In this document: positions 1-64,000 of the stretch, in pieces
Layout: each line of letters starts with the position of its first letter
How positions within the stretch are numbered: position 1 is the first letter of the stretch
Assembly: GCA_038040345.1 (NCBI GenBank)
Contig: JBBPIQ010000002.1
Coordinates: 36,243 to 100,242, forward strand
DNA from: Chloroflexota bacterium
Lineage (GTDB): Bacteria; Chloroflexota; Limnocylindria; P2-11E
DNA length: 64,000 nt
Direction of reading: 5' to 3'
Position numbers and translations under genes: made by a program
Notes under the pieces: generated by a model
Database searches by the model: none
What the model saw: only the letters and a program-made list of their open reading frames with translations
What the model was told of the DNA's origin: nothing

Positions 1-697
1 TCTTCGCGAGCACGGTGAGCGCGTCGGGCACCGGCCCGCCGAATTCGCCTGAGTGCACCGCGTGATCGAGCGTGCGCACCTCGATGTCGCACGCGACGAT
101 CCCGCGCAATGAGATCGTGAGACCGGGCTGTCCGGGGCGCCAGTTTCCGGAGTCCGCGAGGATCACGGCATCGGCGCGCAGCTCGCTGCCGTACTCGTCG
201 AGGAACTTCGCGAGGTTGGGCGAGCCCCACTCCTCCTCGCCTTCGACGAACACGGTCACGCCGATCGGAGGCCGCGAGTCGTGCGCGCGGAGCGCGCCCG
301 CGTGCATGACGATCCCGCACTTGTCGTCGGACGTGCCGCGACCGTAGAGCCGTCCGTTCTTTTCGATTGGTTCGAATGGATCGGAATGCCAGAGGTCGCG
401 CCCGCCGGTCGGCTGAACGTCGTGGTGCGCATAGAGGAGAACGGTGGGAGCGCCGGCCGGGGCGGCGACGTGCCCGATCACTGCGGGCACGCCCTCGATC
501 TCGACGATCTTCGTCTCGCAGCCCGCCTCGCGAAGGATCTTCGCGGTCGCCTCGGCGGATCTGCGTAGCTGTGACGGATCGTGACCGGGGTGGCTGATCG
601 AGGGGATGCGGACGAGCGTCTCGAGCTCCGCGCGGATGCGGGGCATGTCCTCGCTGACGCGATCGCCCAGCGTCGCCGAAGAGGCATGGGTCTTCAT
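1..697 (-). CDS. M20/M25/M40 family metallo-dipeptidase (3' end runs off the window)
   Basis: Manual translation from ATG 697 gives MKTHASSATLGDRVSEDMPRIRAELETLVRIPSIS..., YAHHDVQP, GRLYGRGTSDDK and VEGEEE, which are M20 motifs. Absent from the ORF track because no stop lies in the window. Confidence 0.85.
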   Translation of the reverse strand, partial: MKTHASSATLGDRVSEDMPRIRAELETLVRIPSISHPGHDPSQLRRSAEATAKILREAGCETKIVEIEGVPAVIGHVAAPAGAPTVLLYAHHDVQPTGGRDLWHSDPFEPIEKNGRLYGRGTSDDKCGIVMHAGALRAHDSRPPIGVTVFVEGEEEWGSPNLAKFLDEYGSELRADAVILADSGNWRPGQPGLTISLRGIVACDIEVRTLDHAVHSGEFGGPVPDALTVLAK

Positions 698-820
698 GGA
701 GAAAATGAGCCTACTCCGACCGGCATCCGGTCGCGTAACGCGCAACGGCAGAGGATCGATTCCGTTGCGACTGGACTTGGTACCCGCGCGACATTGACCG
801 AAACGCGCCGCCCAAATTGA

Positions 821-1072
821 ATGCAGCCCATGAAGAACCCCACTTGGCCCAAAACCTTAGCGTTCATTGGCTTCACGATCTTCGGGCTCGCACTCGCGTA
901 CTACTCGACAGCGATCGCGACCGCCGGTGTGGCGGCGGGACGGCTTGGGACAGACCGCTCGGGCGACTGGCTCGCGACCGGCAGCGCCATATTGCTCGTC
1001 GGCATCGCGGCCGCCGCAGCGTTCGGCTTCCTCGCGCTCACCAACGCTCGCGCGCTCATGCGTCGCGGCTAG
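821..1072 (+). CDS. Small two-TM membrane protein
   Basis: 83 aa ORF with two hydrophobic helices; fills the gap between neighbours. Confidence 0.55.
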   Translation: MQPMKNPTWPKTLAFIGFTIFGLALAYYSTAIATAGVAAGRLGTDRSGDWLATGSAILLVGIAAAAAFGFLALTNARALMRRG

Positions 1073-2306
1073 GCACCTCTTTGGGTTCGGGTGCCGGAGT
1101 TCGATAGGAGACGACCTCCGGCGCCCAGAGCGCGACACCGACGACGCTGAGGAGGGTCACGAGCCCTCCCGATACCACCGAGAACATCGGGGACATCAGA
1201 TCCGCCACGACTCCTGATTCAACCTGACCGAGATACGGCCCGCCCAGGAAGAACATCGAGCTGATCGCGACGAGGCGCCCACGCAAATGGTCGGGCACGA
1301 CCGTCAGCAGGATGGTGCTGCGGAAGATCGCGCTGATCGTGTCGGCGCCTTGCGCGATGGCGATGAAGACGAGCGCGGGGATGAAGAGGCCATCGTTCAT
1401 GAGGCCGAAGGCCGCGATCGCGAAGCCCCACGCGGCGACCGCGAGGAGAACCGCGAATCCCTGACGCCGCACGCGTTTGGTCCATCCCGAGGTAAGCGCC
1501 GCGATGAGCGATCCGACGCCCGGAGCTGCGAACAGAAGTCCGAGGCCTTGCGGTCCGACTGCGAAGATGCGGTCGGCATAGAAGGGGAACAGCGCTCGCG
1601 GGGAGCCGAAGAACGTGGCGAGGAAGTCCAGCAGCATCGTCCCGAAGAGGATCCGATTCGCTCGGAAATGCGCGAGTCCCTCGACGAGCGCGCGGCCGAC
1701 CGGCAGGTGGACGCGGACCTCACGCGGCGGCGCGACGAGCGCGGTCACGGCGACGATCGCCACCACGAACGACGCGACGTCGATCCAGTACGCGCCGGCG
1801 ACACCAAAGGTGAGGATCACGACGCCGGCGAGAGCGGGGCCGGCGATGGCGGCGGTTTGGAAGAGGACCTGGTTCAGGGCCATCGCGGCCGGGAGCTGAT
1901 GGCGCTCGACGAGGCTTGGCGTGAGCGCGCCGCGCGCAGGGCCATCGAGAGCCGAGAAGGCCGCGCCGATCGCGGTGAACGCGTACAGGTAGGGCACGTT
2001 CGCGAATCCGAGCTGTGTTCCGATCGCGAGCCCGGCCGAGCACGCCGCGAGGCCCATCTGAGTGACGATGAGCAGCCGGCGCCGGTCGACACGATCGGCG
2101 ATGACTCCCCCAAAGAGCGCGAGTGAGATCAAGGGGATCGCCTGGAAGAGTCCGATCAGCCCGACGTCCAATGACGAGCCGGTGATCAGATAGATCTGGT
2201 AGGGGATGGCCACGAGACGCAGCTGCGTCCCGGTGAGGGACACGAGCTGGCCGAACCACAGCAGTCGGAACGAGCGCGATTCGCGGAGCGGTGAGGTGTC
2301 GATCAA
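1056..2306 (-). CDS. MFS transporter (EntS/DHA3-like)
   Basis: About 12 TM helices and MFS motif A GVIADRVDRRRLL. Confidence 0.9.
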   Translation of the reverse strand: MIDTSPLRESRSFRLLWFGQLVSLTGTQLRLVAIPYQIYLITGSSLDVGLIGLFQAIPLISLALFGGVIADRVDRRRLLIVTQMGLAACSAGLAIGTQLGFANVPYLYAFTAIGAAFSALDGPARGALTPSLVERHQLPAAMALNQVLFQTAAIAGPALAGVVILTFGVAGAYWIDVASFVVAIVAVTALVAPPREVRVHLPVGRALVEGLAHFRANRILFGTMLLDFLATFFGSPRALFPFYADRIFAVGPQGLGLLFAAPGVGSLIAALTSGWTKRVRRQGFAVLLAVAAWGFAIAAFGLMNDGLFIPALVFIAIAQGADTISAIFRSTILLTVVPDHLRGRLVAISSMFFLGGPYLGQVESGVVADLMSPMFSVVSGGLVTLLSVVGVALWAPEVVSYRTPAPEPKEVPSRDA

Positions 2307-2312
2307 GCGGAG

Positions 2313-2906
2313 CTAGATGAAGCGGTCGTTCTGCTCGTCCCACCGGTGGAGGAGCTTCATCTGTGGCTTGCCGTCGCGAACGCCATCGATCGCGTGAACC
2401 GATTGGACGACGCGGCGCGTGGGTTCCTCCCAGCGTCCGATCGAACGGAGGTGAACGGCGAAGGCGATCTTCGACGCCTCGGCGTCGGGCACTCCGCAGC
2501 CCTGGCAGATCTGCGCGAAAGCGTCGTCCGGTCCGTCTGCGTGAAGTGTCGCGGCGAGCGAGACGTCCTCCTTCGCCGCTTTGAAGATCCGGCGCGCCTC
2601 CGCGCCCCAGATGTAGCCGGGCATCGCCGCGCCTTTCGCGATCTCAGGAATGACGAGATAGCCACCGGTGCTCTTCTTGACCAGCTCGTCGATGTCGACG
2701 CCATCCTCGGCGAGCGTCACGACCGGCGCTCCGGCCGGGCGCTCCGCGAGCATGGCGCGCAGCACCGTGGTCTTGCCCGCTAAGCGGGGTACGGCGAAGG
2801 TGATGAACGACCGCCTGCCGCGCGCGATCTCGCGCAGCGTCTTTGCGATCTCGGGCGACATCGTTCGATTCGCGACCAGGTCGTCGAGGCGGACTTCGCT
2901 GCTGAT
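2313..2906 (-). CDS. Small P-loop ATPase resembling the VirB11/CpaF (secretion ATPase) C-terminal domain; start uncertain
   Basis: LDDLVANRTMS, Walker A variant PRLAGKTT, LVIPEI and ATLHA (His-box like). The track start (3017) overlaps the divergent gene. Confidence 0.6.
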   Translation of the reverse strand: MSSEVRLDDLVANRTMSPEIAKTLREIARGRRSFITFAVPRLAGKTTVLRAMLAERPAGAPVVTLAEDGVDIDELVKKSTGGYLVIPEIAKGAAMPGYIWGAEARRIFKAAKEDVSLAATLHADGPDDAFAQICQGCGVPDAEASKIAFAVHLRSIGRWEEPTRRVVQSVHAIDGVRDGKPQMKLLHRWDEQNDRFI

Positions 2907-2979
2907 GGCCCGGATGCTAGATGGACGCGGTGGCGCCCATCGCAAGGTCGAATGACCCGCACCCGCTAGCCTTCGGGCT

Positions 2980-4242
2980 ATGCGGCCGGTCGAACTCGTA
3001 ATGGTCGGGGCGGGCAATCGTGGCCATCTCGCCTACGGCGCGTTTGCCGAGCGCAACCCGGAGGTAGCGAAATTCGTCGCCGTGGTCGAACCGGATGACG
3101 CGCGTCGCGCGCGGTTCGCGAACGCGCACCGCATACCCGCCGAACGTCAGTTCCGGTCCTGGGAAGACATCGCGGGGCGTTCGCCGCTCGCGCCGGCGCT
3201 AATCAATGCGACCCTCGAGCGCCACCACCGAGCGAGCACGCTCGCTCTCCTCGCGGCCGGCTACGAGATGCTGCTCGAGAAGCCGATCGCGCCCACCGCC
3301 GGCGAGTGCCTCGAGATCGCGAGCGCCGCCGAGTCGCGCGGGCGGCTGCTTCAGATCGCGCACGTGCTGCGCTACGCGCCGTTCTTCGTCGCGCTTCGCG
3401 AGATCATCACGTCAGGCCGTCTCGGCGCGATCGTCTCCGTCGACTGGCGAGAGAACCTCGTCTACTGGCACTTCGCGCACAGCTACGTCCGCGGAAACTG
3501 GGGAAACACGACCCGGGCCGGCCCGATGATCCTGACGAAGTGTTGCCACGACCTCGATCTCCTCGTGTGGATCTTCGGCCGATGCGAACGGCTGTCCTCG
3601 TCGGGCTCGCTCACGCATTTCACACACGACGCGGTCGGTCCTGAAATCCCTGACCGCTGCACCGACGGCTGTCCGATCGCCGAGGCGTGCCCGTATTTCG
3701 CGCCGCGCGTGTATCTCGATCGCCTGCGCGAGGACCCCGCGAGCTTCGCCGTCGCCGCGATCACGCTCGACCGAACTCCCGAAGGTGTGATGCGCGCGCT
3801 GGAGACCGGGCCGTATGGTCGGTGCGTGTACCGCTCGGACAACGACGCCGTCGACCATCAGGTCGTGCTCATGCGCTTCGCGGGCGGGCTATCCGTCAGC
3901 CTCACGATGCAAGGGGCGTCGCACGTCGAAGGGCGCACCATCCGCATCGACGGGACTCGCGCGACCCTGCTGGCGAACGAGGCCCGCGGCGAAATTGAGA
4001 TCCACGATCACCGCACCGGCCAGGCGGAGCGCATCGCGAGGCCCCGTGGCGTCGGCGGTCACGGTGGGGGAGACGACGGGTTGATGCGCGCGTTCGTCGG
4101 TGCGATACGGGGCGATCGTGCCGGCGTACTCACCTCAGCCCGCGAGGCGCTGGCGAGCCATCTCATGGCGTTCGCGGCAGAGCAGTCGCGCGTGACGGGT
4201 GAGGCCATGGATCTCGACCACTACCGCCGGTCGCTCTCCTAG
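2980..4242 (+). CDS. Gfo/Idh/MocA family oxidoreductase
   Basis: GAGNRG Rossmann motif, LLEKP, KCCHDLD and GHGGGD. Confidence 0.9.
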   Translation: MRPVELVMVGAGNRGHLAYGAFAERNPEVAKFVAVVEPDDARRARFANAHRIPAERQFRSWEDIAGRSPLAPALINATLERHHRASTLALLAAGYEMLLEKPIAPTAGECLEIASAAESRGRLLQIAHVLRYAPFFVALREIITSGRLGAIVSVDWRENLVYWHFAHSYVRGNWGNTTRAGPMILTKCCHDLDLLVWIFGRCERLSSSGSLTHFTHDAVGPEIPDRCTDGCPIAEACPYFAPRVYLDRLREDPASFAVAAITLDRTPEGVMRALETGPYGRCVYRSDNDAVDHQVVLMRFAGGLSVSLTMQGASHVEGRTIRIDGTRATLLANEARGEIEIHDHRTGQAERIARPRGVGGHGGGDDGLMRAFVGAIRGDRAGVLTSAREALASHLMAFAAEQSRVTGEAMDLDHYRRSLS

Positions 4243-5090
4243 AAGGCGGCGGCTGCGATCCGCTGACCCTCCGCGCTTTTCACGAAGTCGAAGAACGCGC
4301 GGACCGCCGGCTTCAACTCCGCCGCGTTCGAGTAAATGACCGCGAGCGGGCGGACGATCTTGTATTCGCCGCTCGCGATGGTCTCCTGGCTCGCGGTGAT
4401 GCCATCGATGCTGAGCATCCTGACGCGCTTGTCGCTCGCAGTTCGCGAACCGGTGCTCGCGATCCCGATCGCGCCGTGGAACGAGCTGACCGCGGTGAAC
4501 ATCGCCTCGATCTCGGTTTGCTGGAGGACGTTCTTTCCGTAGGCCGGCACCGCTCCACCAAAGACGAAGGCCTCGAAGGTCTGGCGTGTCGCCGCGTTCG
4601 GTTCGCGAATGTAGGCCCGGACCGTCGGCTCGGTGCCGCCAAGCTCCACCCAGCTCGTGACCTCTCCGGTGTAGATCTTCAGAAGCTGGTCGCGGGTCAG
4701 GTTCTTCACAGGATTGGCCGAGTTGACGATCACCGCGGTTCCGCTGAAGCCGATCGGAATGCCCGTCACCTTCTGCATTTCGGCGTCGGTCAACGCGCGG
4801 CTCACGAACCCGACGTCGATGGTGTTCGACAGCACGAGCTTGATCGCGGAGTTCGACCCGCTTTCCGAGACGATCCAGTCGACCGCAGGGTGAAGCTCTT
4901 GGAATCGCGCCGTGAGCGCCTGAACGGCAGGCAGCGCGCCTCCTCCGCCGCTCGCGGTGTACGTTCCCGAGAGTGGCTCGAGTGTCGGCGCCGCGGGGAC
5001 CGCGGCTCCGCAAGAGACCAATAGAAGGACAAGGGACAGCGCAGCGACACTCGTCGCCACGTGGCGTGGCATTCCGTGCCGGATGAACAT
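4239..5090 (-). CDS. PstS-like phosphate-binding lipoprotein
   Basis: Lipobox LVSC, SGS...VGFVSR, REPNAATR and YKIVRPL (PBP2 PstS-like). Confidence 0.75.
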   Translation of the reverse strand: MFIRHGMPRHVATSVAALSLVLLLVSCGAAVPAAPTLEPLSGTYTASGGGGALPAVQALTARFQELHPAVDWIVSESGSNSAIKLVLSNTIDVGFVSRALTDAEMQKVTGIPIGFSGTAVIVNSANPVKNLTRDQLLKIYTGEVTSWVELGGTEPTVRAYIREPNAATRQTFEAFVFGGAVPAYGKNVLQQTEIEAMFTAVSSFHGAIGIASTGSRTASDKRVRMLSIDGITASQETIASGEYKIVRPLAVIYSNAAELKPAVRAFFDFVKSAEGQRIAAAAF

Positions 5091-5179
5091 CCTGCTCCAG
5101 CGTCAGAATCGACCCCACGACGAACGGCCACAATCGGCAAACCGGCTAGGGATTAACTACACCATTTGACGGAGGGCGC

Positions 5180-6145
5180 GTGAAGATCGGGCCGATCGCG
5201 ATCCCAGCGGCGGGTGAGCGCGCCTCGGGCTTGTTCACGTTCGCCGGCGACGAGGGGCTCGCCAAGTACCAATGGCCGTACATCGCCATCGCCGGGCTCA
5301 TGGCCGGCCCGACCGTGTTGATCACCGCGGGGATCCACGCAGCCGAATACACCGGGATCGAGGCGGCCATTCGCCTCGGACGGACGATCTCGCCCGACGC
5401 CGTCCGCGGAACGATCCTCATCATTCCGCTCCTCAACCGGCCCGGGTTCTACGAGCGCAGCATCTACGTGAACCCGGAGGACAACGACAATCTGAACCGG
5501 CTCTTCCCTGGCAAAGCGGACGGAACGTGGGGCGAGCGGTTCGCGCATCGCCTCCTCACCGAGGTCATCACCAAATGCGACAACGCGATCGACCTCCACG
5601 CCGGGGACCTCATCGAGGATCTCGTGCCGTTCGTGATCTACCGCGAGACGGGGGACGCGTCGCTCGACGGGCGCATCGAGGCGATGGCGAACGCGTACGG
5701 CGCGCGCTGGGCTGTGAAGAGCGCGCCGACCGGTGAGCGTCCCGGCACGCTGATGGCCGTGGCGGCCCAGAACGGGATCGCGGCGATGCTCGCCGAGTCT
5801 GGCGGCCGCGGCCAGCTCATCGAAGAGGACGTCGCGCGGCATGTCACCGGCGTCACGAACATCCTGCGCACGATCGGGGCGATCAGTGGCAAGCCGGAGC
5901 GCGTCGCGCCGCCGACGGTCGTCAGGAGCTTCGAATGGCTGCGCTCGCCGGTCGAAGGGATCTTCCACTGTCACGTGAAGGTCGATCAAATGGTGAAGGC
6001 GCGCGAGCTCGTCGGCGAAATGACCGACCTCGTCGGCGACCCCATCGCGGCGCTGACCGCGCCGGTGAGTGGAGTGATCCTCTTCACGGTCACGAGTCCC
6101 GCTATCAAGAAGGGCGGGCTGCTCCTCGCGATCGGCGCGCTCTAG
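5180..6145 (+). CDS. Succinylglutamate desuccinylase/aspartoacylase (M14) family protein
   Basis: GIHAAE, NLNRLFPG, IDLHAG and a C-terminal biotinyl-like domain. Confidence 0.9.
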   Translation: MKIGPIAIPAAGERASGLFTFAGDEGLAKYQWPYIAIAGLMAGPTVLITAGIHAAEYTGIEAAIRLGRTISPDAVRGTILIIPLLNRPGFYERSIYVNPEDNDNLNRLFPGKADGTWGERFAHRLLTEVITKCDNAIDLHAGDLIEDLVPFVIYRETGDASLDGRIEAMANAYGARWAVKSAPTGERPGTLMAVAAQNGIAAMLAESGGRGQLIEEDVARHVTGVTNILRTIGAISGKPERVAPPTVVRSFEWLRSPVEGIFHCHVKVDQMVKARELVGEMTDLVGDPIAALTAPVSGVILFTVTSPAIKKGGLLLAIGAL

Positions 6146-6149
6146 CGGC

Positions 6150-7913
6150 TTGGAGTCTCGGCGGCGCGTCGCGGCGCTCGGGATCGCGTCCATCGTGGCG
6201 CTGACCTCATGTGTGTTGCCGCAGGGCGACACGCGTACTCCCACGCCGAGGGTCTCCACGGGCGCGCCGGTGGCGCAGCGCGGGGCCGGAGGCGACCTCA
6301 AGATCCTGTACTGGCAGGCGCCCTCCACCCTCAACCCACATCTCGCCACAGGCCCGAAGGACAGCGACGCCGCTCGGCTGGTCCTCGAGCCACTCGCGTC
6401 GCTCGGCAAGGACGGCCAGCCGATCGCGAACGGCCTCGCGGCGGAGATCCCGAACGTCGCCAACGGCGGCATCGCAAAGGACTTCACGAGCGTGACGTGG
6501 AAGCTTCGGGCGGGCGTGAAGTGGTCGGACGGATCGTCCTTCTCCGCCGACGACGTGGCCTTCACCTACCAGTACCAGTGCGATCCACTGACGGCCGCGT
6601 CGACGTTCGATCGATGCGACGGGGTTCAGAGTGTCGTAGCGCGCGACTCGAACACCGTGGTCGTCACATACCGCTCGCCTCATCCATTCGTGTTCCAGTG
6701 GGGAGTCGGCTCGGAAGGTGCCATCCTCCAGAAGGACCAGTACGCGAGCTGCGTCGGCGCGAAGGCCGCGAGCTGCGAAGCCGACAGGAAGCCGATCGGC
6801 ACCGGTCCATACAAGGTGCGTGATTTCAAAGGAAGCGATGTGGTCACGTACGACGTGAACGAGAACTTCCGCGATCCGAACAAGCCATTCTTCAGGTCGG
6901 TGACGTTCAAAGGAGGTGGCGAGCCCGAGGCCGCGGCGCGCGCTCTCTTTCAGACCGGGGACATCGACTACGCGTGGAACCTACAGGTGGACGCGAACAC
7001 GCTCCGGACGATGGCGACGAGCTCGCAGGCTGGCAGCCTCGTGACCGTCCTCGGTTCGAGCGTCGAGCGCGTCGAGCTCAACTTCTCGAACCCCGCCGCG
7101 TCGCTCGGCGACAAGCGCAGCGAGCCGGGCACCACGCACCCGTTCTTCTCCGACAAGGCTGTTCGCCGTGCGCTCGCGATGGCCACGGACCGTGACGCGA
7201 TCGCGCAACGGCTCTACGGCGACGGGGTATTCGGCAAGGCGACGTGCAACGTCATCGCCGCGCCCGAGGCGATGAGCTCGCCGAACACGAAAGGGTTCGA
7301 TGTCTGCAAGTTCGATCTGGCCGCCGCCAACGCTGAGCTCGATCGCGCCGGCTGGGTCAAGGGCGCTGATGGAGTGCGGGCGAAGGGCGGGGTGAAGCTG
7401 GCGATCCTCTTCCAGACGAACGTCAATGCGCGCCGGGAAAACACGCAGCTCGTCCTCCAGAAGGACTGGGAGAGCGTCGGATTTCAGGTCGAGCTTCGTT
7501 CCGAACCGTTCAGCACGTTCTTCCTGAGCGGCTCGCCCGGCGGCGCGAATCGCTTCTGGGCCGACGTGCAGATGTACGCCGACGGCGGCGACCCGGATCC
7601 GACCGCGTATCTCGCCGGAAGCTGGACCACGGGCCAAATGGCGTCCAAAGCCAACAACTGGCTGCTCGGAAACCGCGGGCGCTACTCGAGCAAGGAGTTC
7701 GACGCGCTGGTAACGCCGCTCGGCACCGAGACGGACCCGGCCAAGCGCGCGCAGCTCTTGAGACAGGCGAACGATCTGTTGGTCCAGGACGTGGCCGTGA
7801 TCCCGCTCGTCCAGCGAGCCGCCGTGACGAGTGGGGTCGCAAAATCTCTCAAAGGCGTCGACCCGTCACCGTGGGACTCGGAGATGTACAACATCGCCGA
7901 CTGGACGAAGTAA
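6150..7913 (+). CDS. Peptide ABC transporter substrate-binding lipoprotein (family 5)
   Basis: Lipobox LTSC, LRAGVKWSDG, IGTGPY and VRRALAMA. Confidence 0.9.
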   Translation: MESRRRVAALGIASIVALTSCVLPQGDTRTPTPRVSTGAPVAQRGAGGDLKILYWQAPSTLNPHLATGPKDSDAARLVLEPLASLGKDGQPIANGLAAEIPNVANGGIAKDFTSVTWKLRAGVKWSDGSSFSADDVAFTYQYQCDPLTAASTFDRCDGVQSVVARDSNTVVVTYRSPHPFVFQWGVGSEGAILQKDQYASCVGAKAASCEADRKPIGTGPYKVRDFKGSDVVTYDVNENFRDPNKPFFRSVTFKGGGEPEAAARALFQTGDIDYAWNLQVDANTLRTMATSSQAGSLVTVLGSSVERVELNFSNPAASLGDKRSEPGTTHPFFSDKAVRRALAMATDRDAIAQRLYGDGVFGKATCNVIAAPEAMSSPNTKGFDVCKFDLAAANAELDRAGWVKGADGVRAKGGVKLAILFQTNVNARRENTQLVLQKDWESVGFQVELRSEPFSTFFLSGSPGGANRFWADVQMYADGGDPDPTAYLAGSWTTGQMASKANNWLLGNRGRYSSKEFDALVTPLGTETDPAKRAQLLRQANDLLVQDVAVIPLVQRAAVTSGVAKSLKGVDPSPWDSEMYNIADWTK

Positions 7914-7956
7914 CTCCTATAGTCCCGCTGTTGATTTGACAGGGTGGAGGTTACAG

Positions 7957-9309
7957 ATGACACGTGATGGTCTGATCAATCGTCGGCGCTTCCTGCAGTC
8001 CATGGCCGCTGTCGGCGTGGTCGTCGCGTGCGGACCCACTGCGACGGCCAGCCCGAGCCCGAGTGCGAGTGCGAGCGGAAGCCCTGCGCCAAAGCCTGTC
8101 AGCATCGAGTGGTGGCGGCGTAATTACGCCCAGGGCACGCAGTCCGCCGAAACGATCACCTCCGATGCGGCGGTGAAGGCCTACAAGGAGCGCGCTTCGA
8201 ATGTGAGCATCGCGATCCAGGGCGGCCCGTTTGGCGCCGAGACGGACCAGAAGTTCGACATCGCGATCCTCCAGCAGCACGCCGGTCCTGACGTGTTCCA
8301 CACGACGGGCGGCGACGTGCTGAAGTACGCGGCGGCTGGTCAGCTCTCGCAGCCGACGCTCACCGACGCCGAGCGCAATGACTTCAACCCGAGTGCGCTC
8401 AAGGCCACGACGTACAAGGGCACCGTCGTGGCCTATCCACTGTGGATCGTGCCGTGGTTCGAGTACATCAACCTCGATCTCTTCAAAGAGGCTGGGGTCA
8501 CGCCCCCGGCGAATGGCAACTGGACGTACGACGAGTTCCTCGCGGCGGCGAAGAAGCTGACCTTCAGGCGCGCCGACGGCAAGCAGATCTTCGGCTTCGC
8601 GCACGCGAACGACGAGTTCGCCTTCATGCTCATTGACGGTGGCCGGCCGTACGACAGTGCCATCAAGACCTGGACGTTCAACAGCGCCGACGCGGTGAGC
8701 GGCCTCGAGAAGTGGGTCGCGCTCGCGCAACAGAAAGTCATGCCGCCCGACTTCTTGACGTTGAACCCCAACGACTCGCAGGCGCGCTTCCTCGCCGGTG
8801 AGGTAGCGATCCTGCAGCGACCGAGCGCAATGATCAATGTCCTCAATGCCGATGCGAAATGGAAATTCGGAACGAACTGGGACATCGCCAACTTCCCCAA
8901 GGCGAAGGGCGACCAGACAGCATGGGGCGGCGTCGGCTTCATCGCTGTGCGCGAGCAGTCAGACGCCGACAAGAAGGCCGCGGCGCACGCGTTCGCGAAA
9001 TACCTCACCGGGCCGGACATCGGACCGGACCTCAAGAAGCAGACGCCCCCGGTCGAGTACTGGCTCGCCCCCGCGGGCCGAAAGTCCGCGGCAGGCATCT
9101 ACGGCGACTATCACCCGGCTAAGGCGAAGGTCGCCACGATGGGCGCCTTCACGTATGTGCTGCCGAACGTAAGCACGTGGTCCGAGATCGACCAGAAGTA
9201 CCTGCGGCCGGCGCGTGACGCAGCGCTCGAGGGCAAGAAGACGCCCAAGCAGGCACTCGACGAGGTGGCGCCGCAGGCGCAGAAGCTACTGGACGAAGCC
9301 AACAAATAA
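7957..9309 (+). CDS. Sugar ABC transporter substrate-binding protein with Tat lipoprotein signal
   Basis: GGAGG SD before ATG 7957, NRRRFL twin-arginine signal, VAC lipobox and SBP family 1 features. Confidence 0.85.
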   Translation: MTRDGLINRRRFLQSMAAVGVVVACGPTATASPSPSASASGSPAPKPVSIEWWRRNYAQGTQSAETITSDAAVKAYKERASNVSIAIQGGPFGAETDQKFDIAILQQHAGPDVFHTTGGDVLKYAAAGQLSQPTLTDAERNDFNPSALKATTYKGTVVAYPLWIVPWFEYINLDLFKEAGVTPPANGNWTYDEFLAAAKKLTFRRADGKQIFGFAHANDEFAFMLIDGGRPYDSAIKTWTFNSADAVSGLEKWVALAQQKVMPPDFLTLNPNDSQARFLAGEVAILQRPSAMINVLNADAKWKFGTNWDIANFPKAKGDQTAWGGVGFIAVREQSDADKKAAAHAFAKYLTGPDIGPDLKKQTPPVEYWLAPAGRKSAAGIYGDYHPAKAKVATMGAFTYVLPNVSTWSEIDQKYLRPARDAALEGKKTPKQALDEVAPQAQKLLDEANK

Positions 9310-9311
9310 AC

Positions 9312-10226
9312 ATGATCGCGACCGCAGCACCGCGGCGGCGACGCAGCTTCCCCGCGGTGCTGCGACGTTACGGCTGGTCGTACATCTTTGTCCTACCGAC
9401 TTTCTCGCTGTTCGTCGTGTTCACGCTGCTGCCGGTTGTCCAGGGGCTGGTGTTGTCGCTGCAGAACGCGCGGGTGACCGGCGGCGAGTTCATCGGACTC
9501 GCGAACTTCGAGACGCTTGCGGCCGATCCGGTCTTCATACAAGCGGTCGGAAACACGATCCTGTACGCGACGGTCGTCGTCGCGGCGCAGATCACTCTCG
9601 CCCTCGTCGTCGCTAGCCTCATTCAGCCGCTCGGCCCGAGAGCGCATGTCTTCTACCGCGCGCTCTTCTACTTGCCACTGGTGAACTCGGCGATTCTCGT
9701 TGCGATGGTGTGGCGCTGGATCTTCAATGCCAATCCGTACGGACTCGCAAACGCGGCGCTGGGCACGGTCGGGCTAGGCCCCTACCTTTGGATCGGAAGC
9801 TCGGATCAGGCGCTCATCGCGGTGATCCTGAGCGCCGTGTTGACGATTCCGGGCGGCGGCGTGGTCCTCTACTCCGCGGCGATGGGGTCGCTGCCTCGGG
9901 AGCTCTACGAGGCGGCGGACCTCGACGGCGCGAGCTGGTTCTCGAAGTGGCGCCACATCACGGTGCCGCTCTTGCGGCCGACAACGCTTTACCTGCTCGT
10001 GATCTACACGATCCTCGCGTTCCAGCTATTCGAGCGCGTGTACATCATGACGAACGGCGGCGGGCCGAATAACGCGACGATCACGATCGTTCAGCTCATC
10101 TATTCCACGGCCTTCCAGTTCGGGCGCTACGGGCTCGCGAGTGCGATGGCGGTGGTCCTGTTCGGAATGGCGCTCGTTGTCGCCGTGGTGCAGTTCCGCT
10201 CGCTTCGGTCCGATGTCGAGTATTAA
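9312..10226 (+). CDS. Carbohydrate ABC transporter permease
   Basis: EAA motif LYEAADLDGAS and 6 TM helices. Confidence 0.92.
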   Translation: MIATAAPRRRRSFPAVLRRYGWSYIFVLPTFSLFVVFTLLPVVQGLVLSLQNARVTGGEFIGLANFETLAADPVFIQAVGNTILYATVVVAAQITLALVVASLIQPLGPRAHVFYRALFYLPLVNSAILVAMVWRWIFNANPYGLANAALGTVGLGPYLWIGSSDQALIAVILSAVLTIPGGGVVLYSAAMGSLPRELYEAADLDGASWFSKWRHITVPLLRPTTLYLLVIYTILAFQLFERVYIMTNGGGPNNATITIVQLIYSTAFQFGRYGLASAMAVVLFGMALVVAVVQFRSLRSDVEY

Positions 10227-11034
10227 GCAGCGCCTTCCGGTCCATATCGTTCTGCTCCTCGCGGGGGGGCTGTCGCTCTTCCCGTTGTACTGGCTGTTCC
10301 TGACGTCGCTGTCACCGACGCAGTACGTGGTGCGGGTGCCGCCAGAGGTCGTGCCGCGGGAGCTAACTGCGGCGAACTACGTGCGGCTTTTCGAGACCAC
10401 GCCGATCGTTCGGTGGCTGTTCAACACCGTGGTGATCGCGGGCGTGATCACCGCGTTCCACCTTCTCTTTGACTCCATGGCCGGATACGCGTTCGCGAAG
10501 CGGCGCTTCCCGGGAAAGAACGTGATGTTCTGGCTGGTCGTGAGCACGCTCACGGTGCCGGCGCAGGTGACGCTGATCCCGGTGTTCTTCATCCTCCGGT
10601 TCCTGGGCTTGCTCGATACCTACCCCGGCGTGATCCTTCCGGGATTGGCTGACGTGTTTGGAATATTCCTGATGAAGCAGTTCATCCAGACGCTACCGAC
10701 CGAGCTCGAACACGCCGCGCGCGTCGATGGTGCATCGGAGTGGCAGGTATACCGGCACATCATCGTGCCGCTTTCGCGTCCCGCGCTCGCGGTGCTCGCG
10801 ATCTTCACGTTCCAGCGTTATTGGAACGCCTTCATCTTTCCGCTCGTGATCCTGCACGATCCCGCGAAGTATCCGGTGCAGGTTGGTCTCGCGACGCTGC
10901 AAGGCGAGTTCAATACCGACTACGGGATGCTCATGACGGGCGCTGCGGTTGCGGCGATCCCGATGATCGCCGTGTTTTTCGCCTTCCAGCGACACTTCAT
11001 CGAAGGAATCCGCATCGGCGGGGTGAAGGGCTAG
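10213..11034 (+). CDS. Carbohydrate ABC transporter permease
   Basis: ELEHAARVDGAS motif; ATG 10213 overlaps the upstream permease. Confidence 0.92.
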   Translation: MSSIKQRLPVHIVLLLAGGLSLFPLYWLFLTSLSPTQYVVRVPPEVVPRELTAANYVRLFETTPIVRWLFNTVVIAGVITAFHLLFDSMAGYAFAKRRFPGKNVMFWLVVSTLTVPAQVTLIPVFFILRFLGLLDTYPGVILPGLADVFGIFLMKQFIQTLPTELEHAARVDGASEWQVYRHIIVPLSRPALAVLAIFTFQRYWNAFIFPLVILHDPAKYPVQVGLATLQGEFNTDYGMLMTGAAVAAIPMIAVFFAFQRHFIEGIRIGGVKG

Positions 11035-11061
11035 CCGCGAGCGCACGCCGCCGCGTGAGCC

Positions 11062-12630
11062 TCAGGTGGCCTTCGCCCGTTCCCTCTCCGCGAGCTCTCG
11101 GCGAAGTATTTTCCCGGACGCCGTGCGCGGCACCTTGTCGATGAACTCGACCTCGCGCACGCGCTTGTAGTCGGAGATTCGCTCCTTCACGAAAGCGATC
11201 AGCTCGTCCGCCGTCGCCTGCGCGTTCGGGCGAAGCTGCACGAAGGCTTTCGGGATCTCGCCGGCCTCCTCGTTCGCTTTTCCAATGACGCCGGCGTCCG
11301 CGACCGCGGGGTGCTCGCAGAGCACCGCCTCGACCTCCGCCGGCCCGACACCGAAGCCCTTGTACTTGATGAACTCCTTCTTGCGATCGACGATGAAGAC
11401 GTAACCCTTGTCGTCACGCCGGCCGACGTCGCCGGTGTGGAACCAGCCGTCGCGGATGACGTCCGCCGTGTCCTGCGGCTTGTTCCAGTAGCCGCGCATG
11501 ACCTGCGGGCCGCGAACGCAGATCTCGCCGACCTCGCCGTCCGGGAGCGTCTTCGTGCCCGTCTCGAGATCGACGATCTTGTCCTCGGTGCCGGGGACGA
11601 CCGGCCCGATCGACTCGAGCACGGCCGCGTCCATCGGATTGGCGTGCGTCACCGGTGAGGTCTCGGTCAAGCCGTAGCCCTGGATGATCGGCTTCCCGAT
11701 GCGCTGCATCATCCGGCGCGCGGGATCCGGCGCGAGCGGCGCCGCGCCGCTGAAGAAGAAGCGGACTGACGAGAAGTCGTGCTTTTCCACCTCGGGACTC
11801 ATCGCGAGGCCGAGGACGATCGGCGGGACGATGAAGCAGACCGTCGCACGATGGCGCTCCACGAGCGTGCAGTACTCGACCATGTCGAACCGGGGCATGA
11901 TCACCTGCGTTGCTCCAAGGCTGATCGCGCCGGTCATGAGCAGGTTTAGCGCGTAGATATGGAAGTAGGGGAGCACGTTCAGGAAGACATCGTCGCGGCG
12001 CACTGGCACGGCAGCGAAGAACTGCTGCTGGTTTGCAGTGAGGTTCGCGTGCGTGAGCATGACTCCCTTCGGGAATCCGGTGGTGCCGCTCGTGTACGGA
12101 AGCGCGGCGAGGTCGTCCATGGAGACGCGGACCGAAGCAGTCCCCGCTTCCGCAGCGAGATCGTCGAATCGTTCGACCCCGCTCGGGGCCGTCTTGCCGG
12201 TCACCGCGAACACGCGCACCTTTGTGAGGTCCGGACGCACCGCGTCGACGACCAGAGCCAAAGCCTCGTGGTAGAGGACCGCTGTCGCTCCCGAATCGTC
12301 GACCTGAAAGCGGACCTCACGTTCCTTCGACTGGGCGTTGATCGGATTCACGACCCCGCCCACCTTGAGCGTTCCGTAGAAGGCGATCACAAACTCGACG
12401 GAGTTCGGCATGAAGATGGTCACCCGGTCGCCGGCGCGGACACCGCGTTTCGCGAGCGCCGCCGCGAACCGATCGCTGAGCTCATCGATCTCGCGGAAGG
12501 TGACGCTCCGGTCGCCCATGACGAGCGCCGGCTTGTCGCCGACCTCGCGCGCGACCTCGCGCAGGCGGTCCTGCAGAGTGATCTCGCGGTAGGTGAATCC
12601 CGTCGTCGGCTTCGCCGTCGAAATCGCCAT
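11062..12630 (-). CDS. AMP-binding acyl-CoA ligase (4-coumarate/long-chain fatty acid CoA ligase-like)
   Basis: YTSGTTGFPKG, QGYGLTE, GWFHTGD and SGKILRR. Confidence 0.92.
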   Translation of the reverse strand: MAISTAKPTTGFTYREITLQDRLREVAREVGDKPALVMGDRSVTFREIDELSDRFAAALAKRGVRAGDRVTIFMPNSVEFVIAFYGTLKVGGVVNPINAQSKEREVRFQVDDSGATAVLYHEALALVVDAVRPDLTKVRVFAVTGKTAPSGVERFDDLAAEAGTASVRVSMDDLAALPYTSGTTGFPKGVMLTHANLTANQQQFFAAVPVRRDDVFLNVLPYFHIYALNLLMTGAISLGATQVIMPRFDMVEYCTLVERHRATVCFIVPPIVLGLAMSPEVEKHDFSSVRFFFSGAAPLAPDPARRMMQRIGKPIIQGYGLTETSPVTHANPMDAAVLESIGPVVPGTEDKIVDLETGTKTLPDGEVGEICVRGPQVMRGYWNKPQDTADVIRDGWFHTGDVGRRDDKGYVFIVDRKKEFIKYKGFGVGPAEVEAVLCEHPAVADAGVIGKANEEAGEIPKAFVQLRPNAQATADELIAFVKERISDYKRVREVEFIDKVPRTASGKILRRELAERERAKAT

Positions 12631-12701
12631 GGTGTGCCTCCCCGTGCCTTCGCCCAGCGCGATTCTAGGCTCGAAAGAGCGCACGGAACTATCGTTGGGC
12701 C

Positions 12702-13565
12702 GTGATCCCGAGCGCACAATTCGGCAGCACCGGCCACGAGAGCCGGCGGACCATCTTCGGCGCCGCCGCGCTCGGCCAGGTCACCGAGGCGGAGGCGGAC
12801 CGAGCGCTCGAGCTCGTGCTCCGCTACGACCTGAACCACCTCGACACGGCGGCGAGCTACGGCGATTCAGAGCTGCACATCGCGCCGTGGCTCCGGCGCG
12901 AGGGCCGCGACCGTTTCTTCCTCGCGACCAAGACTGGCCAGCGCACCTATGCCGAGGCCCGCGACCAAATCCGCCTGTCGCTTCGCCGGCTGGGCGTCGA
13001 CCACGTGGACCTGCTCCAGCTGCACAACCTCGTCGACCAGAAGGAGTGGGACGTCGCGATGGGGAAGGACGGCGCGCTTCGCGCCGCCGTCGAGGCGCGT
13101 GACGCCGGCCTCACGCGCTTCATTGGCGTCACCGGCCACGGACTCGAGGTCGCGCGGCGGCACCGCGAAAGTCTCGAGCGCTTTCCCTTCGACAGCGTGC
13201 TGTTCCCATACAACGCAACCCAGCTCGCGGGCGAACAATACGCGCGCGACGCCGAGGCGCTTATCGCGCTCTGCGAGAAACGCGGCGTCGCGATCCAGAC
13301 GATCAAGGCGATCACGCTCGGGCCATGGCCGGGCGAGCGTCCCGCGAGACCGACGACGTGGTACGAGCCCCTCACCGACCTGCGCGACATCGATCTCACG
13401 GTGCGGTTCGTCCTTGCTCGCCCGGGGCTTTTCCTCAACACCGCGAGTGATATCGATCTCCTCGCGAAGATCCTGGACGCCGCGGACCGCGGCGGACCGG
13501 CACCGAGCGTGGAAGAACTGAACGACGTGATCCGTCGCCACGAGATGGCGCCGCTCTTCGCATAG
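12702..13565 (+). CDS. Aldo/keto reductase
   Basis: [12 protein letters not shown] and DLLQLH. Confidence 0.9.
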
Positions 13566-13574
13566 CCGGAAACC

Positions 13575-14204
13575 ATGATTCGTCACTACAACGACCTCGC
13601 GGGCCGCCGCCTCGACCGGATCGCCGCGCTGTCCGACGGCGTGTTTGCGATCGCGATGACCCTCATCGTCCTCGAGATACACGTTCCCGATCCGGGACCG
13701 ATCGTCACGGAGCAGGACCTCTGGAACGCGCTGCTCACTCTCGGGCCGCGTCTCGTGACCTACCTCTTGAGCTTTCTAACGCTCGGAATCTTTTGGAACG
13801 CTCAGCAGACGCAGCTCAACCTATTTGCAACTGCCGATCGCGATCTCGCGTGGCTGCAGCTCGCGTTCCTCGCTACCGTAGCGCTGATGCCGTTCTCGAC
13901 TGCGCTTCTCGCGGAGTTCATCACATTCCGCCTCGCGCTCGTCGCGTACTGGGCGAACATCCTCCTGCTCGGCGTGATCGTCTACCTCGCCTTGATCTAC
14001 GCCGAAGGGCACGGCCTCCTGAACAAAGACACAACGGCGGAGATGTCGAGAGTGATCAAGCGGCGGATTGTCGCGGCGCAAGGTCTCTATGCGTTCGGAG
14101 CGCTGCTCTGCTTGATAAACCCGCTCTGGAGCATCGTCTTTATCGTCCTCGTGCAGCTCAACTTCGCGATCGCGCCGAAGATCCCGATCCTCTCGCGGAT
14201 CTAA
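13575..14204 (+). CDS. TMEM175 family potassium channel
   Basis: RIAALSDGVFAIAMTL signature and 6 TM helices. Confidence 0.88.
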   Translation: MIRHYNDLAGRRLDRIAALSDGVFAIAMTLIVLEIHVPDPGPIVTEQDLWNALLTLGPRLVTYLLSFLTLGIFWNAQQTQLNLFATADRDLAWLQLAFLATVALMPFSTALLAEFITFRLALVAYWANILLLGVIVYLALIYAEGHGLLNKDTTAEMSRVIKRRIVAAQGLYAFGALLCLINPLWSIVFIVLVQLNFAIAPKIPILSRI

Positions 14205-15049
14205 CGCGTCTCGAGCGGCTTCTTTCCGTCGGACGGCGGGAAGGATTCGTCCAGCTCCTCGAGGTCGCGTTTCGTGAGCTTGATATCCGCGGCGCCGCGG
14301 TTCTCGTGCACGTGCTTCGGGTCGGCCGCCTTCGGGATCGCAATGACGCCGTCCTCGCGGATCACCCAGGCGAGTGCGATCTGCGCGGGCGTCGCATCGT
14401 GCCGCTCGGCGACGCGCTTCAACACGGGATGCGGGTTGGTGAGAAGCCCTTCCTCGACGGGGGAGTACGCGATCACCGGGCGGTGCCGCTTCCGCATCCA
14501 GGCCACCAGGTCCCATTCGATCGCGCGGCGCTGGAGGTTGTAGAGGACTTGGTCGGTGACGATGCGCTCGAGGCCATCTTTGAGTCGCGCCAGCTCCTCC
14601 ATGTCGTCGACGTCGAAGTTGCTCACTCCCGCGTAGCGGATCTTTTTCGCCTCGAGGAGATCGTCGAAACCGGCGAGCGTTTCTTTCACAGGCACGTCGC
14701 TGGGCCAGTGCAGCAGGTAGAGGTCGATCTGCTCGATGTCGAGCCGCCGGAGGCTGCGATCGCACGCCGCGGCCATACGCTCGCGAGTCGCGTTCTGTGG
14801 ATAGAACTTGGTGACGACGAACACCTGGTCGCGGCGGCCGGCGATGGCCTCACCCACGACGCGCTCCGCGCCGCCATTCGCGTACATCTCCGCCGTGTCG
14901 ATGAGCGTCATCCCGAGCTCGATGCCCGTGCGTAACGCGGCGACTTCGCTGTCTCGTTTGCTCTTGTCGTCGCCCATGCGCCACGTGCCCTGGCCGAGAA
15001 CGGGCACCGTCTCGCCGCCGGGGAGCTTGGTGAAACGAATTCGCGTCAC
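14201..15049 (-). CDS. Aldo/keto reductase (YeaE-like)
   Basis: GQGTW, IDTAEMY, DLYLLHW and AIPKA. Confidence 0.92.
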   Translation of the reverse strand: MTRIRFTKLPGGETVPVLGQGTWRMGDDKSKRDSEVAALRTGIELGMTLIDTAEMYANGGAERVVGEAIAGRRDQVFVVTKFYPQNATRERMAAACDRSLRRLDIEQIDLYLLHWPSDVPVKETLAGFDDLLEAKKIRYAGVSNFDVDDMEELARLKDGLERIVTDQVLYNLQRRAIEWDLVAWMRKRHRPVIAYSPVEEGLLTNPHPVLKRVAERHDATPAQIALAWVIREDGVIAIPKAADPKHVHENRGAADIKLTKRDLEELDESFPPSDGKKPLETR

Positions 15050-15077
15050 GGGTCGAACGTCCGCATGAGCTGTGCCG

Positions 15078-15707
15078 CTACGACCTCCGGCGTGTTCCCA
15101 TCAGGTAATAGAAGAACCCGCCGATCAACAAGATCGGCAGCAGGCTAAGGACGATCGGCCCGACGACTCCGATCGGCTGCGTTCCCTGCTCGTACCTGAG
15201 CGCGATCGCCTGCGATGGATTCGCCGCGTTGTAGTTCGCAACAGCCGGCGCAAGGGCCGTGTCGGGCTGCGGCAGCGTCGTCTGTTCTTTGTGCGTGGGG
15301 CTGTCCCTGAACTCCATGGTCGCCGTGCTTCCAGTCACGGTCACTGCTCGGACGCCTCCCGCGTTGATGTCCCGGATCGCCTGAGCCACGCCGACCTGCG
15401 GTACCGACGGTGCCTGCGAGCGGTACGCGTAAAGCAGCCCGAGTCCGAGGAAGACCAGAAGCAGCGCGAGCGCCCCAACTCGCACGATCGCAAGACCGGG
15501 TGCGGAGACTCGTGTCGGTAGGGGTCGCGGCATCGCGAACATGCCCGACTCGCGGAATCCGCCACAGCGGCACGCGGCTCCGCCGACCTCGCGGTAACAG
15601 GGTCGCTCGACGGGCGGGTCAGATCCAAGACGAGCGCGTTCGGCGTCGCGGTCGTGCCAGTCGCGCGTGTGACCGCATGTCTCGCAGATCGCTCGCGGGT
15701 CGAACAC
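15078..15707 (-). CDS. FtsH N-terminal (TM-extracellular-TM) domain protein with a Cys/His-rich N-terminus
   Basis: QAIRDINAGGVRAVTVTG...LLPILLIGGFFYYLM resembles the FtsH extracellular domain and TM2; N-terminal CxxCxH...C...CxC; no AAA domain. Confidence 0.65.
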   Translation of the reverse strand: MFDPRAICETCGHTRDWHDRDAERARLGSDPPVERPCYREVGGAACRCGGFRESGMFAMPRPLPTRVSAPGLAIVRVGALALLLVFLGLGLLYAYRSQAPSVPQVGVAQAIRDINAGGVRAVTVTGSTATMEFRDSPTHKEQTTLPQPDTALAPAVANYNAANPSQAIALRYEQGTQPIGVVGPIVLSLLPILLIGGFFYYLMGTRRRS

Positions 15708-15733
15708 GGACGAACTCTACTGAGCCGCGCGGC

Positions 15734-16600
15734 TCAGTGGATCCAGGAGAGCGTGCACATGTCGGGACAGGCGAGCGCGAGCTTCGTCGCGTACGTGAGG
15801 TCGAACTCACGGCTCAGGATCATCGGTCCGCGATCGACGACCGGGACGGTGACCTCGTTCGCGCCGTATTTGAGGTGCACGAGCGTCCCGCAAGGCAGCG
15901 TGCGATGCGCGACGCCCTGCAGCGTCGTCGTGAGCGTCAGCCCGCACGCGGTCCGGTTCCCGTAGAGGCCGGGTCCGTAGTACGAGGCGAGGACGGTCGT
16001 CGTGATCACCGGCACGGGTGCAGGTGGCGGCGGCGGAGCGGTCCCATCTGCCTTCAGTACCGTCACGACCCAGAAGACCCCGTAGTCCTCCATCCACTGC
16101 GCGCCCTCGATGAGCGGGCGCAATGCGACGCGGAAGGTTCCCGGCACGGGCGGCGCGACAACATCGAATTGGAACCACGCGACCTGATTCGGTCCGACGT
16201 ACGGTGCTGGCTGCGCGGCCAAACGGTTGTAGCGCGGCCATCCGGTCGCGGGCGAACCCGCGGTCCCGTCTCCACCGAGGATGCTCGCCGAATCCTGGCC
16301 GTGCTCGGGCGTCCACGTGCCGAGATACGCGACCTCGCCCATGTGACCCGCGACCCATCCGCGCGATCCGCTGTTGTAGAACGCGACGGTCGCCGTCGCT
16401 TTCGCTCCCATGCAGAGCGACATGTACCCGCTCTGTCCATACCACGCCGCGTGGAAGCCCGGCAAGCCGCTCGACACACGAGACGGCGGTGCGATGCCTG
16501 GTCCCACGCTGCTCGTGCAGGTAGCCGCCTGCGACGAAGATGTCGGCGTGAGCGCAACGACAAGCGCAAAGACGATTAGAAGGTTCCGTACCCTACCCAC
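15734..16600 (-). CDS. Secreted protein with an NBR1-Ig-like domain and a C-terminal RlpA-like double-psi beta-barrel
   Basis: Signal peptide, Pro linker and ASYYGPG...TACG...VAHRTLPCGT...VVDRGP...FDL. Confidence 0.8.
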   Translation of the reverse strand: MGRVRNLLIVFALVVALTPTSSSQAATCTSSVGPGIAPPSRVSSGLPGFHAAWYGQSGYMSLCMGAKATATVAFYNSGSRGWVAGHMGEVAYLGTWTPEHGQDSASILGGDGTAGSPATGWPRYNRLAAQPAPYVGPNQVAWFQFDVVAPPVPGTFRVALRPLIEGAQWMEDYGVFWVVTVLKADGTAPPPPPAPVPVITTTVLASYYGPGLYGNRTACGLTLTTTLQGVAHRTLPCGTLVHLKYGANEVTVPVVDRGPMILSREFDLTYATKLALACPDMCTLSWIH

Positions 16601-16661
16601 GACTCCTCTAACGCGTGAGCGCGATCAGCGATATGAAGAGGTTGCGATGGGGTGTCTGTCG

Positions 16662-17273
16662 TTACTTCCAGCGATGCTCGACGAGCCCGGCATCGAGCGA
16701 GCGCTTCCCCACGCGATGCAGGCGCTTCGCCATCGATGGCCGCAGGAGCGGCGTGTGCGCGATCGTGAGGAGGTACTCGGGAATGAACCACACGTCTTTC
16801 TCCTCCGTCATCCATTCGAGACGATCGAACCTGGCGAGATCGACCGGCCGCGAGAACGTGCGCAGCGTACGTTCCCCGTTGAGGTTGAAGTACACGTCGA
16901 AGTAGCTGATCGCGAGCTCTCGAAGAGTGCGATGGATCGGCTCGCGATAGCGGCAGCCCGTGTAGTTCGATTTGGCGACCGCGCCCCAGTGGCCGCGTAC
17001 CTTGAAGACCGCGATCACGTGGTCGGTGTCGCGCTCCGCCTCCAGGTCGAGTATCAGCGGCGGGAAGCCGAGAACCCGGAGTGCCGCTGCGCCGAAGAAC
17101 GCGCCCTCCAGACAGTGCGCCGTGCGCTCGCGCAGGACGCGTTTCGGCGACCATGCGGTCGTCGCGAGGTGATAGGGCATGTCGTCGAGAAACCGCTGCA
17201 CCCCGTACGGCGTCTTGAGAGAGCGCAGCTTTCGCAGCTCCGCCGGCGTGAAGCCATCATTCACATGGAACAT
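16662..17273 (-). CDS. Conserved hypothetical protein, transglutaminase-like Cys-His fold
   Basis: SPKRVLRERTAHCLEGA, DHVIAVF and WGAVAKSN. Confidence 0.7.
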   Translation of the reverse strand: MFHVNDGFTPAELRKLRSLKTPYGVQRFLDDMPYHLATTAWSPKRVLRERTAHCLEGAFFGAAALRVLGFPPLILDLEAERDTDHVIAVFKVRGHWGAVAKSNYTGCRYREPIHRTLRELAISYFDVYFNLNGERTLRTFSRPVDLARFDRLEWMTEEKDVWFIPEYLLTIAHTPLLRPSMAKRLHRVGKRSLDAGLVEHRWK

Positions 17274-17288
17274 TCTTGTGGATAAACC

Positions 17289-18278
17289 GTGAGCGCGAGA
17301 CCGGGCGTCGGACTTCCGGGCACCGTCACGATGCGCGAGGCGGAGCAGCTCGCTGGCGAAGCCGAGAATGCAGGCGCGTCAGGGGTCTGGGTAGCCGACG
17401 TGCGGCGCGAGCCGTTCCTCACGTCGGCGGCCGCGCTTCGCGCGACGACGCGGGTCACGGTCGGGACCGATGTGGCGGTCGCGTTTTCGCGTTCGCCGGC
17501 GGCCACGGCGCAGGCCGCGTGGGACCTCGCGGGGTACGGGAACGGGCGGTTCGTCCTTGGGCTCGGGAGCCAGGTAGGGCCCACGCTGCTCTCGCGTTTC
17601 GGGGTCGAGGCGGACCACCCCGCCGCTCGCCTGCGGGACTACGTGCTGGCGGTCCGCGCCTGCTGGGACGCCTACCGAAAAGGACATGGCCGCTACGAAG
17701 GCGAGTTCTACGCGATCCGGCAGCCCGTCTTTTCACCCGGCGCCGACGATCCGTGGCCGGCCATCCCGATCTATGTCGCGGGCGTGAACCCGGTCATGAC
17801 GGCCGTGGCCGGCGAAATCGCGGATGGCTTCGCGGCTCACATGTTCTGCACGCCGATATATCTCGACCGGATCATTCGTCCCGCGCTCGCGCGCGGCGCC
17901 GCGCGAGCAAAGCGAGACGCACCTCCGGTGCACATGCCGCTCGTCGTGGGACGCGACCGCATGTCCCTCGCGCTCCAGATAACCACGTACACCGTGCCGG
18001 CGTATCGCCGCGTTCTGGACGAGTCGGGCCTTCGCGAAGAGGCTGACGCGATACTCGCGGCTCTTGCAGACCGCCGTCGGACCGAGGCCGCGCGGATCAT
18101 CGAAGAGCATTGCCTCGACCAGCTGGGCGTCGCCGTTCTCGACGACCTCGCCGGACGCGTGCGCCTCTGGAGCGCGAACGCCGATGTCATCGGTCTGACG
18201 GTGCCGTGGTACGGGCTCGACAGCGCCGCGCAGGTCGTATTGTTTCGCGATGTGCTGCGCGCGCTAGAGCAGATGTAA
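17289..18278 (+). CDS. LLM class (probably F420-dependent) oxidoreductase
   Basis: VAVAFSRSP, GRFVLGLGSQV and AGEIADG. Confidence 0.85.
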   Translation: MSARPGVGLPGTVTMREAEQLAGEAENAGASGVWVADVRREPFLTSAAALRATTRVTVGTDVAVAFSRSPAATAQAAWDLAGYGNGRFVLGLGSQVGPTLLSRFGVEADHPAARLRDYVLAVRACWDAYRKGHGRYEGEFYAIRQPVFSPGADDPWPAIPIYVAGVNPVMTAVAGEIADGFAAHMFCTPIYLDRIIRPALARGAARAKRDAPPVHMPLVVGRDRMSLALQITTYTVPAYRRVLDESGLREEADAILAALADRRRTEAARIIEEHCLDQLGVAVLDDLAGRVRLWSANADVIGLTVPWYGLDSAAQVVLFRDVLRALEQM

Positions 18279-18287
18279 TCTCCGCGC

Positions 18288-18506
18288 GTGCCGTTCAAGA
18301 GTCAAGCGCAACGCCGCAAGTTCGCAGAGCTTCTCGTGAAAGGTGAGATCTCGAAAGAGACCTACGAGGAATGGAATCGCGAGACAGGGAGCGAGAAGCT
18401 TCCCGAGCGCGTGGCGAAAAAAGACAAGACAAAGACGACATCGAAGGCTAAGCCGAGCAAGAGGAAGACTGCGACGCGCGCCAAAGGCAAAGCCCCCAAG
18501 CGCTGA
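18288..18506 (+). CDS. Small basic conserved protein with a Lys-rich tail
   Basis: MPFKSQAQRRKF...EEWNRETG...LPER; TAATCT -10 box 6 nt upstream of the start. Confidence 0.7.
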   Translation: MPFKSQAQRRKFAELLVKGEISKETYEEWNRETGSEKLPERVAKKDKTKTTSKAKPSKRKTATRAKGKAPKR

Positions 18507-18553
18507 GCGGCCCCGCAGGCGCCGAGTTTCCCCGGCGCCTGCGAGTTGATGCG

Positions 18554-18880
18554 CTACGCCGCGACGGCGGTCTTGATCGGACCGTGAGTCTTGTGCGTGA
18601 GGCTCTCTTCCACATCGAAGAGCTTCGCGGAGATGTCCATGAGCGTCGGCTGCTTCTTCAGCCCCATGACGATCTCGCCGTTCAGATATGCGTTCGCTGA
18701 CGGCTCGTCCCTGAAGAGGTAGATGCCGCCGGCCTCGTGATTTTTCTCGCTCACGAGCCAGACCTTCCAGTCGAGGCCGGGAACGGCCGCGATCGGATCG
18801 GCGAACGGAGCGACGAGCTTCTTGTACTCGTCCGCGGACGAGGTGAACTTGAAGTTGATCTGGAGGATTTTCTGGGTCAT
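18554..18880 (-). CDS. YdhR family putative monooxygenase
   Basis: PGLDWKVW and EAGGIYLF; SD AGGA. Confidence 0.85.
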   Translation of the reverse strand: MTQKILQINFKFTSSADEYKKLVAPFADPIAAVPGLDWKVWLVSEKNHEAGGIYLFRDEPSANAYLNGEIVMGLKKQPTLMDISAKLFDVEESLTHKTHGPIKTAVAA

Positions 18881-18946
18881 TTCATTTCCTTCTGGCTAGG
18901 CCTCGCGAGGCCTGCCGGTGAGCGCGCGGATGGTCCTCGTAGTTCG

Positions 18947-19597
18947 CTAGCGGGTTGCGGCGACGGGCGCGAGGATCTCGGTGAAGTACACCTCGAACGC
19001 CTCGACCTTGCCGCTCTTACCACCGAACTTCTTGATCGCTTCATCGCGTAGGCCGGCGACGGTCGCTTCGCTCTTCTCTAGATCCTTCTGGGTGTCCCAG
19101 CCGGACGCGGAGAGGGTCCTCCCGGTCTTTCGATTCACGAACAAGATCGCCGTGCGCGCGCCGGGCTGCTTGCGGATCACCGGAACGATCATCTCTTCGA
19201 AGAAGGCGATGCCTTCGGCGGCCTTGGCCGGATCGGCCTCAACGGTCGTCACGCGGACGAACACGCCTGCCTTTGGCGGCTGGATCCGCTCCTGCACCGC
19301 GACCTCGCACTCGTCCTCGTCCACGATCTTGCTGCCGGCGTTGCTCATGATCGTTTCCGCCTGCGGGCGGACCTTCGCACGTGCGTTCTTCATGGCCTCG
19401 TCGCTTGCCCAGTAGGTCACCGACAGGCCATCGCCGGTCTTTCGGTTCCCGACGAGTGTCGCGCCACGGAAACCGTCTTGCTTCTTGAGCAAGGGAAGGA
19501 CCTCGCTGGTCCATTGCTTGATCGCCGTATCGCTGTTCGTAGGCTCGGTCTTGAGCCGTATCACGCGGGCGTGGGTAGTTCTCTGTTCGTTGGACAT
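18947..19597 (-). CDS. Tandem ABM-like (dimeric alpha/beta barrel) domain protein
   Basis: Two internal repeats of about 100 aa (QDGF/QPGA...NRKTG...W); SD GGAGG. Confidence 0.75.
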   Translation of the reverse strand: MSNEQRTTHARVIRLKTEPTNSDTAIKQWTSEVLPLLKKQDGFRGATLVGNRKTGDGLSVTYWASDEAMKNARAKVRPQAETIMSNAGSKIVDEDECEVAVQERIQPPKAGVFVRVTTVEADPAKAAEGIAFFEEMIVPVIRKQPGARTAILFVNRKTGRTLSASGWDTQKDLEKSEATVAGLRDEAIKKFGGKSGKVEAFEVYFTEILAPVAATR

Positions 19598-19803
19598 AAT
19601 TTGCCCTCCTTGGGCGAGTCATCGCGATTGGGATCTGCGCGGGGCGCGCGGCAAAGCCGCACGGACTTTCCATTGAGATATGGAGCGCGTCCTTTTGAGC
19701 GCCCCACGCACCCAAGTCCTAACCATACTCACGCCACCAAGGCGCACATCACGCTCTGGTAACGGAGAGTCGCGGCAGAGACCGAACGCGAAGCGCGGTG
19801 TCG

Positions 19804-20553
19804 CTACGCGGCGCGCTGCGGTACGGCGATCGCCTGGCGAAGGAACGCGACGCTCGCCTCCGCGACATCGTGGCGGCGCGCATCCACCGTGATCGCGTGG
19901 CCGGTGCCCTCGAGGAACAGCGTCGTGACCGGTCCGCCGAGACGCCCCGCGAGCTCGTGCGCGTAACGGACCGGCACGAGGCGGTCCTCGACGGCGTGCG
20001 CGACAAACGCCGGGCAGCGGATCTCGCCCAGCCGGCGGCGGACGAGGCCGATCCCATGAAGGAGCTCGGCGACGGCGCGCACGGGGGCGGGGTCGTAGCA
20101 CTTCCCGCCGGCGTTGAGGTCGACCAGGTCGCTCGCGGGAGACGGCACCTGCTTGATGACCCGCCACACATACGGGGCGAGGTACGCGATGGGGTTGCTC
20201 ATCCCGAGCGCGGTCGCGCACAGGACCACCGCGGAGGGCTTGCGACGGAGGGCGATGTCCAACGTCATCGTCGCTCCGGCCGAAAGGCCTCCCACGACGA
20301 CCTTCTCGTGGTCGCGCGCGAGCTCGTCGTATGCGGCGAGCGCGGACGACATCCAGTCCTCCCAGCAGAGGCCGAACATGTCGGAGGGACGGGTGCCGCG
20401 GCCCGGGAGGAGTGGGGCGCTCACCGTGTAGCCATCTGCGACGAGCGCTACTTTCATGAAGTGCATGTCGACAGGCGTCCCGGTCAGGCCATGGAGGAGC
20501 AGCACCGCGGCGTCGCGGCGAGCCGACGAGACCGAATCAGCGAGGTCGCGCAT
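19804..20553 (-). CDS. Carboxylesterase/monoacylglycerol lipase-like alpha/beta hydrolase
   Basis: LLLHGLTG, GLSAG nucleophile elbow, EDRLV and GHAIT. Confidence 0.85.
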   Translation of the reverse strand: MRDLADSVSSARRDAAVLLLHGLTGTPVDMHFMKVALVADGYTVSAPLLPGRGTRPSDMFGLCWEDWMSSALAAYDELARDHEKVVVGGLSAGATMTLDIALRRKPSAVVLCATALGMSNPIAYLAPYVWRVIKQVPSPASDLVDLNAGGKCYDPAPVRAVAELLHGIGLVRRRLGEIRCPAFVAHAVEDRLVPVRYAHELAGRLGGPVTTLFLEGTGHAITVDARRHDVAEASVAFLRQAIAVPQRAA

Positions 20554-20639
20554 AGATTTCAAGCAGGCATACGCCGTGCCGGACCGTGCTGGTTCCCCCG
20601 AACGGGTAGCAGACAAGAGGCACACTGGTTGCAATTCTC

Positions 20640-21536
20640 ATGAGCATGCGGGTGCAGGTGGCCCCGTGTGACCGATACCGCCTCCGCGTGACGACCTGGG
20701 GCAGCGGCGCACCGCCGCACGCGATCGTTCTCCCTGGAATCTCCGCCGACTGGCGCGCGCTCGCGCCTCAGATCCGGCTTCTTCGCCACCTGGGCTGGAC
20801 GGTGCACGTCGTCGACCTGCCCGGGTTTGCGCTCCGCCCGGCGCTCAAGGCATCCGACGCCAACGTGATGCAGCTCGCCGACTACGTGGCGCGCGTCGTG
20901 ACGGGCCTCGCGATCCCACCGGCGCTCGTTCTCGGCCACTCGCTCGGCGGGGGCGTCGCGATGCATCTCGCGATTCGCCATCCCGACCTCGTGAGCGGGC
21001 TCGTGCTCATCGCGCCGGTCGGGCTCGGCGTCTCGCTGCACTGGATCTACAAGCTGTATTGCGTTCCGCTCCTCGGTCGGGCCCTTCTCCGGCCAAGCGG
21101 GCTGCGTCCCTCAGCGATCCGGCGCTTCCTCGTCGGCAGCCGTCGGCGAGATGACGCGCGGTTCATCGCGAGGCTCGTCCGTCACGGCATTGCCGCGCGC
21201 CCGCGTACGCTCTCCGCGCGCGCGATCATCTGGGCGAACCAGCCGCGCCGTTGGAGCAAAGCACGCGCGCTCCTCCCTGGGGGTGAGCAGCGCGGCATTC
21301 GAATCGACGATCGGCTCAAGGAACTCCGCAGAACCCCGGCGCTGGTGCTGTGGGGCGACGAGGATCGCGTGATCTCCGCATCGGACGCTCGCCGCTGCAA
21401 GGAGCTGCCGCTTGCGCAGGTCCACATCGTTCACGGCGTCGGCCACTCGCTGCCGCTCGAGGTTGCGGCGTGGGCGAACGATCACATCACGAAGTTCGTT
21501 TCAGCTCTGACCAGACCCGAGAAGCGCGCGGCCTGA
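20640..21536 (+). CDS. Alpha/beta hydrolase
   Basis: DLPGF, GHSLGG, WGDEDRVI and GHSL. Confidence 0.85.
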   Translation: MSMRVQVAPCDRYRLRVTTWGSGAPPHAIVLPGISADWRALAPQIRLLRHLGWTVHVVDLPGFALRPALKASDANVMQLADYVARVVTGLAIPPALVLGHSLGGGVAMHLAIRHPDLVSGLVLIAPVGLGVSLHWIYKLYCVPLLGRALLRPSGLRPSAIRRFLVGSRRRDDARFIARLVRHGIAARPRTLSARAIIWANQPRRWSKARALLPGGEQRGIRIDDRLKELRRTPALVLWGDEDRVISASDARRCKELPLAQVHIVHGVGHSLPLEVAAWANDHITKFVSALTRPEKRAA

Positions 21537-21546
21537 GCCCGACGGC

Positions 21547-23271
21547 CTAGTTCCGCTCCGAGCGCCACGCGGCGATCCGCTCAAACACGCTGCCGTCATC
21601 GAGCGCGATCGCGCGCCTGTTCCGTTCCGCCACGAGCCGTGCCGTGCGCGCCGCGCGCTCGGCGAGCCGCCGGCGTTCGGGAATGCCGCGCGCGCGCTCG
21701 GCCAATACGCGCGCGACGTGCGTGTGCGCGAGCGCCTCGGTGATCCGCTCGGCGTGGAGCAGGATCGGTCCGAGGTCTTCATCGGCGAGCGGTGCGCCGC
21801 GCAGGAGTCCGGGTCCCTTTCGCCGCACGAGGCGGCCCATGAGCGAACGCAGCACGCCGACGATGTGTCCGCGCGCGGAGGCGAAGTCGGATCCGACCCG
21901 GCCGTCGAACGACGCGTCCGCGAGCAGCCGGCTCGGGCCGCGGCCGAGGAGCGACCGCGGGCGCTGCAGCGTCGCCTTCATGAGGTCCTTGACGGCCATG
22001 AGCGATTGGATCTGCGAGGTGCCTTCGTAGATCGGCGTGATCAGGCTATCGCGCATGAAGCGCCCGACGTCGTACTCGTCGACGACGCCGACGCCACCGT
22101 GGATCTGCAGTGCGAGGCGGCACACGCGGACCGCGCCTTCGGTCCCGTACCACTTCACCAGCGGAGTGAGCTCGCGCAGGTCGCGGGCGGCTTGTTCGTC
22201 GCGGCCGAAGAGCACGAGGTCCTGAAGGACGGCGGCCGTGTACGCGAGGGCGCGCGCGCCGGTCACCGTCGTTTCCATGTCGAGGAGCATCTCCGCGACC
22301 ATGGGATGCTCGCGGATCGGCTTTCCCATCTGGACGCGCTGCGCCGCGTACTCCGAGGCTTTCTCGAAGGCCGCGGTCGCGACGCCTATCCCCTGGATGC
22401 CGACGCCGAGTCGCGACTCGTTCATGAACGTGAGGATCTGCTTCCACCCGTCTCCCGGTTTGCCGAGCGGTGTCGCGCGCGTTCCGTCAAAGAGCAGCGC
22501 ACAGGTCGGCGACGCACGGATCGTGAACTTGTGCTCGGCGCGCTCGACGATGTAATTCTTGTCTTCGCGGTCCGCGATGAACATCCCGAGACCGTCGAGG
22601 CCGCTCGAGCCGGCGACGCAGCGCGCGAGCACGATCACCATGTCGCCCTGTCCGGCGGAGATGAACTGCTTGCGGCCCTGAAGGATCCAACAGCCGTCCT
22701 GACGTGGCGTCGCGGTCGTCGTGAGGCGGCCGACGTCCGATCCCGCCTGCGGCTCGGTCATCGCGACGGCGCCCATGATCTCGCCCTTCGCGAGCGAGGG
22801 CAGGTAGCGCGCCTTCTGCTCTTCAGTGCCGAAGCGATAGATGAGCGCCGCCGGTGAATTCCAGCCGATGCCGTGCTGCACCTGCGTCGCGAGATCCGCA
22901 CGCGCGAGCATCTCGCCGATCATCATCACGATGGTGAAGGGCAGGCCCGCTCCGCCGAATTCGACGGGCACGGAGGGCGATGCGAGCCCGAGCTCCGCGA
23001 GACCGCGGAGGTTCTCCATCATCGGCTCGTTCATCCGTACCTGACCGTTCTCGCGGATGACGCCGATCTCGTCGACCTTCGCAGCCCGTGGGGCGATCTC
23101 GGTCGCGATGTACCTACCGGCGAGATCGAGCACCTCGCGCCACGTCGACACGGTCCCGGCGACGTCGGCGCCCGGTCCCTCCACCGCCTGGACGACACGT
23201 TTCCATGGGATGACCTTGTCGAAGACCTCGACCAGGTCCGGGTTACCGGTGAAGAAGTTCGACGCGGTCAC
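21547..23271 (-). CDS. Acyl-CoA dehydrogenase
   Basis: AMTEPQAGSD, GRKQFIS, QIHGGVG and IYEGTSQIQ. Confidence 0.92.
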   Translation of the reverse strand: MTASNFFTGNPDLVEVFDKVIPWKRVVQAVEGPGADVAGTVSTWREVLDLAGRYIATEIAPRAAKVDEIGVIRENGQVRMNEPMMENLRGLAELGLASPSVPVEFGGAGLPFTIVMMIGEMLARADLATQVQHGIGWNSPAALIYRFGTEEQKARYLPSLAKGEIMGAVAMTEPQAGSDVGRLTTTATPRQDGCWILQGRKQFISAGQGDMVIVLARCVAGSSGLDGLGMFIADREDKNYIVERAEHKFTIRASPTCALLFDGTRATPLGKPGDGWKQILTFMNESRLGVGIQGIGVATAAFEKASEYAAQRVQMGKPIREHPMVAEMLLDMETTVTGARALAYTAAVLQDLVLFGRDEQAARDLRELTPLVKWYGTEGAVRVCRLALQIHGGVGVVDEYDVGRFMRDSLITPIYEGTSQIQSLMAVKDLMKATLQRPRSLLGRGPSRLLADASFDGRVGSDFASARGHIVGVLRSLMGRLVRRKGPGLLRGAPLADEDLGPILLHAERITEALAHTHVARVLAERARGIPERRRLAERAARTARLVAERNRRAIALDDGSVFERIAAWRSERN

Positions 23272-25400
23272 AGGCTGAAGAACGGCCGTCGCGATCGCAG
23301 CGACTCGGTTGGTGCGAGCCGGTCGCCGCGCGACGCGGCCAGGCGCTCGAGCGCGGTCACGACTCGTTGCCGCTGCGCGTCCGCGTAATGGAACGGTCCT
23401 CCGAGGAACGGCGGGAACCCGAGACCGAGGACCGCGCCGAGGTCGCCTTCGCCCGGCGATCGGAGCACGCCCTCGTCGAGGCAGCGGGTGGCCTCATTCA
23501 CGAACGTGAGCGTGAGCCGCTCGGCGATGTCGCCCGCGGCCGGGTGCGTCGGTGCGCCGAGAAGCTCGCGCACCCGCGGGTTCGGCGTGCGGCGGCCCCC
23601 GTCGTAGAGGTAGAAGCCGCCGCCTTTGTGCTTGCCCTTGAAGCCTTCGGCCACGAGCTGTTGCACGATCGACGGCGCCGTCATGCCGCGCGCCTTCGCG
23701 ACCGTTTCGCCCGCGTGGCCGGCGACCTCGAGCCCGACCTCGTCGACGAGCTGCAGCGGGCCGACCGGCCAGCCAAACTCGGTCATCGCGCGGTCTATCG
23801 CCTCGATCGAGTCGCCCTCGCCGAGCATCGTGAAGGCCTCGCCGATCATCGTCGACAGCACGCGTGTCGTGTAGAAGCCGGGGCCGTCGCTTACGACGAT
23901 CGGCGTCTTCCCCAGCGCGATCGCGGCCGCCACCGCCGTCGCGACGGCGTCCGCATCCGCCGCGGCCGGCCGAACGATCTCGATCAATGGCATCTTGTGC
24001 ACCGGCGAGAAGAAGTGCATGCCGACGATGCGTTCGGGCGAACGCGCTTCGCGTGCGATCTCGGCGATCGGCAGCGCGGACGTGTTCGTCGCGATGACCG
24101 CTTCCGGCCGGAGGACCTGCTCGAGCTCGGCGATCACCCGGCGCTTTGTCGCGATCTCTTCGAACACGGCCTCGATCACCAGATCGGCGCTGCGGAATCC
24201 GGTGAGATCCGGTCCGCCGGTGACGCGGCCCACGATGCGCGCGGCCTCGCGGCGCTCGAACACACCCTTCTTCGCCGCGTCGGTCGTGAGCGCGCGGATC
24301 GCTGAGAGGCCCTTCGCGACAGCCGCGGCGTCGCGGTCGCGTGCTCGTACGTGAAAACCGGATGACGCCGCCGCCTGAGCGATGCCCGAGCCCATGAAGC
24401 CGAGGCCGACGACGCCAACGTTCGCGATCGCGCGCGGCTTCCCGAGCCCTTCGAATGCGGCCTTGCGCTGGCGGAGCGTGAGCACCACGAGCGCGGTCAG
24501 GCTGCGACCGGCCTCGCCGATCGCGAGCTCGCCGAACGAACGAGCCTCCGCGTCGAGGCCCGCCTCCATTCCCTTCGCGAGACCGATGGCGACCGCGTCG
24601 ATCGCGGCGAGCGGCGCGGGATAACGGCCCTTGGTCTCCGCGAGCGTCCGCGAGCGCGCTTGCCGCAGCGCGATGGCCCGCGCGGGCGCGAAGTACGTCG
24701 CCGCACGCTCGATGAGCGTCGCGCCGCCTTTCGGCTTCCGCTTGTTGTCCCGCGTCGCGTGATCGATCGCCGCGCGGAGGAGGACGGCGGGGTGAACGAC
24801 CTCGTCGATCACACCCGCGCGGAGCGCGCGCTTCGGCGCGAGCTGACGCGCCGTGAGGATCATGTCGAGCGCTCGCGGGAGGCCGATAAGCCGCGGCAGC
24901 CGCTGCGTCCCGCCGGCCGCCGGGATGAGACCGAGGCGCGTCTCGGTTTGGCCGACACGGACGTTGGGCGCGTCCGCCGCGATCCGCATATCGCACGCGA
25001 GCGCGATCTCAAGGCCACCGCCGAGCGCAGGGCCGTTGATCGCCGCGACGGTGACGAACGGGAGCGCGGCGAGGTCGTTCAGCACGCGCTGCATCGAGCG
25101 GCTCGCCTTTTCGATGTCGCCCTGCGACGTGCCGCGCAGCAGCGAGAGATCGGCGCCTGCCACGAATTGCCCGTCCTTGCCGCTCGAGATGACCAGCCCG
25201 CGCGGCCGCGCGTCGCGCGCCGCGGCGATCGCGGCGGCCAGGTCTTCCATAAGGCGCACGTCGATCGCGTTCACCGGATCTCCCGGACGGTCGATGACGA
25301 TCCTCGCGACGCCCGCGGCGTCCGCCGGGACGAACGTGACCGACGGTCGGCTCTCTGTCGCGACGGGTGCCACTCTGGCGGCGGTGGGCGACGCGATCAT
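23268..25400 (-). CDS. fadJ: Fatty acid oxidation multifunctional enzyme (enoyl-CoA hydratase/3-hydroxyacyl-CoA dehydrogenase)
   Basis: AGADL, GGGLE, GLGFMGSG, NTSALP, GMHFFSP and GFPPFLGGP; adjacent to a thiolase. Confidence 0.88.
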   Translation of the reverse strand: MIASPTAARVAPVATESRPSVTFVPADAAGVARIVIDRPGDPVNAIDVRLMEDLAAAIAAARDARPRGLVISSGKDGQFVAGADLSLLRGTSQGDIEKASRSMQRVLNDLAALPFVTVAAINGPALGGGLEIALACDMRIAADAPNVRVGQTETRLGLIPAAGGTQRLPRLIGLPRALDMILTARQLAPKRALRAGVIDEVVHPAVLLRAAIDHATRDNKRKPKGGATLIERAATYFAPARAIALRQARSRTLAETKGRYPAPLAAIDAVAIGLAKGMEAGLDAEARSFGELAIGEAGRSLTALVVLTLRQRKAAFEGLGKPRAIANVGVVGLGFMGSGIAQAAASSGFHVRARDRDAAAVAKGLSAIRALTTDAAKKGVFERREAARIVGRVTGGPDLTGFRSADLVIEAVFEEIATKRRVIAELEQVLRPEAVIATNTSALPIAEIAREARSPERIVGMHFFSPVHKMPLIEIVRPAAADADAVATAVAAAIALGKTPIVVSDGPGFYTTRVLSTMIGEAFTMLGEGDSIEAIDRAMTEFGWPVGPLQLVDEVGLEVAGHAGETVAKARGMTAPSIVQQLVAEGFKGKHKGGGFYLYDGGRRTPNPRVRELLGAPTHPAAGDIAERLTLTFVNEATRCLDEGVLRSPGEGDLGAVLGLGFPPFLGGPFHYADAQRQRVVTALERLAASRGDRLAPTESLRSRRPFFSL

Positions 25401-26638
25401 GCCGCTCGCTCCAGGATGATCGCCGCGCCGTTGCCGCCTGCCGCGCACGCTGTCGCGAGGCCGTATCTCGCGCCGCGACGCTTCATCTCGTGCGCGAGCG
25501 TCAGCACGATGCGCGCGCCCGTGGCGCCGAAGGGATGGCCGAGCGCGATGGAGCCGCCCATGACGTTCAACTTCTCAACGGGAACGCGGCCCACGCCGTT
25601 GCGCTCGAGAACGACCAGCGTCGAGAGCACCTGCGCCGCGAAAGCCTCGTGCATCTCGAAGACGTCGATGTCGTCGAGGGTGATGCCCGCTCGCCGGAGC
25701 GCGATCGGGATCGCATAGGCGGGCGCGATGAGCAGCTGGTCGGCCGGGTCGACCGCGGCGTACGCGTAGCTGCGCACGGCTGCGAGGGGCTCGAGTCCGA
25801 GAGCATCGGCGCGCGCTTCGCTCGCGAGGACGACGGCTGCGGCGCCGTCGGTGAGCGGGCTCGCGTTGCCGGCCGTGATCGTGCCGTGCTCGCGGTCGAA
25901 GACCGGACGCAGCGAGGCGAGCTTCTCGAGCGTCGAGTCACGCCGGATGTGGTTGTCGGCGGTGACGGCGTGCCCGTCGACGTAGACCGGCCCGACCTCC
26001 GGCGCCAAGCGCCCATCGTCCCAGCCCGCCGCGGCCAGCCGATGGCTGCGGAGCGCCCAGGCGTCCTGGTCCTCGCGCGAGATGGCGTTGATCGCCGCCA
26101 TGCGCTCGGCCGATTCGCCCATCGTGAGTCCCGTCGACGTCTCGCGGATCCCCGGCGCGACGGGTGCGATGTCGGACGCGCGTACATGTGCAAGGGATTG
26201 AGCTTTCGCGGGGAGAGTCTTCGCCTGCGACGCGGCGATGAGCGCGCGCGCGAGCCGTGGGGTCAGCGTGAGCGGAACGTTCGTGAGCGACTCGCTCCCG
26301 CCCGCGACCACCACATCGGCGTTGCCGCCGGCGATGTGATCTGCGGCGCTGGTGATCGCGACACACGCCGATGCGCACGCGAGGCCGACGGTGAACGCCG
26401 GAATGCGGGCAGGCATCGAAAGCGAGAGCACGACCTCACGCGCGAGGTTGTGATAGGCGACCGGCCGCGCGACGTTGCCGAAGATCACCTCGTCGACCTG
26501 GCCCGGATCGAGCTCCGTTCGCGCGAGCGCCTCCGCCGTCGCCGCGCGGGCGAGGTCCAGCACGTCGAGCTCGGCGAAGTCGGTTCCCGCTCTCACGAAC
26601 GGTGTCCGAGCGCCGCCGAGTATCAACACGCGCGGCAT
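25397..26638 (-). CDS. fadI: Acetyl-CoA C-acyltransferase (thiolase)
   Basis: RTPF, ACAS, HEAFAAQ, GHPFGATG and CAAGG. Confidence 0.88.
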   Translation of the reverse strand: MPRVLILGGARTPFVRAGTDFAELDVLDLARAATAEALARTELDPGQVDEVIFGNVARPVAYHNLAREVVLSLSMPARIPAFTVGLACASACVAITSAADHIAGGNADVVVAGGSESLTNVPLTLTPRLARALIAASQAKTLPAKAQSLAHVRASDIAPVAPGIRETSTGLTMGESAERMAAINAISREDQDAWALRSHRLAAAGWDDGRLAPEVGPVYVDGHAVTADNHIRRDSTLEKLASLRPVFDREHGTITAGNASPLTDGAAAVVLASEARADALGLEPLAAVRSYAYAAVDPADQLLIAPAYAIPIALRRAGITLDDIDVFEMHEAFAAQVLSTLVVLERNGVGRVPVEKLNVMGGSIALGHPFGATGARIVLTLAHEMKRRGARYGLATACAAGGNGAAIILERAA

Positions 26639-26677
26639 TGCGCTTGCACGGCTAGCAGTCAAGCGGGTTTCGACGTT

Positions 26678-28405
26678 ATGAGCATGATGCAGTCGGCAAG
26701 CCAATGGGAAGCGGCCTACGACCAAGGGGTCCCGAGGCACCTGACCTATCCCGGGTTGCCACTCCATGCCCTGCTCGAGCGCACCGCCCACGAGCACCCG
26801 GCGACCGTCGCGACCGTTTTTGGTGGTGCCGTGGGCCATCGCTGCATCGACGCGGCGATGACCTACCGAAATCTCGACGAGCTCGCCGACCGCTTCGCTG
26901 CCGGGCTCCAGCGCCTCGGTGTGAAGAAGGGCGACCGTGTCGCTCTCGTCCTCCCGAACTGCCCGCAGTTCGTCTACTCGTTCTTCGGCAGCCTCAAGGC
27001 CGGCGCGGTCGTCGTTCCGACGAATCCGCTCTACACCGTCCGCGAGCTCCACAACCAGCTCGCGGATTCGGGCGCCCGCGTGGTCGTTGTCCTCTCGCGT
27101 CTCTATCCGCAGGTCGCCGAGGCGGCGATCGGGACCTCCGTCGAGCGGATCGTGGTCACGAACGTGAAGGAGCATTTCCCCGTCGCGCTCCGCGTGCTCT
27201 TCACCGCGGTGCGCGAGCGCAAAGAGGGTCATCGCGTCGACATCAGCGGGGATGCGCGCGCGATGTGGCTCCGAGAGCTGCTCGCCGAGCGCAGCGCGCG
27301 CGTCCCGGTCGAAGTCGCGCCCGCTGATCTCGCCGTCCTTCAATACACCGGCGGCACGACCGGAGTGCCGAAGGGCGCGATGTTGTCTCATCGAGCGCTC
27401 GTCGCCAACGTTCACCAGTGCAAAGCGTGGCACGCGGCCGTTGGAAACGGCGACCGGATCCTCGCGATCATGCCGTTCTTCCACGTTTACGGCCTCACGG
27501 TCGTGATGAACCTGGCCGTCCTCAACGCGATGACGATGGTCCTCATCCCGCGTCCGGAGCTGCGACACATCTTCCTCGCGACCCAGAAGCATCGGCCGCG
27601 CTTCTTCCCGGGTGCGCCGCGGATCTACATCCTCTTGAACGACTCGCCCGAGCTCCCCAAATACGACCTGCGATCGATCGAGTGGTTCCTTTCCGGCTCT
27701 GCGCCGCTTCCAGTGGAAGTCATGCGCCGCTTCGAGCAGCTCACAGGCGGCAAGGTCCTCGAGGGCTATGGCCTCACCGAGGCTGCTCCGGTCACGCACT
27801 CCAATCCGCGCGAAGGGGTCCGCAAACCTGGGTCTGTCGGCATCCCGATGCCCGACGTCGACTGCAAGATCGTGGACATCGAGACCGGCACGCGCGAGGT
27901 GGCCGCGGGCGAGGCGGGGGAGCTGTGCCTTCGAGGGCCGAATCTCATGGACGGGTACTGGCAGCGGCCGGAGGAGACCGCCGCCGTGCTCCGCGACGGT
28001 TGGCTCTACACGGGCGACATCGTGCGCATGGATAGGGACGGCTACTTCAGCGTCGTCGACCGGAAGAAGGAGATGATCATCGTCTCCGGCTTCAAGGTGT
28101 ACCCACGTGAGGTCGACGAGGTCCTCTTCGCGCACCCCGCCGTACTCGAAGCTGCGGCCGTCGGCGTGCCGCATCCCTCGAAAGGCGAGGTAGTGAAAGC
28201 GTTCGTCGTGCTGCGACCGGGGGCCAAGGCGACGGCGCAGGAGCTCATGGACCACTGCCGCGCCAATCTCGCGCCGTACAAGGTCCCGGTCGACATCGTC
28301 TTCCGGGCCGAGCTGCCGAAGACGCTGATCGGAAAAGTGCTTCGACGCCAGCTCGCCGCCGAAGAGCCGGGCATCCCGAACCTCCCGCTTCCGCGCGCCG
28401 GCTGA
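26678..28405 (+). CDS. fadD: Long-chain fatty acid--CoA ligase
   Basis: YTGGTTGVPKG, EGYGLTE, GWLYTGD and GKVLRR. Confidence 0.88.
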   Translation: MSMMQSASQWEAAYDQGVPRHLTYPGLPLHALLERTAHEHPATVATVFGGAVGHRCIDAAMTYRNLDELADRFAAGLQRLGVKKGDRVALVLPNCPQFVYSFFGSLKAGAVVVPTNPLYTVRELHNQLADSGARVVVVLSRLYPQVAEAAIGTSVERIVVTNVKEHFPVALRVLFTAVRERKEGHRVDISGDARAMWLRELLAERSARVPVEVAPADLAVLQYTGGTTGVPKGAMLSHRALVANVHQCKAWHAAVGNGDRILAIMPFFHVYGLTVVMNLAVLNAMTMVLIPRPELRHIFLATQKHRPRFFPGAPRIYILLNDSPELPKYDLRSIEWFLSGSAPLPVEVMRRFEQLTGGKVLEGYGLTEAAPVTHSNPREGVRKPGSVGIPMPDVDCKIVDIETGTREVAAGEAGELCLRGPNLMDGYWQRPEETAAVLRDGWLYTGDIVRMDRDGYFSVVDRKKEMIIVSGFKVYPREVDEVLFAHPAVLEAAAVGVPHPSKGEVVKAFVVLRPGAKATAQELMDHCRANLAPYKVPVDIVFRAELPKTLIGKVLRRQLAAEEPGIPNLPLPRAG

Positions 28406-28411
28406 GGTTCG

Positions 28412-28840
28412 TCAGCTCGCTTTCTGCCTCAGCAGGTCCAGGATTTCGTTCTGGCCTTCCAAGATCTTGAGCTGCTGCTTCGACATCTGATGCAGCGCCG
28501 TCAACGTCTCGTGATCGGCCTCCGCGCGCGCGTCCTGCGCGGCCGAGATCACGTTCTGCCCGACGATGATGATCGGCAAGAGGACGAGTTGCAGGAAGTT
28601 CGACGAGAGCCAGTTCACGAGGACCGTCACCGAACCCTGCTGAATCGCGGCCGGCAACGCCACGAGTGCGACGAGCGTGAAAACGTAGGCGCAGTACATC
28701 GTCCCGACGATCTTCGTGATGCGGACCGCTACGGCCGCGTTGAAACGACCCATCCGGCTCGTGCCGTGGACGAGAGCGTGGACCTGTTCGGTTAGCACGA
28801 GCCTGGGGACGTGGGTCAGAGGGCTTGTCACATTCGTCAT
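28412..28840 (-). CDS. DUF1003-like membrane protein
   Basis: ITKIVGTM...WLSSNFLQLVLLPIIIVGQN...ARAEADH; SD GGAGG. Confidence 0.75.
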   Translation of the reverse strand: MTNVTSPLTHVPRLVLTEQVHALVHGTSRMGRFNAAVAVRITKIVGTMYCAYVFTLVALVALPAAIQQGSVTVLVNWLSSNFLQLVLLPIIIVGQNVISAAQDARAEADHETLTALHQMSKQQLKILEGQNEILDLLRQKAS

Positions 28841-28872
28841 AGCGTCTCCTCCAATTCGGTTGTGGGTGTCGT

Positions 28873-29856
28873 CTACGATTGATCTGAGTTCTGGCGATAA
28901 CGCATCCGTCGCACTCCTGCACCGGGTCTCGTCGGCTCGGGCGAGGGCCGAGTGAGAGGAGGCGTGCGGACGATGAAGTCGACGACCTCTCCCGGGTCCT
29001 CGAAGGATCTGACGAGGTCCGCATAACCGTCGCGGCGCGCATATGCCATCACGAGCTCGAAGGCCGAAGAGCTCTGCCGACCGAGCAAGACCATCGGACT
29101 GCGGCGGTCGCCCACCCAATAGCTGTTCTGCTCGGCGGCTTGGAATATTTCCCGCACGGTACCGGGCGTGTCGCTCGCGATGACCACGCCGTGGCTGGCG
29201 ATCGCGATGAGGCCCTCCTCGCGCATGCTGTTGGAGAAGTACTTCGCGATATGGGAGCTGAACAGGTTCACCGGCTCATCGGGATAGACCCACGTCGGGA
29301 CGCCGAGGCTCGCTCCGCCACTCGGTAGATCGGCGAGCACCTTGCGTGTGGCTTCGATGTACCGGGCGTGATCGGAGTCGAAAGCCGGCGCCTGTTTCAA
29401 GATCGTCAGCGCGGGATCCAGAGCACCGCGGTCCGCGTGTTTCGACGCGTAGGCGCCAAGGTTCGCTGCTTCCATGAGTCCGGGTCCGCCCCCGGTCGCC
29501 ACGAGAAAGCCGGCGCGCGCGAGCCGCCACCCGAGGTCGGCGATCAACGCGTACTGCGGGTCGTCGCGACGCGTCGAGTGACTGCCCATGACGCCCACGA
29601 CCTTCGGCGGGGCGCCTCCGTTGCCATCGAGCCATTCGGTCAGCGCGCGGTCGATGCCGAAGTCGTGAAGCCGCTGTGCGATGGCTTCGGCCGCGGAGGG
29701 CGGGTTGCGTCCGCCGGCGGCCACGAAGTGGCGAGCGATCCTGCGATCGAGTGAACCCTCCGGTTTTGACGGCGTGTAGCCCTGCATGAGCTCGTCGCCC
29801 GTGTACAGGCCTTTTCGCAATGGGTCAAAAGGCTCCGGTCGCGGAAGGGGCGGCAT
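28873..29856 (-). CDS. LOG/SLOG family nucleotide-binding protein
   Basis: GVMGSH, TGGGPGLMEAANLG, KYFSNSMREEG and PGTVREIFQ. Confidence 0.85.
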   Translation of the reverse strand: MPPLPRPEPFDPLRKGLYTGDELMQGYTPSKPEGSLDRRIARHFVAAGGRNPPSAAEAIAQRLHDFGIDRALTEWLDGNGGAPPKVVGVMGSHSTRRDDPQYALIADLGWRLARAGFLVATGGGPGLMEAANLGAYASKHADRGALDPALTILKQAPAFDSDHARYIEATRKVLADLPSGGASLGVPTWVYPDEPVNLFSSHIAKYFSNSMREEGLIAIASHGVVIASDTPGTVREIFQAAEQNSYWVGDRRSPMVLLGRQSSSAFELVMAYARRDGYADLVRSFEDPGEVVDFIVRTPPLTRPSPEPTRPGAGVRRMRYRQNSDQS

Positions 29857-29868
29857 GCGGGTGCCATC

Positions 29869-31371
29869 ATGGCGGAGATGCGTCTGCACTTTCTCGGCGC
29901 GACGCGCACCGTGACGGGCTCGCAATACCTGCTCGAGACGGACCGGGCGCGCGTGGTCGTCGACTGCGGCATGTTCCAGGGTAGCCCCAACGACGTGATC
30001 CGCAATCGCGTGCCGTTCGCCTATCAGCCGGGCGAGGTCGACGCGGTGTTGCTCACGCACGCCCATCTCGATCACTGCGGGCTCATCCCACATCTGTCGG
30101 CATCCGGGTTCCGCAAGCCCATCTACGCGACGAAGGGGACGGTCGACCTGACCCGCCTGGTGCTGCTGGATTCCGCCAAGCTCCAGGAGGAGTTCGCACA
30201 GAAGCACCAGCGCTTCGCCAAGAAGAATCCCGATCGTGCCGCGGTGGAGGACGAAGCGACCATGGCCGAGCTCACGGCCGCGACAAAGCTGGATCCCGCG
30301 GCCGCGACGCGCGAGGCAGCGCCGGCCGCCATCACCGAGCTCCGGGAGCCGCTGTACACGGTCGACGACACGAACACGGCGCTCGGTCTTTTCCGCGGTA
30401 TCGACTACGGGGCCGAGGTCCAGGTCGCACCTGGGATCACCGCGACGTATCTGGACGCGGGCCACATCCTGGGCTCGGCGATCATCCGCGTCCGCGTTAT
30501 GGAGGGCGGCCAGGAGCGGGTGATCGTCTTCAGCGGGGACCTCGGCCGGCCCGGCTCGCCGATCATCCGTGACCCCACCCCGGTCACCGCCGCGGATTGG
30601 CTGCTGATCGAGTCGACGTACGGCGGCAAGACGCACGAGCCTCAGGAAGAGGCCATCCGACTGCTGGGCGAAGCGGTGAAGCTGACCGGTGACGCGAAGG
30701 GGGTGCTGCTGATGCCTTCTTTCGCGATCGGCCGGACGCAGGAGATCGTCTACGAGCTGAATCGGCTGCTCACGGCCGGAACCATCCCGCACGTTCCGCT
30801 GTACCTCGATTCGCCAATGGCCCAGAAGGCCACCGATGTGTACCGGGCATACCTCGACTATTTCGATGACGACGCTCGGGCGCTGATCGCCGGCCCCAAC
30901 CCGAGCATCGACTATCCCGATGCCATCGTGACGAATGACGCGAAGGAGTCCCTCGCCATCGAGCAGGCGGCGCGACCGCTCATGGTCGTCGCCTCAAATG
31001 GGATGATCACCGGCGGGCGGATCGTCCAGCACGTCAAGGCGCTCGTCGGCGATCCGGGGATGATGCTGCTCTTCGTCGGATATCAGGGCGAGGGCACGCT
31101 CGGCGCGCATCTGCAGCAGGGCGCGAAGCAGGTGCGGATCGACGGACAAGACCTCGAGGTCCATTGCCAGGTGCGTTCCATCAGCGGTTTCTCCGCACAC
31201 GCCGACGAGCCCGAGCTCCTCGCCTGGCTGCGCAACTTCACGAAGAAGCCGCGTACGACGTTCATCGTTCACGGCGACCCAGCCGCGCAAGCCGCGTTTG
31301 AACCGAAGGTTCGCGCGCTCGGCTTTGCGACATCGGTTCCGGACTGGCGCGAGACCGTCGAGCTCACGTAG
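29869..31371 (+). CDS. MBL-fold beta-CASP ribonuclease
   Basis: VTGS, DCGMFQG, THAHLDH, AGHILGS, ESTYG and FSAHAD. Confidence 0.92.
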   Translation: MAEMRLHFLGATRTVTGSQYLLETDRARVVVDCGMFQGSPNDVIRNRVPFAYQPGEVDAVLLTHAHLDHCGLIPHLSASGFRKPIYATKGTVDLTRLVLLDSAKLQEEFAQKHQRFAKKNPDRAAVEDEATMAELTAATKLDPAAATREAAPAAITELREPLYTVDDTNTALGLFRGIDYGAEVQVAPGITATYLDAGHILGSAIIRVRVMEGGQERVIVFSGDLGRPGSPIIRDPTPVTAADWLLIESTYGGKTHEPQEEAIRLLGEAVKLTGDAKGVLLMPSFAIGRTQEIVYELNRLLTAGTIPHVPLYLDSPMAQKATDVYRAYLDYFDDDARALIAGPNPSIDYPDAIVTNDAKESLAIEQAARPLMVVASNGMITGGRIVQHVKALVGDPGMMLLFVGYQGEGTLGAHLQQGAKQVRIDGQDLEVHCQVRSISGFSAHADEPELLAWLRNFTKKPRTTFIVHGDPAAQAAFEPKVRALGFATSVPDWRETVELT

Positions 31372-31400
31372 GTTCGATCGCCGAGGGGTCACACTGAAAG

Positions 31401-32024
31401 GTGATGCGGATCCTGGCGGTGAGCGACGTCGAGGACGAGGCGGTCGCCGGCTCTGTCGCCTCGAAAGTCGGGACGATCGATCTGGTGATCGGCTGCGGCG
31501 ACCTCGACTACGAGTACCTCGATTACGTGGCCACCACCCTCGGCGCACCCCTGCGGGCGGTCCACGGCAATCACGACGTGCCCCCGGAGAACAGCGACGA
31601 TCCCGAGATCGCCGTCTGGTGGCGTGGGATCGATCTCCACGGTCGCGTGGTGTCGGTCAACGGCCTCCTCTTCGCTGGGCTCCAGGGGTCGCCTCGCTAC
31701 AGCTCGGGTACCTATCAGTCCACGGAGTCGGAGGTCTGGCTCGCGATCCTTCGAATGGTCCCTTCCCTCCTCCTCAACCGGCTGCGGCGTGGTCGATTCC
31801 TCGACGTGCTCGTGACGCACGCTCCGCCTCGCGGGATCCATGAGGGGACCGACCGCGCCCATCGCGGGTTCGGTGCGCTTCGCACATTTCTTCAATGGTT
31901 CCAGCCGCGTTATCACCTGCATGGACACACGCACGTCTACGATCGGCGGACGCCTACGACGACGCAGTTCGGACGAACGACGGTCATGAACGCGTACGGT
32001 GCGCGCACGGTGGACATCACATGA
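31401..32024 (+). CDS. Calcineurin-like metallophosphoesterase
   Basis: SD, GDL, GNHD, THAPP and HGHTH. Confidence 0.9.
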   Translation: MMRILAVSDVEDEAVAGSVASKVGTIDLVIGCGDLDYEYLDYVATTLGAPLRAVHGNHDVPPENSDDPEIAVWWRGIDLHGRVVSVNGLLFAGLQGSPRYSSGTYQSTESEVWLAILRMVPSLLLNRLRRGRFLDVLVTHAPPRGIHEGTDRAHRGFGALRTFLQWFQPRYHLHGHTHVYDRRTPTTTQFGRTTVMNAYGARTVDIT

Positions 32025-32935
32025 AATCGGCCATCGTGCGCGGCGACTACGAGCGCGCGCGGCGGAAGTCCTTCGTCCGCGCGATCGCGAGCTGGCTCCG
32101 GCGATCCGACAACGCATTGCTCGCGTTCGAGGACATGCGGCGCGGGATCCACGCGCAAGCACAGCGCGACGGCGGGCTCCGAGATGTGGAGATCGATCAG
32201 ATCGTCGGCAGCGTTGGCCGGTACCGCGACTTCGACCGCGCGTTCCTCCCTCGGCAGGCGAGAACGAGAGACCGCTGGGAGAGCGTCGACCGTGCCCACC
32301 GCGAACGGACCGAGGTGCCGCCCATCGAGCTGTACCAGATCGGCGGGGTCTATTTCGTGAAAGACGGGAACCATCGAGTGTCCGTGGCCCGCGAGCGCGG
32401 TCAGGCGTTCATCGACGCACACGTAACTCAAGTGACGGCGCCGGCGCCGGTCGACTCGGTCGAGGACCTTCTCGACTTCATCCGCGACCGCGACGCGCTC
32501 AGGTTCTACGAGACGACAGACCTCCTGCGTCTCCGGCCCGACGCGCGGATCGAGCTGACGCTTCCGGGCCAGTACGACAAGCTCCTCGAGCACATCTCGA
32601 CCCACCGCTGGTACCTCGGCACCCAGGAGAAAAGAGAGATCAGCTACCCGGAGGCGGTCGCCAGCTGGTACGACCGCGTCTACCTGCCGACGGTCGAAGC
32701 GATCCGCAAGACCGGTGCGCTACGCGACTTCCCGAATCGCACCGAAGCGGATCTCTACCTCTGGACGACGGAGCATCACTGGTACCTGCACCAGGCCGCG
32801 CACCCGAAGGGCGAATCGCTCGAGGCGCTTGTCAGCGAATACGCCGGCGAGCACAGCGAGCGACCGCTGCGGCCGTTGCTGCGACGCGCACGCGCGACGC
32901 TCCCGGGCTCGGCACGGAAGGCGCCGCGAACGTGA
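32021..32935 (+). CDS. ParB/Srx-like domain plus DUF4032 domain protein
   Basis: IVGSVGRYRDF, VKDGNHRVSVA, HRWYL and TEADLYLW; ATGA overlap with the phosphoesterase. Confidence 0.8.
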   Translation: MKSAIVRGDYERARRKSFVRAIASWLRRSDNALLAFEDMRRGIHAQAQRDGGLRDVEIDQIVGSVGRYRDFDRAFLPRQARTRDRWESVDRAHRERTEVPPIELYQIGGVYFVKDGNHRVSVARERGQAFIDAHVTQVTAPAPVDSVEDLLDFIRDRDALRFYETTDLLRLRPDARIELTLPGQYDKLLEHISTHRWYLGTQEKREISYPEAVASWYDRVYLPTVEAIRKTGALRDFPNRTEADLYLWTTEHHWYLHQAAHPKGESLEALVSEYAGEHSERPLRPLLRRARATLPGSARKAPRT

Positions 32936-33378
32936 TCACGGTTTCCGAGAATCTGGGGCGGATCCCGCCTGCGGTGCGGCCGATCGTGCAGGCGGCGCGC
33001 CGAACGGTGAAGGCGGTGGCGCCTCACGCGAAGGAGGTCGCCTATCAGAGCCGGAAGCCGCGCTCGAAAAGCGCGATGTGGAAGCTCGTTCGGTACGCCG
33101 TCGGGGACGAGTACGTCGTTGGGATCGGCACGTTCCCGACCTACGCGACGATGTTCTTCACGCGCGGCCGCGCGCTCGACGATGGAAGTGGATTACTTGA
33201 AGGCTCTGGGAAGGACGCCAGATTTGTCCGGCTGCGCGCGGCGACCGACGCGGCTCAGCCTGCCCTGAGGCGCGTTCTCCGCAAGGCCTTCACGGGAGGG
33301 ACCGGGTCGCACGCACACGCCACGCGCTCTTCGAGCAAAGCGCGATCCCAGCGGCCGAGATCCGCCGCCGCCCCGTAG
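32932..33378 (+). CDS. DUF1801 (YdhG-like) domain protein
   Basis: GTGA overlap with the upstream gene; FTRGRALDDGSGLLEGSGKDARFV. Confidence 0.7.
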   Translation: MITVSENLGRIPPAVRPIVQAARRTVKAVAPHAKEVAYQSRKPRSKSAMWKLVRYAVGDEYVVGIGTFPTYATMFFTRGRALDDGSGLLEGSGKDARFVRLRAATDAAQPALRRVLRKAFTGGTGSHAHATRSSSKARSQRPRSAAAP

Positions 33379-34235
33379 GTGCTTGTCAGGAAGGCCATGA
33401 GCGCCGCTTCCGGATCCGGCGAGGTTCGTACGTCTTCGTAGGGCAACAGGAACTCGCCGCGCGCGGCATTCCACTCGGCCGCGTCCGGTTGGATCACGAC
33501 GTCGGCGAGTCCCTTGAGTGCGGGCATCGCGTACGCGTAGTACTCCGCTCTGGGCACATCGGCGCTGCCTGGCCAGAAGCCAGCCGAGATGAGCTCGTGC
33601 GAATACGCCTCGTGCATCACGTGGACGTGGACGTTCGGTTGTTTGCCGCCGGCATACGCGGGCGCGCGCCTTCCGCTGAAGCGCGCGGCGGCGAGATCGA
33701 ATGACCCCCAGAAGAATTGGACGGGGCTCGCCTTTCCGAGAAAGCCCGCGCGGAAGCGCTCGAATACGAGGTCGGTCCGCAGAAGGGTCGTCGCGAAGAG
33801 GTGCGCCTGATCGCGGTCATACGGCCGTACCGCGACGTCGTCGGGAAACGGCACCGCCTCCGCTACTTCTGAGGGCACGAGGTTGATTTCCGGGTCCGCG
33901 AGTCCGAGCCCCTTCAGGGAGTCGAGCACCTCCCGATAGAACTGCGCGACCGAGATGGAACGGAGCGGGACAGCAACGCGTCCACCGCGGCTCGTCACGA
34001 TGATGAGCTCGTGTCCGATGAAGTCGAGGTCGATCTGGAAAGCGTCGGCGCCGCTCGGCATGGTCCCGGTGGTGAGTCCTCGAGGGGTCACCGCGAGGCT
34101 GGAATTCCACCAGTGGTTCAACAGCGGCGTCGTGGTGAGACGGATCTTCCCGACGATCTGCGTCCACATATGGATCGCCTCGAGGGTGCCTTTCCATTCG
34201 TCGTACGCGAGCCGCGGCCATTCGCCCAAAGACAT
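33255..34235 (-). CDS. DUF5996 family protein
   Basis: HMWTQIVGKIRL, NHWW, FFWGSFDLAAARFSGR and EAYSHE..SAGFWPG. Confidence 0.85.
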   Translation of the reverse strand: MSLGEWPRLAYDEWKGTLEAIHMWTQIVGKIRLTTTPLLNHWWNSSLAVTPRGLTTGTMPSGADAFQIDLDFIGHELIIVTSRGGRVAVPLRSISVAQFYREVLDSLKGLGLADPEINLVPSEVAEAVPFPDDVAVRPYDRDQAHLFATTLLRTDLVFERFRAGFLGKASPVQFFWGSFDLAAARFSGRRAPAYAGGKQPNVHVHVMHEAYSHELISAGFWPGSADVPRAEYYAYAMPALKGLADVVIQPDAAEWNAARGEFLLPYEDVRTSPDPEAALMAFLTSTYGAAADLGRWDRALLEERVACACDPVPPVKALRRTRLRAG

Positions 34236-34348
34236 CACTCTTCGAGCGTAGTTCAGGTCAGGTTTGCAGTCGGCGCCGGACATCCGCGGCGGATGCGTCG
34301 CTAAGCGAAGACATCGCGACGCGCTCGAGGTCGCCTGTGTGAGCTTGT

Positions 34349-34896
34349 TCAAGCCACCGTTCTAACGATCAGGGCGATGCGCTTCGCGCGGGTCTCCGGC
34401 CTCTTCGCCGTGACGAGCGACCGCAGGTGCTCTTTTCGGCGGCCGGGCGTGAGCGTTTCGAACTTCCTCATCCCGTTGACGTTCAGCGCCTTTCGCAGAT
34501 CGTCTGGGACCTGGAGCGCCTCGACGCTGTCGAGGAGCGTCCACGACCCGTCGCGCTTCGCGGCCGCGATCTCGCAAGGCCAGCCGCCTCCATCTTTCCT
34601 TCCTTGATCAGACGCGCGATCCGCACCTTGTTCGTGCGCGACCATCCACTGCCGGCCTTCCGGGGCGTGAAGAGCAGGGCCGTTCGCTCGTCGTCGAGCG
34701 GCTTGTTCAGGCTGTCTATCCAGCCGTAGCAGAGGGCATCGGGAATGGAGTCCTCGTAACCGAGCCGAGCCTTGCCGGTCCCGGCCTTGTACGCGACGAG
34801 CCATACGCCTCGCGCCTTGTCGTGGTTGTCGCGCAGCCACCGGCGCCATTCGGCCGCCGTCTTAGCCTGGACACGCGGGTAGTCGGCCGCGCTCAC
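34349..34896 (-). pseudogene. YdeI/OmpD-associated family gene with an apparent single-base frameshift near 34575
   Basis: The N-half (AEWRRWL...ALCYGWID...WSRTNK...MEAAGLA) and C-half (EIAAAKRDGSW...PDDL...AKRPETRAKRI) are in different frames. Confidence 0.75.
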
Positions 34897-34940
34897 GTGC
34901 TCCTGCTCATCTTCGACGCGCTCGGCGAGAATTAGCAGAC

Positions 34941-35666
34941 ATGGCCATGCAGAATATCGACCACGCCGCGAACGGCGAACGGACCTGGCGGGCGAGCGGA
35001 CCGCAGTCCTGCGCCTTATGCATGCGCGCCAACCAGCCCATGACGCGCGAGCACGTCTTCGCGCGTTGGCTCGTGCGCCAGGTTCACGGCGGGCGACTCG
35101 TCCCGACTCACGCGGCCGCAGGAGAGACGCCGTCATCGATTCCCGCCGCGCGTATCGGGCGCGTAATCGCCGGCGTGTGCGCCGAATGCAACGCCGGCTG
35201 GATGAGCGGTCTCGAAGTCAGCTTTCGGCGGGCACTCTTCGCTCGTCCGCGTGTCGGCACGCTGCAGGCGCCCGACCGCATCACGCTCAGTCGCTGGTTC
35301 ACGAAGACCGCGGTGCTGCTCGCCGAGGCGAGTGGCGGCGCGCTCGTCGGCGCCGCACATCGCGCGCAGCTCGTCACAGGGATGCCCGACGACATCGAGG
35401 TGTTCTTAGCGCGGCGTCGCCGGCCACGGCAGCACCTGGACTTTGCCCTCGACGTGATGACCGATCCCGACGCAGGTGCGCCGCGGGTGCGGTCAGCCGC
35501 GATTCTGGTCGACGACCTGGTCGGGCACGTCGCGGCGCGCGGCACGCTGGCGAGCCGCCACGGCACGAGGTTGTGGCCGCTGCGCTCGCACACACTTCGC
35601 TGGGAAACGCTTCCGGTGATCACATCGTTCATCGCACGCGAAGATCAGAATCGACCAGCGAAGTGA
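34941..35666 (+). CDS. HNH-like zinc-finger protein
   Basis: CALC...TREHVF...VCAECNAGWMS. Confidence 0.65.
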   Translation: MAMQNIDHAANGERTWRASGPQSCALCMRANQPMTREHVFARWLVRQVHGGRLVPTHAAAGETPSSIPAARIGRVIAGVCAECNAGWMSGLEVSFRRALFARPRVGTLQAPDRITLSRWFTKTAVLLAEASGGALVGAAHRAQLVTGMPDDIEVFLARRRRPRQHLDFALDVMTDPDAGAPRVRSAAILVDDLVGHVAARGTLASRHGTRLWPLRSHTLRWETLPVITSFIAREDQNRPAK

Positions 35667-35832
35667 AGCGCGCTGCGCTGTTCGCTCTTAGTTCGTCGGA
35701 ACCGGGGGGCCATCGCTCGTGCGCCCACAGGCGCTCTAGCGGAGCTACTGATCGGAAGCCACACGCGGTCGCTGAGAGAGCCGCGACTCCGGGCCGATGG
35801 CTTCTGTCAAGACATCTAAGGCCGCGAGCGAG

Positions 35833-36180
35833 CTACTTCAGGTGCGGAAAGACGGTCGCGGCGCCGCGGTGATCGAGAACGCGGACGAATCGTGGGTGAT
35901 GCCGTTCGTCGGCCAGCACGTCGCGCGCGAAGAGCACGGCCGGCCGTTCGCGGGACCGTACGAGCGCGAGAAATAACTCAGGGCTGACTGCGTCCTCGTC
36001 GTAGATCGCAGTACTTGAGCCTGCCAGAAGATCGCACGTTCGCCCAGCCAGAAGAGGACAAACACGGGCGGCGCACCGGCTGACCCGGTCGCCGTTACGA
36101 ACGAAATCTCTTGGCCAGTCACGGCGTCGATCGACATCGGTGGAGACCACGAGAACTGATCGCGCTCTGGAGTCCGACAT
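35833..36180 (-). CDS. Hypothetical protein (degenerate receiver-like fold with C-x4-CPLLxGxxC)
   Basis: Protein-like composition; start uncertain. Confidence 0.4.
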   Translation of the reverse strand: MSDSRARSVLVVSTDVDRRRDWPRDFVRNGDRVSRCAARVCPLLAGRTCDLLAGSSTAIYDEDAVSPELFLALVRSRERPAVLFARDVLADERHHPRFVRVLDHRGAATVFPHLK

Positions 36181-36467
36181 GGAAGCGACAGTGCGCACGA
36201 GGGCGCGAATGCCCTAGAGCCAAAAGACCTTGTTCACCGCGACACTCGACCCTAATGTCCGCACCGCCCCGAACAAAGACTTCGGCCACGTCGGTCCTGG
36301 GGATGCATAACGCCTTCGTCGTCGAGTAACCGGACCTTCTAGCTTCAAAGCCCCGCTGGGCCGGTTTTTCGTCTAGCCGAGGCCATGCCGGACGGCCTTT
36401 CGAAGAAGGGACAGAGGCACTAGCCGGGCAACGGAACCGGGGGAAGACTCATCCCAGAGGTGCCCCG

Positions 36468-36923
36468 ATGACTATTTCAACCTCGACGTTGGGCGTTCAG
36501 GCGCGTGATTCCCGCGTCCATTCGCTCGCTCCCGTTCTGTTCCTTCTCGCGATCGGTCTCCTCGCCGCGGGGCTTGTGTTCGCGGTGAGCCTCCCGGTCG
36601 CGAACGTGCGGGGCGTCGCGTCGGACCTCCGCCTGACCGCGGACCTCATCGACCAGCACGCGAAGGCGATGACCATCGATAGCGACCAGCTCGCCGTCCA
36701 GGCGCGTGCGACGAACGGCGCCGACCGCGGCCTTTGGATCGCGACCGCGCAGCACATGGCCTCCGATGGAGCGAGCCTGCAGGCGATGGCGCAGCGCCTC
36801 CGCGCCAGCGCCGCGAATCTCGGTGACCAACCGACGTACCGCGCGAACGCGAGCCCGTTGTCGCTGAGCGCCCAGGCGGCGCTACTGCGAGCGGATGGAC
36901 AAGCTGCAGTCGAGCGAGCGTGA
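36468..36923 (+). CDS. Hypothetical membrane-anchored helical protein
   Basis: SD GAGG, one TM helix and an Ala-rich helical region. Confidence 0.55.
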   Translation: MTISTSTLGVQARDSRVHSLAPVLFLLAIGLLAAGLVFAVSLPVANVRGVASDLRLTADLIDQHAKAMTIDSDQLAVQARATNGADRGLWIATAQHMASDGASLQAMAQRLRASAANLGDQPTYRANASPLSLSAQAALLRADGQAAVERA

Positions 36924-37019
36924 GGTCGCGCGACTGCCCTTCAGACCCCTCCGGCCGAAGGGCGAGTGTGAGCAACGAAATGGAAGTACGGTGATGACCT
37001 TGATCGGCTCGGTGGCCCA

Positions 37020-37451
37020 GTGACCTTCGACGATGCGGCGACGATTCTCACTGAGAACCAGTGCCTGGCGCTCCTGCAGTCTCGCGAGGTCGGCAGGATC
37101 GCGTTTGAATTCGAGGGCAAGGTCGAGATCTTTCCCGTCAACTACGGAATCGAAGGCGTGATGATCCTCTTCCGGACCGGTCCTGGTACGAAGCTCAGCG
37201 CGGTGCCCAGAACGGCCGTCACCTTCGAAGTAGATAGTTGGGACGCGGAGTCTGGCATCGGCTGGAGCGTGGTGGCCAAGGGTCGCGCCGAAGAAGTCAC
37301 AACAAATTCAGGTCGGGTAGCAGAGCACCTTCGCTGGGTGTCGGTGCATCCCGCCGCACCCGGCGACCGGTGGCACTGGATAGCGATCAAGCCATCGGAA
37401 ATCACGGGACGGCGATTCCACGTCCCGCGAGCTGGATACCAGCGAGCTTGA
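37020..37451 (+). CDS. Pyridoxamine 5'-phosphate oxidase family (NimA-like) flavin-binding protein
   Basis: CLALL...VGRIAF...FPVNY...FRTGPGTKL...FEVD...GWSVV...ITGRR. Confidence 0.85.
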   Translation: MTFDDAATILTENQCLALLQSREVGRIAFEFEGKVEIFPVNYGIEGVMILFRTGPGTKLSAVPRTAVTFEVDSWDAESGIGWSVVAKGRAEEVTTNSGRVAEHLRWVSVHPAAPGDRWHWIAIKPSEITGRRFHVPRAGYQRA

Positions 37452-37613
37452 GTTTTGTTTCCCGCTCGATCATGCGCACGCCCACGGCGCGGACGGAGTC
37501 GGCGCCAGCGTGGCACTGACAGGGTTCAAGACGTCGCGCTGAATCGGCGAATGGTGAGCTTGACGCTCTAAGTCGCAGCGCAGGTCGATCCGCTCCTCGC
37601 GGCGTCAGGATCG

Positions 37614-38483
37614 CTACCTCGCGACAGGTACCTCCAAGATCGCGCGGAGTCCTTCCTCTAGGGGAGTAAGGGTGACACCGAACGTGCGCGCGGTCTCGTG
37701 CATGTCGATTACGGAGTCATAGGTTTCCATCGCGGAGAACATGCCGGCCACACCCGGCGGTAGACCTTCGATGGGCTCACCTGGCGCCACTGACTGCGTT
37801 TCGATCGTTCGGCCGACGATGCGCTCTGCCGCAGCGACCACGTCGGTCCAGGAGACAGGGGCAGGCCCGCCGATGACGATTGTCGCGTTGCGCGCAGCGG
37901 GATTGTCGACCGCGGCAACCGCGAACGAGGCGGCGTCGCGCATGGAAAGCATTGAGTGGCGGTGCGATGCGTCGCCGACGAGCGTGACTGGCTTGCCCTG
38001 TGCGAGCGGCGCCGCGACGACTATCCCGCCCCACACCTCGATGTAGAGGTTCGGCATGAGAATCGTGTACGTCATGCCGCTGTCGCGGAGCCGCTGCTCG
38101 TTCAGCGCCTTGATCCGCATCAACGGGACGGGCGAATCCGGCGAGGACCCGAGCGCAGACGTATACACGAAGTGCCGGACGCTGGCGCGCTTCGCCGCTT
38201 CGATGAGGTTCTGGTAGCCGGCGTCGTCGACGGTCTCGAGCGTATCGGGCGGCTGTCGGACGATCGCTGTCGCCGTCGTCACGATCGTGTCGATGTCCCG
38301 GCATGCGGCATCGAGGGAGGCTCGCTCCTTCAGATCGCCGACTGCCGGCGTCGCGCCCGCCGCGACGAGCGGCGCGTAATTCGATCCTTCGCGCACGAGG
38401 ATGCGCACGTCATCGCCGCGCGCGAGCAAAGCGCGCGTGATCATGCTGCCAAGAACTCCGGTCGCGCCAACCACAAGGATCAT
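37614..38483 (-). CDS. NmrA/atypical SDR NAD(P)-binding protein
   Basis: ILVVGATGVLG, FVYTS and SGMTYTIL. Confidence 0.88.
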   Translation of the reverse strand: MILVVGATGVLGSMITRALLARGDDVRILVREGSNYAPLVAAGATPAVGDLKERASLDAACRDIDTIVTTATAIVRQPPDTLETVDDAGYQNLIEAAKRASVRHFVYTSALGSSPDSPVPLMRIKALNEQRLRDSGMTYTILMPNLYIEVWGGIVVAAPLAQGKPVTLVGDASHRHSMLSMRDAASFAVAAVDNPAARNATIVIGGPAPVSWTDVVAAAERIVGRTIETQSVAPGEPIEGLPPGVAGMFSAMETYDSVIDMHETARTFGVTLTPLEEGLRAILEVPVAR

Positions 38484-38607
38484 CTCTGCCCCCTTTTTAG
38501 AACGCCCTCTGGCGAGGTCTCCGGGCGCAACTCTGCGCTCGCGTGTCAACGCGCAAAAGAGTGCCGATGCTCCGCGCTGACTCGGGGATGAACCCCGGTC
38601 TGCTTCG

Positions 38608-38633
38608 ACGCTCGACGAGGTGTCGTCGAGCGT
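38608..38633. terminator. Perfect 11-bp stem hairpin (possible terminator or attenuator)
   Basis: ACGCTCGACGA-GGTG-TCGTCGAGCGT; no U-tract. Confidence 0.4.
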
Positions 38634-38651
38634 GCGTGACGCCCGGTGGGC

Positions 38652-38705
38652 CTAGGCTGCCGCTGCGAGGCGGCGCTTAGCAATCTTGGTCTGCTCGCTA
38701 AACAT
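38652..38705 (-). CDS. Putative 17-aa peptide MFSEQTKIAKRRLAAAA
   Basis: Strong SD (AAAGGGGGT) just upstream of the ATG; followed by strong hairpins. Confidence 0.35.
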   Translation of the reverse strand: MFSEQTKIAKRRLAAAA

Positions 38706-38968
38706 GACACCCCCTTTGCGGGAGACGAGACTGTTCGCGGGGGCCTGTGGAGCACCTCGCCGGCACAAGGCACGGACAGTGCTGCGGGTCCGGAGGAACG
38801 CCCTAGGTCTACTCCCGATTCTCATCAACACAAGCGCCTGTTCCGTAACGCTCACTCCCTCTGCAGATCCGCCTCATTGCAGACCGCTCATCAGGGCCCG
38901 CCTTGGCAGTCGTCGACGTTAGCCGATCGTTTGCGAGCCCGACGGTGCTGCCGGGCTCGGATCGAGAA

Positions 38969-39226
38969 TTAGCCTGGGATCGATTCTTCGGCGCGGCGCC
39001 GAAGGTCGTCAGCGTCCACGTATTCGCCGCCCTGCGTCGCGTGGTCTTCGATGATCAGCACTCGGTGTAGTGGCACGGAGAGCGTCACGCCAGGCCTCTC
39101 GGAATCGGGCCCGCGAATCACGCCGCCCTCTAACCGGAAACGCGAGTCACCTTGACGAACGACGACCTCGTGTCGCTTGTCTTGCTCGTCCATGTACCAA
39201 ATGCGCTGCGCGATGGGCTTCGCCAT
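38969..39226 (-). CDS. Small hypothetical protein
   Basis: SD GGAGGT; ...SVPLHRVLII (resembles a DUF504-like terminal motif). Confidence 0.6.
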   Translation of the reverse strand: MAKPIAQRIWYMDEQDKRHEVVVRQGDSRFRLEGGVIRGPDSERPGVTLSVPLHRVLIIEDHATQGGEYVDADDLRRRAEESIPG

Positions 39227-39411
39227 CGACTACCTCCCCAGGTCTTAGGCAAGCACGGTAGCTCGGCAGAGCGTGGTCGATGCCGGGCGGAGCGCACTCG
39301 GGATCGTCGCGCCGTGCATTCGCGCCTGCGCGGTTGGCATTAGACGCACGCTCTCTATGCTTTAGAGCGCATCGCCGGGGCCCGGCTAAGGCGAGGGCGT
39401 GACTCGGAGCA

Positions 39412-40071
39412 CTACGGGCGCGGGGCGGGCAGAACGTAGACGAGGACCACAACGTAGAACGCGACCGCCGCTGCGATGGTCATTAGGTGAAAGACCTCGT
39501 GGTAACCGAAGACGCGCGGCCAGGGGTTCGGCCACCGGCCCGCGTAGAACAGCGCGCCCGCGGAATACAGCACGCCGCCGGTGATGAGGAGCCCGATGGC
39601 GGGCCACGGGAGCGCCTCCGACATCTGCCCGAGGGCCGGCAGGGCGATCCAGCCCATCCCCACGTACAGACCCGCGCGGGCCCAGCGGTGCAGCTGTACT
39701 CCGGTGACCGCGGCCCCGACCCCGACGATGGCGGCGCCCCACACCGCGCCAAGAATGCCGACCCGCCACCACCCGGAGAACATGTTGAATGCGAGGGGGG
39801 TGTAGGTCGCAGCGATCAGGACGAAGATGTTCGCGTGATCGATCCGTCTGAGGATCGCCCCGCGGACCGGCGCCCACGTACGCAGGTGGTAGACGGCACT
39901 GAAGGCGAAGAGCACGGTCAGGCCGGCGCCGTACACGAGCATCGATAGCTGCCGCGGCCGATCGCCGCTCGACAGAACCACGAGGTACGTTCCACCCAGC
40001 GCGGCGACGACCGCGGCCCCGGCGTGGAGGTAGCCACGCAAGAGCGGGCGCACGTTCAACACGCGCATCAC
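39412..40071 (-). CDS. Hemolysin III (PAQR) family membrane protein
   Basis: SAVYH, RIDHANIF, ATYTP and GYHEVFH. Confidence 0.92.
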   Translation of the reverse strand: MMRVLNVRPLLRGYLHAGAAVVAALGGTYLVVLSSGDRPRQLSMLVYGAGLTVLFAFSAVYHLRTWAPVRGAILRRIDHANIFVLIAATYTPLAFNMFSGWWRVGILGAVWGAAIVGVGAAVTGVQLHRWARAGLYVGMGWIALPALGQMSEALPWPAIGLLITGGVLYSAGALFYAGRWPNPWPRVFGYHEVFHLMTIAAAVAFYVVVLVYVLPAPRP

Positions 40072-40371
40072 AACAGACTGCCTAAGGAAAAATCAACGCC
40101 GCCTGGCTAGCGTGCACTTCCGGAGGCGAGATGACCATTCAGCAAACCAAACTGGATCGCGAGATGGTTCCCGTTGCTGACCGTTGCTCTCGGGGCTGTC
40201 ATGGCTGAGCTGCGGCCGGTCTACGAGACCATCTGGGCGTTCAGCTCGACGCCGCGAACCTTCGGCGCAGCATCGTGGCTGACGGCGGTTGGGTGATCCG
40301 ACCAGGCGCTAGCCTCCACTCAGATCAGCCGGCGGCCGCCTCGCAGCGAACCGACGAGAGGAAGTGAAGCC

Positions 40372-41340
40372 ATGAGGGCGGTAGTCCACGACAGATACGG
40401 GCCGCCGGACGTCTTGCGTCTCGAAGAGGTCGAGCGGCCGGTACCCAAGGACGACGAAGTCCTCGTCAAGATCTACGCCACCACTGTCAACCGGACAGAC
40501 TGCGGCATGCGCAGCGCGGAACCGTTCATCGTTCGCTTCTTCGCCGGCCTCCGGCGACCCAAGCGAAGGATCCTCGGCATGGAGCTGGCTGGCGAGGTCG
40601 AGGCAGTCGGCGCAGCCGTCACCGAGTTCGCGGTCGGTGACCACGTCTTCGGCGTCAAGGGGTTCGGCGCACACGCGGAGTTCGTCCGCATGCGGGAGAG
40701 CGCCCCGCTGGCGCATAAGCCGATCGGCATGAGCTTCGAAGAGGCGGCAGCGGTCTGCGACGGAGCGAGCCTCGCATTGGCGTGCCTCCGAAAGGCAGAT
40801 CTTCGGAAGGGGCGGAGCATCCTCATCTACGGGGCCTCTGGATCCGTCGGAACCGCAGGGGTGCAGCTGGCCAAGTACTTCGGTGCCGACGTTACTGCGG
40901 TGTGCAGCACGAAAAACCTCGAGCTCCTGAGATCGCTCGGAGCCGACAGGGTCGTCGACTACACGCAGGAAGACTTCACCAAGAACGGCAAGACCTACGA
41001 CGTCATCTTCGACGCGGTCGGCAAGCACTCGTTCAGGCGCTGCAGGCGCTCCCTGAAGCCGGGCGGGATCTACATCGAAACCGACCTGGGGTTCATGTGG
41101 CACGTTCCGCTACTGGCCTTGTTGACCAGGTGGATCGGAGACAAGAAGGTGAAGGTCGGGATAACTCAATACACGAAAAAGGACGTCCTCTTCCTGAAAG
41201 AGCTCATCGAGGCTGGCAAATACCGAGCGGTCATCGATCGGACCTACCCGTTGGAGCAAGTGGTCGAGGCGACGACGTACGTCGAAACGGGGCAGAAGAC
41301 GGGCAACGTCGTCCTGACACTTGGAGTAGCGAGAGGGTAG
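40372..41340 (+). CDS. NAD(P)-dependent MDR oxidoreductase (quinone reductase/RTN4IP-like)
   Basis: YGPPDVL, GMELAGEV, YGASGSVG, VIDRTYPL and GNVVL. Confidence 0.9.
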   Translation: MRAVVHDRYGPPDVLRLEEVERPVPKDDEVLVKIYATTVNRTDCGMRSAEPFIVRFFAGLRRPKRRILGMELAGEVEAVGAAVTEFAVGDHVFGVKGFGAHAEFVRMRESAPLAHKPIGMSFEEAAAVCDGASLALACLRKADLRKGRSILIYGASGSVGTAGVQLAKYFGADVTAVCSTKNLELLRSLGADRVVDYTQEDFTKNGKTYDVIFDAVGKHSFRRCRRSLKPGGIYIETDLGFMWHVPLLALLTRWIGDKKVKVGITQYTKKDVLFLKELIEAGKYRAVIDRTYPLEQVVEATTYVETGQKTGNVVLTLGVARG

Positions 41341-41406
41341 ATGTCTGTGAGTTCTAGTTCGGAGTGTCCCGGGCGGGTAATCATCGGTGTTTCCCGTGTC
41401 GCACAG

Positions 41407-41524
41407 GTGTTAGGGGAGTCAGGTGAGCTTCCGAGGAATCAGGTGAGGTTCCCGAAAATCGCAAAACCGCGTTTCGATCAATAGCGATGCGGGTCCGTGC
41501 TGGGGAGGGTGGATTCGAACCACC
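41407..41524 (+). repeat. 118-bp direct repeat of 49903-50020 (integrase-proximal flank plus 27 bp of the tRNA-Gln 3' end); relic att junction
   Basis: Constant offset of 8496 bp with 7 mismatches by manual alignment; includes TGCTGGGGAGGGTGGATTCGAACCACC at 41498-41524. Confidence 0.92.
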
Positions 41525-41692
41525 TTTGTCGGGGCAAGCTGTATTCGGAGATCCGTGTTCATCTTTCGCGCAGGCGAGCAATTCGTCCGACGCGACTCGC
41601 GCGTCAATTGCCGTACGCCGCGATGCGATAACGTCCGCCTCGTGGCCGGCGGCACGGCCGAGGCCCGATAGACGAAGGAGTGTGGCGCTGAC

Positions 41693-42097
41693 ATGACACG
41701 AGCGGGACCGGTCGCTGAGTTGATTGCGAAGACGCCCGATTGGCGCGGCCCGATGCTGGCGAAGCTCCGCAAGATCGTCCACGACGCGGACCCCGAGATT
41801 GCGGAGGATGTGAAGTGGAAGCGGCCCAGCAACCCACTGGGCTCGGCCGTCTGGTCGCACGACGGGATGGTGTGTGTCGGGATCATCCTCAAGGAGCGGG
41901 TGAGGCTCTCGTTCTCCGCGGGCTCAAGCCTTCCGGACCCGAAGAAGCTCTTCAACGCGCAGCTCTTGGGCAAGTCGCGGGCGATCGATGTCTCTCAGAA
42001 CGAGAAGCTCGATGAACAGGCACTCAAGGCGATCGTGAAGGCCGCCGTCGGGCACAATCTCGCGAAGACGCGAGCGCGATCGCGAAGCACGAAGTAG
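41693..42097 (+). CDS. DUF1801 (YdhG-like) domain protein
   Basis: DWRG...ADPEIAEDVKW...VWSHDG...LPDPKKLFNA...RAID. Confidence 0.88.
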   Translation: MTRAGPVAELIAKTPDWRGPMLAKLRKIVHDADPEIAEDVKWKRPSNPLGSAVWSHDGMVCVGIILKERVRLSFSAGSSLPDPKKLFNAQLLGKSRAIDVSQNEKLDEQALKAIVKAAVGHNLAKTRARSRSTK

Positions 42098-42184
42098 TAC
42101 CGGGCGCGGCATTCGACGTGATGCCGCATCGCATCCCTGAAGAACCATGTGGCCGCCAGTTCGATCTGGCCCTCTGGCACAGAG

Positions 42185-42853
42185 TCAGCGCTTAGGCGGG
42201 AATAGCTTCCAGTGCCCCTCAGAGATCACTTCGACTTTTCCGTCGACCACCTTGATGGCGGTCTCATCGTCGATCCCATACGTCGGCACCGGTACGCCGG
42301 CCGCCCACGCTTCTACGTTGGCCAGGGAGTTGTCCGGCATGGACGGGTGATCCAGGTGCACACCCAACGCGAAGTCGACCAGTGCCAGCGCTCTGTAACC
42401 CGCAGTCGGGCGATCGTTGTAGGTCTCTCCGAAGCTGGGCGTCACTGCCATACTCCCGGCGCTCACCCCCACATAGACCATCTCGCGCCGCAGCGATGGC
42501 AGCAGGTCCGCGAATCCGGACTGCCGCATCCAGTCGCAGAGATACATAGGGTCGCCGCCTCCGACCAGTAGGGCGTCGACCTCACGGACCAGAGGGATCC
42601 AGTTCTCTTTCTCGACGCTGGGCAGTGCAGTGAGCTCCAGGACCCCGAGCGATTTCCAACCGATTTCGCACAGGGGACCTCGGGCCGTTCCGCTGATGAG
42701 CCGGTAGGCGATCGCAGGTCCTTGGGAGAAGTAGTACGCCGCAGTGGGAATGACCAGGGCGCTGCATTCAGCGATCGGTCTGCCCAGCAGCTCGACCAGC
42801 GCGTTTCGGATGCTCGGATTGGTGATGCCCGCGGAAGTCAGAAGAAACCTCAT
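42185..42853 (-). CDS. Peptidase S51 (peptidase E/type 1 glutamine amidotransferase-like)
   Basis: LTSAG, IPTA, GGGD, GVSAGS, VHLDH and IDDETA. Confidence 0.88.
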   Translation of the reverse strand: MRFLLTSAGITNPSIRNALVELLGRPIAECSALVIPTAAYYFSQGPAIAYRLISGTARGPLCEIGWKSLGVLELTALPSVEKENWIPLVREVDALLVGGGDPMYLCDWMRQSGFADLLPSLRREMVYVGVSAGSMAVTPSFGETYNDRPTAGYRALALVDFALGVHLDHPSMPDNSLANVEAWAAGVPVPTYGIDDETAIKVVDGKVEVISEGHWKLFPPKR

Positions 42854-43147
42854 GATCCCTCCCGGCGAAGCGACGAGTTACCGTGGCGTTCATGAGACGA
42901 CGCTGAAGTCATTGTGAGTTCACTTGGATCACCGCGGGTCGCGAGCTCGCTAGCGTCTCCGGAATTCTGAAACGCAGGTTGGTGGGCGAGCCTGACTACG
43001 AATCAGGTGCTCTCGGAGTCAGGTGACTTTCGATGCCGCGCGACGCCGACATCCACGGCAAAGACGCGACTCGCGGCGATTACCTGATTTCCGATCAGGT
43101 GCCTTGTCGCTTCAGTGAGCTCAGAGAAACGCGAAATCATTGGGATC

Positions 43148-43196
43148 TGCTGGGGAGGGTGGATTCGAACCACCGATTACCTGATCCAGAGTCAGG
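43148..43196 (+). repeat. att site: 49-bp exact copy of the tRNA-Gln 3' half (49994-50042)
   Basis: TGCTGGGGAGGGTGGATTCGAACCACCGATTACCTGATCCAGAGTCAGG occurs at both positions; identity ends just past the anticodon stem. Confidence 0.95.
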
Positions 43197-43402
43197 TAAC
43201 GAAAATCTCGCGGTCAGTCACGAGTTCTGGCGCAAATTCAAGAAATGCGGGGAGCGGGGCCGCTTCCTGGCGTAGAGAATCAGGTGAGCTTCCCGAAGAG
43301 AAGTAATCCGATGGTTCGTGCGCGATCATCTCGACCTGCGTCAAAGGCACTCGTCTAAATAGGCGTCAAACAGGTCAGGGCTTCAAGTGCTGGACCTTGC
43401 CG

Positions 43403-44800
43403 CTAGGGGAGTGGAGTCCCGATGCTTGTCCAATGGACACCGCCGTCGACAGTCCGCTGGGTGAACCCGCGCACGGTCGCGTATCCGGTCGATGCGCTCG
43501 CGAAGATCATCAGTGGAGCGACGCCCGCAGCCTGTGAGTAATCGGATGCGAACGGATGCCAGCTGCTACCGCTATCGGTGGTTTCCAGCGAACTGTCCGC
43601 GAGCGCTATCTGAAGCCAACGCGATGCGGTGACGAAGGCGAACGCACCCGCGCGCGTGACCTCCACGACAAAGTTCCAGGACTTTCCTGCATCTACCGAA
43701 CGGAAGACGTAGAGGTGCGCGTGTTCGCCGATCTGGCCGTACGCCTGCACCAAGAGCGTCGAACCGATAGCGTGGACCGCTCCGGCTTGGAGCGTCACCC
43801 CGGCGCCCACAGTCGTGAAGCCGGGTGGATCTGGAAGCGGTTGCGAGCCCGTCCACGTTCTGCCGCCATCTGTCGTGCGGTAGATGACCGGCGCGTGATT
43901 GGCGTCCCGGCCCGAAATGTAGCCGTGCGTTCGGTCGGCGAAGACGAGCCCGGCTTTGCATTGATCGTCGAGTCCGCTCGATGTGATCTGCTGCCAGGAA
44001 ACACCTGCGTCGACCGTGTGGAATACGAGGACGTTCTGGAAGGTGCACTGCGTCGCCGCGGGACCGTTCAACGTCAGCCATCCTTCGCGATCGTCGACGA
44101 ACGCTATCTCCGGATTCACGAGCGGCCGCGCTGGAAGTGGTTGCTCCGTCCAGTGGTCGCCGCGATCGACAGAGCGGAACAGGTGCGTTCCCGCGACGAT
44201 CGCCCAGAGGGCGCTCGTCGACGTCGGCGCGAGCTGCACAAATGTCGGGAGCGCGATGGGCGTCGGTGAGGCGCCAGGTGTATTGCTCGTGGGGGCGGTA
44301 ACACCATCGCGACATCCGCTGTCCGCTAGCGGAACCGTGATCAGGCGACCGTCGAGGAGAGTCGTTTCGACGCGGTATGAGGCGGCCTCGCTCTCGAACC
44401 TGCGCTCGAGCGCCGCGTCGATTGCCACCCACGTCGAGCTGTGCAGAGCGCTCGCTCGGACACGGTTCACGCAGGTGTCCGGGCCGAAGATTCCGGAGCC
44501 CGCGATCGGGAGCGCAACCACGAGGCCCCCGTCCGCGCTAAGGATCCGAAAACCCATCGCGGTTCCGTCATAAAAGAGCTCGAGAGCGAATGGCTGCGGG
44601 GCTCCGGCGAGTCCATCGACCGCCCATTCGACGCGCGATGGAGTCTGATCGGGAGTGGGCTTAGCGGGCGGGGAGGGGAGAGGCTCGGTGGGCGTGGGCG
44701 CCGTCGGGCTCTGGGCGGGCGCGGCAGCCGGAGGAACACAGCCGGCAAGAGTCGTCGCCAGACCGAATAGGGCGGTGATCACGATGGGCTGCAGCCGCAT
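43403..44800 (-). CDS. Lipoprotein with BNR/Asp-box beta-propeller (YCF48/sialidase-like)
   Basis: Lipobox LAGC, Pro-rich linker and six S/T-x-D-x-G-x-x-W repeats. Confidence 0.8.
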   Translation of the reverse strand: MRLQPIVITALFGLATTLAGCVPPAAAPAQSPTAPTPTEPLPSPPAKPTPDQTPSRVEWAVDGLAGAPQPFALELFYDGTAMGFRILSADGGLVVALPIAGSGIFGPDTCVNRVRASALHSSTWVAIDAALERRFESEAASYRVETTLLDGRLITVPLADSGCRDGVTAPTSNTPGASPTPIALPTFVQLAPTSTSALWAIVAGTHLFRSVDRGDHWTEQPLPARPLVNPEIAFVDDREGWLTLNGPAATQCTFQNVLVFHTVDAGVSWQQITSSGLDDQCKAGLVFADRTHGYISGRDANHAPVIYRTTDGGRTWTGSQPLPDPPGFTTVGAGVTLQAGAVHAIGSTLLVQAYGQIGEHAHLYVFRSVDAGKSWNFVVEVTRAGAFAFVTASRWLQIALADSSLETTDSGSSWHPFASDYSQAAGVAPLMIFASASTGYATVRGFTQRTVDGGVHWTSIGTPLP

Positions 44801-45084
44801 CAGGACGAGAATCCCTCGGAAGGCCGTCGTCCGTCGTCCGAGTTGCGCACGTTAACTCGTACGGCCTCCCGCAGCGGACGGCGCCGCGGTCCCGCGCCAC
44901 CGAATAGCGCCTGTGGACAGCCAGGCGGAGAAGATCGTGGAGAGGAGGGGTTCACGCTCAACAGGAAGGGCCACGATTAGTGCCTGAAACGAACGAATGG
45001 CAAGATCAGACGAGCGGAGGCGGAGAACCACATGAACTACTGGAACCGTCGCGAACCACCGCGACCTGAGACGGCATAGACGCC

Positions 45085-46293
45085 ATGGCAGAACCCGGCT
45101 TCGAAACCAGGCGACTGCGAAGCGCCGACGAGCCTCTGGCGAACTTCCTCGAGGCTTTTCTGCGCCGGACGAGCATCGGTGATAAGACTCGCTACGACTA
45201 CGGGCGGCTGCTCCATGAGTTCGATGACTTCACCGATCATCCCAGCCTGCGAGACGGGCTCACCGACGCCCTCGCGACACAGTGGATTGAAACGCTCAAA
45301 GATCGCGGAGCCTTTGCCGCTCGTAATGGCGCGATGTACCTCAAGTCGTTTGCTACCTGGGCCGCTCGAAGGGGCTACTTAGCAACCGCGACAGGCGTCG
45401 GCGTCCTAGATCACTTCAAAGCGCCGCCGATCACGAAGCGGGTGCGTCGCGCGTACACCGAGCGGGAGCTCATTGCGATCTGGAAGGCCTTAGCGACGAG
45501 TCCCAAGGGTGAACGCAATCGCGCGATCGCGCTGCTGAGAGTCCTTCTCGCGACCGGCATACGACGAGACGCCGCTCGGACCTTACCGCGCCAAGACGTC
45601 GAGATCGATCCCACCCGAAACCGGGGGTCGATCACGGTCCGCGTCAAGAGCGCGCGAGGCGTCACCGATCGAAGAATCCCGCTCGACGTCGAAACCGCTG
45701 CGGCTCTTCGGGCCTATCTTGCCGACGACAAACGGCCAACGTGGGTAGGGCCTGCCCTCGAACCGCTCTTCCTGAGCAAAGATGGACAGCGTTTCACGAC
45801 GAATGGTTTTGGCAGTTGGATGGAACGGCTAGGCGAAGAGATCGAGAGCGCGACTGGAATTCAGTGGACTGCAGAAGCCATGCGGTACACGTCCAAAGAA
45901 GAGTCGAAAGCCCTTATCCACGATGCCGATCTGCGGGAGAAGTGCGGGGCCATGCTCGATACGAACAAGAGGCACGATCAAACCATCTGGGCGGCGTGCA
46001 AGGTCTTGGAACTCCGCGTGCGCAAGATCGTCGGTGCTCCTCGCGGAAAGTCGGGCGTGCCACTCATGAGGTTCGCCTTCGCGGATGAGCCGATTCGGCT
46101 TCGTCTGTCGGACGACGACAAGCTGCAACGCGCAGCAGCGGAGATGTTCACCGGACTAATGTCGTACTACCGGAACCCCGCCACTCATGAAGTGTTCGCG
46201 GACCTCAGCCAGCGCGGCGTGAGAGAAATCGTCGGTTGGGTCGATCATTTGCTGACGCTGGTCGGACAAGCCGATCGTGCGTCAACTGGTTAA
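45085..46293 (+). CDS. Degenerate tyrosine recombinase fused to a TIGR02391/Ymh (HEPN-like) domain
   Basis: Colinear with 48921-49895 (LKSFATW, YT, G-R, PLFL, F...GF...M-RLG). HxxR is replaced by EAMR and the segment with the catalytic Tyr is absent. The C-terminus has ACKVLELRVR...GVPLMRFAF...YRNPATH. Confidence 0.78.
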   Translation: MAEPGFETRRLRSADEPLANFLEAFLRRTSIGDKTRYDYGRLLHEFDDFTDHPSLRDGLTDALATQWIETLKDRGAFAARNGAMYLKSFATWAARRGYLATATGVGVLDHFKAPPITKRVRRAYTERELIAIWKALATSPKGERNRAIALLRVLLATGIRRDAARTLPRQDVEIDPTRNRGSITVRVKSARGVTDRRIPLDVETAAALRAYLADDKRPTWVGPALEPLFLSKDGQRFTTNGFGSWMERLGEEIESATGIQWTAEAMRYTSKEESKALIHDADLREKCGAMLDTNKRHDQTIWAACKVLELRVRKIVGAPRGKSGVPLMRFAFADEPIRLRLSDDDKLQRAAAEMFTGLMSYYRNPATHEVFADLSQRGVREIVGWVDHLLTLVGQADRASTG

Positions 46294-46463
46294 CGCCTCA
46301 GCCCGACGCCGCTCCAAAGGCGACAGCAGACTGACCGGGTGAGAAGGCAGCTCGATGACGCCCGCAGGTGGCCCGCTCGATCGGCGCTTCGGAGTTACGG
46401 TCGCGCGCTAAGCCGATCCTGGTTCATCGCGGCGGAACGCGATACCTGTTACGAATCAGGTCG

Positions 46464-46754
46464 TTACAGAATTCGGAACTGCTTGCGCCCAGGAGGAAAT
46501 AGGACCGTGTAATCCTCGCCCCCGACTTCGCGGTAGGCCGCTGCAAAGTCAGCGGCAACGAGCGGCTTGAGACGGTCAAACGCACGAAGCGGGTCATCGG
46601 TCAAAACGAAGATGTTCATCTCACCGCCTCCGAGGTCGTGGCCGTCGACGACACCGGCGTCCCCAAGCAAGCTTTCGGCCTGTTCCTCAAGAGCGACGAG
46701 GTCATCGAAGTCGCTTGAGGCGGCGGGCGTCTGGAGCACTAACTGGTATTTCAT
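46464..46754 (-). CDS. Conserved small acidic protein (96 aa)
   Basis: MKYQLVLQ...VDGHDLGGGEMNIFVLTDDP...AAYR...VLFPPG. Confidence 0.75.
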   Translation of the reverse strand: MKYQLVLQTPAASSDFDDLVALEEQAESLLGDAGVVDGHDLGGGEMNIFVLTDDPLRAFDRLKPLVAADFAAAYREVGGEDYTVLFPPGRKQFRIL

Positions 46755-46936
46755 TGACTGGACTGTTGCACGGGCGACAAGGCTCGAGTGCGAACCCTCG
46801 GATGTGAGTACCGACGGTTGACCTGATTGCAGATCAGGAGACGACACAGAGTCTCGGATACCTGGCGGATCGTGACCGAGCTCGTAATCGTTAGGGTTCG
46901 GCAACTCAGACGCGCTAAAGACGAACCGCGACGAGA

Positions 46937-48370
46937 ATGGATCGCATGAACCCGAGGCGCGCTCTGAAGCGGGCGGGTTTGCGTGTCGCCTGCGAACCCA
47001 GACGCCCCGAGAACCCTGGCTCCGGCGCTCAACGGGCGCGGCGGGCCGTCCTGACGCTGACCCTGACCGGGCTGCTTTTCGGTGCGTGCGAAGCCGCGCC
47101 CCTGCCTTCCCCATCGCCTGCCGCCCCGTTGGCTCGCGCCCAGGTCGAGCGGCTGTGGATTGATGACCCGAGTTACTTCGTACTACAGCCGGATGAGATG
47201 GTCGTTGACGGAGACCGCGAAATCGTCGTCGGAGTCGACTTCTCGCAGACACCTCGTCACGACGAGATCGAAGGCCGGCTTCGCGCCGGCGCGCCAAGCG
47301 GAAGCGTCATCGAGTGGCTGACCGACCGGCGCGTAACAATGCGCGTTCCTGCTGGTGGGCCATTCGACATCGATCTCAGCTCGGCCGAGCCGGCTCCTCA
47401 ATCAACAGTTCGGCTGTCGACCTCGCTAAGGTTCCACATCGACAGGCCGACCTTCGAGGTCGCGCTCTACCGTCCGAAGGACGTTCTCGCGGGATCGCTC
47501 GCACCAGTGCGGTCGTGGATCGTGCACCTGGCTCTTCAGCACATTTTGTCGTTCGCCGCCGACGGCCATCGCGCACTCGTCTACCACGGACTAACGCCCC
47601 GACGCACGGACTTCTCCATCCTCGACCTCGACAGCGGACAGAAGAGCACGCTCGCCGAACCGTTCATGCAGATGGCGAAGAACGGAACCTCATTAATGGA
47701 CTGGCTCCCAGACGGTCGTCTTCTCGGCGTCGCGCATGCCACCTCGGTTACCGGCGACACCGACGGGCAGCACCCCCTGGAGCTCCCGGGTCTCGTCGGT
47801 CAAGGCGCCGTGCTGTCGCCTTCGGGCCATCTCGTCGCGCTCTGGAGTTACGCGGAGGGCACCGCGGCGATCCTCGATCTCGCGAGCGGGAACCTCCGGC
47901 TCTTGCCAGGTACCTTCCCGCGCTGCACCGTCGGAGGCATCGTGGCGCTTTCCTGGATCGACGACGACCAGTTAGTTATCAGCGACTGCACCGCCGATCT
48001 CGGAGGCACGCCGCGGACGCGTGTGCTAAGCGCGCGCACCGGCGCAACTATCCAGACCCGCTTGGGCGACCAACTCGTGGCGATCCTCGCCGGGGGCGTT
48101 GAGTGGCGCACTCGCGCCGAGCCGGCTCAGACGATGAGCTCGCCACAGGTGGCCGCGTGGCTCGCCGACCCAACGGGGAAGGTCCTCGCAACGCTCGTCA
48201 CAGGGGTGCGCTATCTACCGGCCCCGGACGGGACTGCGCTCGCGTATGCGAATGGCGACGGGCAACACTCAGTGATCATTGACCCAGCGACCGGCCGCCA
48301 GCGCGAGGTCGCGGGCGAAGCGATGACATGGACGAAGCAGGGCGAACTCGTGGTAATCCGCCGACCGTGA
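46937..48370 (+). CDS. Lipoprotein with a TolB/WD40-like beta-propeller
   Basis: TM helix plus lipobox FGAC; repeats FAADG, WLPDG, LSPSG and PAPDG; start uncertain. Confidence 0.7.
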   Translation: MDRMNPRRALKRAGLRVACEPRRPENPGSGAQRARRAVLTLTLTGLLFGACEAAPLPSPSPAAPLARAQVERLWIDDPSYFVLQPDEMVVDGDREIVVGVDFSQTPRHDEIEGRLRAGAPSGSVIEWLTDRRVTMRVPAGGPFDIDLSSAEPAPQSTVRLSTSLRFHIDRPTFEVALYRPKDVLAGSLAPVRSWIVHLALQHILSFAADGHRALVYHGLTPRRTDFSILDLDSGQKSTLAEPFMQMAKNGTSLMDWLPDGRLLGVAHATSVTGDTDGQHPLELPGLVGQGAVLSPSGHLVALWSYAEGTAAILDLASGNLRLLPGTFPRCTVGGIVALSWIDDDQLVISDCTADLGGTPRTRVLSARTGATIQTRLGDQLVAILAGGVEWRTRAEPAQTMSSPQVAAWLADPTGKVLATLVTGVRYLPAPDGTALAYANGDGQHSVIIDPATGRQREVAGEAMTWTKQGELVVIRRP

Positions 48371-48524
48371 CTGAGGTCGTGAGAGGCTTTATGCGATGCG
48401 CGCGTTGCTCCTTCTTGTGCTCGGGCGAGGGTTTCGGCTGCAGACCTGATTCGTAGTCAGGTGCAAAGACAACGTACTTCTCCCGCCGGCAACGTGGCCA
48501 AACGCACGTCCTACTCGGCGACCG

Positions 48525-48570
48525 AGTGTTCTCCGAAGAGAACACTTGGAGAACACGCCATGAGAACACT
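48525..48570. promoter_or_regulatory. Operator-like GAGAACAC repeat cluster upstream of the integrase
   Basis: Inverted repeat AGTGTTCTC-CGAA-GAGAACACT plus further GAGAACAC copies at 48549 and 48562. Confidence 0.5.
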
Positions 48571-48920
48571 TTGAGTGGAGTAGTCACGGTCGGACTTCAG
48601 TTCTTCTCGAAGGATTACGCCATTTCACTGTGGGGCGAAGACAACGGCTACATAGCGCGATCGACACATGTTCCCACGCGATATTCGTCAACTCGTCGCA
48701 AGGTCCGGTCGCAGATGGTCGTGATGTCTCGTTTCGCGCCGCTTCCGTTCCCAACAATCCGTAGATTTCCCGACGGCCTGCTGCCCGCCGGGAAGGAACA
48801 ACATGACCGGCGAACGAACCTTAACAACACAACAGCGACCATTGCGGTGGGCGGAGATGCGTGACGAGCACACGCCCCTTCTAGACTGCGAACGGCCCCG
48901 CTCCCCGCAAGGGAGAGGAA

Positions 48921-49895
48921 ATGTCTCGCACCTTTACAGCTTCATGGGAATCTCTCGTGCGCGGTAAGGACAGCAATCTCGGCGACGTCATCGAAAGCTT
49001 CCTTCTCGCAAAGGAGGCAGAGGGCCGCTCCAAGCGGACCCTTCAGGACTACCAGACCTATCTCCGCGAGTTCGACCGCGTCACTGGCGGCCCGACCCTC
49101 GCGCGGCTCACTCCCGAAGTGGTCACGAGATATATCGCCGAACGACGACGCTCGTCACCGGCCGCCGCTCGCTACGCCGCCGCGATCCTCAAGAGCTTCG
49201 CGACATGGCTCGCGGAAATGAAGTACCTCGCGACGCCGATTGGCGGATCCGTTCTCGCGACCGTCAAAGTGCCGCGCGTCGACCGCCCCCGCAACCCGTA
49301 CACCGATCAAGAAGTTCGCACGATGATTCGTGTGCTCGGCGCGAGCAGCCAGCGCACCCGCGCTCGCGATTCAGCCGCGATCCTCACGTTACTCGGCAGC
49401 GGGCTCCGACTGAACGAGCTACGCGAGCTAGGACTTCCGAACGTGCACATCGCACGGCCGATCGAGGAGAGCTACGTCCTCGTGGCCGCCGAGACGAGCA
49501 AGAGCCGGAGCACGCGAAAAGTCAGACTCGATCCGATGGCCGCCGAGGCCATTCACAAATACATGAAGGACTGGCGACCCGACCGCGCACACGATGGACC
49601 GCTGTTTCTCACCGAAGAGGGCAAGCCATTCAGCCTCTCCGGTTTCAAGAACTACATGGCTCGACTCGGCGATCGCTTCGAAGAAGCGGGCATCGCGAAC
49701 TGGATGGCCCATCGCTCGCGTCACTACTGGGCGACGAGCGCGCACCGCGCCGGCATGAGCGTGTTCGACATCGCCGTCGAAGGCGGCTGGCGCGATCTCA
49801 AGATGGTTCAGCGATACACCAAGAGCCGCCCGTTCGAGGAGCTGCAGCGTCTGCCGACGCCGCTCTCGTTCGTGCTCCAAAAACGGGCTTCCTAA
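48921..49895 (+). CDS. Tyrosine recombinase/integrase (XerC/D-like, no arm-binding domain)
   Basis: N-terminal SAM-like core-binding domain; catalytic R (GLRLNE), K (SKS), HRSR, GW and Y (VQRYT); SD GGGAGAGG. Confidence 0.95.
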   Translation: MSRTFTASWESLVRGKDSNLGDVIESFLLAKEAEGRSKRTLQDYQTYLREFDRVTGGPTLARLTPEVVTRYIAERRRSSPAAARYAAAILKSFATWLAEMKYLATPIGGSVLATVKVPRVDRPRNPYTDQEVRTMIRVLGASSQRTRARDSAAILTLLGSGLRLNELRELGLPNVHIARPIEESYVLVAAETSKSRSTRKVRLDPMAAEAIHKYMKDWRPDRAHDGPLFLTEEGKPFSLSGFKNYMARLGDRFEEAGIANWMAHRSRHYWATSAHRAGMSVFDIAVEGGWRDLKMVQRYTKSRPFEELQRLPTPLSFVLQKRAS

Positions 49896-49910
49896 GAATC
49901 AAGTGTCAGG

Positions 49911-49950
49911 GGAGTCAGGTGAGCTTCCCAGGAATCAGGTGAGGTTCCCG
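49911..49950 (+). repeat. Tandem 20-bp direct repeats GGARTCAGGTGAGSTTCCCR (further copies at 41415, 41435, 43276 and a degenerate one at 43015)
   Basis: GGAGTCAGGTGAGCTTCCCA followed by GGAATCAGGTGAGGTTCCCG. Confidence 0.88.
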
Positions 49951-49995
49951 AAAATGGCAAAACCGCGTTTCGATCAATAGCGACGTGGGTTCTTG

Positions 49996-50067
49996 CTGGG
50001 GAGGGTGGATTCGAACCACCGATTACCTGATCCAGAGTCAGGAGCCTTACCGCTTGGCCACTCCCCA
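49996..50067 (-). tRNA. tRNA-Gln(CTG)
   Basis: TGGGGAGTGGCCAAGCGGTAAGGCTCCTGACTCTGGATCAGGTAATCGGTGGTTCGAATCCACCCTCCCCAG folds as a cloverleaf with a U1-A72 pair and CTG anticodon; CCA is not encoded. Confidence 0.96.
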
Positions 50068-50081
50068 ATGGAGCACGTGAA

Positions 50082-50492
50082 TTATCCCATCCGAGGCCTC
50101 GCGCGGAGCGACGAGACCAATGTGACGAGCAGCAGTGGCTCGATCACGAGCGCGAAGAGGATCCCGCCGCCGAGGCTGATGATCCCGGTGAGCTCCATGA
50201 GCAGGGCGAGAGTGATGAGCCACACACGCGGCCGGGAGTTGAGCCATACACCGATGACGGCGAGTAAAGGCGCGAGCGACCACATGACTATCCACAGCAG
50301 CGGGGCGGGAAAGAGATCATTGCCCTGGATCTCGATGAGGCTCGAGCTGCGGCAGACCTGCGGCCCCGGACTCTGACCAGATGCGACCGCCGTGGTCGTG
50401 CATCCGTAGAAGAACGGTCCGAACAGGACGCCCCAGCCGAGGATGACGCCGGCCGCGAGAGCGAGCAATGACGCGATCCGCGCGATCCGCAT
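50082..50492 (-). CDS. Small membrane protein
   Basis: About 4 hydrophobic helices and a Cys pair in the loop. Confidence 0.6.
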   Translation of the reverse strand: MRIARIASLLALAAGVILGWGVLFGPFFYGCTTTAVASGQSPGPQVCRSSSLIEIQGNDLFPAPLLWIVMWSLAPLLAVIGVWLNSRPRVWLITLALLMELTGIISLGGGILFALVIEPLLLVTLVSSLRARPRMG

Positions 50493-50530
50493 GCGGGGAC
50501 CCTAGATCGGGATCGCCGCGATGCAAGTCG

Positions 50531-51463
50531 TCAGGCGATGAGCGCCTGAGGCGGCCGGTCGTCCTGGTGGCGCCGTGCACGCGGAGACATTTTCTTCGAT
50601 GCGATGCGGCCACCTGACTTGAGCTCGACCTTGCACCACACGTCATCCACGAGCGCTTCGAAAGTGAAGCGACCCTGGTGCCGACCTTCCAGGGTCGCTA
50701 CGACGTGGTCGGGGGCACGAAGGACGAGCGCGACTTGCGCGCCTTCCTTGAGCGTGTCGATGGCGTGGGCGCTGATCGCGATGACGCTCTCGTGCTCGTT
50801 CATGATCCTGATCTGAGAGGGCACGATGCCCGCGCTCTCGAAACGGAGCCAGGTGAGCATGTTCTCCTCGAAGACGCGCCACATGAGCGGCACGACGAGG
50901 TCCTCGCCCGTCGGCAGCACCGCAGGCTCATCGGTGGTCGTCCCGTTCTCATTCCCAAGCGCACGCGAGAATTCGCCGATCTTCATTCGCGCCTCGTAGA
51001 GCTGACGCTCGAGGTGGTGCTGACGGCGCTTGACGCGATGCTCATTCGCTTCCGCAGTCGCCCGTGCGTCCTGTGCGCGCTGCAGCGCGTCGCGAAGGTT
51101 CGCGACATCGTTCACCGCCCACTCGAACTGGCGGATGACCATGGCCACGCGCTGATCGGCTTCGGCCTTGAGCTCGTCGGTTACCGATGCGAGCGTTCTC
51201 GCGGCGATGTGCCGATTAAGACGCGTCGTGAGCAGCGAGAGCCCGGCGCCGGCGGCGAGGCCAACGACGATCCCCGCAAGGAGACCGCGAGCGGCGCCGT
51301 CGACGAATGGAATGAGGACGACACAGAGCGCAAGTGGTGCGACCCACGGCAGGTACCGCTTCGTTCGCACGTGCGGCCGAGCCGTGTGGCGCAGAGCGGC
51401 CTTCGAATGCGCGTCACAGAGGGCGCATTCGTGGCCGAGCCGATGTTGCATGGGTCCGTTCAC
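50531..51463 (-). CDS. Hypothetical protein with two TM helices, a coiled coil and a C-terminal beta domain
   Basis: SD GGGAGG 7 nt before GTG 51463; protein-like composition. Confidence 0.65.
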   Translation of the reverse strand: MNGPMQHRLGHECALCDAHSKAALRHTARPHVRTKRYLPWVAPLALCVVLIPFVDGAARGLLAGIVVGLAAGAGLSLLTTRLNRHIAARTLASVTDELKAEADQRVAMVIRQFEWAVNDVANLRDALQRAQDARATAEANEHRVKRRQHHLERQLYEARMKIGEFSRALGNENGTTTDEPAVLPTGEDLVVPLMWRVFEENMLTWLRFESAGIVPSQIRIMNEHESVIAISAHAIDTLKEGAQVALVLRAPDHVVATLEGRHQGRFTFEALVDDVWCKVELKSGGRIASKKMSPRARRHQDDRPPQALIA

Positions 51464-51692
51464 TTGTCGTCCTCCCGTTCCTGTTGCCCAGACTCGGGTC
51501 CGCCGGCCAAGCGGGCATCCCGAGAACGGGGGACGCGGGCGAAGACCCCCCAGACGGGGGAGTACGAGCGGGGCAGGACCCTGCCCCTGTCGGCGGATTG
51601 CCGGTAGGCCCTCTTCGTCTCTCGTTACGGGTGCCAGTACTCCGTAGCGTTCGCCGTGCTGGGGTGGGTTTTCCCGGCGGAGGTAACTAGAT

Positions 51693-53654
51693 ATGAAGGC
51701 TTTGCTGCGACCCCTGTTCGTGGGTGGACTCAGCATCGCCATTGCGGCGACGACCCTTGTCGGATCGTCGTCAGTGGCTCTCGGCGCGACCAGGCCGTCG
51801 ATCACGAGCTGGTCGGTAAGCGGGCCTGTCTACGAAGGCGACAGACCGTTCGCAAATGCGACATTCACCGATGTCGACCTGCTCGACCAGCACACGGTCG
51901 ACGTCTCCTGGGGCGACAACACCTATGACACTTACACGCTGCCCCTCGGAGACCGGAGCTTCTCTGTGCAGAAGACCGTCCCGTACCTGGACGAAACCAC
52001 GACACCCTGGACTGTTCAGATAACGGTCAACGACCCGATCTTCTCGACATCGCGATTCACGACCGTCAACGTCTTGAACGCGGCGCCGTCGATCACGTCG
52101 TTCGGCCTTTCGTCGAGCGACATGGAGGCGGGCCAGGCGGTCACCGCGTCCGGCGTCTTCAAGGACGCTGGCGCCACCGACACCCACACCGTCACCTTTG
52201 ACTGGGGCGACGGCTCGCCGACCGCAACGAAGAATCTCGCGGCCGGCGTCTACTCCTTCAGCAGCGACGCATACACGTACGCAGGCGTTGGCAACTTCAC
52301 CGTCACCGCGACCGTGACGGACAACGCCGGCGCATTCGCGACCGCGACCTCGAGCGTCAGCGTCCACCAACCGAACCAGGCGCCGAGCGTCGCATCGTTC
52401 GACGTCACCGCCGGTAACGAGGGCGGCAGCTCGACCCTCGCGCTCACGTTCGCCGACGTCGACGCTTCCGACACGCACACCGTCTCGGTGGCGTGGGGCG
52501 ACGGCCTCACGAGCGATTCGGGCGTCCTCGCATCGGACGTCACTACGTTCAACACCTCGCACGTCTACGCCGACACCGGCAGCTTCTCGGTCGTGCTCAC
52601 GCTTGCGGACAACGCGGGCCACTCGGTCACCGCGAACGCGTCGGTCTCGCCGACGAACGTTGCGCCCGTTGTTGGCAGCCTGTCCGTCTCGCCGAGCCCG
52701 GTCGTCGATCACCAGACGCTGACCGTAAGCGGCACGTTCACCGACCCGGGCACGGCCGACACCTTCACGCTCACTGTCGACTGGGGCGATCTGACGTCCT
52801 GGACAGACTCGCTCGCCGCGGGGACACGCTCGTTCTCCGCGACGCACGCCTACAACGCCACAGGCCCGGTCACCATCACGGCGACCGTTACCGACCGCGA
52901 TAGCGGTCGGTCCAGCTCGAGCGTGGATCTCGTCGTGGGCTCGAGCAACCACGCGCCCGCCAACCTCTCGCTGTCGGCGAGCGCCGACGGAGCGAACGTG
53001 GCTCTCGACGCGAGCTTCACCGATGCTGACGCGCTCGACACGCACACGGTCTCGATGACCTGGGGCGACGGCGCTTCGGCCCAACAGGATCTCGCTGCGG
53101 GCACGACCACCTTCACAGCGGCGCACGTCTACGCGGCGAGCGGCACGTACACCGTGAGCGTCACCGTGAGCGATGCCGCGACATCGACGAGCGCGACCAC
53201 GCAGGTCGTCGTCACCGTCCCCGCCGTCACTGCTGCCGATGTCCTGGACGACATGTCCGGGCTGGTGCTGAGCTTCAACCTCGATCGGAACACGGAGCGC
53301 TGGCTCCTAAAGAAGATCGACGACACCACGGCTTCGCTCGCGTATGGCAACGGCCAGGTTTGCTCGAGCACTGGCACCCTCAGTCACCTGATGGCATTCG
53401 CACAGCGCGCCCTCACCGAGAGCGAGTACGCGGCGCTGAGCGGGCTCTCGACCAACCTTCAGGCAGCGGCTGGGTGCAACGGAGCACTAAGCCCAAAAGT
53501 TCTAAAGGCGTCAACCGTGACGCCGAATACCACGGTAACGACGGTGACCACGCAGACCGCGATGCCGGCTCCGGCTCCGGCACCGAAAGAGGACACGACG
53601 CCGAAGAACACGAAGGCGGACACCAAGGCCACGGGAGGTCGTAACTCCCGCTAA
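51693..53654 (+). CDS. Secreted PKD/Ig-like repeat surface protein
   Basis: Signal peptide, five repeats of F(T/K/A)D...HTV...WGD, NxAP linkers and SD GGAGGT. Confidence 0.85.
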   Translation: MKALLRPLFVGGLSIAIAATTLVGSSSVALGATRPSITSWSVSGPVYEGDRPFANATFTDVDLLDQHTVDVSWGDNTYDTYTLPLGDRSFSVQKTVPYLDETTTPWTVQITVNDPIFSTSRFTTVNVLNAAPSITSFGLSSSDMEAGQAVTASGVFKDAGATDTHTVTFDWGDGSPTATKNLAAGVYSFSSDAYTYAGVGNFTVTATVTDNAGAFATATSSVSVHQPNQAPSVASFDVTAGNEGGSSTLALTFADVDASDTHTVSVAWGDGLTSDSGVLASDVTTFNTSHVYADTGSFSVVLTLADNAGHSVTANASVSPTNVAPVVGSLSVSPSPVVDHQTLTVSGTFTDPGTADTFTLTVDWGDLTSWTDSLAAGTRSFSATHAYNATGPVTITATVTDRDSGRSSSSVDLVVGSSNHAPANLSLSASADGANVALDASFTDADALDTHTVSMTWGDGASAQQDLAAGTTTFTAAHVYAASGTYTVSVTVSDAATSTSATTQVVVTVPAVTAADVLDDMSGLVLSFNLDRNTERWLLKKIDDTTASLAYGNGQVCSSTGTLSHLMAFAQRALTESEYAALSGLSTNLQAAAGCNGALSPKVLKASTVTPNTTVTTVTTQTAMPAPAPAPKEDTTPKNTKADTKATGGRNSR

Positions 53655-53683
53655 CCAGGCCCCACCTCCCCCCAAGCAGCGGC

Positions 53684-53714
53684 GGGCCGTTCGCGCGGAG
53701 AGCGCGAGCGGCCC
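53684..53714 (+). terminator. GC-rich hairpin after the PKD gene
   Basis: GGGCCGTTCGCGC-GGAGA-GCGCGAGCGGCCC; no U-tract. Confidence 0.5.
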
Positions 53715-53736
53715 CCGCGTGTCAGGCTATGGACGG

Positions 53737-54825
53737 ATGAGCGATCGGAAGCTGCCGCGCCCGCGTGCCGAGCTTGCGCAGTTCCAGCCCTACCGGACTC
53801 AGATGCTCAAGGCCGACGTCCGCATCAACGCGAACGAGTGGCCCGAGCCGAACGCGGCGGGTCAGTACATCACGGCCGAGGAGCTGAATGGCGTCCTTCT
53901 GAACAGGTATCCCGGCCGAGGCGACGAGCTCCGCGACATCCTTTCGGCTCGCTGGGGCACCAAACCGGAGCGGCTCATCCTCGGCAACGGCAGCAACGAG
54001 CTTCTGCTCCAGGTCTTTCTCGTCTTCGGCGGCCACGGGCGAAAGACGCTCCTGTTCCACCCCACCTACTCGATGCACGGCCGGCTCACGCAGCTTGCGG
54101 GCGGGACCGTCGTCGAGGAGATGGTCGGCTTGCCGTACGAGGTGACGAAGGAGCGCGCGCTCGCCGCAATGGCGAAGGCGCGCCCCGAGATCGTCGTGTT
54201 CACGACGCCGAACAACCCGACCGGCGGCGAGATCGACGCCGACGTCATCCTCGCGGTCGCGGAGCGCTTTCCGGAGACGCTCGTGCTCGTCGACGAGGCG
54301 TATTCCGATTTCGCCGGGAAGTCGCTCGTCTCGCGCATGGACGAGTTCCCGAACATGGTCATCTCGAAGACGTTCTCGAAGGTGCTCGCGGCGGCGGGGC
54401 TGCGCGTCGGAACCTTGATCGTGCATCCGGATCTGATGGGCTACTTCACCGCGGCGGCGCTCCCGTACAACGTGAGCACGTTGACGCTCGCGGTCGCCGC
54501 GCGTATCGCGCGCGACGAGGAATCCATCGGACACCGGCTCAAGCTCGCGAAGCAGGAGCGCGATCGCGTACTCGCCGCGCTCCGCCGGGTCTCGGCGATC
54601 GAGGTGTTCCCGTCGGTCACCAACTTCATCCTCTTCCGGCTGAAGAACGAGAAGCCACCGGACGTGCACGCGCGGTTCCTCGAGCAGAGCGTCCTCATCC
54701 GCGACATCTCTATCTGGCCCGGGTGTGACGGGTGCCTGCGGGCCTCGATCGGAACGCCGGCGGAGAACGATCGCTTCATCGCCGCGCTCGACACCGTCTT
54801 CGCCGCTCCCGCCGCACGCCGATAG
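53737..54825 (+). CDS. hisC: Histidinol-phosphate aminotransferase
   Basis: NANE, NRYP, GNGSNE, PNNPTG, VDEAY and KTFSKVLAAAGLRVG. Confidence 0.9.
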   Translation: MSDRKLPRPRAELAQFQPYRTQMLKADVRINANEWPEPNAAGQYITAEELNGVLLNRYPGRGDELRDILSARWGTKPERLILGNGSNELLLQVFLVFGGHGRKTLLFHPTYSMHGRLTQLAGGTVVEEMVGLPYEVTKERALAAMAKARPEIVVFTTPNNPTGGEIDADVILAVAERFPETLVLVDEAYSDFAGKSLVSRMDEFPNMVISKTFSKVLAAAGLRVGTLIVHPDLMGYFTAAALPYNVSTLTLAVAARIARDEESIGHRLKLAKQERDRVLAALRRVSAIEVFPSVTNFILFRLKNEKPPDVHARFLEQSVLIRDISIWPGCDGCLRASIGTPAENDRFIAALDTVFAAPAARR

Positions 54826-55700
54826 CCGGCGCGACGCTCCTCGTCGACGCGGCGAGCCTGGCATATCGCGCCTATCACGCCGTGCCGGAGTGGAAGGCCC
54901 CCGACGGCACGAACGTGAACGCCGCGCTCGGGTTCCTCAACTTCATCTCGCGTCTGGTGCCCGACCGCCGGCCCTCGAAGCTCTTCATCGCGCTCGATGC
55001 CGATTGGCGCCCGCAGTTTCGCGTCGACGCGATACCGTCCTATAAGTCGCACCGCGTCGCGGGACCCGACGACCCACCCGATCCGGTGGATCCGCAGATG
55101 AAGATCATCATCGAGCTGCTCCACGCGTTCGGCATCTCGGTTTCCGCCGCGGATGGCTACGAGGCCGAGGACGTGATCGCCACGATCGCCGAGGGCACGA
55201 CCGGTCCGATCGAGATCGTGACGGGCGACCGTGACCTCTTCGCGCTCGTGAAGGATCCGAACGTCCGCGTGCTCTACACCCTGCGCGGCGTCAGCGAGCT
55301 TGGGCAGGTCGACGAGGCTTACATCCGTAACAAGTACGGCGTGCCGGGCGATCGGTACTTCGACTACGCGGTGCTTCGCGGCGATCCGTCGGACGGTCTT
55401 CCCGGTGTACACGGGATAGGCGAGAAGACGGCGAGCCATCTCGTCTCGAAGTACGGATCGCTCGACGGCATCCTCGCGGCGACGGACATATCCGCGACGA
55501 TCCGGTCGAAGCTGCGCGCCGACGCGGACTATCTCACCGCCGCGCGCAAGGTTGTGTGGATGGCGCGCGACGCTCCCGTTACTGGAGGGGACGGCACCGT
55601 TCCGCGAAAGCCCGCCGATCCCGAGAAGCTCGAGAAGCTCGCGAAGCGGTACTCGCTCGGAGCTGCCGTTGGACGACTCATGGACGCGCTCGCGGCCTAA
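54822..55700 (+). CDS. Stand-alone 5'-3' exonuclease (Pol I 5' nuclease/FEN-like); start uncertain
   Basis: LLVD..SLAYRAY, YKSHR, EAEDVI, TGDRD and LRGDPSDGLPGVHGIGEKTA. Confidence 0.88.
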   Translation: MAGATLLVDAASLAYRAYHAVPEWKAPDGTNVNAALGFLNFISRLVPDRRPSKLFIALDADWRPQFRVDAIPSYKSHRVAGPDDPPDPVDPQMKIIIELLHAFGISVSAADGYEAEDVIATIAEGTTGPIEIVTGDRDLFALVKDPNVRVLYTLRGVSELGQVDEAYIRNKYGVPGDRYFDYAVLRGDPSDGLPGVHGIGEKTASHLVSKYGSLDGILAATDISATIRSKLRADADYLTAARKVVWMARDAPVTGGDGTVPRKPADPEKLEKLAKRYSLGAAVGRLMDALAA

Positions 55701-55712
55701 CATTCACCCCTC

Positions 55713-56450
55713 GTGATCGTCTATCCCGCGATCGACATCTACGAAGGCCGTGCCGTCCGCATGACGCGCGGCGATTTCGACACGGTCGAGCAGGTTGCCG
55801 CGTCTCCGCTCGAGGCCGCGCGAAAGCTCGTCGCCGAGGGGGCGGAATGGCTCCACATCATCGACCTCGACGGATCGCGGACCGGCAAGCCCGCGAACCT
55901 CGATCACCTCCGCGCGATAGCAAACCGCTTCACCGTGAAGATCCAGGCCGGCGGCGGCATACGCGACTTCGACACGGCCGAGGCGTTCGCCGAGGCCGGC
56001 GCGTCGCGCATCGTGGTCGGGACCGCCGCAATCGACGACCCGGAGCTGATTGGCCGCCTCGTCGACCGGCACGCCGACGGCTTGGCCGTGTCCGTCGACG
56101 CGCGCAATGGAATGGTCGCGACAGATGGCTGGACGGAGACGACCAACATCCGCGCCGTGGATCTCATGCAGCGTCTCGCCGTGACCGGCGTTGCGACCGT
56201 CATCTACACGAACGTGTCCATCGACGGCACGCTTCAGGGCCTCGACCTCGTGTCGACCGAGGCGGTCGCCCGCGCGTTCGGCGGCGACGTCATCTACTCC
56301 GGCGGCGTCGGCTCGCTCGAGGACATCGCGGCGCTCACAAAGCTCCGCCATCGCGGGTTGCGCGGCGTGATCGTCGGGCGCGCTCTCTACCTCGGCCGCT
56401 TCACGTTGAAGGACGCGTTGCGCGTCGCGCGCGACGGCGCCGCGCGCTAG
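55713..56450 (+). CDS. hisA: ProFAR isomerase
   Basis: YPAIDI..GRAVR, LHIIDLDG, GGGIR, DGTLQG, SGGV and GRALY. Confidence 0.92.
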   Translation: MIVYPAIDIYEGRAVRMTRGDFDTVEQVAASPLEAARKLVAEGAEWLHIIDLDGSRTGKPANLDHLRAIANRFTVKIQAGGGIRDFDTAEAFAEAGASRIVVGTAAIDDPELIGRLVDRHADGLAVSVDARNGMVATDGWTETTNIRAVDLMQRLAVTGVATVIYTNVSIDGTLQGLDLVSTEAVARAFGGDVIYSGGVGSLEDIAALTKLRHRGLRGVIVGRALYLGRFTLKDALRVARDGAAR

Positions 56451-57280
56451 GCGAGGAACTCCAGCAACAGCCGGTTCACGATCTCGGGGCGCTCCTCCAT
56501 CACCCAGTGGCTCGTGTCCGGAACGTATTCGATGCGCGGCGGGTTCTCGAAGAGGCCGTCCATCCCGCGCGTGAGCTCCATGCCCAGCGCGAAGTCGTCC
56601 TCTGCCCAGATGAGGAGCGTGGGCGCCTTGATCTTCCCGCGCGCCAGGGGCGAACGGGCGGCGGCGCGGTAGTAGTTGATCGCAGCGGTCGCGGCGCCGG
56701 GTGCGCTGAACGCACGGGCGTACTCGTCGAGGTCCGTGTCGCCGAAGGTGTCCGGCTGCTTCGCGGTGCGGCGCATCGAGTCCTTGAGCGCCTTCGCGCC
56801 GTTGCGCCGGAACGACCACTCCGGCAACCACGGCAGCTGGAACGCGAAGATGTACCAGCTCTTGCGGATCTGGGTCCAGTTCGAGCGAAGCGCCTTCTGC
56901 ATGACCGCCGGGTGCGGGCAGTTCAGCACCACAAGCCGATCGACCGCCTCGGGGTGCAGCGTCGCGAGGGTCCATGCGACCCCGCCGCCCCAGTCGTGGC
57001 CGACGACGTGGGCGCGCTCCGCGTCGAACGCATGGATGAGCGCCACGATGTCGTCCGCGACGACCGATGTGCGGTACGCGCCGATGCCTTTCGGCTTGTC
57101 GCTTGCGCCGAAACCCCGCAGGTCGGGCGCGACGACCCGAAAACGGTTCGCCAGCGCGGGCATTTGCTTGCGCCAGGCGCGTGACGTTTCGGGAAAACCA
57201 TGAAGCAGGAGGACGAGCGGGCCCTCTCCTTCCACCACGCAGTGAAGGCGGACGCCGTTGACATCCATGTCGCGCTCCAT
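56447..57280 (-). CDS. Epoxide hydrolase-like alpha/beta hydrolase
   Basis: LLHGFPE, DLRGFG, GHDWGG, NYYRA and SHWV. Confidence 0.9.
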   Translation of the reverse strand: MERDMDVNGVRLHCVVEGEGPLVLLLHGFPETSRAWRKQMPALANRFRVVAPDLRGFGASDKPKGIGAYRTSVVADDIVALIHAFDAERAHVVGHDWGGGVAWTLATLHPEAVDRLVVLNCPHPAVMQKALRSNWTQIRKSWYIFAFQLPWLPEWSFRRNGAKALKDSMRRTAKQPDTFGDTDLDEYARAFSAPGAATAAINYYRAAARSPLARGKIKAPTLLIWAEDDFALGMELTRGMDGLFENPPRIEYVPDTSHWVMEERPEIVNRLLLEFLA

Positions 57281-57342
57281 CGGGCCATGCTGGCATGCCC
57301 GATGCCAGTGGGTCCGGGTGATCCAGCCACGCGCCGGAAGGT

Positions 57343-57933
57343 CTAGCCGCTCTCCACGTCGGTCGGCGCGACGAGAAAGATCCAGATGTCCCACGCGACA
57401 TGGCTCACCACGAGCGCGCCGAGCGGCACGCCGATCGCGCGGAGGAATCCCCAGTACGCTCCCGCGATCGTCGCGGCGCCGATGAGCGTCGCGTTTCCGG
57501 TCACGATGTGCGCGCCGCCGTATAGCGCTGTCGCCGTGAGGTAGCCGGCACGACCCTGCACGAAGCCTCGCCAGAACAGTTCCTCCGCCGGGCCGATGAC
57601 GAGCCCCAGGCGCGCGGCGAGCTCCTCCTTCGGCCTCAGCGACCGAAGCGCGTAGATGTCGCCGATCTCTTGGCCACCGCGTGGCATGACCTCGCGCGCG
57701 ACCGTGTCGCCGACGCGAAAGATCCCGTACAGCCCCGCCGCCGTCGCGAGGCCGAGCGCGACCTCGCCCGCGCCGATGCGGACGCGCCGCGCGTTGCGGT
57801 CGGTCGCGAGGGCGAGGCCACCGAGCACCAGGCCGGTCACGGTCATGCGGTCCCAGAAACGCGCGCGGGGCCCGCGGAAGGTGAGGCCGAACGCCGCGAA
57901 GGCCGCGCCGATACCCAGCGCGAGCAGCTTCAC
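57343..57933 (-). CDS. CPBP (Abi/CAAX protease) family intramembrane protein
   Basis: AEELFWRG, YGGAH and SHVAWD. Confidence 0.85.
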   Translation of the reverse strand: MKLLALGIGAAFAAFGLTFRGPRARFWDRMTVTGLVLGGLALATDRNARRVRIGAGEVALGLATAAGLYGIFRVGDTVAREVMPRGGQEIGDIYALRSLRPKEELAARLGLVIGPAEELFWRGFVQGRAGYLTATALYGGAHIVTGNATLIGAATIAGAYWGFLRAIGVPLGALVVSHVAWDIWIFLVAPTDVESG

Positions 57934-57937
57934 GAGC

Positions 57938-59908
57938 TCAGCGTGCGACGAGGGCGGCGATGACCAACCCGACGACCAGGAGATAACCGAACGCGGCGTG
58001 GAGCTGGGCCGTCTCGAGGTCGATCATCGCGATCGCGCGCTGCTGACCGGTCGCGCCGAGCTCCGACGAGCGGATCTGCCGGACAAGAAGTGGAAGCGAG
58101 AGCATCGCGAGCAGCGTCCAGGTCGGGAGCAGGTTGAAGACCACTGCCGCGGAGAGCGCGAGGTACGCGCCGACGACGAGCGCGACGTAGAGCCAGTGCG
58201 CGGCCGCGCGCCCGGCTTGCACTGAGAACGTCTTCGCGCCGGCCCGGGCGTCCTCGCTGATGTCGCGCCACTCGTTGCCGTGGAGGATCGCCGCGACGAG
58301 GAGTCCGACCGGGATGCTCGCGGCGACGGCGCGCAGGTCGAAGAGGCCGCTCACCGCATAGAACGACCCGATCACCATGAGCGGCCCCATCAACAGGAAG
58401 ACGAGAGGTATCCCGACCGGACCGAACTTGTACTGGAACGGCGGCGCCGTGTACGTGTAGCCGCCGACAAGGCCGGCGATCCCGAGCGCGACGATCGGCA
58501 AACCGCGCGCGGCCGTGAGGATGAGGCCCATGAGCACCGCGACGCCGAACGCCGCGATCGCGAAGCGGTACGCGGCGCTCTCGGTGATGCGGCCCTTCAC
58601 GATCGCGTGGCTCGCGCGTGGCGAGACGATCGTGTCGACGCCCTTGCGCACGTCGTAGATCTCGTTCGTCACGTTCGTGCCGACGTGCAGCGCGACCGCG
58701 CCGACGAGCGCGGCGAGGAAGAGACCCGGATCGAACGCGCCCGCGACCGCGGCGAGCGCGCCGCCGGCCGCGACGGGAACGGTCGATGCGGTGAACGAGA
58801 ACGGTCGCGCGATCTCCCATAGCGCGCCAAGCTGATCGCGGGTCCGTTGCGTCAACGTTTTGCGCTGCTCCGCGAGCGCGACTCGCGCGGCCGAGCCGAC
58901 CTCGGCGGATCCGTAAAGGACGGCGGCCTCGAGGAGCGCCTGCACCTGCGCCTCCTCCTGCACGACCGGCTGCAGAAGTGGCAGGTCCATTCCGGCCTCG
59001 TGGTAGGCGTGCGCGCGCTCGGCGACTTCGCGACGCGTCCCGCAAAGGATGTACGCGTCGAGCAGCTCGTCGGCGATCAAGGCGCCGGCCCCGGTGTAGT
59101 CCTCGGCGCGCCACTTTGCCGCGATACGGTCGCGGTTCTCGGGTTCGAACCCGGCGCGCTTCAAGGTGACGTCCGAGAGGATGGACATCATGTAGATGAC
59201 GAACGGATCCCGCTTCGCGCGGTTCAGCGCGTCGCGCCGCGTCTCGTCGATGAACGTGAGGAGATAGCCCGCGACGTCGATCGCCTCCGGGTCGCGGCCG
59301 GCTTCGCGCGCGGCGCGTTCCATCACGCGGAGGAGCTTGCGAAGCCCCGGGATCGACTCGGCGGGGCGCGCGAGGTAGCCGTCGCCCTTCTGTCCGGCGA
59401 CGACCATCATCGGTGAGCGGTAGCCGGCGATATAGATAGGTACGCGGTGCACCGGTGGGAACATCGGCTGGATCGGCGGCAGGCCCTGCTTTCCGGCGGG
59501 GATGCGCTCGCCGGCCCAGAGCTGGTGAAGCGTGTCGATCGTGGCGGTCGTCCTCGTGGCCGCCTCATCAGGCGAGTAGGGGATGCCCATCTGCCCCAGG
59601 CGGAGCGGAAGCGCGGAGCCCAGGCCCAAACGAATGCGCGACGGCGCCATCTCATCGAGCGAGCTCACCGTCATCGCGATGAGCACGGGGTGCCGCGTGA
59701 ACGGGTTGAGCGCGCCGAGGCCGACCCCGATCTCTTCGACCTGCGATGCGACCGCGCTCGCGTACGTGACGGCATCTCGCTCGAAGTAGCTGTCGTGGAA
59801 CCAGACCGACTCGAGGCCCGCGGCGCGCGCGCGCTCCGCCCAGCCGACCGCATCGGAGACCTTGCCGCGCGAGGCGAACCCCAGGCCGACGCGACGAGCG
59901 AGCGACAT
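57938..59908 (-). CDS. Fusion of an LLM-class oxidoreductase and a MenA/UbiA prenyltransferase
   Basis: N-half has NPFTRHP, RIRLGLG and PIYIAG; C-half has ARPFSF, NEIYDVRKGVD, YTAPPFQYK and NEWRDISEDARAGAKT. TGATG overlap with gltX. Confidence 0.85.
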   Translation of the reverse strand: MSLARRVGLGFASRGKVSDAVGWAERARAAGLESVWFHDSYFERDAVTYASAVASQVEEIGVGLGALNPFTRHPVLIAMTVSSLDEMAPSRIRLGLGSALPLRLGQMGIPYSPDEAATRTTATIDTLHQLWAGERIPAGKQGLPPIQPMFPPVHRVPIYIAGYRSPMMVVAGQKGDGYLARPAESIPGLRKLLRVMERAAREAGRDPEAIDVAGYLLTFIDETRRDALNRAKRDPFVIYMMSILSDVTLKRAGFEPENRDRIAAKWRAEDYTGAGALIADELLDAYILCGTRREVAERAHAYHEAGMDLPLLQPVVQEEAQVQALLEAAVLYGSAEVGSAARVALAEQRKTLTQRTRDQLGALWEIARPFSFTASTVPVAAGGALAAVAGAFDPGLFLAALVGAVALHVGTNVTNEIYDVRKGVDTIVSPRASHAIVKGRITESAAYRFAIAAFGVAVLMGLILTAARGLPIVALGIAGLVGGYTYTAPPFQYKFGPVGIPLVFLLMGPLMVIGSFYAVSGLFDLRAVAASIPVGLLVAAILHGNEWRDISEDARAGAKTFSVQAGRAAAHWLYVALVVGAYLALSAAVVFNLLPTWTLLAMLSLPLLVRQIRSSELGATGQQRAIAMIDLETAQLHAAFGYLLVVGLVIAALVAR

Positions 59909-61350
59909 CAGGCGCGAACCCCGGCGAGAAGTTCCTGCGCCATCCCGATCCGTTTGAGGCTCTTCTCTTTGCCGAGGACCTCGAGCGATTCGTACAGCGG
60001 AGGTCCGACATCGCGTCCGGTGATCGCGATGCGGATCGCGCCGTTCAGATCCCTCCTCGACCAGCCGAGCTGCTCCGCGAGGCCCTCGAGCGCGGGTTGG
60101 ATCACGGCGCCGGTGAAGGGCTCGAGCTCCGAAAGGACAGCCCGAGCGCGCGCGAGCGCTTCGGCTGTCGAGACCCGGTCGCTCTTTTTCGGGATCAGCA
60201 GCTTGGCCTCGTAGCCGATGTCGTCGGTGAACAGGAAGCGGATCTGGTCTTTCGCATCCTTCAACGTCTTCATCCGCTCCTGGATGTGCGGCGCGATCCT
60301 CGTGAGGATCGCGCGGTCCCACTCGGCCGGCACGAATGGCTCGAGCCGGCGGACGAGCTCATCGACGGATAGCTTTCGGATCCAGACGCCGTTGAAGAAG
60401 TCGAGGCGCTCCTTGTCCCACTTGCCGCCCGCGCTCTGGACCTGCTCGATCTTCCACACGCGGATCAGGTCGTCCATCGAGAACACCTCGTCCTCCGTGC
60501 CGGGCGACCAGCCGACGAGCGCGAGGTAGTTGATCAGCGCTTCGGGGAGATAGCCGTCTTCGCGGAACTGCGATACGGCAGTCGAGCCGTGACGCTTGCT
60601 GAGCTTCTTGCCGTCGGGTCCGAGCACGGACGGGACGTGGGCCATCGGCGGCACGTCCCAACCGAACGCGCCATAGATGAGGAGGTGCTTCGGGACCGAT
60701 GCTACCCACTCGTCCCCTCGCATGATGTGCGAGATCTCCATGACGTGGTCGTCGATCACGACGGCGAGGTGGTAGGTGGGGAAGCCATCCGATTTGAGCA
60801 AGACCTGGTCCTCGATGGTGTCAGCCTGCCACTCGATGTGACCGTGTACCAGGTCGTCGATCGCGAGTGTTCCTTCGTCGGGCGCCTTCAGTCGGATGAC
60901 GTGCGGCTCGGTCTTCGCGCGTTCCGCCGCCTCGGCAGGCGGGATGTTGCGGCAATGCCGGTCGTAGCGGGTGGGCTCCTTGCGCGCTTCCTGCTCTGCG
61001 CGGACGGCGGCAAGCCGCTCCTTCGAGCAGAAGCAGTAGTACGCGGCGCCCTTCTCGATGAGCTCCTGCGCATGCTTCTGGTAAAGCGGAAGCCGCTCCG
61101 ACTGCACGTACGGCGCGTGCGGCCCGCCTTCCTGAGGCCCTTCGTGCCAGCCGATGCCGAGCCAGTGCAGCCCGTCGTAGATCGAGTCGATGGCGCCGGC
61201 GACGAGGCGGTCCTGATCGGTGTCCTCGACGCGCAGGATTAACGTCCCGTCGCGCTGTCGAGCGAAGAGGTAGTTGTAGAGGATCGTGCGCACGCTCCCG
61301 ATGTGGAGGGCGCCGGTGGGGGAAGGCGCGAAGCGCACACGCACGCTCAA
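59908..61350 (-). CDS. gltX: Glutamate--tRNA ligase
   Basis: RFAPSPTG, HIGS, RVEDTD, CFC...YDRHC, PTYHLA and KLSKR. Confidence 0.96.
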   Translation of the reverse strand: MSVRVRFAPSPTGALHIGSVRTILYNYLFARQRDGTLILRVEDTDQDRLVAGAIDSIYDGLHWLGIGWHEGPQEGGPHAPYVQSERLPLYQKHAQELIEKGAAYYCFCSKERLAAVRAEQEARKEPTRYDRHCRNIPPAEAAERAKTEPHVIRLKAPDEGTLAIDDLVHGHIEWQADTIEDQVLLKSDGFPTYHLAVVIDDHVMEISHIMRGDEWVASVPKHLLIYGAFGWDVPPMAHVPSVLGPDGKKLSKRHGSTAVSQFREDGYLPEALINYLALVGWSPGTEDEVFSMDDLIRVWKIEQVQSAGGKWDKERLDFFNGVWIRKLSVDELVRRLEPFVPAEWDRAILTRIAPHIQERMKTLKDAKDQIRFLFTDDIGYEAKLLIPKKSDRVSTAEALARARAVLSELEPFTGAVIQPALEGLAEQLGWSRRDLNGAIRIAITGRDVGPPLYESLEVLGKEKSLKRIGMAQELLAGVRA

Positions 61351-61385
61351 TACGAGGTCAGTTTAGTTCGGTATTCTGGCTATGT

Positions 61386-62054
61386 ATGGCCACCGAGCTG
61401 CGCCGCGATCGGCGCGAGAAACAGAAGCGTCAACGGCAGCGCCAGCCACAGAAGCGGCGCCCGTCGGGCGGAATCGGGAATCAGCTCATCATCGGAGTGT
61501 TCGTCCTGGGGGCGGTCGTCCTCGCGGGCCTCGCGCTGAACGCGGCCGGTGTATTCCAGCCTCCGGCCGCCGCGATCGATCTCAACTCCGCCGACTTCCA
61601 GATTCCCGCCGGCACGACCATCGGCACCCAGGAGCCGTTGCTCCAAGCGGAGCACATCGTGCCGCCGGCGAAGGGCAGCTACAACACGCTCCCGCCGACC
61701 TCGGGCGCGCACTACAACCAGGCCGGCCTCGCGCCTGCGGCTTGGGGCATCAAGGACTCGAATCTGCCGAACGAGGTCACGACGCACAACCTCGAGCACG
61801 GCGGGATCGTGATCGGGTACGCCAACCTGACCCCGGCAGAGACCGATCAGCTGAAGGGCATCGTGCGCGCGCTGACGAACGGCACCTACCGAAAGATCAT
61901 CCTCGAGCCCTACCCGCTGGCCGACGCGAAGGTCGCGCTCACGTCCTGGGGATGGCTGCTGAAGCTACCGAGCGTCGATGAGATCCAGATCGTGCAGTTC
62001 ACGCGATCGCACTACTCGGACCCGAACTTCGCGCCGGAGTGGAACGTCCAATAG
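61386..62054 (+). CDS. DUF3105 domain membrane-anchored protein
   Basis: PPTSGAH, HNLEHGGIVI and ALTSWG. Confidence 0.85.
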   Translation: MATELRRDRREKQKRQRQRQPQKRRPSGGIGNQLIIGVFVLGAVVLAGLALNAAGVFQPPAAAIDLNSADFQIPAGTTIGTQEPLLQAEHIVPPAKGSYNTLPPTSGAHYNQAGLAPAAWGIKDSNLPNEVTTHNLEHGGIVIGYANLTPAETDQLKGIVRALTNGTYRKIILEPYPLADAKVALTSWGWLLKLPSVDEIQIVQFTRSHYSDPNFAPEWNVQ

Positions 62055-62171
62055 CGCAGTAGCGCGCGCGTAGCAGCTCGTACCAAAGTGACCCTACCTC
62101 AGTACCTCCCCGAACTCGCTCCTTCACGGGCGCCTTCGCGCATGCGTTCATAGGGGCGGGAAGGTAGGGAC

Positions 62172-62834
62172 ATGTTTCACCAATTCTTCCTCCATCTGCT
62201 CAAAGCGAAGTTCGACCTCATCGCAGTCGCGAAGATTCCCGCGATCGCCGCACTGTTCGTGCTCGGCACGACCGGTTTCGTCGTGAGCGGGACGATCCAA
62301 GCGAAGGGCGACGACGACGGTGAGCGGATCGTCCACCTGACGATCAAACCGCTCGAGAGCAAGACGTGCGTCGACGCACTCATCGCGCAGACCGAAACGC
62401 TGCTCGAGCTCGACGAGCTCGCCGCTGACGGGATGGGCCAGTTACGACACCTGCGCGATCGCGCGAGCGAGGCTGCCGACGACCAGCACAAGACGCTCGA
62501 TCCCGCGGGCCTCCGCGCCCAGACCGACGCGTCGTCCGCGCGTATCCGTGACGAGCTCACCGCTGCCCGGCAGAAGGTCATGGACGCCGCCGATCTGGCC
62601 AAGTGTCAGGACGGCAACGCCGACACCAGTGTGTCCATCGACGTCAACGCGCTGCGAGCGACGTACGACGGCATCCTTCGGGACTTCGACGCGAAGCTCG
62701 GCGAGATCCTCGATGAGGCGCAGCAGAAGTTCGACGCGCTCGTCGCCGCCGCCCCGACGACGGTCATCACCCCGAGCAAGGAAAAGGACAACGACGGGGA
62801 CCAGGAAGAGGAAGAAGATGACGACGACGACTAA
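62172..62834 (+). CDS. Hypothetical secreted helical protein with an acidic tail
   Basis: SD GGTAGGGA, N-terminal hydrophobic segment and poly-D/E C-terminus. Confidence 0.6.
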   Translation: MFHQFFLHLLKAKFDLIAVAKIPAIAALFVLGTTGFVVSGTIQAKGDDDGERIVHLTIKPLESKTCVDALIAQTETLLELDELAADGMGQLRHLRDRASEAADDQHKTLDPAGLRAQTDASSARIRDELTAARQKVMDAADLAKCQDGNADTSVSIDVNALRATYDGILRDFDAKLGEILDEAQQKFDALVAAAPTTVITPSKEKDNDGDQEEEEDDDDD

Positions 62835-62877
62835 CCCTGTCCCGCACGAACCTTTGCGGAGCGACGACACAATCCGC

Positions 62878-63384
62878 ATGCAGCGCTGGCTCCGACCGCC
62901 GGCCGTCCCGTTGGCGATGGCGTGGTGGCGTCGGCAAGCCCACCCGACCCGTACCGGTCTGGTGGTTGCGGCGGTCTTCGCGTTCGCGGGCACGTTCAGC
63001 CTTTGCGTGAGCTTGACTCGACCCGCTCCGGCTGATGCGGCAAAGGCAGCGAACGCTGCCGCGCTGACGCAGGAGGCATCGGCGCCGGACGCCGGAAAGA
63101 TCTGGGCCGCGACGAAGAACTGGCAGGGGAGCGGTGCCAAGGAGACCGAGACCTTCACCGTGACCGGACACTGGCGCGTGGACTGGATCTTCAGCCCGGT
63201 CTCGTCGACGGGCGTGTTTCAGGTCTACATCTACTCAGCCGATGGCCGGCAGCTCATGAATCTTGCGGCGAACAGTCAGAGGGGCGGTTCAGACACCAGC
63301 TTCTGGGCCGGACCTGGCACGTACTTCCTGAAGATCAACTCGAGCGGTGGTGACTGGAAGGTCGGCGTCCAGGACCTGCACTAG
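62878..63384 (+). CDS. Hypothetical membrane-anchored beta-sandwich protein; start uncertain
   Basis: TM helix followed by WQGSGAKETETFTV...GPGTYFLKINS..WKV. Confidence 0.6.
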   Translation: MQRWLRPPAVPLAMAWWRRQAHPTRTGLVVAAVFAFAGTFSLCVSLTRPAPADAAKAANAAALTQEASAPDAGKIWAATKNWQGSGAKETETFTVTGHWRVDWIFSPVSSTGVFQVYIYSADGRQLMNLAANSQRGGSDTSFWAGPGTYFLKINSSGGDWKVGVQDLH

Positions 63385-63983
63385 TCGCCCCAATACCGCT
63401 CGACTTTCCAGGGGTCGCCGCGATTGTGATAACCGTTGCGCTCCCAGAAGCCGGGCTTGTCGGTCGCGCTGAACTCGATCCCGCGCAACCACTTGGCGCT
63501 TTTCCACGCATACAGAGGCGGCACGACGAGTCGCGCTGGATAGCCGTGCTCGGCTGTGAGCGGCTCGCCGTTTGCGCGCAACGCGATGAGGCAGTCGTCG
63601 CGCAGGCAGTACTCGATCGGGATGTTCGCGGTGAAGCCCTGCTCGCTGTGCGCGATCACGAACTTCGCCTCAGGTAGCGGCTTCGCGAGCTCGACGATCT
63701 TGGCGAAGGGGATGCCTTCCCAATGCTGGTCGAGCCGCGACCACGTCGTGACGCAGTGCATGTCGGCGGTCACCGAGGTCTTGTCGAGCTCCTGGAACTG
63801 CTTCCAGTCGAGCTTGATCTCGTTTGCGACTTTGCCGAACACGCGGAAGTCCCAGCGCTGCGGGTCGAACCGCGGTACCGAGCCGTAATGGAGGACCGGC
63901 CACTTCTCCGTGAGGTACTGGCCCGGAGGCACCCGCGCCGCGATCTCCGTCGGCAGCTCGCTCTTTTTCGTGAAGAACTTCAT
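63381..63983 (-). CDS. Sulfite oxidase-like molybdopterin oxidoreductase (YuiH-like)
   Basis: RVPPGQY, DMHCVTTWS, EHGYPARL, WKSAKW and GFWERNGYH. Confidence 0.92.
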   Translation of the reverse strand: MKFFTKKSELPTEIAARVPPGQYLTEKWPVLHYGSVPRFDPQRWDFRVFGKVANEIKLDWKQFQELDKTSVTADMHCVTTWSRLDQHWEGIPFAKIVELAKPLPEAKFVIAHSEQGFTANIPIEYCLRDDCLIALRANGEPLTAEHGYPARLVVPPLYAWKSAKWLRGIEFSATDKPGFWERNGYHNRGDPWKVERYWGD

Positions 63984-64000
63984 CAACCGAGTCCCGCGGC

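What the first reader, a model, noticed from the sequence alone, without database searches (positions are those of the whole stretch)
42990..50067. Candidate tRNA-anchored cassette system: Xer-like recombinase plus an array of anticodon-arm-like sites between cargo genes
Seen: seven sites of form ACCTGAY-N5-RTCAGGT (one with a 1-nt deletion) lie within 7 kb, none inside a protein-coding gene, and I noticed none elsewhere in the window. One is the tRNA-Gln anticodon arm and one is its att copy. The others bracket genes like cassettes: 46444 and 46821 flank the 96-aa gene (46444 ends 2 nt from its stop codon), 46821 and 48444 flank the beta-propeller lipoprotein, and 48444 and 50025 flank the integrase. 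Known: many tyrosine integrases cross over in the 7-nt anticodon loop using the stem as core inverted repeats, and integrons and Acinetobacter pdif modules use repeated recombinase sites to shuffle single genes. Inference: this recombinase may capture or rearrange gene-sized modules through repeated simple core sites, rather than acting as a one-shot island integrase.
Basis: partly seen in the sequence, partly recalled or inferred. Interest (0 to 1): 0.9.

Follow-up and report, generated by a model that had tools for sequence, protein, structure and literature searches.

The report
tRNA-Gln island with extra recombinase sites
A small mobile island sitting in a tRNA-Gln gene of an uncultured soil Chloroflexota bacterium carries extra copies of its integrase's recognition site between its cargo genes, and these copies probably serve as junctions where gene modules are swapped between related islands.

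Summary
CCTGAY-N5-RTCAGG occurs 7 times in the 3.0-Mb genome, 6 of them within 42991-50042, plus one 1-nt-deletion copy at 46444.

The locus is a 6.85-kb island in tRNA-Gln(CTG), bounded by a perfect 49-nt repeat. It has an Xer-like integrase without an arm-binding domain, and a relic of older insertions on its left.

The integrase's half-site, RRTCAGGT, forms both the anticodon-stem core and direct-repeat accessory sites. It covaries with the host tRNA stem.

Five further sites are complete core-like palindromes with other centres (ACG, GCA, TCC). The same ACG and GCA types recur in 6 other tRNA-Gln islands with unrelated cargo.

Homology between genomes breaks exactly at the ACG-type sites. 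One genome carries a hybrid junction of the window's two inverted ACG sites.

My best reading (about 0.5) is that these are secondary recombination sites sorted by spacer. This is a chromosomal, single-recombinase analogue of Acinetobacter dif modules.

It is not an integron, and not every island has such sites. No binding or recombination was shown. I rate it a new variant of a known kind.

The parts
41404..41524 (+). Relic of an older island end: two accessory half-sites (41418, 41438) plus the tRNA 3' end through the T arm, cut off before the anticodon arm. It is orthologous to the single copy next to tRNA-Gln in the 'empty-site' genome G016.
41525..43147 (.). 1.6-kb segment flanked by 27-nt direct repeats of the tRNA 3' part. 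It holds the S51 peptidase gene (42185-42853, minus strand). A relative in run X6 lacks it.
42990..43008 (+). ACG-type core-like palindrome (centre CTACGAA). It is the right end of the S51 module in 3 of 3 genomes, and a perfect inverted copy of 48444-48461.
   Evidence: (I5)
43077..43112 (+). Pseudo-tRNA fragment (anticodon arm plus D-arm side) whose loop is replaced. It contains the TCC-type palindrome 43082-43100.
   Evidence: (D6)
43148..43196 (+). attL: the displaced tRNA-Gln 3' half, a perfect 49-nt repeat of 49994-50042. Core palindrome at 43179-43197.
   Evidence: (D2)
43197..43297 (+). Conserved distal arm (P' arm) with the accessory half-site repeat 43277-43297 and the 17-nt inverted-repeat arm 43246-43262.
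   Evidence: (D3, I10)
43403..44800 (-). Cargo: 465-aa BNR/sortilin-repeat protein.
45085..46293 (+). Cargo: 402-aa protein. Its first three-quarters resemble the integrase (33% identity) and are fused to a Hypoth_Ymh domain. The catalytic-tyrosine region is absent.
46444..46461 (+). ACG-type palindrome (centre TTACGAA) with a 1-nt deletion in the left stem. It lies between two convergent genes.
46464..46754 (-). Cargo: 96-aa protein with no family hit.
46821..46839 (+). GCA-type palindrome (centre TTGCAGA). The same site occurs in four other tRNA-Gln islands that have unrelated flanks.
46937..48370 (+). Cargo: 477-aa putative lipoprotein (lipobox-like LLFGAC), no family hit.
48444..48462 (-). 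ACG-type palindrome, inverted relative to the other internal sites. Its 21-nt left flank reappears, reverse-complemented, next to the S51 module in G016.
   Evidence: (I5)
48473..48871 (.). Region conserved in contigs of other metagenomes. It holds four GAGAACAC repeats (48527-48575). Function unknown.
48893..48909 (+). Second arm of the perfect 17-nt inverted repeat that brackets the cargo. The conserved integrase module starts at about 48882.
   Evidence: (I10)
48921..49895 (+). 324-aa Xer-like tyrosine recombinase (SAM-like N-terminal domain plus catalytic domain, no arm-binding domain).
49892..49952 (+). Integrase-proximal arm with direct-repeat accessory half-sites spaced 20 nt apart (49912, 49932).
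   Evidence: (D1, D3)
49995..50067 (-). tRNA-Gln(ctg). attR repeat at 49994-50042; core palindrome (anticodon arm) at 50025-50043.

Best explanation
This is a family of small islands integrated in tRNA-Gln(CTG) of Limnocylindria-like Chloroflexota.

The recombinase. One Xer-like tyrosine recombinase reads a single half-site, RRTCAGGT. Two inverted half-sites 7 bp apart, which is the anticodon stem and loop, form the crossover core. Direct repeats of the same half-site on both arms act as accessory sites, as in the TnpI/IRS system.

The extra palindromes. The five additional palindromes in and beside the cargo are complete core-type sites whose central bases differ (ACG, GCA, TCC and others). 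I propose that the integrase recombines only sites with matching centres. Like-centred sites in two islands then recombine, for example after an excised circle enters a cell that already holds an island. A second like-centred pair resolves the product. The result is that gene modules are swapped, inverted or dropped, while each class of site is preserved.

What is shown:
- the site architecture;
- confinement of the sites to this locus;
- recurrence of the site types in other islands;
- homology breakpoints at the sites;
- one hybrid junction.

What is inferred:
- that the integrase binds and cuts the internal sites;
- that the centre of the site acts as an address;
- the cointegrate route.
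For: (1) Confinement to the locus. 6 of 7 genome-wide sites lie here, and 6 of 8 consensus hits at up to 2 mismatches.

(2) The half-site covaries with the host tRNA stem in three states: TCAGG, TCAGC (L025, L021) and TCAGA (L083). A hybrid core in L056 places the crossover in the anticodon loop (unpublished genome G045).

(3) Recurrence. 7 of 13 related islands carry at least one internal non-Gln site at up to 1 mismatch. The GCA type is in 5 islands (window, L047, L048, L076, L084). The ACG type is in window, L067, L076 and L085. Cargo and flanks are unrelated by blastn and tblastn.

(4) L076, whose integrase is 80% identical, has ACG then GCA sites in the same order as the window, with a different gene between them.

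(5) Orientation relative to the tRNA is the same for 5 of 5 GCA sites and 5 of 6 ACG sites.

(6) Breakpoints. The S51 module ends at the ACG site in 3 of 3 genomes: G000, G005 and G016. Two X5 contigs diverge at 43008 and at 42991.

(7) Hybrid junction. G016:C22 joins the left side of 42991 to the reverse complement of the left side of 48444.

(8) Precedent. pdif sites recombine when their spacers are identical or nearly so, and modules are replaced through cointegrates (PMC13141974, passages read).
Against: - No experiment or read-level junction shows recombination in this organism. The runs were available only as contigs.
- 6 of 13 related islands have no internal site. These include L074, whose integrase is 94% identical and which shows none in 10 kb.
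- Homologues of the 96-aa gene in 10 other loci have no site within about 1.5 kb.
- For 46444 and 46822 there is no breakpoint evidence, because no other locus shares their neighbouring DNA.
- One X3 variant diverges at 48378, 66 nt left of the 48444 site.
- 42991 also resembles the first accessory site after an integrase stop codon (D5), so part of the pattern may be relic.
- The related islands are kin, so counts of recurrence and orientation are not independent.
- The path of the metagenome assembly through the 49-nt repeat could not be checked with contigs of word size 31.
Confidence: 0.5

Rival explanations
1. Relics of accretion. The palindromes are leftovers of earlier tandem integrations at the same tRNA: old att cores and old accessory sites. 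They no longer recombine and have no function.
For: - Tandem history is plain. There are three att-like copies (41498, 43148, 49994). G016 has an empty site. An X6 relative lacks 41525-43147.
- 42991-43031 and 43077-43112 are decayed copies of the integrase-proximal arm and the tRNA.
- Tandem arrays and scattered partial tRNAs are known for tycheposons (bioRxiv 10.1101/2020.12.28.424599, passages read).
Against: - The flanks of 46444, 46822 and 48445 show no significant likeness to the tRNA or the arms.
- The stems are perfect while 3 to 5 of the 7 loop bases differ from the tRNA loop. Neutral decay would not give that.
- Identical GCA-type and ACG-type sites recur in islands with unrelated flanks on both sides.
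- G016 carries a hybrid junction.
Confidence: 0.2
2. Integrase-binding sites without strand exchange. The palindromes bind the integrase, or the integrase-like Ymh fusion protein, as operators, insulators or architectural sites that tune cargo expression or excision.
For: - A 19-nt palindrome is a typical site for a dimeric DNA-binding protein.
- 46822 lies in the 183-bp divergent region between the 96-aa gene and the lipoprotein gene.
- A catalytically incomplete integrase paralogue is encoded in the cargo.
Against: - The positions are inconsistent: a divergent promoter region, a convergent gene end, and a gap between same-direction genes.
- The fusion protein was not found in the other islands that have sites.
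- This reading does not explain the breakpoints or the hybrid junction.
Confidence: 0.15
3. Integron-like capture. Each gene travels with its own site as a single-stranded hairpin cassette that inserts at a primary site.
For: - The sites are palindromes between single genes.
- The S51 module carries a site at one end only.
Against: - The integron-integrase model scores 18.1 against a cut-off of 265.
- The hairpins are weak, -3.2 to -5.8 kcal/mol, and short.
- Genes point both ways.
- Homologues of the 96-aa gene carry no site.
- The same site type sits next to different genes.
Confidence: 0.03

Closest known systems
dif modules of Acinetobacter Rep_3 plasmids (pdif sites, XerC/XerD)
   Same: - Many short recombinase sites with conserved binding arms and variable spacers lie between small gene modules.
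- Recombination happens between sites with identical or near-identical spacers.
- Modules are replaced between replicons through a cointegrate (PMC13141974, passages read).
- Here, site classes with the same centre recur across islands that differ in cargo.
   Different: - Here the setting is a chromosomal island anchored in a tRNA gene.
- The recombinase is a single one encoded by the element.
- The sites are symmetric, with two like half-sites and a 7-bp spacer derived from an anticodon arm.
- The sites are mostly in one orientation rather than alternating.
- The host is Chloroflexota.
- Activity is not shown.
tRNA-integrating genomic islands with tandem accretion (Islander-type islands; tycheposons of Prochlorococcus)
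   Same: - A tyrosine integrase lies next to an intact tRNA.
- The displaced tRNA 3' half forms a direct repeat.
- Repeated integration at one tRNA pushes older elements inward and leaves partial tRNAs and broken elements (PMC4383910, listing and abstract start only).
   Different: The extra sites here are not partial tRNAs. They are bare core palindromes with altered centres, and they are conserved as types across islands.
TnpI / internal resolution site of Tn4430
   Same: The recombinase has no separate arm-binding domain. Its core of two inverted binding motifs is flanked by direct repeats of the same motif that act as accessory sites (PMC2847244, abstract read). Here direct repeats of the core half-site lie on both arms.
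   Different: TnpI resolves transposition cointegrates at a single site. Here the enzyme integrates an island into a tRNA gene, and further core-like sites exist in the cargo.
Integrons
   Same: A tyrosine recombinase and an array of recombination sites between single genes.
   Different: - The integrase family does not match.
- There are no long imperfect attC hairpins.
- Gene orientations are mixed.
- The sites are not tied to particular genes.
GIsul2 integrase acting on an internal sub-unit
   Same: An island integrase is reported to mobilise a sub-unit of its island as well as the whole island (PMC9376610, search listing and start of abstract only).
   Different: I did not read the paper beyond its listing. 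It reports no tRNA-derived site classes there.

Membership tests
tRNA-integrated genomic island with tyrosine integrase | Intact tRNA gene plus a displaced 3' fragment as a direct repeat bounding the element | tested here: met
   Perfect 49-nt repeat 43148-43196 / 49994-50042. The tRNA-Gln is intact.
tRNA-integrated genomic island with tyrosine integrase | Integrase gene next to the tRNA, with the catalytic motifs present | tested here: met
   PF00589 E 1.5e-20. The alignment to XerA 4a8e shows the box I Arg, HRSRH and RYTK regions.
tRNA-integrated genomic island with tyrosine integrase | Element absent from the same site in a relative | tested here: met
   In G016:C97, window 40337-41524 (96% identity) runs straight into tRNA-Gln.
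tRNA-integrated genomic island with tyrosine integrase | Excision or integration activity | not testable with these tools
   Only contigs were available. No circular junction was seen.
dif modules (pdif) | Sites made of distinct XerC and XerD binding arms with a 6-bp spacer | tested here: not met
   The sites are symmetric, with two like half-sites and a 7-bp spacer.
dif modules (pdif) | Modules bounded by inversely oriented sites, alternating C and D modules | tested here: not met
   Internal sites share one orientation: 5 of 5 GCA-type and 5 of 6 ACG-type.
dif modules (pdif) | Recombination between sites with identical or near-identical spacers | tested here: inconclusive
   Spacer classes recur. 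G016 holds a hybrid of two ACG-type sites. No event was observed directly.
dif modules (pdif) | Carried on Acinetobacter Rep_3/OrfX plasmids and served by the host XerCD | tested here: not met
   The locus is chromosomal in a Chloroflexota genome, and the recombinase is encoded by the element.
Integron | IntI-type integrase | tested here: not met
   TIGR02249 scores 18.1 bits against a cut-off of 265.
Integron | attC sites: long imperfect palindromes that fold as single strands | tested here: not met
   The palindromes are 19 nt and fold at -3.2 to -5.8 kcal/mol.
TnpI/IRS-type site architecture | Core of inverted motifs plus adjacent direct repeats of the same motif; recombinase without an arm-binding domain | tested here: met
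   Direct repeats at 43277, 49912 and 49932 share the core half-site. The domain make-up is SAM-like plus catalytic only. The role of the repeats as accessory sites is inferred.
XerC / XerD / XerA chromosome-dimer resolvases | Score above the family cut-off | tested here: not met
   XerA 88.5 against 220; XerC 73.2 against 335; XerD 64.6 against 330.

The most novel reading that the evidence does not exclude
A natural form of recombinase-mediated cassette exchange. One small Xer-like integrase uses palindromes copied from a tRNA anticodon arm, and the three central bases, the former anticodon, work as an address code. Gene modules would then move only between like-addressed sites of related islands. 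That would give uncultured soil Chloroflexota a chromosomal, tRNA-anchored gene-shuffling platform distinct from integrons and from dif modules.
Probability: 0.3. Interest if true: 0.8.

Novelty: new variant of a known kind. Interest (0 to 1): 0.62.

Why it matters
If the internal sites are active, this would be a third way, besides integrons and plasmid dif modules, in which a tyrosine recombinase builds and reshuffles arrays of single-gene modules.

- It works in a chromosome, is anchored to a tRNA gene, and needs one small enzyme with a 19-nt symmetric site.
- It would explain how islands with nearly the same integrase carry wholly different cargo in a poorly known, abundant soil and freshwater lineage.
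- It would offer a compact set of naturally orthogonal recombination sites for testing how spacer identity governs strand exchange.

If the sites are inactive, the locus remains a clear example of tandem accretion at a tRNA hot spot.

Tried and rejected
Flank test. I looked for likeness between the flanks of the five non-att sites and the tRNA or the arms. Only the region left of attL matched. 46444, 46822 and 48445 did not, so they are not recognisable decayed att sites.

Terminators. None of the sites is terminator-like. The region had 3 terminator-like hits, none at a site, against a shuffle mean of 6.8.

RNA families. Rfam found only the tRNA and the attL pseudo-tRNA.

Copies of other tRNA arms. 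In this genome only tRNA-Gln(CTG) and tRNA-Pro(GGG) have the CCTGA/TCAGG stem, so the sites are not copies of other tRNAs of this genome.

Anticodon-loop mimicry. The pattern Y-T-NNN-R-A fits an anticodon loop, but it fits an extended half-site equally well. Two chance matches inside coding regions (L053/L064 and L057/L058) also fit it. I do not claim mimicry.

Single-strand hairpin model. The folds are weak.

Defence content. PADLOC gave no hits for 6 cargo proteins.

Cassette tied to its gene. Homologues of the 96-aa gene in L097-L106 have no site.

Sequencing runs. All four runs laid (X3-X6) were contigs, so no read-level junctions, circles or frequencies could be obtained. Parts without cover in X5 and X6 say nothing.

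Unexplained joint. X3 and X4 show a joint of 44206 with 48418 on opposite strands, shorter side 32 letters. I could not explain it.

Literature. Searches for an earlier description of internal core-like sites in tRNA-anchored islands found none in the listings I saw. A search for Limnocylindria with integrase gave one unrelated paper. This does not show that nothing is in print.

Tools not available.


Full report
**1. The observation**

- The strict 19-mer has 3 matches, and none of 100 shuffles gave any.
- The 17-mer CCTGAY-N5-RTCAGG has 6 exact matches at 42991, 43083, 43180, 46822, 48445 and 50026. The expectation is 0.46, and 0 of 100 shuffles reached 6.
- A seventh copy at 46444-46461 lacks one base of the left stem.
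- In the whole 2,997,568-base genome the 17-mer occurs 7 times, 6 of them here.
- A 19-nt consensus, ACCTGAYT-NNN-RATCAGGT, at up to 2 mismatches has 8 hits, 6 of them here.
- Among 94 genomes of the order this genome has the most matches (7). The reversed-pattern control gives 0 to 2 per genome.

**2. Anatomy of the locus**

The island. tRNA-Gln(ctg) lies at 49995-50067 on the minus strand. A perfect 49-nt direct repeat (43148-43196 and 49994-50042) bounds a 6.85-kb island.

Its genes are:
- a BNR-repeat protein;
- a 402-aa protein made of an integrase-like part fused to a Hypoth_Ymh domain;
- a 96-aa protein;
- a 477-aa putative lipoprotein;
- next to the tRNA, a 324-aa tyrosine recombinase with a SAM-like N-terminal domain and a catalytic domain only.

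The recombinase. Its nearest solved relative is Pyrococcus XerA (4a8e, E 4.9e-9). It scores far below the cut-offs for XerA, XerC, XerD and integron integrases.

The host. Record titles of the closest loci name Chloroflexi and Candidatus Limnocylindria genomes assembled from metagenomes.

Older history on the left.
- In the related genome G016, the sequence matching window 40337-41524 (96% identity) runs directly into tRNA-Gln. The window therefore carries about 8.5 kb extra.
- At 41404-41524 lies an older copy of the integrase-proximal arm plus the tRNA 3' end, cut off after the T arm.
- The segment 41525-43147 holds the S51 peptidase gene and is flanked by 27-nt repeats of the tRNA 3' part.
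- A contig in run X6 joins 41524 to 43210 through an intact core, so a relative lacks this segment.
- 42996-43031 and 43077-43112 are 75% copies of the arm just after the integrase and of the tRNA anticodon and D-arm side (D5, D6).

**3. What the integrase reads**

- Direct repeats GAATCAGGTGAG lie on both arms, at 43277, 49912 and 49932. They share the half-site of the anticodon stem (D3).
- Across loci the base after TCAG in these repeats follows the host tRNA stem. It is TCAGG in this genus, TCAGC in L025 and L021, and TCAGA in one of the two repeats of L083.
- In L056 the attL core is a hybrid of an element half (CCTGA) and a host half (TCAGC) around the loop. This puts the crossover in the anticodon loop (this rests on the unpublished genome G045).
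- That agrees with the textbook view that the 7-base loop is the overlap region and the stem is the core (PMC8371274, passages read).
- A core of inverted motifs with direct repeats of the same motif beside it, served by a recombinase without an arm-binding domain, is the layout of TnpI and its resolution site (PMC2847244, abstract read).

**4. The extra palindromes**

The five non-att sites are complete core-type sites. Each has two perfect half-sites 7 bp apart. Their centres are CTACGAA (42990), TTTCCGA (43082), TTACGAA (46444), TTGCAGA (46821) and, inverted, CTACGAA (48444).

What they are not:
- Their stems are intact while 3 to 5 of the 7 loop bases differ from the tRNA loop.
- The flanks of the three sites inside the cargo have no significant likeness to the tRNA or the arms.
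- They are not terminators.
- They match no RNA family.
- They are not copies of other tRNA arms of this genome.
- They fold only weakly as single strands.

**5. Comparison with related islands**

I gathered islands through the integrase and through the att repeat. Of 13 islands with enough interior sequence:
- 7 carry at least one internal non-Gln site at up to 1 mismatch: window, L047/G004, L048/G015, L067/G005, L076, L084, and L085 (the same island as L086 and L087).
- 6 do not: L046/G020 (only a half-site relic), L074, L024 (the same contig as L077), L073, L075 and L021. L074 has a 94% identical integrase and no site in 10 kb.

The same two types recur. GCA-type is in 5 islands and ACG-type in 4, plus the relic in L046.

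L076 is a complete 5.7-kb island with an 80% identical integrase.
- It shares with the window only attL with the distal arm (43146-43291) and the integrase-arm-tRNA block (from 48893).
- Its cargo is unrelated by blastn and tblastn.
- Yet it has an ACG-type and then a GCA-type site in the same order and orientation as 46444 and 46821, with a different gene between them.

Other counts:
- Orientation relative to the tRNA is the same for 5 of 5 GCA-type and 5 of 6 ACG-type sites. The exception is 48444.
- In a scan of 401 genomes of the class, the GCA-type site at up to 1 mismatch occurs in 5. Three are tRNA-Gln islands of this genus. I did not examine the other two, which are one-mismatch hits.
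- These islands are kin, so the counts are not independent events.

**6. Breakpoints**

The S51 module is found in three genomes in three different surroundings. In all three its right end is the ACG-type site.
- Window 42151-43006 matches G005 (L067 3908-3039) at 91.5%.
- Window 42175-43004 matches G016 (L117 3544-4382) at 94.8%.
- In G005 the module lies between an attL-like core with distal arm and the ACG site. A PHP-domain gene and tRNA-Gln follow.
- In run X5 one contig covers 42023-43008 and then runs on unlike the window. Another covers 42991-43164 and runs on unlike it in the other direction.

The strongest single result comes from G016:C22.
- There the S51 module and a degenerate ACG site are followed by 21 bases.
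- These bases are the reverse complement of window 48423-48444, the left flank of the inverted ACG site at 48444, with 20 of 21 identical by my reading. BLAST gives 92.5% over 40 bases including the site.
- That is the junction expected if the window's two inverted ACG sites, or their ancestors, had recombined with each other.

**7. Results against the cassette reading**

- 6 of 13 islands lack internal sites.
- Homologues of the 96-aa gene elsewhere have no sites.
- The conserved integrase module begins at 48882, not at the 48444 site.
- One X3 variant diverges at 48378, 66 nt from that site.
- For 46444 and 46821 no neighbour DNA is shared with any other locus, so no breakpoint could be tested.
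- 42990 is also homologous to the first accessory site after an integrase stop codon (D5).
- No binding or recombination was observed.
- Contigs cannot confirm the assembly path through the 49-nt repeat. However, independent contigs (L076, L085-L087) show the same integrated layout.

**8. Mechanism and comparison with known systems**

The best fit is a set of secondary recombination sites sorted by their centres.
- Acinetobacter dif modules are the closest known system. Their pdif sites have conserved arms and variable spacers. [quoted passage not shown] Single modules are replaced through a cointegrate formed at one matching pair and resolved at a second pair (PMC13141974, passages read).
- The present case differs in several ways. 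It is chromosomal and anchored to a tRNA. It uses one element-encoded recombinase. Its sites are symmetric and derived from a tRNA. Its sites mostly share one orientation.
- Tandem accretion as described for tycheposons accounts for the att copies and the relic, but not for the conserved site classes.
- It is not an integron.

**9. Verdict**

I give the spacer-sorted module-exchange reading about 0.5, inert relics 0.2, binding without exchange 0.15 and integron-like capture 0.03.

Noticed in passing
window 45085-46293 (+): A 402-aa protein whose residues 11-268 align with integrase residues 13-268 (33% identity). It then continues into a Hypoth_Ymh (TIGR02391) domain instead of the catalytic-tyrosine region. 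It may be a recombinase-derived DNA-binding protein. PADLOC gave no hit.
   Followed up: partly
window 43246-43262 and 48893-48909: A perfect 17-nt GC-rich inverted repeat brackets the whole cargo region, just inside the distal arm and just upstream of the integrase start. The same pair is visible in L076. Its function is unknown.
   Followed up: partly
window 48473-48871: A non-coding-looking stretch with four GAGAACAC repeats (48527-48575, one inverted). It is covered by contigs of the unrelated runs X5 and X6, although the integrase body is not. It may be a regulator-binding region or a small gene.
   Followed up: no
window 44206 and 48418: Runs X3 and X4 each hold one contig that joins these two places on opposite strands (shorter side 32 letters). 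I found no repeat that would explain it.
   Followed up: partly
G000 contig C4 (tRNA-Pro GGG) and L004, L005, L012: tRNA-Pro(GGG) shares the CCTGA/TCAGG anticodon stem. More distant integrase relatives (36-38% identity) lie beside a sequence identical to the tRNA-Tyr(GTA) anticodon arm (stem GCTGA/TCAGC). This suggests the wider family targets tRNAs with CTGA/TCAG stems.
   Followed up: partly
L059 1-357 and L060 6743-7103 (G001): A 360-bp segment, 97% identical between two contigs, holds a GCC-type site of the same architecture and lies at contig ends. It is a repeated element that breaks the assembly.
   Followed up: no
L055 878 (G006), L056 1352 (G045, unpublished), window 43082: TCC- and CCC-centred sites recur in three genomes of two genera, next to sequence resembling the distal arm. 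In G006 the site sits where an att core would be.
   Followed up: partly
L048 7958-9047 (G015:C142): A roughly 1-kb mini-segment between two att copies holds a 45-51% identical homologue of the 96-aa gene plus one more small gene. It looks like a cargo-only unit bounded by att repeats.
   Followed up: partly

Follow-up and report, generated by a model that had tools for sequence, protein, structure and literature searches.

In phage lambda, the cis element sib lies across attP from int and is present in int transcripts only in the non-integrated state, as integration removes it. It works from the mRNA 3′ end, where a local hairpin is cleaved by RNase III and Int is lowered. In circles of IS911 and IS30, a promoter is assembled across the junction, and only the circle expresses the recombinase strongly. 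In IS10 fold-back inhibition, an end sequence pairs over a short range with the ribosome site on transcripts that come from outside, and recombinase expression from such read-through is low. The 3′ UTR of the Staphylococcus aureus icaR mRNA reportedly covers the Shine-Dalgarno (SD) sequence and represses, the pairing being constitutive. This mRNA's own 3′ UTR is described as pairing with its 5′ UTR and controlling both translation and decay (PMC3868564). Integrase expression in ICEKp1, ICEclc and ICEEc1 is described as dependent on whether the element ends are joined; int reads away from att, and the far end provides a promoter and an extra upstream stretch of 5′ UTR (PMC13023037). The rationale given there is that higher int in the excised, non-replicating form favours re-integration, and the same account suggests, in silico only, that a 15-bp far-end sequence might pair with a stem-loop in the int 5′ UTR (PMC13023037).

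The locus described here, from a 64-kb stretch of Chloroflexota DNA (the window), resembles lambda sib in having a cis element on the far side of attP that would act at the 3′ end and is cut away by integration. Unlike sib, the element here lacks a local hairpin; its sequence complements the 5′ end of its own mRNA, and the effect predicted is positive. Sib has no sequence or family relation to the present islands. As in the three ICEs, integrase expression would depend on whether the ends of the element are joined, but the ICE hosts are Proteobacteria and their integrases belong to other families. Here the integrase reads towards att, the far end gives a 3′ UTR, the pairing would bring the two mRNA ends together, and it is backed by covariation in many elements. 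Unlike in icaR, the match ends before the SD, and the 3′ partner exists only after a DNA rearrangement. As in IS911, IS30 and IS10, a mobile element would read its topology from the sequences at both of its ends, but those enzymes are transposases, not tyrosine integrases at tRNA genes.

The island is 6.8 kb long and sits in a tRNA-Gln gene, bounded by 49-bp repeats (family D4) at 43148-43196 and 49994-50042 that are 100% identical. Both correspond to the 3′ portion of the tRNA-Gln(CTG) gene that serves as integration target (49995-50067, minus strand; ARAGORN; Rfam tRNA, 65.5 bits), and the proximal repeat (attR) lies within the intact gene. On the side of the distal repeat (attL), there is a weak tRNA-fragment match on the minus strand (43157-43221), and a pattern match, CCTGA-N7-TCAGG, marks an anticodon-arm site at 43180-43196 within attL. 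An arm-type repeat, GAATCAGGTGAGCTTCCCGAA (43277..43297, + strand), resembles a core half-site and bounds the conserved distal arm on its inner side, as homology to the related elements L028 and L040 stops there. It belongs to family D5, with four copies, at 41436, 43277, 49912 and 49932. The integrase-proximal att arm (49896..49993, + strand) contains two or three arm-type repeats of families D5 and D6 (49912-49952) and is 95-96% identical in L027, L033 and L035. Decayed neighbour elements are present in the window. The integrase gene (48921..49895, + strand) encodes a two-domain, Xer-like tyrosine recombinase of 324 aa that reads towards the att site, with a Pfam PF00589 domain (E 1.5e-20) and a SAM-like N-terminal domain. 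Its nearest solved chain is the XerC-like 4a8e_A, aligned over residues 21-302.

A first-pass annotation had noted that 43246-43262 (TGCGGGGAGCGGGGCCG) and 48893-48909 (CGGCCCCGCTCCCCGCA) are exact reverse complements of each other, which is borne out. The 17-mer is present exactly twice in the 2,997,568-base assembly, both copies within the window. The distal block (43246..43262, + strand) sits between the core and the arm-type repeat, 49 nt inward of the att repeat. Upon excision, it would follow the integrase stop by 196 nt, on the same strand, in agreement with the annotated figure of about 200 nt. The leader block (48893..48909, + strand) is the 5′-most part of the predicted integrase mRNA and holds CTCCC, the 5′ arm of a hairpin (CTCCC-CGCAA-GGGAG, 48901..48915, + strand) that pairs the first five bases of the SD, GGGAGAGG (48911..48918, + strand). 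This hairpin, proposed earlier to sequester the SD, is found in the predicted minimum-energy fold of the leader; hairpin and SD precede the integrase ATG at 48921. In L028 and L029, the stem is preserved and the loop differs. By itself, the 17-nt match is unremarkable within the window and is weak evidence: the 64 kb contain five distinct exact inverted repeats of at least 17 nt, where a mean of about 1.0 is expected (40 Markov simulations per order; maximum 3-4 repeats). Only the comparison with related islands places the match far beyond chance.

A -10-like hexamer, TAGACT (48882..48887, + strand), marks the 5′ limit of the conserved integrase module. In three close relatives (L026, L027 and L042; integrase 94-96% identical), the block is identical at 17/17 positions, the SD region from -11 to -1 at 11/11, and the hexamer at 6/6, 6/6 and 5/6, respectively. 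The 5-nt spacer before the block varies (2-4/5 identical), and positions -140 to -41 are only 23-28% identical. Other leaders, read by eye, have a TAnnnT hexamer 5-8 nt before the block. A consensus promoter scan of the window did not find a full sigma-70-like site, and no conservation of a -35 region was found in the same three relatives. Judging from the hexamer, the integrase mRNA probably starts at about 48893-48895. RNA-library contigs of relatives, drawn from two studies, have their first bases at 48904 and 48905, and a DNA contig continues past there; these starts are compatible with the predicted one and are a weak hint, not proof. With an mRNA start at 48904, most of the block would be absent from the RNA.

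The fossil 5′ end of a second integrase module, of a different class, lies at 48763..48870 (+ strand). It comprises TAGATT, a block (GGCCTGCTGCCCGCCG, 48775-48790), an SD-like GGGAAGGA and an ATG at 48803, which opens a 54-aa frame that extends across the start of the present integrase. Within the upstream frame, the C-terminal 30-37 residues match the corresponding frame at the class-2 leaders of L049b, L066b and L068. In the window, with up to three mismatches allowed, no complement of GGCCTGCTGCCCGCCG was found beyond chance.

The related elements are small mobile islands of soil Chloroflexota, and the count is limited to those with both ends examinable. These are the window, L028, L044 (G076), L049b and L049c (G042), L066b (G051, unpublished), L060 (G037), L068 (G038) and G070. 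The nine islands measure 3.2-30.9 kb and target tRNA-Gln, tRNA-Glu or tRNA-Val; integrase identity is 34-80% among the eight relatives, and the integrase is the sole protein family common to all. Each island carries the complement of its own leader, exact over 14-18 nt and 43-99 nt inside the distal att repeat, so that the proposed pairing, checked for covariation in homologues, survives in 9/9 islands with compensated changes. Once excised, the distal block would lie 112-221 nt after the integrase stop, and its distances to the core form two groups, 43-50 and 91-99 nt. Leader blocks begin 5-8 nt past the conserved -10-like hexamer and end 0-1 nt before the SD in 7/10 elements (5-7 nt in L044 and G070; L046 is ambiguous). 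Identity drops to random on either side of the block.

In a leader-by-arm matrix, diagonal matches reach 14-18 nt and off-diagonal matches 5-9, except inside two sequence classes. Control windows from the same locus reach 12 nt in 0 of 134-1002 cases per island; the exception, L049c (3/508), is due to tandem integrase copies. Among ten elements, 14 of the 18 aligned block columns vary, and each base is Watson-Crick matched in its own arm. Close pairs differ by single compensated changes (A/T in the window versus G/C in L028; C/G in L049c versus T/A in L060), and the window's distal block is also kept in L038-L040. The elements form about five sequence classes, and the nine cases are therefore not independent. 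A single G039 contig carries the integrase and a 46-nt tRNA-Tyr core followed after 44 nt by the complement, all contiguous; this is the order predicted for attP. A terminator-like hairpin with a U-run between integrase stop and block is absent from 9/9 modelled junctions. Among reads and contigs, no excised circle, attP-spanning transcript or link between integrase end and distal arm was found; contigs cannot reveal rare forms.

With slightly less than even confidence, we take the two 17-mers to be halves of an RNA duplex between 5′ UTR and 3′ UTR, in cis only when the island is excised and probably raising integrase output. The integrase mRNA would have its first base at 48893 or a few bases from it, 5-8 nt past the -10-like hexamer, so that the block would make up the entire 5′ UTR before the SD. 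In the integrated state, transcripts running beyond the stop codon would run into tRNA-Gln in the antisense direction. Those from the excised circle would cross attP and copy the distal block 196 nt after the stop, and we infer that this RNA would pair in vivo with the extreme 5′ end of its own mRNA. The outcome would be more integrase from the circle, which is unable to replicate and has to re-integrate. Two routes may lead to it. In this island's class, the anti-SD arm would be drawn out of the SD hairpin; more generally, the duplex would bury both mRNA ends and shield them from end-dependent RNases.

In a cofold of the modelled attP-spanning window transcript, a check proposed in the first-pass annotation, both 17-mers pair with a mean probability of 0.955. 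The predicted duplex amounts to -35 to -47 kcal/mol in 10/10 elements, about -44 kcal/mol in the window. The integrated-state read-through model, which lacks the distal block, gives an unpaired probability of 0.134 for the SD and leaves the leader block about half unpaired (0.55). The annotation's excision-state anti-anti-SD switch holds for pairing, geometry and conservation, but the release of the SD is weak: its mean unpaired probability, 0.13-0.14 in the leader fold, rises to 0.25, the opening being small because the SD re-pairs with codons 2-3. Occlusion of the ribosome site exceeds that of shuffled blocks (at most 5/100 shuffles) in 3/10 elements (the window, L028 and G070) and is average in L049b, L066b, L068 and L046 (52-65 of 100 shuffles). 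Anti-anti-SD switching is thus not the conserved function of the pairing; SD release is predicted for this island's class only, and with a modest opening. The duplexes are perfect and free of internal G-U pairs in 10/10 elements, which is more than RNA pairing of such strength needs and counts against the favoured reading. At the first flanking positions, counted by eye, mismatches of G-U type (2) are not commoner than those of A-C type (4).

The same cis duplex could also have the opposite sign and, like sib retroregulation in lambda, lower integrase when the island is excised or incoming, which we consider unlikely. The perfect 14-18-bp duplex would do so as a target of RNase III-type cleavage or by blocking 30S loading beside the SD. 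All structural evidence for the duplex applies equally to this reading, and perfect G-U-free helices suit a double-strand-specific nuclease, although a helix of 14-18 bp is short for RNase III. In 7/10 elements, the block is no specific anti-SD; the duplex adjoins the SD by 0-1 nt in most, and in L060 weaker pairing runs on into the SD. However, the exact match halts before the SD, not over it, in 10/10 elements. Repression is also hard to justify in a non-replicating circle that needs integrase to survive, the integrase being the sole shared gene.

To a similarly low degree of probability, the block may instead be a DNA-level feature, namely a protein-binding site with one copy in the P arm of attP and another over positions +1 to +16 of the integrase promoter. 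A protein that helps to build the recombination complex would then also repress (or activate) integrase transcription. Regulation of integrase genes from att arms is described for KplE1 intS (PMC2951348), and an operator between -10 element and SD is in a classic position. The distal block lies within the conserved att arm, between core and arm-type repeat, and its core distances fall into the two groups given above. Covariation cannot separate an RNA duplex from two co-evolving DNA sites, which would covary alike. Against a DNA site, there is no candidate protein: the integrase, sole shared family of the nine islands, has only Xer-like core-binding and catalytic domains, and this end-to-end two-domain fit leaves no element-encoded DNA-binding partner available. 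A host factor would not explain blocks that differ between islands of one host family. The block also lacks dyad symmetry and is unlike the core half-sites and arm repeats (TCAGG-type here; GGAAG-type in the tRNA-Glu class), and perfect identity over 14-18 bp goes beyond what a protein site needs.

More doubtful still is a trans-acting antisense RNA, whereby the distal arm would be transcribed separately or from outside and act on the integrase leader in either state. Its source might be integrase read-through from a neighbouring island in a tandem array. Such arrays are common: the G042 contig has four att repeats and three integrase genes, one of which directly precedes the next island's arm, and the window has its decayed neighbours. 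Yet in G042 the arm next after integrase b matches the integrase c leader and not that of b, so read-through from a neighbour would not be self-regulation. Alternatively, a displaced host tRNA promoter might serve where cores are tRNA 5′ parts, as in G039 and G087; these cores have the same sense as the integrase, so that in the integrated state the host promoter would read into the distal arm. In the tRNA-Gln, tRNA-Glu and tRNA-Val islands, however, arbitrary host or remnant DNA lies left of attL, and in the window no promoter-like site is found in the conserved 50-100 nt that separate core and block.

Chance, or a passively inherited inverted duplication within an integration module that is contiguous in the circle, is very improbable and close to refuted by the leader-by-arm matrix and the block covariation: 17-nt inverted repeats are not rare in the window, and leader and arm, within about 1.3 kb of the circle, would be co-inherited, but five sequence classes each hold perfect complementarity amid random flanks, passive descent would erode the match rather than compensate it, and the two integrase-less remnant arms of G042 carry one mismatch each.

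On the cis-duplex reading with raised integrase output, the leader and the far-end site would share one RNA only after excision, and the island may in this way sense its own state.

The window is part of contig C2 of a 3.0-Mb assembly in 15 contigs, whose closest named relatives are metagenome-derived genomes of Chloroflexota / Candidatus Limnocylindria. Within it, a 6.8-kb island lies between two 49-bp repeats with 100% identity. One is the 3' 49 bp of an intact tRNA-Gln(CTG) gene (attR, 49994-50042; gene at 49995-50067, minus strand), the integration target at the integrase end, and the other is the distal repeat (attL, 43148-43196). The 324-aa tyrosine integrase gene (48921-49895) adjoins the tRNA gene and reads towards it. 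Its product matches PF00589 (E 1.5e-20; score 74.1 bits, cut-off 27.1) and carries a SAM-like N-terminal core-binding domain (PF02899, residues 32-98). In one pairwise alignment with the XerC-like structure 4a8e_A, the motif pairs GLRLNEL/GLRVSEL, HRSRH/HQLRH, and RYTK/IYTK place the predicted catalytic Arg, H-x-x-R-H box, and Tyr nucleophile in the window integrase. Because this alignment to a 292-aa protein spans residues 21-302, the integrase is, judged by its sequence, an ordinary two-domain recombinase that lacks an arm-binding domain. The cargo includes a BNR/sortilin-like gene on the minus strand (43403-44800) and a gene for 477 aa with no Pfam match (46937-48370). Between them, 45085-46293 encodes a Hypoth_Ymh domain fused to an integrase-like domain that shares 33% identity with the island integrase over 261 residues.

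The locus also carries traces of other recombination sites. The motif CCTGA-N7-TCAGG, expected 0.07 times in the whole window, has six sites within 42991-50042. Two form the anticodon arm within attL (43180-43196) and attR (50026-50042), and the remaining ones (42991-43007, 43083-43099, 46822-46838, and 48445-48461) look like extra core-type recombinase sites, two of them within the island. The longest perfect inverted repeat of the window (18 nt, 42991-43008 versus 48444-48461) joins two such sites that share their 7-nt spacer and face opposite ways. One of them lies some 150 nt outside attL and the other within the island; the pair could be an inversion substrate or remnants of other att sites. 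Left of attL, 41404-41546 and 42996-43112 hold two decayed integrase-proximal arms that include part of the tRNA core (121 nt at 93% identity to 49900-50020; 36-nt stretches at 75%), which are remnants of earlier tandem islands at the same tRNA. This paralogous arm also occurs as a separate contig in two DNA runs. Right of the tRNA and outside the island, a unit of about 280-290 nt is repeated four times in tandem at 51858-53081 (60-77% identity); every copy shares a conserved core (...CACAC.GTC...TGGGGCGAC...), and the repeat is probably coding.

The start of the predicted integrase mRNA is complementary to the far end of the island. The leader block (48893-48909) has its exact reverse complement in the distal block (43246-43262), and a genome-wide repeat is ruled out, as the 17-mer has only these two exact copies in the assembly. 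The first-pass annotation was accurate on the geometry: the leader copy lies at -28 to -12 before the ATG and holds the 5' arm of a hairpin (CTCCC-CGCAA-GGGAG), with the Shine-Dalgarno sequence (SD) GGGAGAGG beginning in the 3' arm, and recombination between the 49-bp repeats would put the distal copy on the same strand, starting 196 nt past the integrase stop. Alone, the 17-nt match is weak evidence because the window has five distinct exact inverted repeats of at least 17 nt against a Markov expectation of about 1.0 (maximum 3-4, 40 simulations each). A segment invertible between the two 17-mers was ruled out, as the blocks lack the CCTGA-N7-TCAGG core motif; four close relatives keeping a -10-like hexamer before the block in the same orientation also speak against it. 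A repeat of the promoter on the minus strand at the distal end was ruled out in the elements inspected by eye, in which no -10-like hexamer precedes the reverse-oriented distal block. Among viral contigs, a 14-nt distal-block pattern gave more than 119 unrelated GC-rich matches, and 0 of 80 of these carried the tRNA-Gln core or arm repeat. An Rfam scan of 42900-50200 (E up to 1) returned the tRNA, a tRNA fragment at attL, and one sub-threshold match on the tRNA's opposite strand, and no other known RNA family.

Integrase homologues were sought in one genome per species across the order and class, where 14 of 94 and 18 of 401 genomes matched, all from the window's own family. At E 1e-40 or better, the window integrase is found in 13 of 91 family genomes and in none of the 21 same-genus genomes (60-92% complete), so that its presence varies among close relatives. 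Further homologues came from GTDB contigs and metagenome contigs (17 loci), and up to 20 kb alongside was retrieved. Both ends were available for nine islands (L, integrase loci of relatives; G, their genomes; G:C, genome and contig): the window's, L028, L044 (G076), L049b and L049c (G042), L066b (G051, unpublished), L060 (G037), L068 (G038), and G070. The distal end was not reached for L026 and L027 (no att repeat in the 8 kb upstream), nor, where contigs end or the gene is a pseudogene, for L029, L042, L034, G090, G089, G059:C38, G054, G060, G038:C23, G037:C6, and G080. The window island and the eight others have partial tRNA-gene direct repeats at both ends and an intact tRNA at the integrase end. 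They measure 3.2-30.9 kb, lie in tRNA-Gln, -Glu, or -Val, and the eight relatives encode integrases 34-80% identical to the window's.

The complementarity is conserved throughout this set. All nine islands contain an exact 14-18-nt reverse complement of their own leader 43-99 nt inside the distal att repeat, and after excision it would lie 112-221 nt past the integrase stop. When every leader is compared with every arm, matches are 14-18 nt on the diagonal and 5-9 nt off it, except within two sequence classes. Control windows from the same locus reach 12 nt in 0 of 134-1002 cases per island, except for 3 of 508 in L049c, owing to tandem integrase copies. The blocks form about five classes: CGGCCCCGCTCCCCGC(A/G), GGCCTGCTGCCC(G/T)CC, GGTCGGTC(C/T)GGCGCG, GCCTGTCCGTCCGT, and CGGCCTGCCCGCCG. 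Fourteen of 18 aligned block columns vary, with every base matched in its own arm; single compensated changes separate the close pairs (window and L028; L049c and L060), and identity is random beyond both block edges. A variant leader type, that of L029, departs from the block at three positions. Since this covariation spans integrases down to 34% identity, a functional constraint is hard to doubt. In ten of ten elements the exact match stops before the SD, which follows the block end by 0-1 nt in seven and by 5-7 nt in L044 and G070, L046 having no clear value. G059:C2 (L009/L045) encodes an integrase 68% identical to the window's in which the first 16 residues and the usual leader are absent. 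Its frame seems to begin at a GTG without block or hairpin, and no recognisable leader and no match of at least 12 nt was found within 19 kb; it is possibly an exception or a rebuilt 5' end.

Other arrangements occur among the relatives. At L049 (G042:C102:21301-41300), a tandem array at tRNA-Glu contains three integrase genes and, besides the tRNA, four att repeats. Its integrases belong to two block classes, and every complete island carries a distal block that fits its own leader; in two remnant arms that lack an integrase, the block has one mismatch. The arms of this array carry GGGAAGCGGCC-type repeats similar to the tRNA-Glu anticodon-stem half-site. In a second architecture (L017/L046 on G039:C86, L070 on G039:C10, and L062 on G087:C60), the 5' part of a tRNA (tRNA-Tyr, or a tRNA with a CAU anticodon) serves as the att core and has the same sense as the integrase. 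A single G039 contig carries the integrase, a small frame rich in Cys, and a 46-nt core that is identical to the beginning of a tRNA-Tyr gene located on another contig; the complement follows 44 nt past this core. The layout represents either the attP order of an excised circle or a tandem array. In G087, a 12-nt complement lies about 200 nt past the stop, behind what looks by eye like a tRNA 5' fragment, although no tool called it. When an element of this second kind is integrated, the tRNA would depend on transcription leaving the island, and the host's own tRNA promoter, now displaced, would read into the distal arm.

The conserved integration module starts at a -10-like hexamer, as is evident from a close set whose integrase or its start is 94-96% identical (window, L026, L027, and L042). 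Here the DNA from -140 to -41 is unrelated (23-28% identity), the hexamer TAGACT at -39 to -34 is kept at 5-6 of 6 positions, and the 5-nt spacer between hexamer and block is variable (2-4 of 5), while no position differs in the 17-nt block (17/17) or in the SD region (11/11). In more distant leaders, read by eye, the block follows a TAnnnT hexamer by 5-8 nt. Another integrase module, of a different block class, has left its 5' end as a fossil at 48763-48967, immediately before the present integrase promoter (TAGATT, GGCCTGCTGCCCGCCG, GGGAAGGA, and ATG at 48803). Its 54-aa frame crosses the present leader, hairpin, and start codon; if the fossil promoter is still active, translation through the hairpin could open the SD, in the window island only. 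An apparent shared frame upstream of int is this fossil integrase leader and not a separate conserved gene.

Public sequencing was available as contigs of relatives from four runs at low depth, and these, from which rare forms are dropped, contain no end joint, attP junction, or empty site; absence from such data carries no weight. In the two RNA runs there is no RNA cover at 48302-48783 or beyond 49901. The 5'-most integrase RNA contigs, which come from close relatives in two studies, start at 48904 in one library (334 nt, 20 differences) and at 48905 in the other (128 nt, 4 differences); neither place has a recorded loose end, and a DNA contig from another run continues across. As a weak hint, these starts fit transcription beginning about 10 nt upstream, and also a start inside the block.

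Folding predictions support the pairing more than the release of the SD. The first-pass annotation proposed that, only in the excised circle, the distal block would act as an anti-anti-SD and open the hairpin. Whether folded alone or within the integrated read-through, the leader is predicted to keep its SD closed, with a mean unpaired probability of 0.13-0.14. The circle transcript, modelled by joining 48893-50042 to 43197-43310, shows the proposed pairing of the blocks at a mean probability of 0.955. SD opening is also predicted, but the unpaired probability rises only to 0.25 because the SD re-pairs with codons 2-3. With the block sequestered, opening the ribosome site is predicted to cost 1.8-7.0 kcal/mol less in 10 of 10 elements, and same-composition shuffled blocks perform equally in most. 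Only in the window (5/100), L028 (5/100), and G070 (3/100) does the block exceed its shuffles; L060 (11/100) and L044 (19/100) are marginal, and L049c, L049b, L066b, L068, and L046 are average. An anti-anti-SD switch is thus plausible in the window island's class but is not the conserved function of the pairing. What is conserved is the pairing of the mRNA's extreme 5' end, up to the SD, with a 3' segment. The existence of 5'-end-dependent RNases gives a basis for expecting end pairing to shield the mRNA, and 5'-3' pairing would protect both mRNA ends. A terminator-like hairpin with a U-run between stop and block occurs at none of nine modelled junctions, a weak argument in GC-rich genomes.

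Our leading, tentative interpretation is an excision-dependent 5'-3' RNA duplex that raises integrase output. The leader and distal blocks would reach one transcript only through excision, so that the mRNA would sense the topology of its own DNA via a duplex between its untranslated regions. The integrase (with its shadow frames) is the sole protein family common to all nine islands, and no excisionase or other DNA-binding gene common to them was found. An RNA duplex is favored by this sole shared family with no spare DNA-binding domain, by a block unlike the core half-sites and arm repeats, by block differences within one host family, and by the span of the block, which would run from the putative +1 to the SD. 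It is unlikely, though conceivable, that the same duplex acts negatively on the integrase. We give a similarly low likelihood to a DNA site bound by protein: two co-evolving DNA sites would give covariation too, and a host factor is argued against because block sequences differ between islands within one host family. With all blocks perfect and flanking mismatches few, wobble pairs do not discriminate RNA from DNA. A trans-acting RNA is less probable still. It is very improbable that nascent, promoter-tethered leader RNA pairs, besides RNA, with P-arm DNA of attP or attL as the integrase's RNA accessory factor. Such a factor would, on the same slim likelihood, serve an Xer-like integrase without arm-binding domain or directionality factor; if real, it would determine how recombination is arranged or in which direction it runs, which would make it the equivalent of RNA-guided recombination among tyrosine recombinases. 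That the blocks have no function is hardly credible in view of their covariation.

Mobile islands need integrase low when integrated and high when excised, and the known solutions are junction-assembled promoters, sib-type 3' hairpins, and directionality factors. In lambda, integration cuts the 3' element sib off from int. The islands resemble this in that the proposed regulatory site lies beyond the att crossover from int in nine of nine. However, sib is a local RNase III hairpin that destabilises int mRNA, and the modelled distal block pairs with the 5' leader and not locally, so the islands are retroregulation-like at most and no members of the sib type. The icaR mRNA reportedly has a constitutive 5'-3' UTR pairing that extends over the SD and represses translation. 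In the islands the two ends are complementary and predicted to pair, on what would be a single RNA; unlike in icaR, the exact match ends before the SD in all ten elements. The logic also resembles that of ICEKp1, ICEclc, and ICEEc1, for which state-dependent int promoter switching is described, together with a possible pairing, proposed from in silico analysis alone, between a 15-bp far-end sequence and a stem-loop of the int 5' UTR (PMC13023037). In contrast to the ICE Pcirc/P3'end arrangement, the window int points towards att, so that the far end comes to lie downstream of int in the circle. In the ICE type, a far-end promoter reads over attP into int, whereas here a conserved -10-like hexamer precedes the leader. 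Compared with these ICEs, the far end of these islands supplies the 3' UTR, and its partner is the mRNA's own 5' end.

A limited full-text literature search found no report in which an integrase leader is complementary to the far att arm, and an mRNA sensing its own DNA topology through a 5'-3' duplex would be, within that search, without described precedent. Excision-dependent pairing of leader and far end looks like a further form of state-dependent integrase control. It looks like a very compact solution, with about 16 far-end bases complementary to the start of the integrase mRNA, used by elements whose sole shared gene is the integrase. The signature of a leader complement just past the att core could serve to locate both island ends in fragmented metagenome assemblies. 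If the interpretation is true, these islands would offer a simple, portable design for state-dependent expression and would be a clear example from nature of an mRNA that reads a rearrangement of its DNA by pairing its 5' and 3' ends.

Follow-up and report, generated by a model that had tools for sequence, protein, structure and literature searches.

A tyrosine recombinase-derived module joined to a Ymh-family HEPN domain, a candidate DNA-sensing effector of mobile elements

The DNA analysed here (the window) is a stretch of 64,000 nucleotides from a Chloroflexota bacterium (contig JBBPIQ010000002.1) and carries an island of 6.85 kb which is bounded by a 49-bp direct repeat in a tRNA-Gln. Within the island lies a gene for a protein of 402 amino acids which comprises a recombinase-derived module and a Ymh/HEPN domain and is called the fusion in the following. 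In addition, the island encodes its own tyrosine integrase and two predicted lipoproteins, and it contains no recognisable defence genes. The coordinates of all features are compiled in Table 1. A promoter scan from 44700 to 47000 returned no sigma-70-like sites, with a consensus that may not suit this organism. In the Logan contigs of four permafrost metagenome runs, all from one study and three of them perhaps the source of the window, the depth of the island equals that of its flanks, and neither joints nor differences were seen. These contigs break at the 49-bp repeat, so that an excised form could not have been visible.

Table 1 Features of the island in the window and of the fusion gene (aa amino acids; positions refer to the window)
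Feature	Position	Strand	Evidence or remark
CCTGA-N7-TCAGG palindrome just outside attL	42991..43007	.	pattern and repeat search
CCTGA-N7-TCAGG palindrome in a decayed tRNA-like fragment	43083..43099	.	fragment 75% identical to 50020-50055
attL, 49-bp direct repeat, copy of the tRNA-Gln 3' half	43148..43196	.	100% identical pair
Fusion gene, 402 aa, recombinase-derived module and Ymh/HEPN domain	45085..46293	+	ORF; PF00589 and PF09509; AF2 model
SAM-like core-binding domain, N-terminal, about residues 15-97	45127..45375	+	weak PF02899 match at 19-97, E 0.072
Recombinase catalytic domain, truncated, residues 125-267, EAMR remnant at its end	45457..45885	+	PF00589; Foldseek
E264-A-M-R267 where HxxR is expected; His lost, Arg II kept	45874..45885	+	alignments
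Ymh-family HEPN domain, residues 282-392	45928..46260	+	PF09509; domain model; VIA-align
E309-L-R-V-R313, E-x3-R motif in HEPN helix 2	46009..46023	+	14/14 complete members
R363-N-P-A-T-H368, R-x4-H motif of HEPN domains, closing helix 3 (H74-97 in the domain model)	46171..46188	+	14/14 complete members
CCTGA-N7-TCAGG palindrome between a divergent 96-aa ORF (46464-46754, -) and a 477-aa ORF (46937-48370, +)	46822..46838	.	
CCTGA-N7-TCAGG palindrome 5' of the integrase gene	48445..48461	.	its 18-mer and 42991-43008 are exact reverse complements
Island tyrosine integrase, 324 aa, HxxR, W and Y present	48921..49895	+	PF00589 E 1.5e-20, positions 6-169 of 172
attR, 49-bp direct repeat inside tRNA-Gln(CTG) at 49995-50067 (-)	49994..50042	.	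repeat and tRNA search

The N-terminal part of the fusion has the two-domain fold of tyrosine recombinases, a SAM-like core-binding domain followed by a catalytic domain, according to both Pfam and Foldseek. In the full-length AF2 model (pLDDT 94.0, pTM 0.83) the core-binding domain is formed by the helices H18-95, and it aligns with the core-binding domain of the island integrase. The top Foldseek matches of this model in the PDB are DNA-bound tyrosine recombinases (Tn1549 Int with E 3.8e-8, lambda Int, XerH, Cre), XerA is also among the best matches, and the NCBIfam models for XerC, XerD and XerA match with E values of 1e-11 to 1e-12 at scores far below their own cut-offs. PF00589 matches residues 125-264 (E 1.7e-7; 31.6 bits, cut-off 27.1) but reaches only from position 4 to position 130 of the 172 in the profile, so that the catalytic domain lacks its C-terminal quarter.

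The original prediction held that the first ~270 residues are colinear with the island's own integrase, that the HxxR motif reads EAMR and that the segment with the catalytic tyrosine is replaced by a domain containing the motif RNPATH. All of this was borne out, including the exact position of the motif. Residues 11-268 of the fusion align with residues 13-268 of the integrase with 33% identity over 261 columns (BLASTP, E 1e-30), and AEAMRY of the fusion stands opposite AHRSRH. A complete recombinase catalytic set is absent, with E264 in the place of His II and without the segment that carries His/Trp III and Tyr. By the known mechanism the fusion cannot work as a recombinase, and its HEPN domain stands exactly where recombinases carry His/Trp III and the nucleophilic Tyr. 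This combination of a catalytically dead integrase body and a predicted HEPN RNase domain constitutes a new domain architecture.

The origin of the recombinase module was followed in a quick tree of 54 rows, comprising those with at least 180 residues aligned to 15-270, P0007-P0010 and the island integrase. One starred clade of 22 rows contains all true fusions, three fragments and the integrases P0028 and P0007/8/9/19/23, with no resolution inside the clade. The island integrase groups with P0024 in a different clade; other rows of the tree are further Ymh proteins (P0056, P0083, P0090) and integrases (P0114, P0121, P0129). The fusion had been described as a recombinase paralogue. Its descent from a recombinase and the loss of catalytic residues stand, but by this quick tree it is not a close paralogue of the island integrase and groups with the P0007/8/9/19/23 lineage instead.

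The C-terminal domain is recognised by PF09509 (Hypoth_Ymh) at residues 282-392 with an E value of 4.6e-12 and 46.3 bits (cut-off 25), rising to 49.9 bits for the domain alone. TIGR02391 (NCBIfam) matches over its profile positions 4-100 of 125 with an E value of 2.2e-7 and 31 bits, which is under its cut-off of 39.45. Among the families named beforehand, PF00589 and PF09509 are thus found above their cut-offs and TIGR02391 is not, and the domain is best described as a relative of the latter model below its curated bar. The census of HEPN proteins (Anantharaman et al. 2013; PMC3710099) defines the superfamily, in the part concerned with its motifs, by R-x4-6-H closing helix 3 with a polar residue after R, by E-x3-[KR] in helix 2 and by an insert between helices 2 and 3. 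The domain model (pLDDT 91.8) has helices at 10-22, 26-45, 74-97 and 105-124 and an insert formed by 53-61 plus a strand; E309-x3-R313 lies within helix 26-45, and R363-N364-x3-H368 ends helix 74-97. In motifs, helices and insert the modelled domain fits the published definition.

Comparison of the domain model by VIA-align gave HEPN domains as best matches, with Z values of 9.2-7, although according to the tool's own note values of 7-9 are reachable by chance among helical bundles. The list is headed by 2hsb (Z 9.2, rmsd 3.1, 108 aligned), the HEPN domain of sacsin (9.1) and 1ufb (8.3), followed by the HEPN toxin SO_3166 (8.2) and the HEPN toxin of a HEPN-MNT pair (7.5), and then by RnlA, AbiA, HepS, LsoA and Csm6. 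Foldseek with the same domain found nothing in the PDB at E <= 0.001, the best match being 1ufb (E 0.41). Taken together, family match, conserved residues, domain model and structural matches agree with the predicted Ymh/HEPN domain with an intact RNase-type motif.

For a homodimer of the HEPN domain the predicted ipSAE was 0.76, versus 0.00 for the best of three controls. The runs share at least 91% of contacts, and the partner pLDDT is 82 or higher; resemblance to HEPN dimers already solved may explain this pass. Of the proteins used for calibration, 20 of 30 solved as same-chain pairs reached the mark, as did one of 23 solved as single chains. The predicted dimer is symmetric, and its interface consists of helices 3 and 4, including the domain residues 93, 95, 96 and 99 beside the motif.

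A survey for recurrence, as had been proposed, uncovered a family with the same junction, and fusions were found at five distinct DNA loci. Full-length relatives have 33-88% identity and form at least 12 clusters. Among them are five further 90%-identity clusters at 47-88% identity, and a profile search, which gave 4104 representatives at E <= 0.001 with matches to the integrase half only included, added six further full-length 50%-identity representatives as well as truncated ones. His II is found in none of 16 fusion rows, as opposed to all nine neighbouring integrases. Arg I is R in ten of the 16 rows (the others having K, K, K, G, Q and E) and Arg II is kept in 13, both being present in 9/9 integrases. 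The hairpin Lys occurs in two of the 16 rows and in 9/9 integrases, in a column which lies in a variable hairpin and is of uncertain alignment. The HEPN residues E309, R311, R313, R363, N364 and H368, by comparison, are kept in all 14 complete members. On average, two sequences are 45.7% identical in the N-terminal half and 50.8% in the C-terminal half (66 pairs), and thus both halves are similarly conserved.

Recurrence and motif conservation make the fusion more than a chance ORF, and they also bear on whether it could be a chimera without function that a deletion or rearrangement within an integrase gene has left behind. Such an origin would agree with the lost recombinase residues and with the state of some copies, the gene being broken in two of the five distinct DNA copies: the L017/L018 copy has a frameshift before the HEPN motif, and the L022 copy has an internal deletion and RG for RN. 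The rarity of the family would fit as well. However, open full-length frames of such divergence in at least 12 clusters, the shared junction, the even conservation of both halves and the invariant HEPN residues make this explanation, which was disfavoured already, highly improbable, and a one-off decayed chimera is ruled out by the family, its junction and its motif.

How rare the fusion is can be seen from genome samples. In a sample of the phylum it was present in one of 401 genomes, namely G000 itself, and absent from the 400 others. With the same kind of result (1/61, again G000 only), it was not found with this query in the genomes of 60 relatives, which gave integrase-type or Ymh-only matches instead; two of these genomes (G010 and G026, unpublished) have integrase-type matches only. 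A search of genome contigs for related loci with a single strict peptide pattern yielded 15 pattern matches and no confirmed one. By tblastn three of 50,697 phage records and three of 72,556 plasmid records match, each with one half only and none over 80% of the fusion. In the ESM Atlas no cluster of at least 50 members has the fusion architecture, and the nearest large clusters are ordinary integrases, a result that by design is not evidence of novelty.

The Ymh family, on the other side, is widespread. Among the 110 nearest Ymh proteins the residues of E-x3-R and R-N-x3-H are nearly invariant, and PF00589 is matched by rows of the fusion family only (n=8). The remaining ones have no Pfam family besides PF09509 at E <= 0.001, save single-member matches to DnaJ_CXXCXGXG and Cation_efflux. 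A word-index search with the HEPN part alone returned four proteins, all from the fusion family, and is not an architecture census.

The fusion copies are cargo of small integrative islands linked to tRNA genes. The L011/L012 copy lies on an island of ~15 kb at a tRNA-Val, 12 nt from a convergent gene for an Mrr type IV restriction enzyme (PADLOC mREase_IV, E 8e-87). An OLD/AriA/GajA-like ATPase is also encoded here, with a weak match to an OLD-type TOPRIM (Pfam E 0.0031, under the curated cut-off), and the island furthermore has genes for a large serine recombinase and for a primase-polymerase of the NrS-1 type. The L022 copy begins 68 nt after a tRNA-Cys, and the L017/L018 copy adjoins the remnant of a serine recombinase. 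Recognisable defence genes adjoin the fusion at only one of the five distinct DNA loci. PADLOC-DB 2.0 has no family matching the fusion of the window at E <= 0.1 and none matching the L011 protein at E <= 0.01; a further Ymh protein from the same genome weakly matches the PADLOC families Aga_HEPN (5.6e-5) and PD-Lambda-3_B (7.4e-4). The neighbours scanned in the window, L011 and L017 include no nucleotidyltransferase family that would indicate a HEPN-MNT pair.

The fusion gene stands alone, with no conserved partner next to it across the five loci. This is what one would expect of a fused addiction module resembling toxin-antitoxin systems, in which the recombinase part would hold the HEPN RNase inactive in cis, and loss or excision of the island or a changed state of the bound DNA would free the toxin and thereby stabilise the island. 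The location on integrative islands, the monomer model, which packs both halves in one confident arrangement (pTM 0.83), and the broken copies at two of the five loci, common for toxins, are in line with such a module. On the other hand, no labile antitoxin is evident in a single stable polypeptide, and toxicity of the fusion would first have to be assumed; we regard this explanation as decidedly unlikely.

It had also been proposed that the fusion is tied to palindromic sites. The palindrome CCTGA-N7-TCAGG occurs six times in the 64 kb versus 0.23 times expected, and all sites are inside 42991-50042; they are copies of the anticodon stem of the tRNA-Gln which serves as att core. At the other fusion loci the pattern has no match (matches being confined to loci that are the window itself), and nothing comparable was seen among the short inverted repeats near the fusion genes of L011 and L017. 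With the palindromes not found near other fusion genes, a DNA ligand common to the family did not emerge. The proposed tie does not hold in general, given this absence and a relative on a serine-recombinase island.

These sites are relevant for a further, rather unlikely possibility, that of a DNA-binding regulator of the island with an integrase fold. It could act as repressor or directionality factor, or it could occupy att/core sites in a dominant-negative manner and block related elements. The HEPN domain would then serve mainly for dimerisation or the binding of RNA or nucleotides and not as a toxin. The palindromes at 46822 and 48445 are in promoter-like intergenic positions, and a stable HEPN dimer, as predicted, would suit a dimeric repressor. 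In parts of the HEPN census MtlR and some other proteins with this fold are described as regulators and not as RNases (Anantharaman et al. 2013; PMC3710099). A precedent for a repressor with a catalytically dead tyrosine-recombinase fold is SroF, which is reported to bind DNA 'via its integrase-like fold' (bioRxiv 10.1101/2025.11.27.690993); its DNA-bound structure (9rd5_H) is found at rank 33 of the Foldseek matches to the fusion model (E 1.9e-4). In addition, the L011 island integrates by a serine recombinase like SPbeta. However, the palindromes are not found at other fusion loci, and since they copy its att core, the island integrase, a member of another clade, is the simpler candidate for binding them. 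All six residues of HEPN active-site type are kept in 14/14 complete members while the recombinase catalytic residues drift, which pure dimerisation would not require.

The role that we consider most likely, with somewhat better than even confidence, is that of a DNA-sensing, toxin-type effector of mobile elements, used in defence, exclusion or addiction. The analysis shows the domain architecture, the lost recombinase catalytic residues, conserved HEPN residues, a HEPN-like fold and a setting on mobile elements. Such a single-chain effector would have the Ymh-family HEPN ribonuclease as output, and as DNA-binding input or regulatory part the integrase body, which consists of the core-binding domain together with the catalytic domain except for its last quarter. 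The recombinase-derived module would bind DNA, in the simplest case at inverted repeats like those of integrase core sites, and binding would control the pairing of two HEPN domains, whose R-N-x3-H motifs may form the RNase site at the dimer interface. DNA binding, the kind of DNA that is bound, dimerisation on a DNA template, RNase activity and the direction of the switch, on or off, are what we infer from these features.

A more specific version of the DNA-sensing effector, which we put forward as a tentative and on the whole improbable model, has the RNase activated by the DNA site. In recombinases the C-terminal segment reaches across to the neighbouring protomer. Since this segment is replaced by the HEPN domain, assembly on a site would pair the HEPN domains: two integrase bodies on an inverted-repeat recombination site could bring them together and lead to RNA cleavage. 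The trigger would be either a recombination intermediate or the att or core site of an element that is coming in or excising.

Among toxins and immune effectors, HEPN RNases form one of the main classes, and they are told apart by the sensor that controls them. If the proposed function is correct, a dead-recombinase sensor would extend the HEPN triggers to DNA recognised by its sequence or structure, and, after the SPbeta-type repressors, it would give a second and independent example of a tyrosine-recombinase fold retained solely to bind DNA. Should activation by a DNA site be true, foreign or activated recombination sites would be an immune trigger, and a site-specific recombinase scaffold would for the first time be seen reused as a sensor for abortive infection or exclusion. 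DNA-templated activation, if it holds, might also provide a tool in which the recognition of a chosen DNA site leads to cleavage of RNA. Since in the literature searched for TIGR02391 and Hypoth_Ymh (titles and abstracts) no tested function of any Ymh member was found, the fusion with its clear and separable input domain would be a convenient handle on this family.

Compared with known systems the fusion combines features of several protein families. With the Xer/phage-type tyrosine integrases, i.e. that of the island and the lineage P0007/8/9/19/23, it has the core-binding domain and the beginning of the catalytic domain in common (33-40% identity). Unlike these, it has no His II, no His/Trp III and no Tyr, and its family varies in Arg I, Arg II and the hairpin Lys. 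The likeness to MrpR (YopR) and SroF, master repressors of SPbeta-like phages, is one of fold and of mobile-element setting. These proteins are reported to have kept the tyrosine-recombinase fold for DNA binding and lost recombination; correspondingly the fusion has the recombinase fold and has lost catalytic residues, and it may bind DNA. Integration of the mobile element by a serine recombinase is a trait shared by these phages and the L011 island. However, MrpR and SroF retain the recombinase fold in full and carry no effector domain, whereas the fusion ends in a HEPN domain.

The sections of the HEPN census on Ymh (Anantharaman et al. 2013; PMC3710099) list it as a HEPN family with conserved Rx4-6H, 'in operon with R-M'. 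The fusion shares with this family PF09509, R-N-x3-H, E-x3-R and the C-terminal placement behind a variable N-terminal module, and one of its relatives has a restriction gene beside it, as noted there for Ymh. The Ymh fusions given in these sections are with paraMORC ATPases, AbiJ-NTD1/2 and AbiTii; here a recombinase module takes their place, and in the census the word 'recombinase' is absent and 'integrase' appears once, in the reference list. Sensor-HEPN immune RNases such as RnlA/LsoA, HepS, ApeA, the C-terminal domain of AbiA and the CARF-HEPN proteins Csm6/Csx1 are reported to place an Rx4-6H output behind a module for sensing or regulation, as in the fusion, and to function as dimers, which for the fusion is predicted. 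As sensors they use CARF, NRD and phage-protein- or nucleotide-binding modules. A recombinase-derived DNA-binding module as HEPN sensor was not found in the literature searched, and it is by this recombinase-derived input that the fusion differs from them.

The 402-aa product of the fusion gene joins a recombinase-like body to a C-terminal Ymh-type domain. In Pfam, Phage_integrase (PF00589) matches residues 125-264 and Hypoth_Ymh (PF09509) residues 282-392 (E 4.6e-12), both above the gathering score, the former covering only positions 4-130 of the 172 in the profile; a weak SAM-like core-binding match lies at residues 19-97. XerC/XerD/XerA-type matches from NCBIfam span residues 16-269, and TIGR02391 (E 2.2e-7) reaches 31 bits, short of the model cut-off of 39.45. 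The proposed colinearity with the element's own integrase is borne out by BLASTP, residues 11-268 aligning with residues 13-268 of the 324-aa tyrosine recombinase of the same island at 33% identity over 261 columns (E 1e-30). AEAMRY stands opposite AHRSRH, so that HxxR indeed reads EAMR, and the final catalytic segment, which would carry His/Trp III and the Tyr nucleophile, has been replaced here and is missing from every other fusion. With the RNPATH motif at exactly its predicted position, all elements of the original observation are confirmed, coordinates included.

Features of the island in the window and of the metagenomic locus L011
Locus	Feature	Position	Strand	Basis or remark
Window	Fusion gene, 402 aa	45085..46293	+	ORF
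Window	R363-N-P-A-T-H368 motif of fusion	46171-46188	+	coordinate mapping
Window	49-bp direct repeat, left copy	43148-43196		
Window	49-bp direct repeat, right copy	49994-50042		3' half of tRNA-Gln(CTG)
Window	tRNA-Gln(CTG)	49995-50067	-	
Window	Island's integrase, 324 aa	48921-49895	+	HxxR, W, Y present
Window	BNR-repeat protein, island cargo	43403-44800	-	BNR/Sortilin-type repeats, Pfam E 1.6e-10 to 9e-6
Window	96-aa ORF (read as gene)	46464-46754	-	in island, between two lipoprotein-like ORFs
Window	477-aa ORF, island cargo	46937-48370	+	no Pfam match
Window	Palindrome sites 1-2			two att cores
Window	Palindrome	43083		inside decayed tRNA-like fragment
Window	Palindrome	46822		between divergent ORFs
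Window	Palindrome	48445		upstream of island's integrase gene
L011	Large serine recombinase	13944-15377		
L011	NrS-1-type primase-polymerase domain protein	11669-13120		
L011	Mrr type IV restriction enzyme	8731-9654	-	PADLOC mREase_IV, E 8e-87
L011	ATPase, OLD/AriA/GajA-like	4777-6366	-	AriA, Old, GajA model matches; weak OLD-type TOPRIM signal

When 16 fusion-family rows were compared with nine neighbouring integrases, the His of HxxR was found in 0/16 fusions, Arg I in 10 (the rest having K, K, K, G, Q and E), Arg II in 13 and the hairpin Lys in two, the last in a variable hairpin of uncertain alignment, whereas each of these residues is present in 9/9 integrases. E309, R311, R313, R363, N364 and H368 are kept in 14/14 complete fusion members and are nearly invariant across 110 Ymh proteins. 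Over 66 pairs (12 members), residues 15-270 have a mean pairwise identity of 45.7% and residues 280-395 one of 50.8%, so that the two halves are about equally conserved. The recombinase-derived half is thus being kept for something other than catalysis.

AlphaFold2 models the full-length protein with confidence (pLDDT 94.0, pTM 0.83). In the PDB the model comes closest to tyrosine recombinases bound to DNA, namely Tn1549 Int (E 3.8e-8), lambda Int, XerH and Cre, and the integrase-fold repressor SroF follows at rank 33. MrpR and SroF are described, in the parts of the literature covered, as catalytically dead integrase-fold repressors that bind DNA (SroF: bioRxiv 10.1101/2025.11.27.690993), and by analogy the scaffold of the fusion may still bind DNA as well. 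That the fusion itself is a regulator has a small chance.

Modelled alone, the C-terminal 131 residues (pLDDT 91.8) form five helices (10-22, 26-45, 53-61, 74-97 and 105-124). Foldseek found nothing significant in the PDB, the top match being the HEPN protein 1ufb (E 0.41). In an exhaustive VIA-align search HEPN domains rank first: 2hsb (Z 9.2, rmsd 3.1, 108 aligned), sacsin HEPN (Z 9.1), 1ufb (Z 8.3), the SO_3166 toxin (Z 8.2) and the HEPN toxin of a HEPN-MNT pair (Z 7.5), followed by RnlA, AbiA, HepS, LsoA, MtlR, Las1 and Csm6; a note of the tool itself warns that values of 7-9 do not settle the matter for helical bundles, but the run of HEPN proteins is consistent. Passages of the 2013 HEPN census (PMC3710099) give the hallmarks: helix 3 closes with an Rx4-6H motif whose R is mostly followed by N, D or H, helix 2 carries an acidic residue, mostly in the form E-x3-[KR], and an insert stands between these two helices; Ymh (PF09509) is counted there among the HEPN families that conserve the motif. 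In model and alignment the fusion shows all of these features, with R363-N-x3-H368 ending helix 74-97 and E309-x3-R313 within helix 26-45. The claim that Ymh is HEPN-like with an R-x4-H motif is therefore upheld by the PF09509 match, the hallmarks and the census passages. A second Ymh/HEPN protein is encoded in the same genome (contig C1, L003, 808-1878, +; 356 aa, PF09509 E 4.5e-21, motif RNPTGH); for the 230 aa at its N-terminus Pfam gives no family, its PADLOC matches are weak (Aga_HEPN, 5.6e-5; PD-Lambda-3_B, 7.4e-4), and its convergent neighbour (326 aa, 1879-2859, -) belongs to no family.

The HEPN domain is predicted to form a symmetric pair with a second copy of itself via helices 3 and 4, the interface taking in domain residues 93, 95, 96 and 99 beside the motif. 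The ipSAE was 0.76 against 0.00 for the best of three controls, a pass that may reflect no more than likeness to solved HEPN dimers; contact agreement was at least 91% and partner pLDDT at least 82. The mark used was reached by 20/30 proteins solved as same-chain pairs and by 1/23 solved as single chains. As a prediction, this supports pairing of the HEPN domains.

The family is rare and recurrent. A word-index search returned five further 90%-identity clusters (376-420 aa, 47-88% identity, all with PF09509), and a profile search covering 1.84 billion representatives at 50% identity added six full-length fusions (P0011-P0016) and three truncated ones (P0017, P0018 and P0020). Full-length or near full-length copies were found in a metagenome scan at L011/L012 (fusion genes identical, 1359/1359 nt), L013, L017/L018 (1258/1258 nt) and L022, which with the window makes five distinct DNA loci. 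The fusion was not found in 60 relatives' genomes searched with the window query, including the unpublished G010 and G026, nor in a phylum-wide sample of 400 further genomes, and among 50,697 phage and 72,556 plasmid records no match reached 80% query cover. All members have the junction in the same place, immediately behind the Arg that ended the former HxxR. A dead chimera is highly improbable: a family of several clusters sharing this junction contradicts a one-off decayed product, although two copies are damaged. The L022 copy (438-1252), which begins 68 nt past a tRNA-Cys, has its first 166 aa joined to its last 105 aa by an internal deletion and reads RG..H instead of RN, and that at L017 983-2229 (L018 951-2197) is frameshifted directly before R-N-x3-H, the remainder being readable in another frame.

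Mobile-element hallmarks are present at four of the five loci and defence genes at one. In L011/L012 the gene lies within a segment of about 15 kb at a tRNA-Val, bounded by a 20-nt repeat (98-117 and 15334-15353), and is convergent with the Mrr gene across a 12-nt gap; three tRNA-like fragments (1632-1671, 3104-3143, 3205-3244) occur in L011 (1-15462) within larger direct repeats. The L017/L018 copy neighbours a fragment resembling a serine-recombinase N-terminus and a phosphoribosyltransferase gene. L013 (1.9 kb) holds an intact 382-aa copy, with flanks too short to judge context. No neighbour is conserved across the loci, so the protein probably works alone. That it is an addiction module inhibited in cis is quite unlikely.

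In the window a perfect 49-bp direct repeat flanks a 6.85-kb island, whose integrase gene adjoins the intact tRNA-Gln. Judged by eye, the BNR-repeat protein and the 477-aa product have lipoprotein-like N-termini, with a Cys behind a hydrophobic stretch. At its end the repeat has CCTGATCCAGAGTCAGG, which in the tRNA is the anticodon stem-loop. CCTGA-N(5-9)-TCAGG would be expected 0.23 times in the 64-kb window and occurs six times, always with N7 and always inside 42991-50042; the half-site GA[AG]TCAGGTG occurs eight times (0.49 expected). The palindromic sites of the original prediction are thus real, and they reproduce the att core of the island itself. The sixth palindrome, at 42991, and the one at 48445 each lie in one of two 18-nt stretches (42991-43008 and 48444-48461) that form an exact inverted pair, CCTGACTACGAATCAGGT and the reverse complement. 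The former stretch is outside the bounding repeat, the latter inside and upstream of the integrase gene; the pair could serve as a further site of recombination, as a substrate for inversion or as an operator. About 100 bp preceding the tRNA inside the island (49885-49993, with paired half-sites GAGTCAGGTG and GAATCAGGTG) recur with hardly a change at 41390-41497; behind them come ~27 nt from the start of the tRNA-Gln 3' end, after which similarity stops. Taken with the decayed remnants of an arm and a tRNA at 42975-43112, this third att-like junction (41390-41525) suggests that tRNA-Gln has been a target of insertion more than once, the insertions having been partly deleted. Window positions 41000-51000 were found without differences in four permafrost-metagenome runs (X1-X4) of one study; in X2 a single 6857-nt contig corresponds to the island between the repeats, at a depth of 42.3 against 42.6 and 41 in the flanks.

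A quick maximum-likelihood tree built on 54 rows of N-terminal halves places every true fusion in one well-supported clade, together with the integrases P0028 and P0007/8/9/19/23; the island's integrase groups outside it with P0024. The fusion is thus a paralogue of that integrase, as proposed, but a distant one (33% identity) and no recent duplicate. This distance, the failure to find the island's palindromes close to other fusion genes at the relatives' loci, and a serine recombinase accompanying one relative weaken the idea that the fusion reads its own island's att sites; a general recombinase-derived DNA-binding input is left intact.

What is observed is a recombinase DNA-binding scaffold without catalytic residues, combined with a HEPN domain bearing all active-site-type residues, on integrative islands. 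The part of a tyrosine recombinase that is replaced in the fusion is the part that reaches across to the neighbouring protomer, so DNA-templated assembly could pair the HEPN domains. HEPN RNases generally need two motifs, as the literature covered describes for RnlA dimerisation and the paired Las1 motifs, and by analogy the paired domains would cut RNA. An effector in defence, exclusion or addiction, acting via RNA cleavage controlled by the DNA-binding module, has a somewhat better than even chance of being the correct reading.

No recombinase-HEPN combination was found in the sections covered of the 2013 architecture census (PMC3710099), whose supplementary full lists could contain one and which gives paraMORC, AbiJ-NTD and AbiTii as Ymh fusions, nor in the covered part of the literature on HEPN with tyrosine recombinase, Phage_integrase, integrase-like or recombinase-like terms, nor in that searched for TIGR02391 or Hypoth_Ymh. 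Each component kind by itself is already known: sensor-HEPN effectors place a HEPN output behind a sensor, as the fusion is proposed to do, and dead-recombinase DNA binders share with it a recombinase fold devoid of catalysis.
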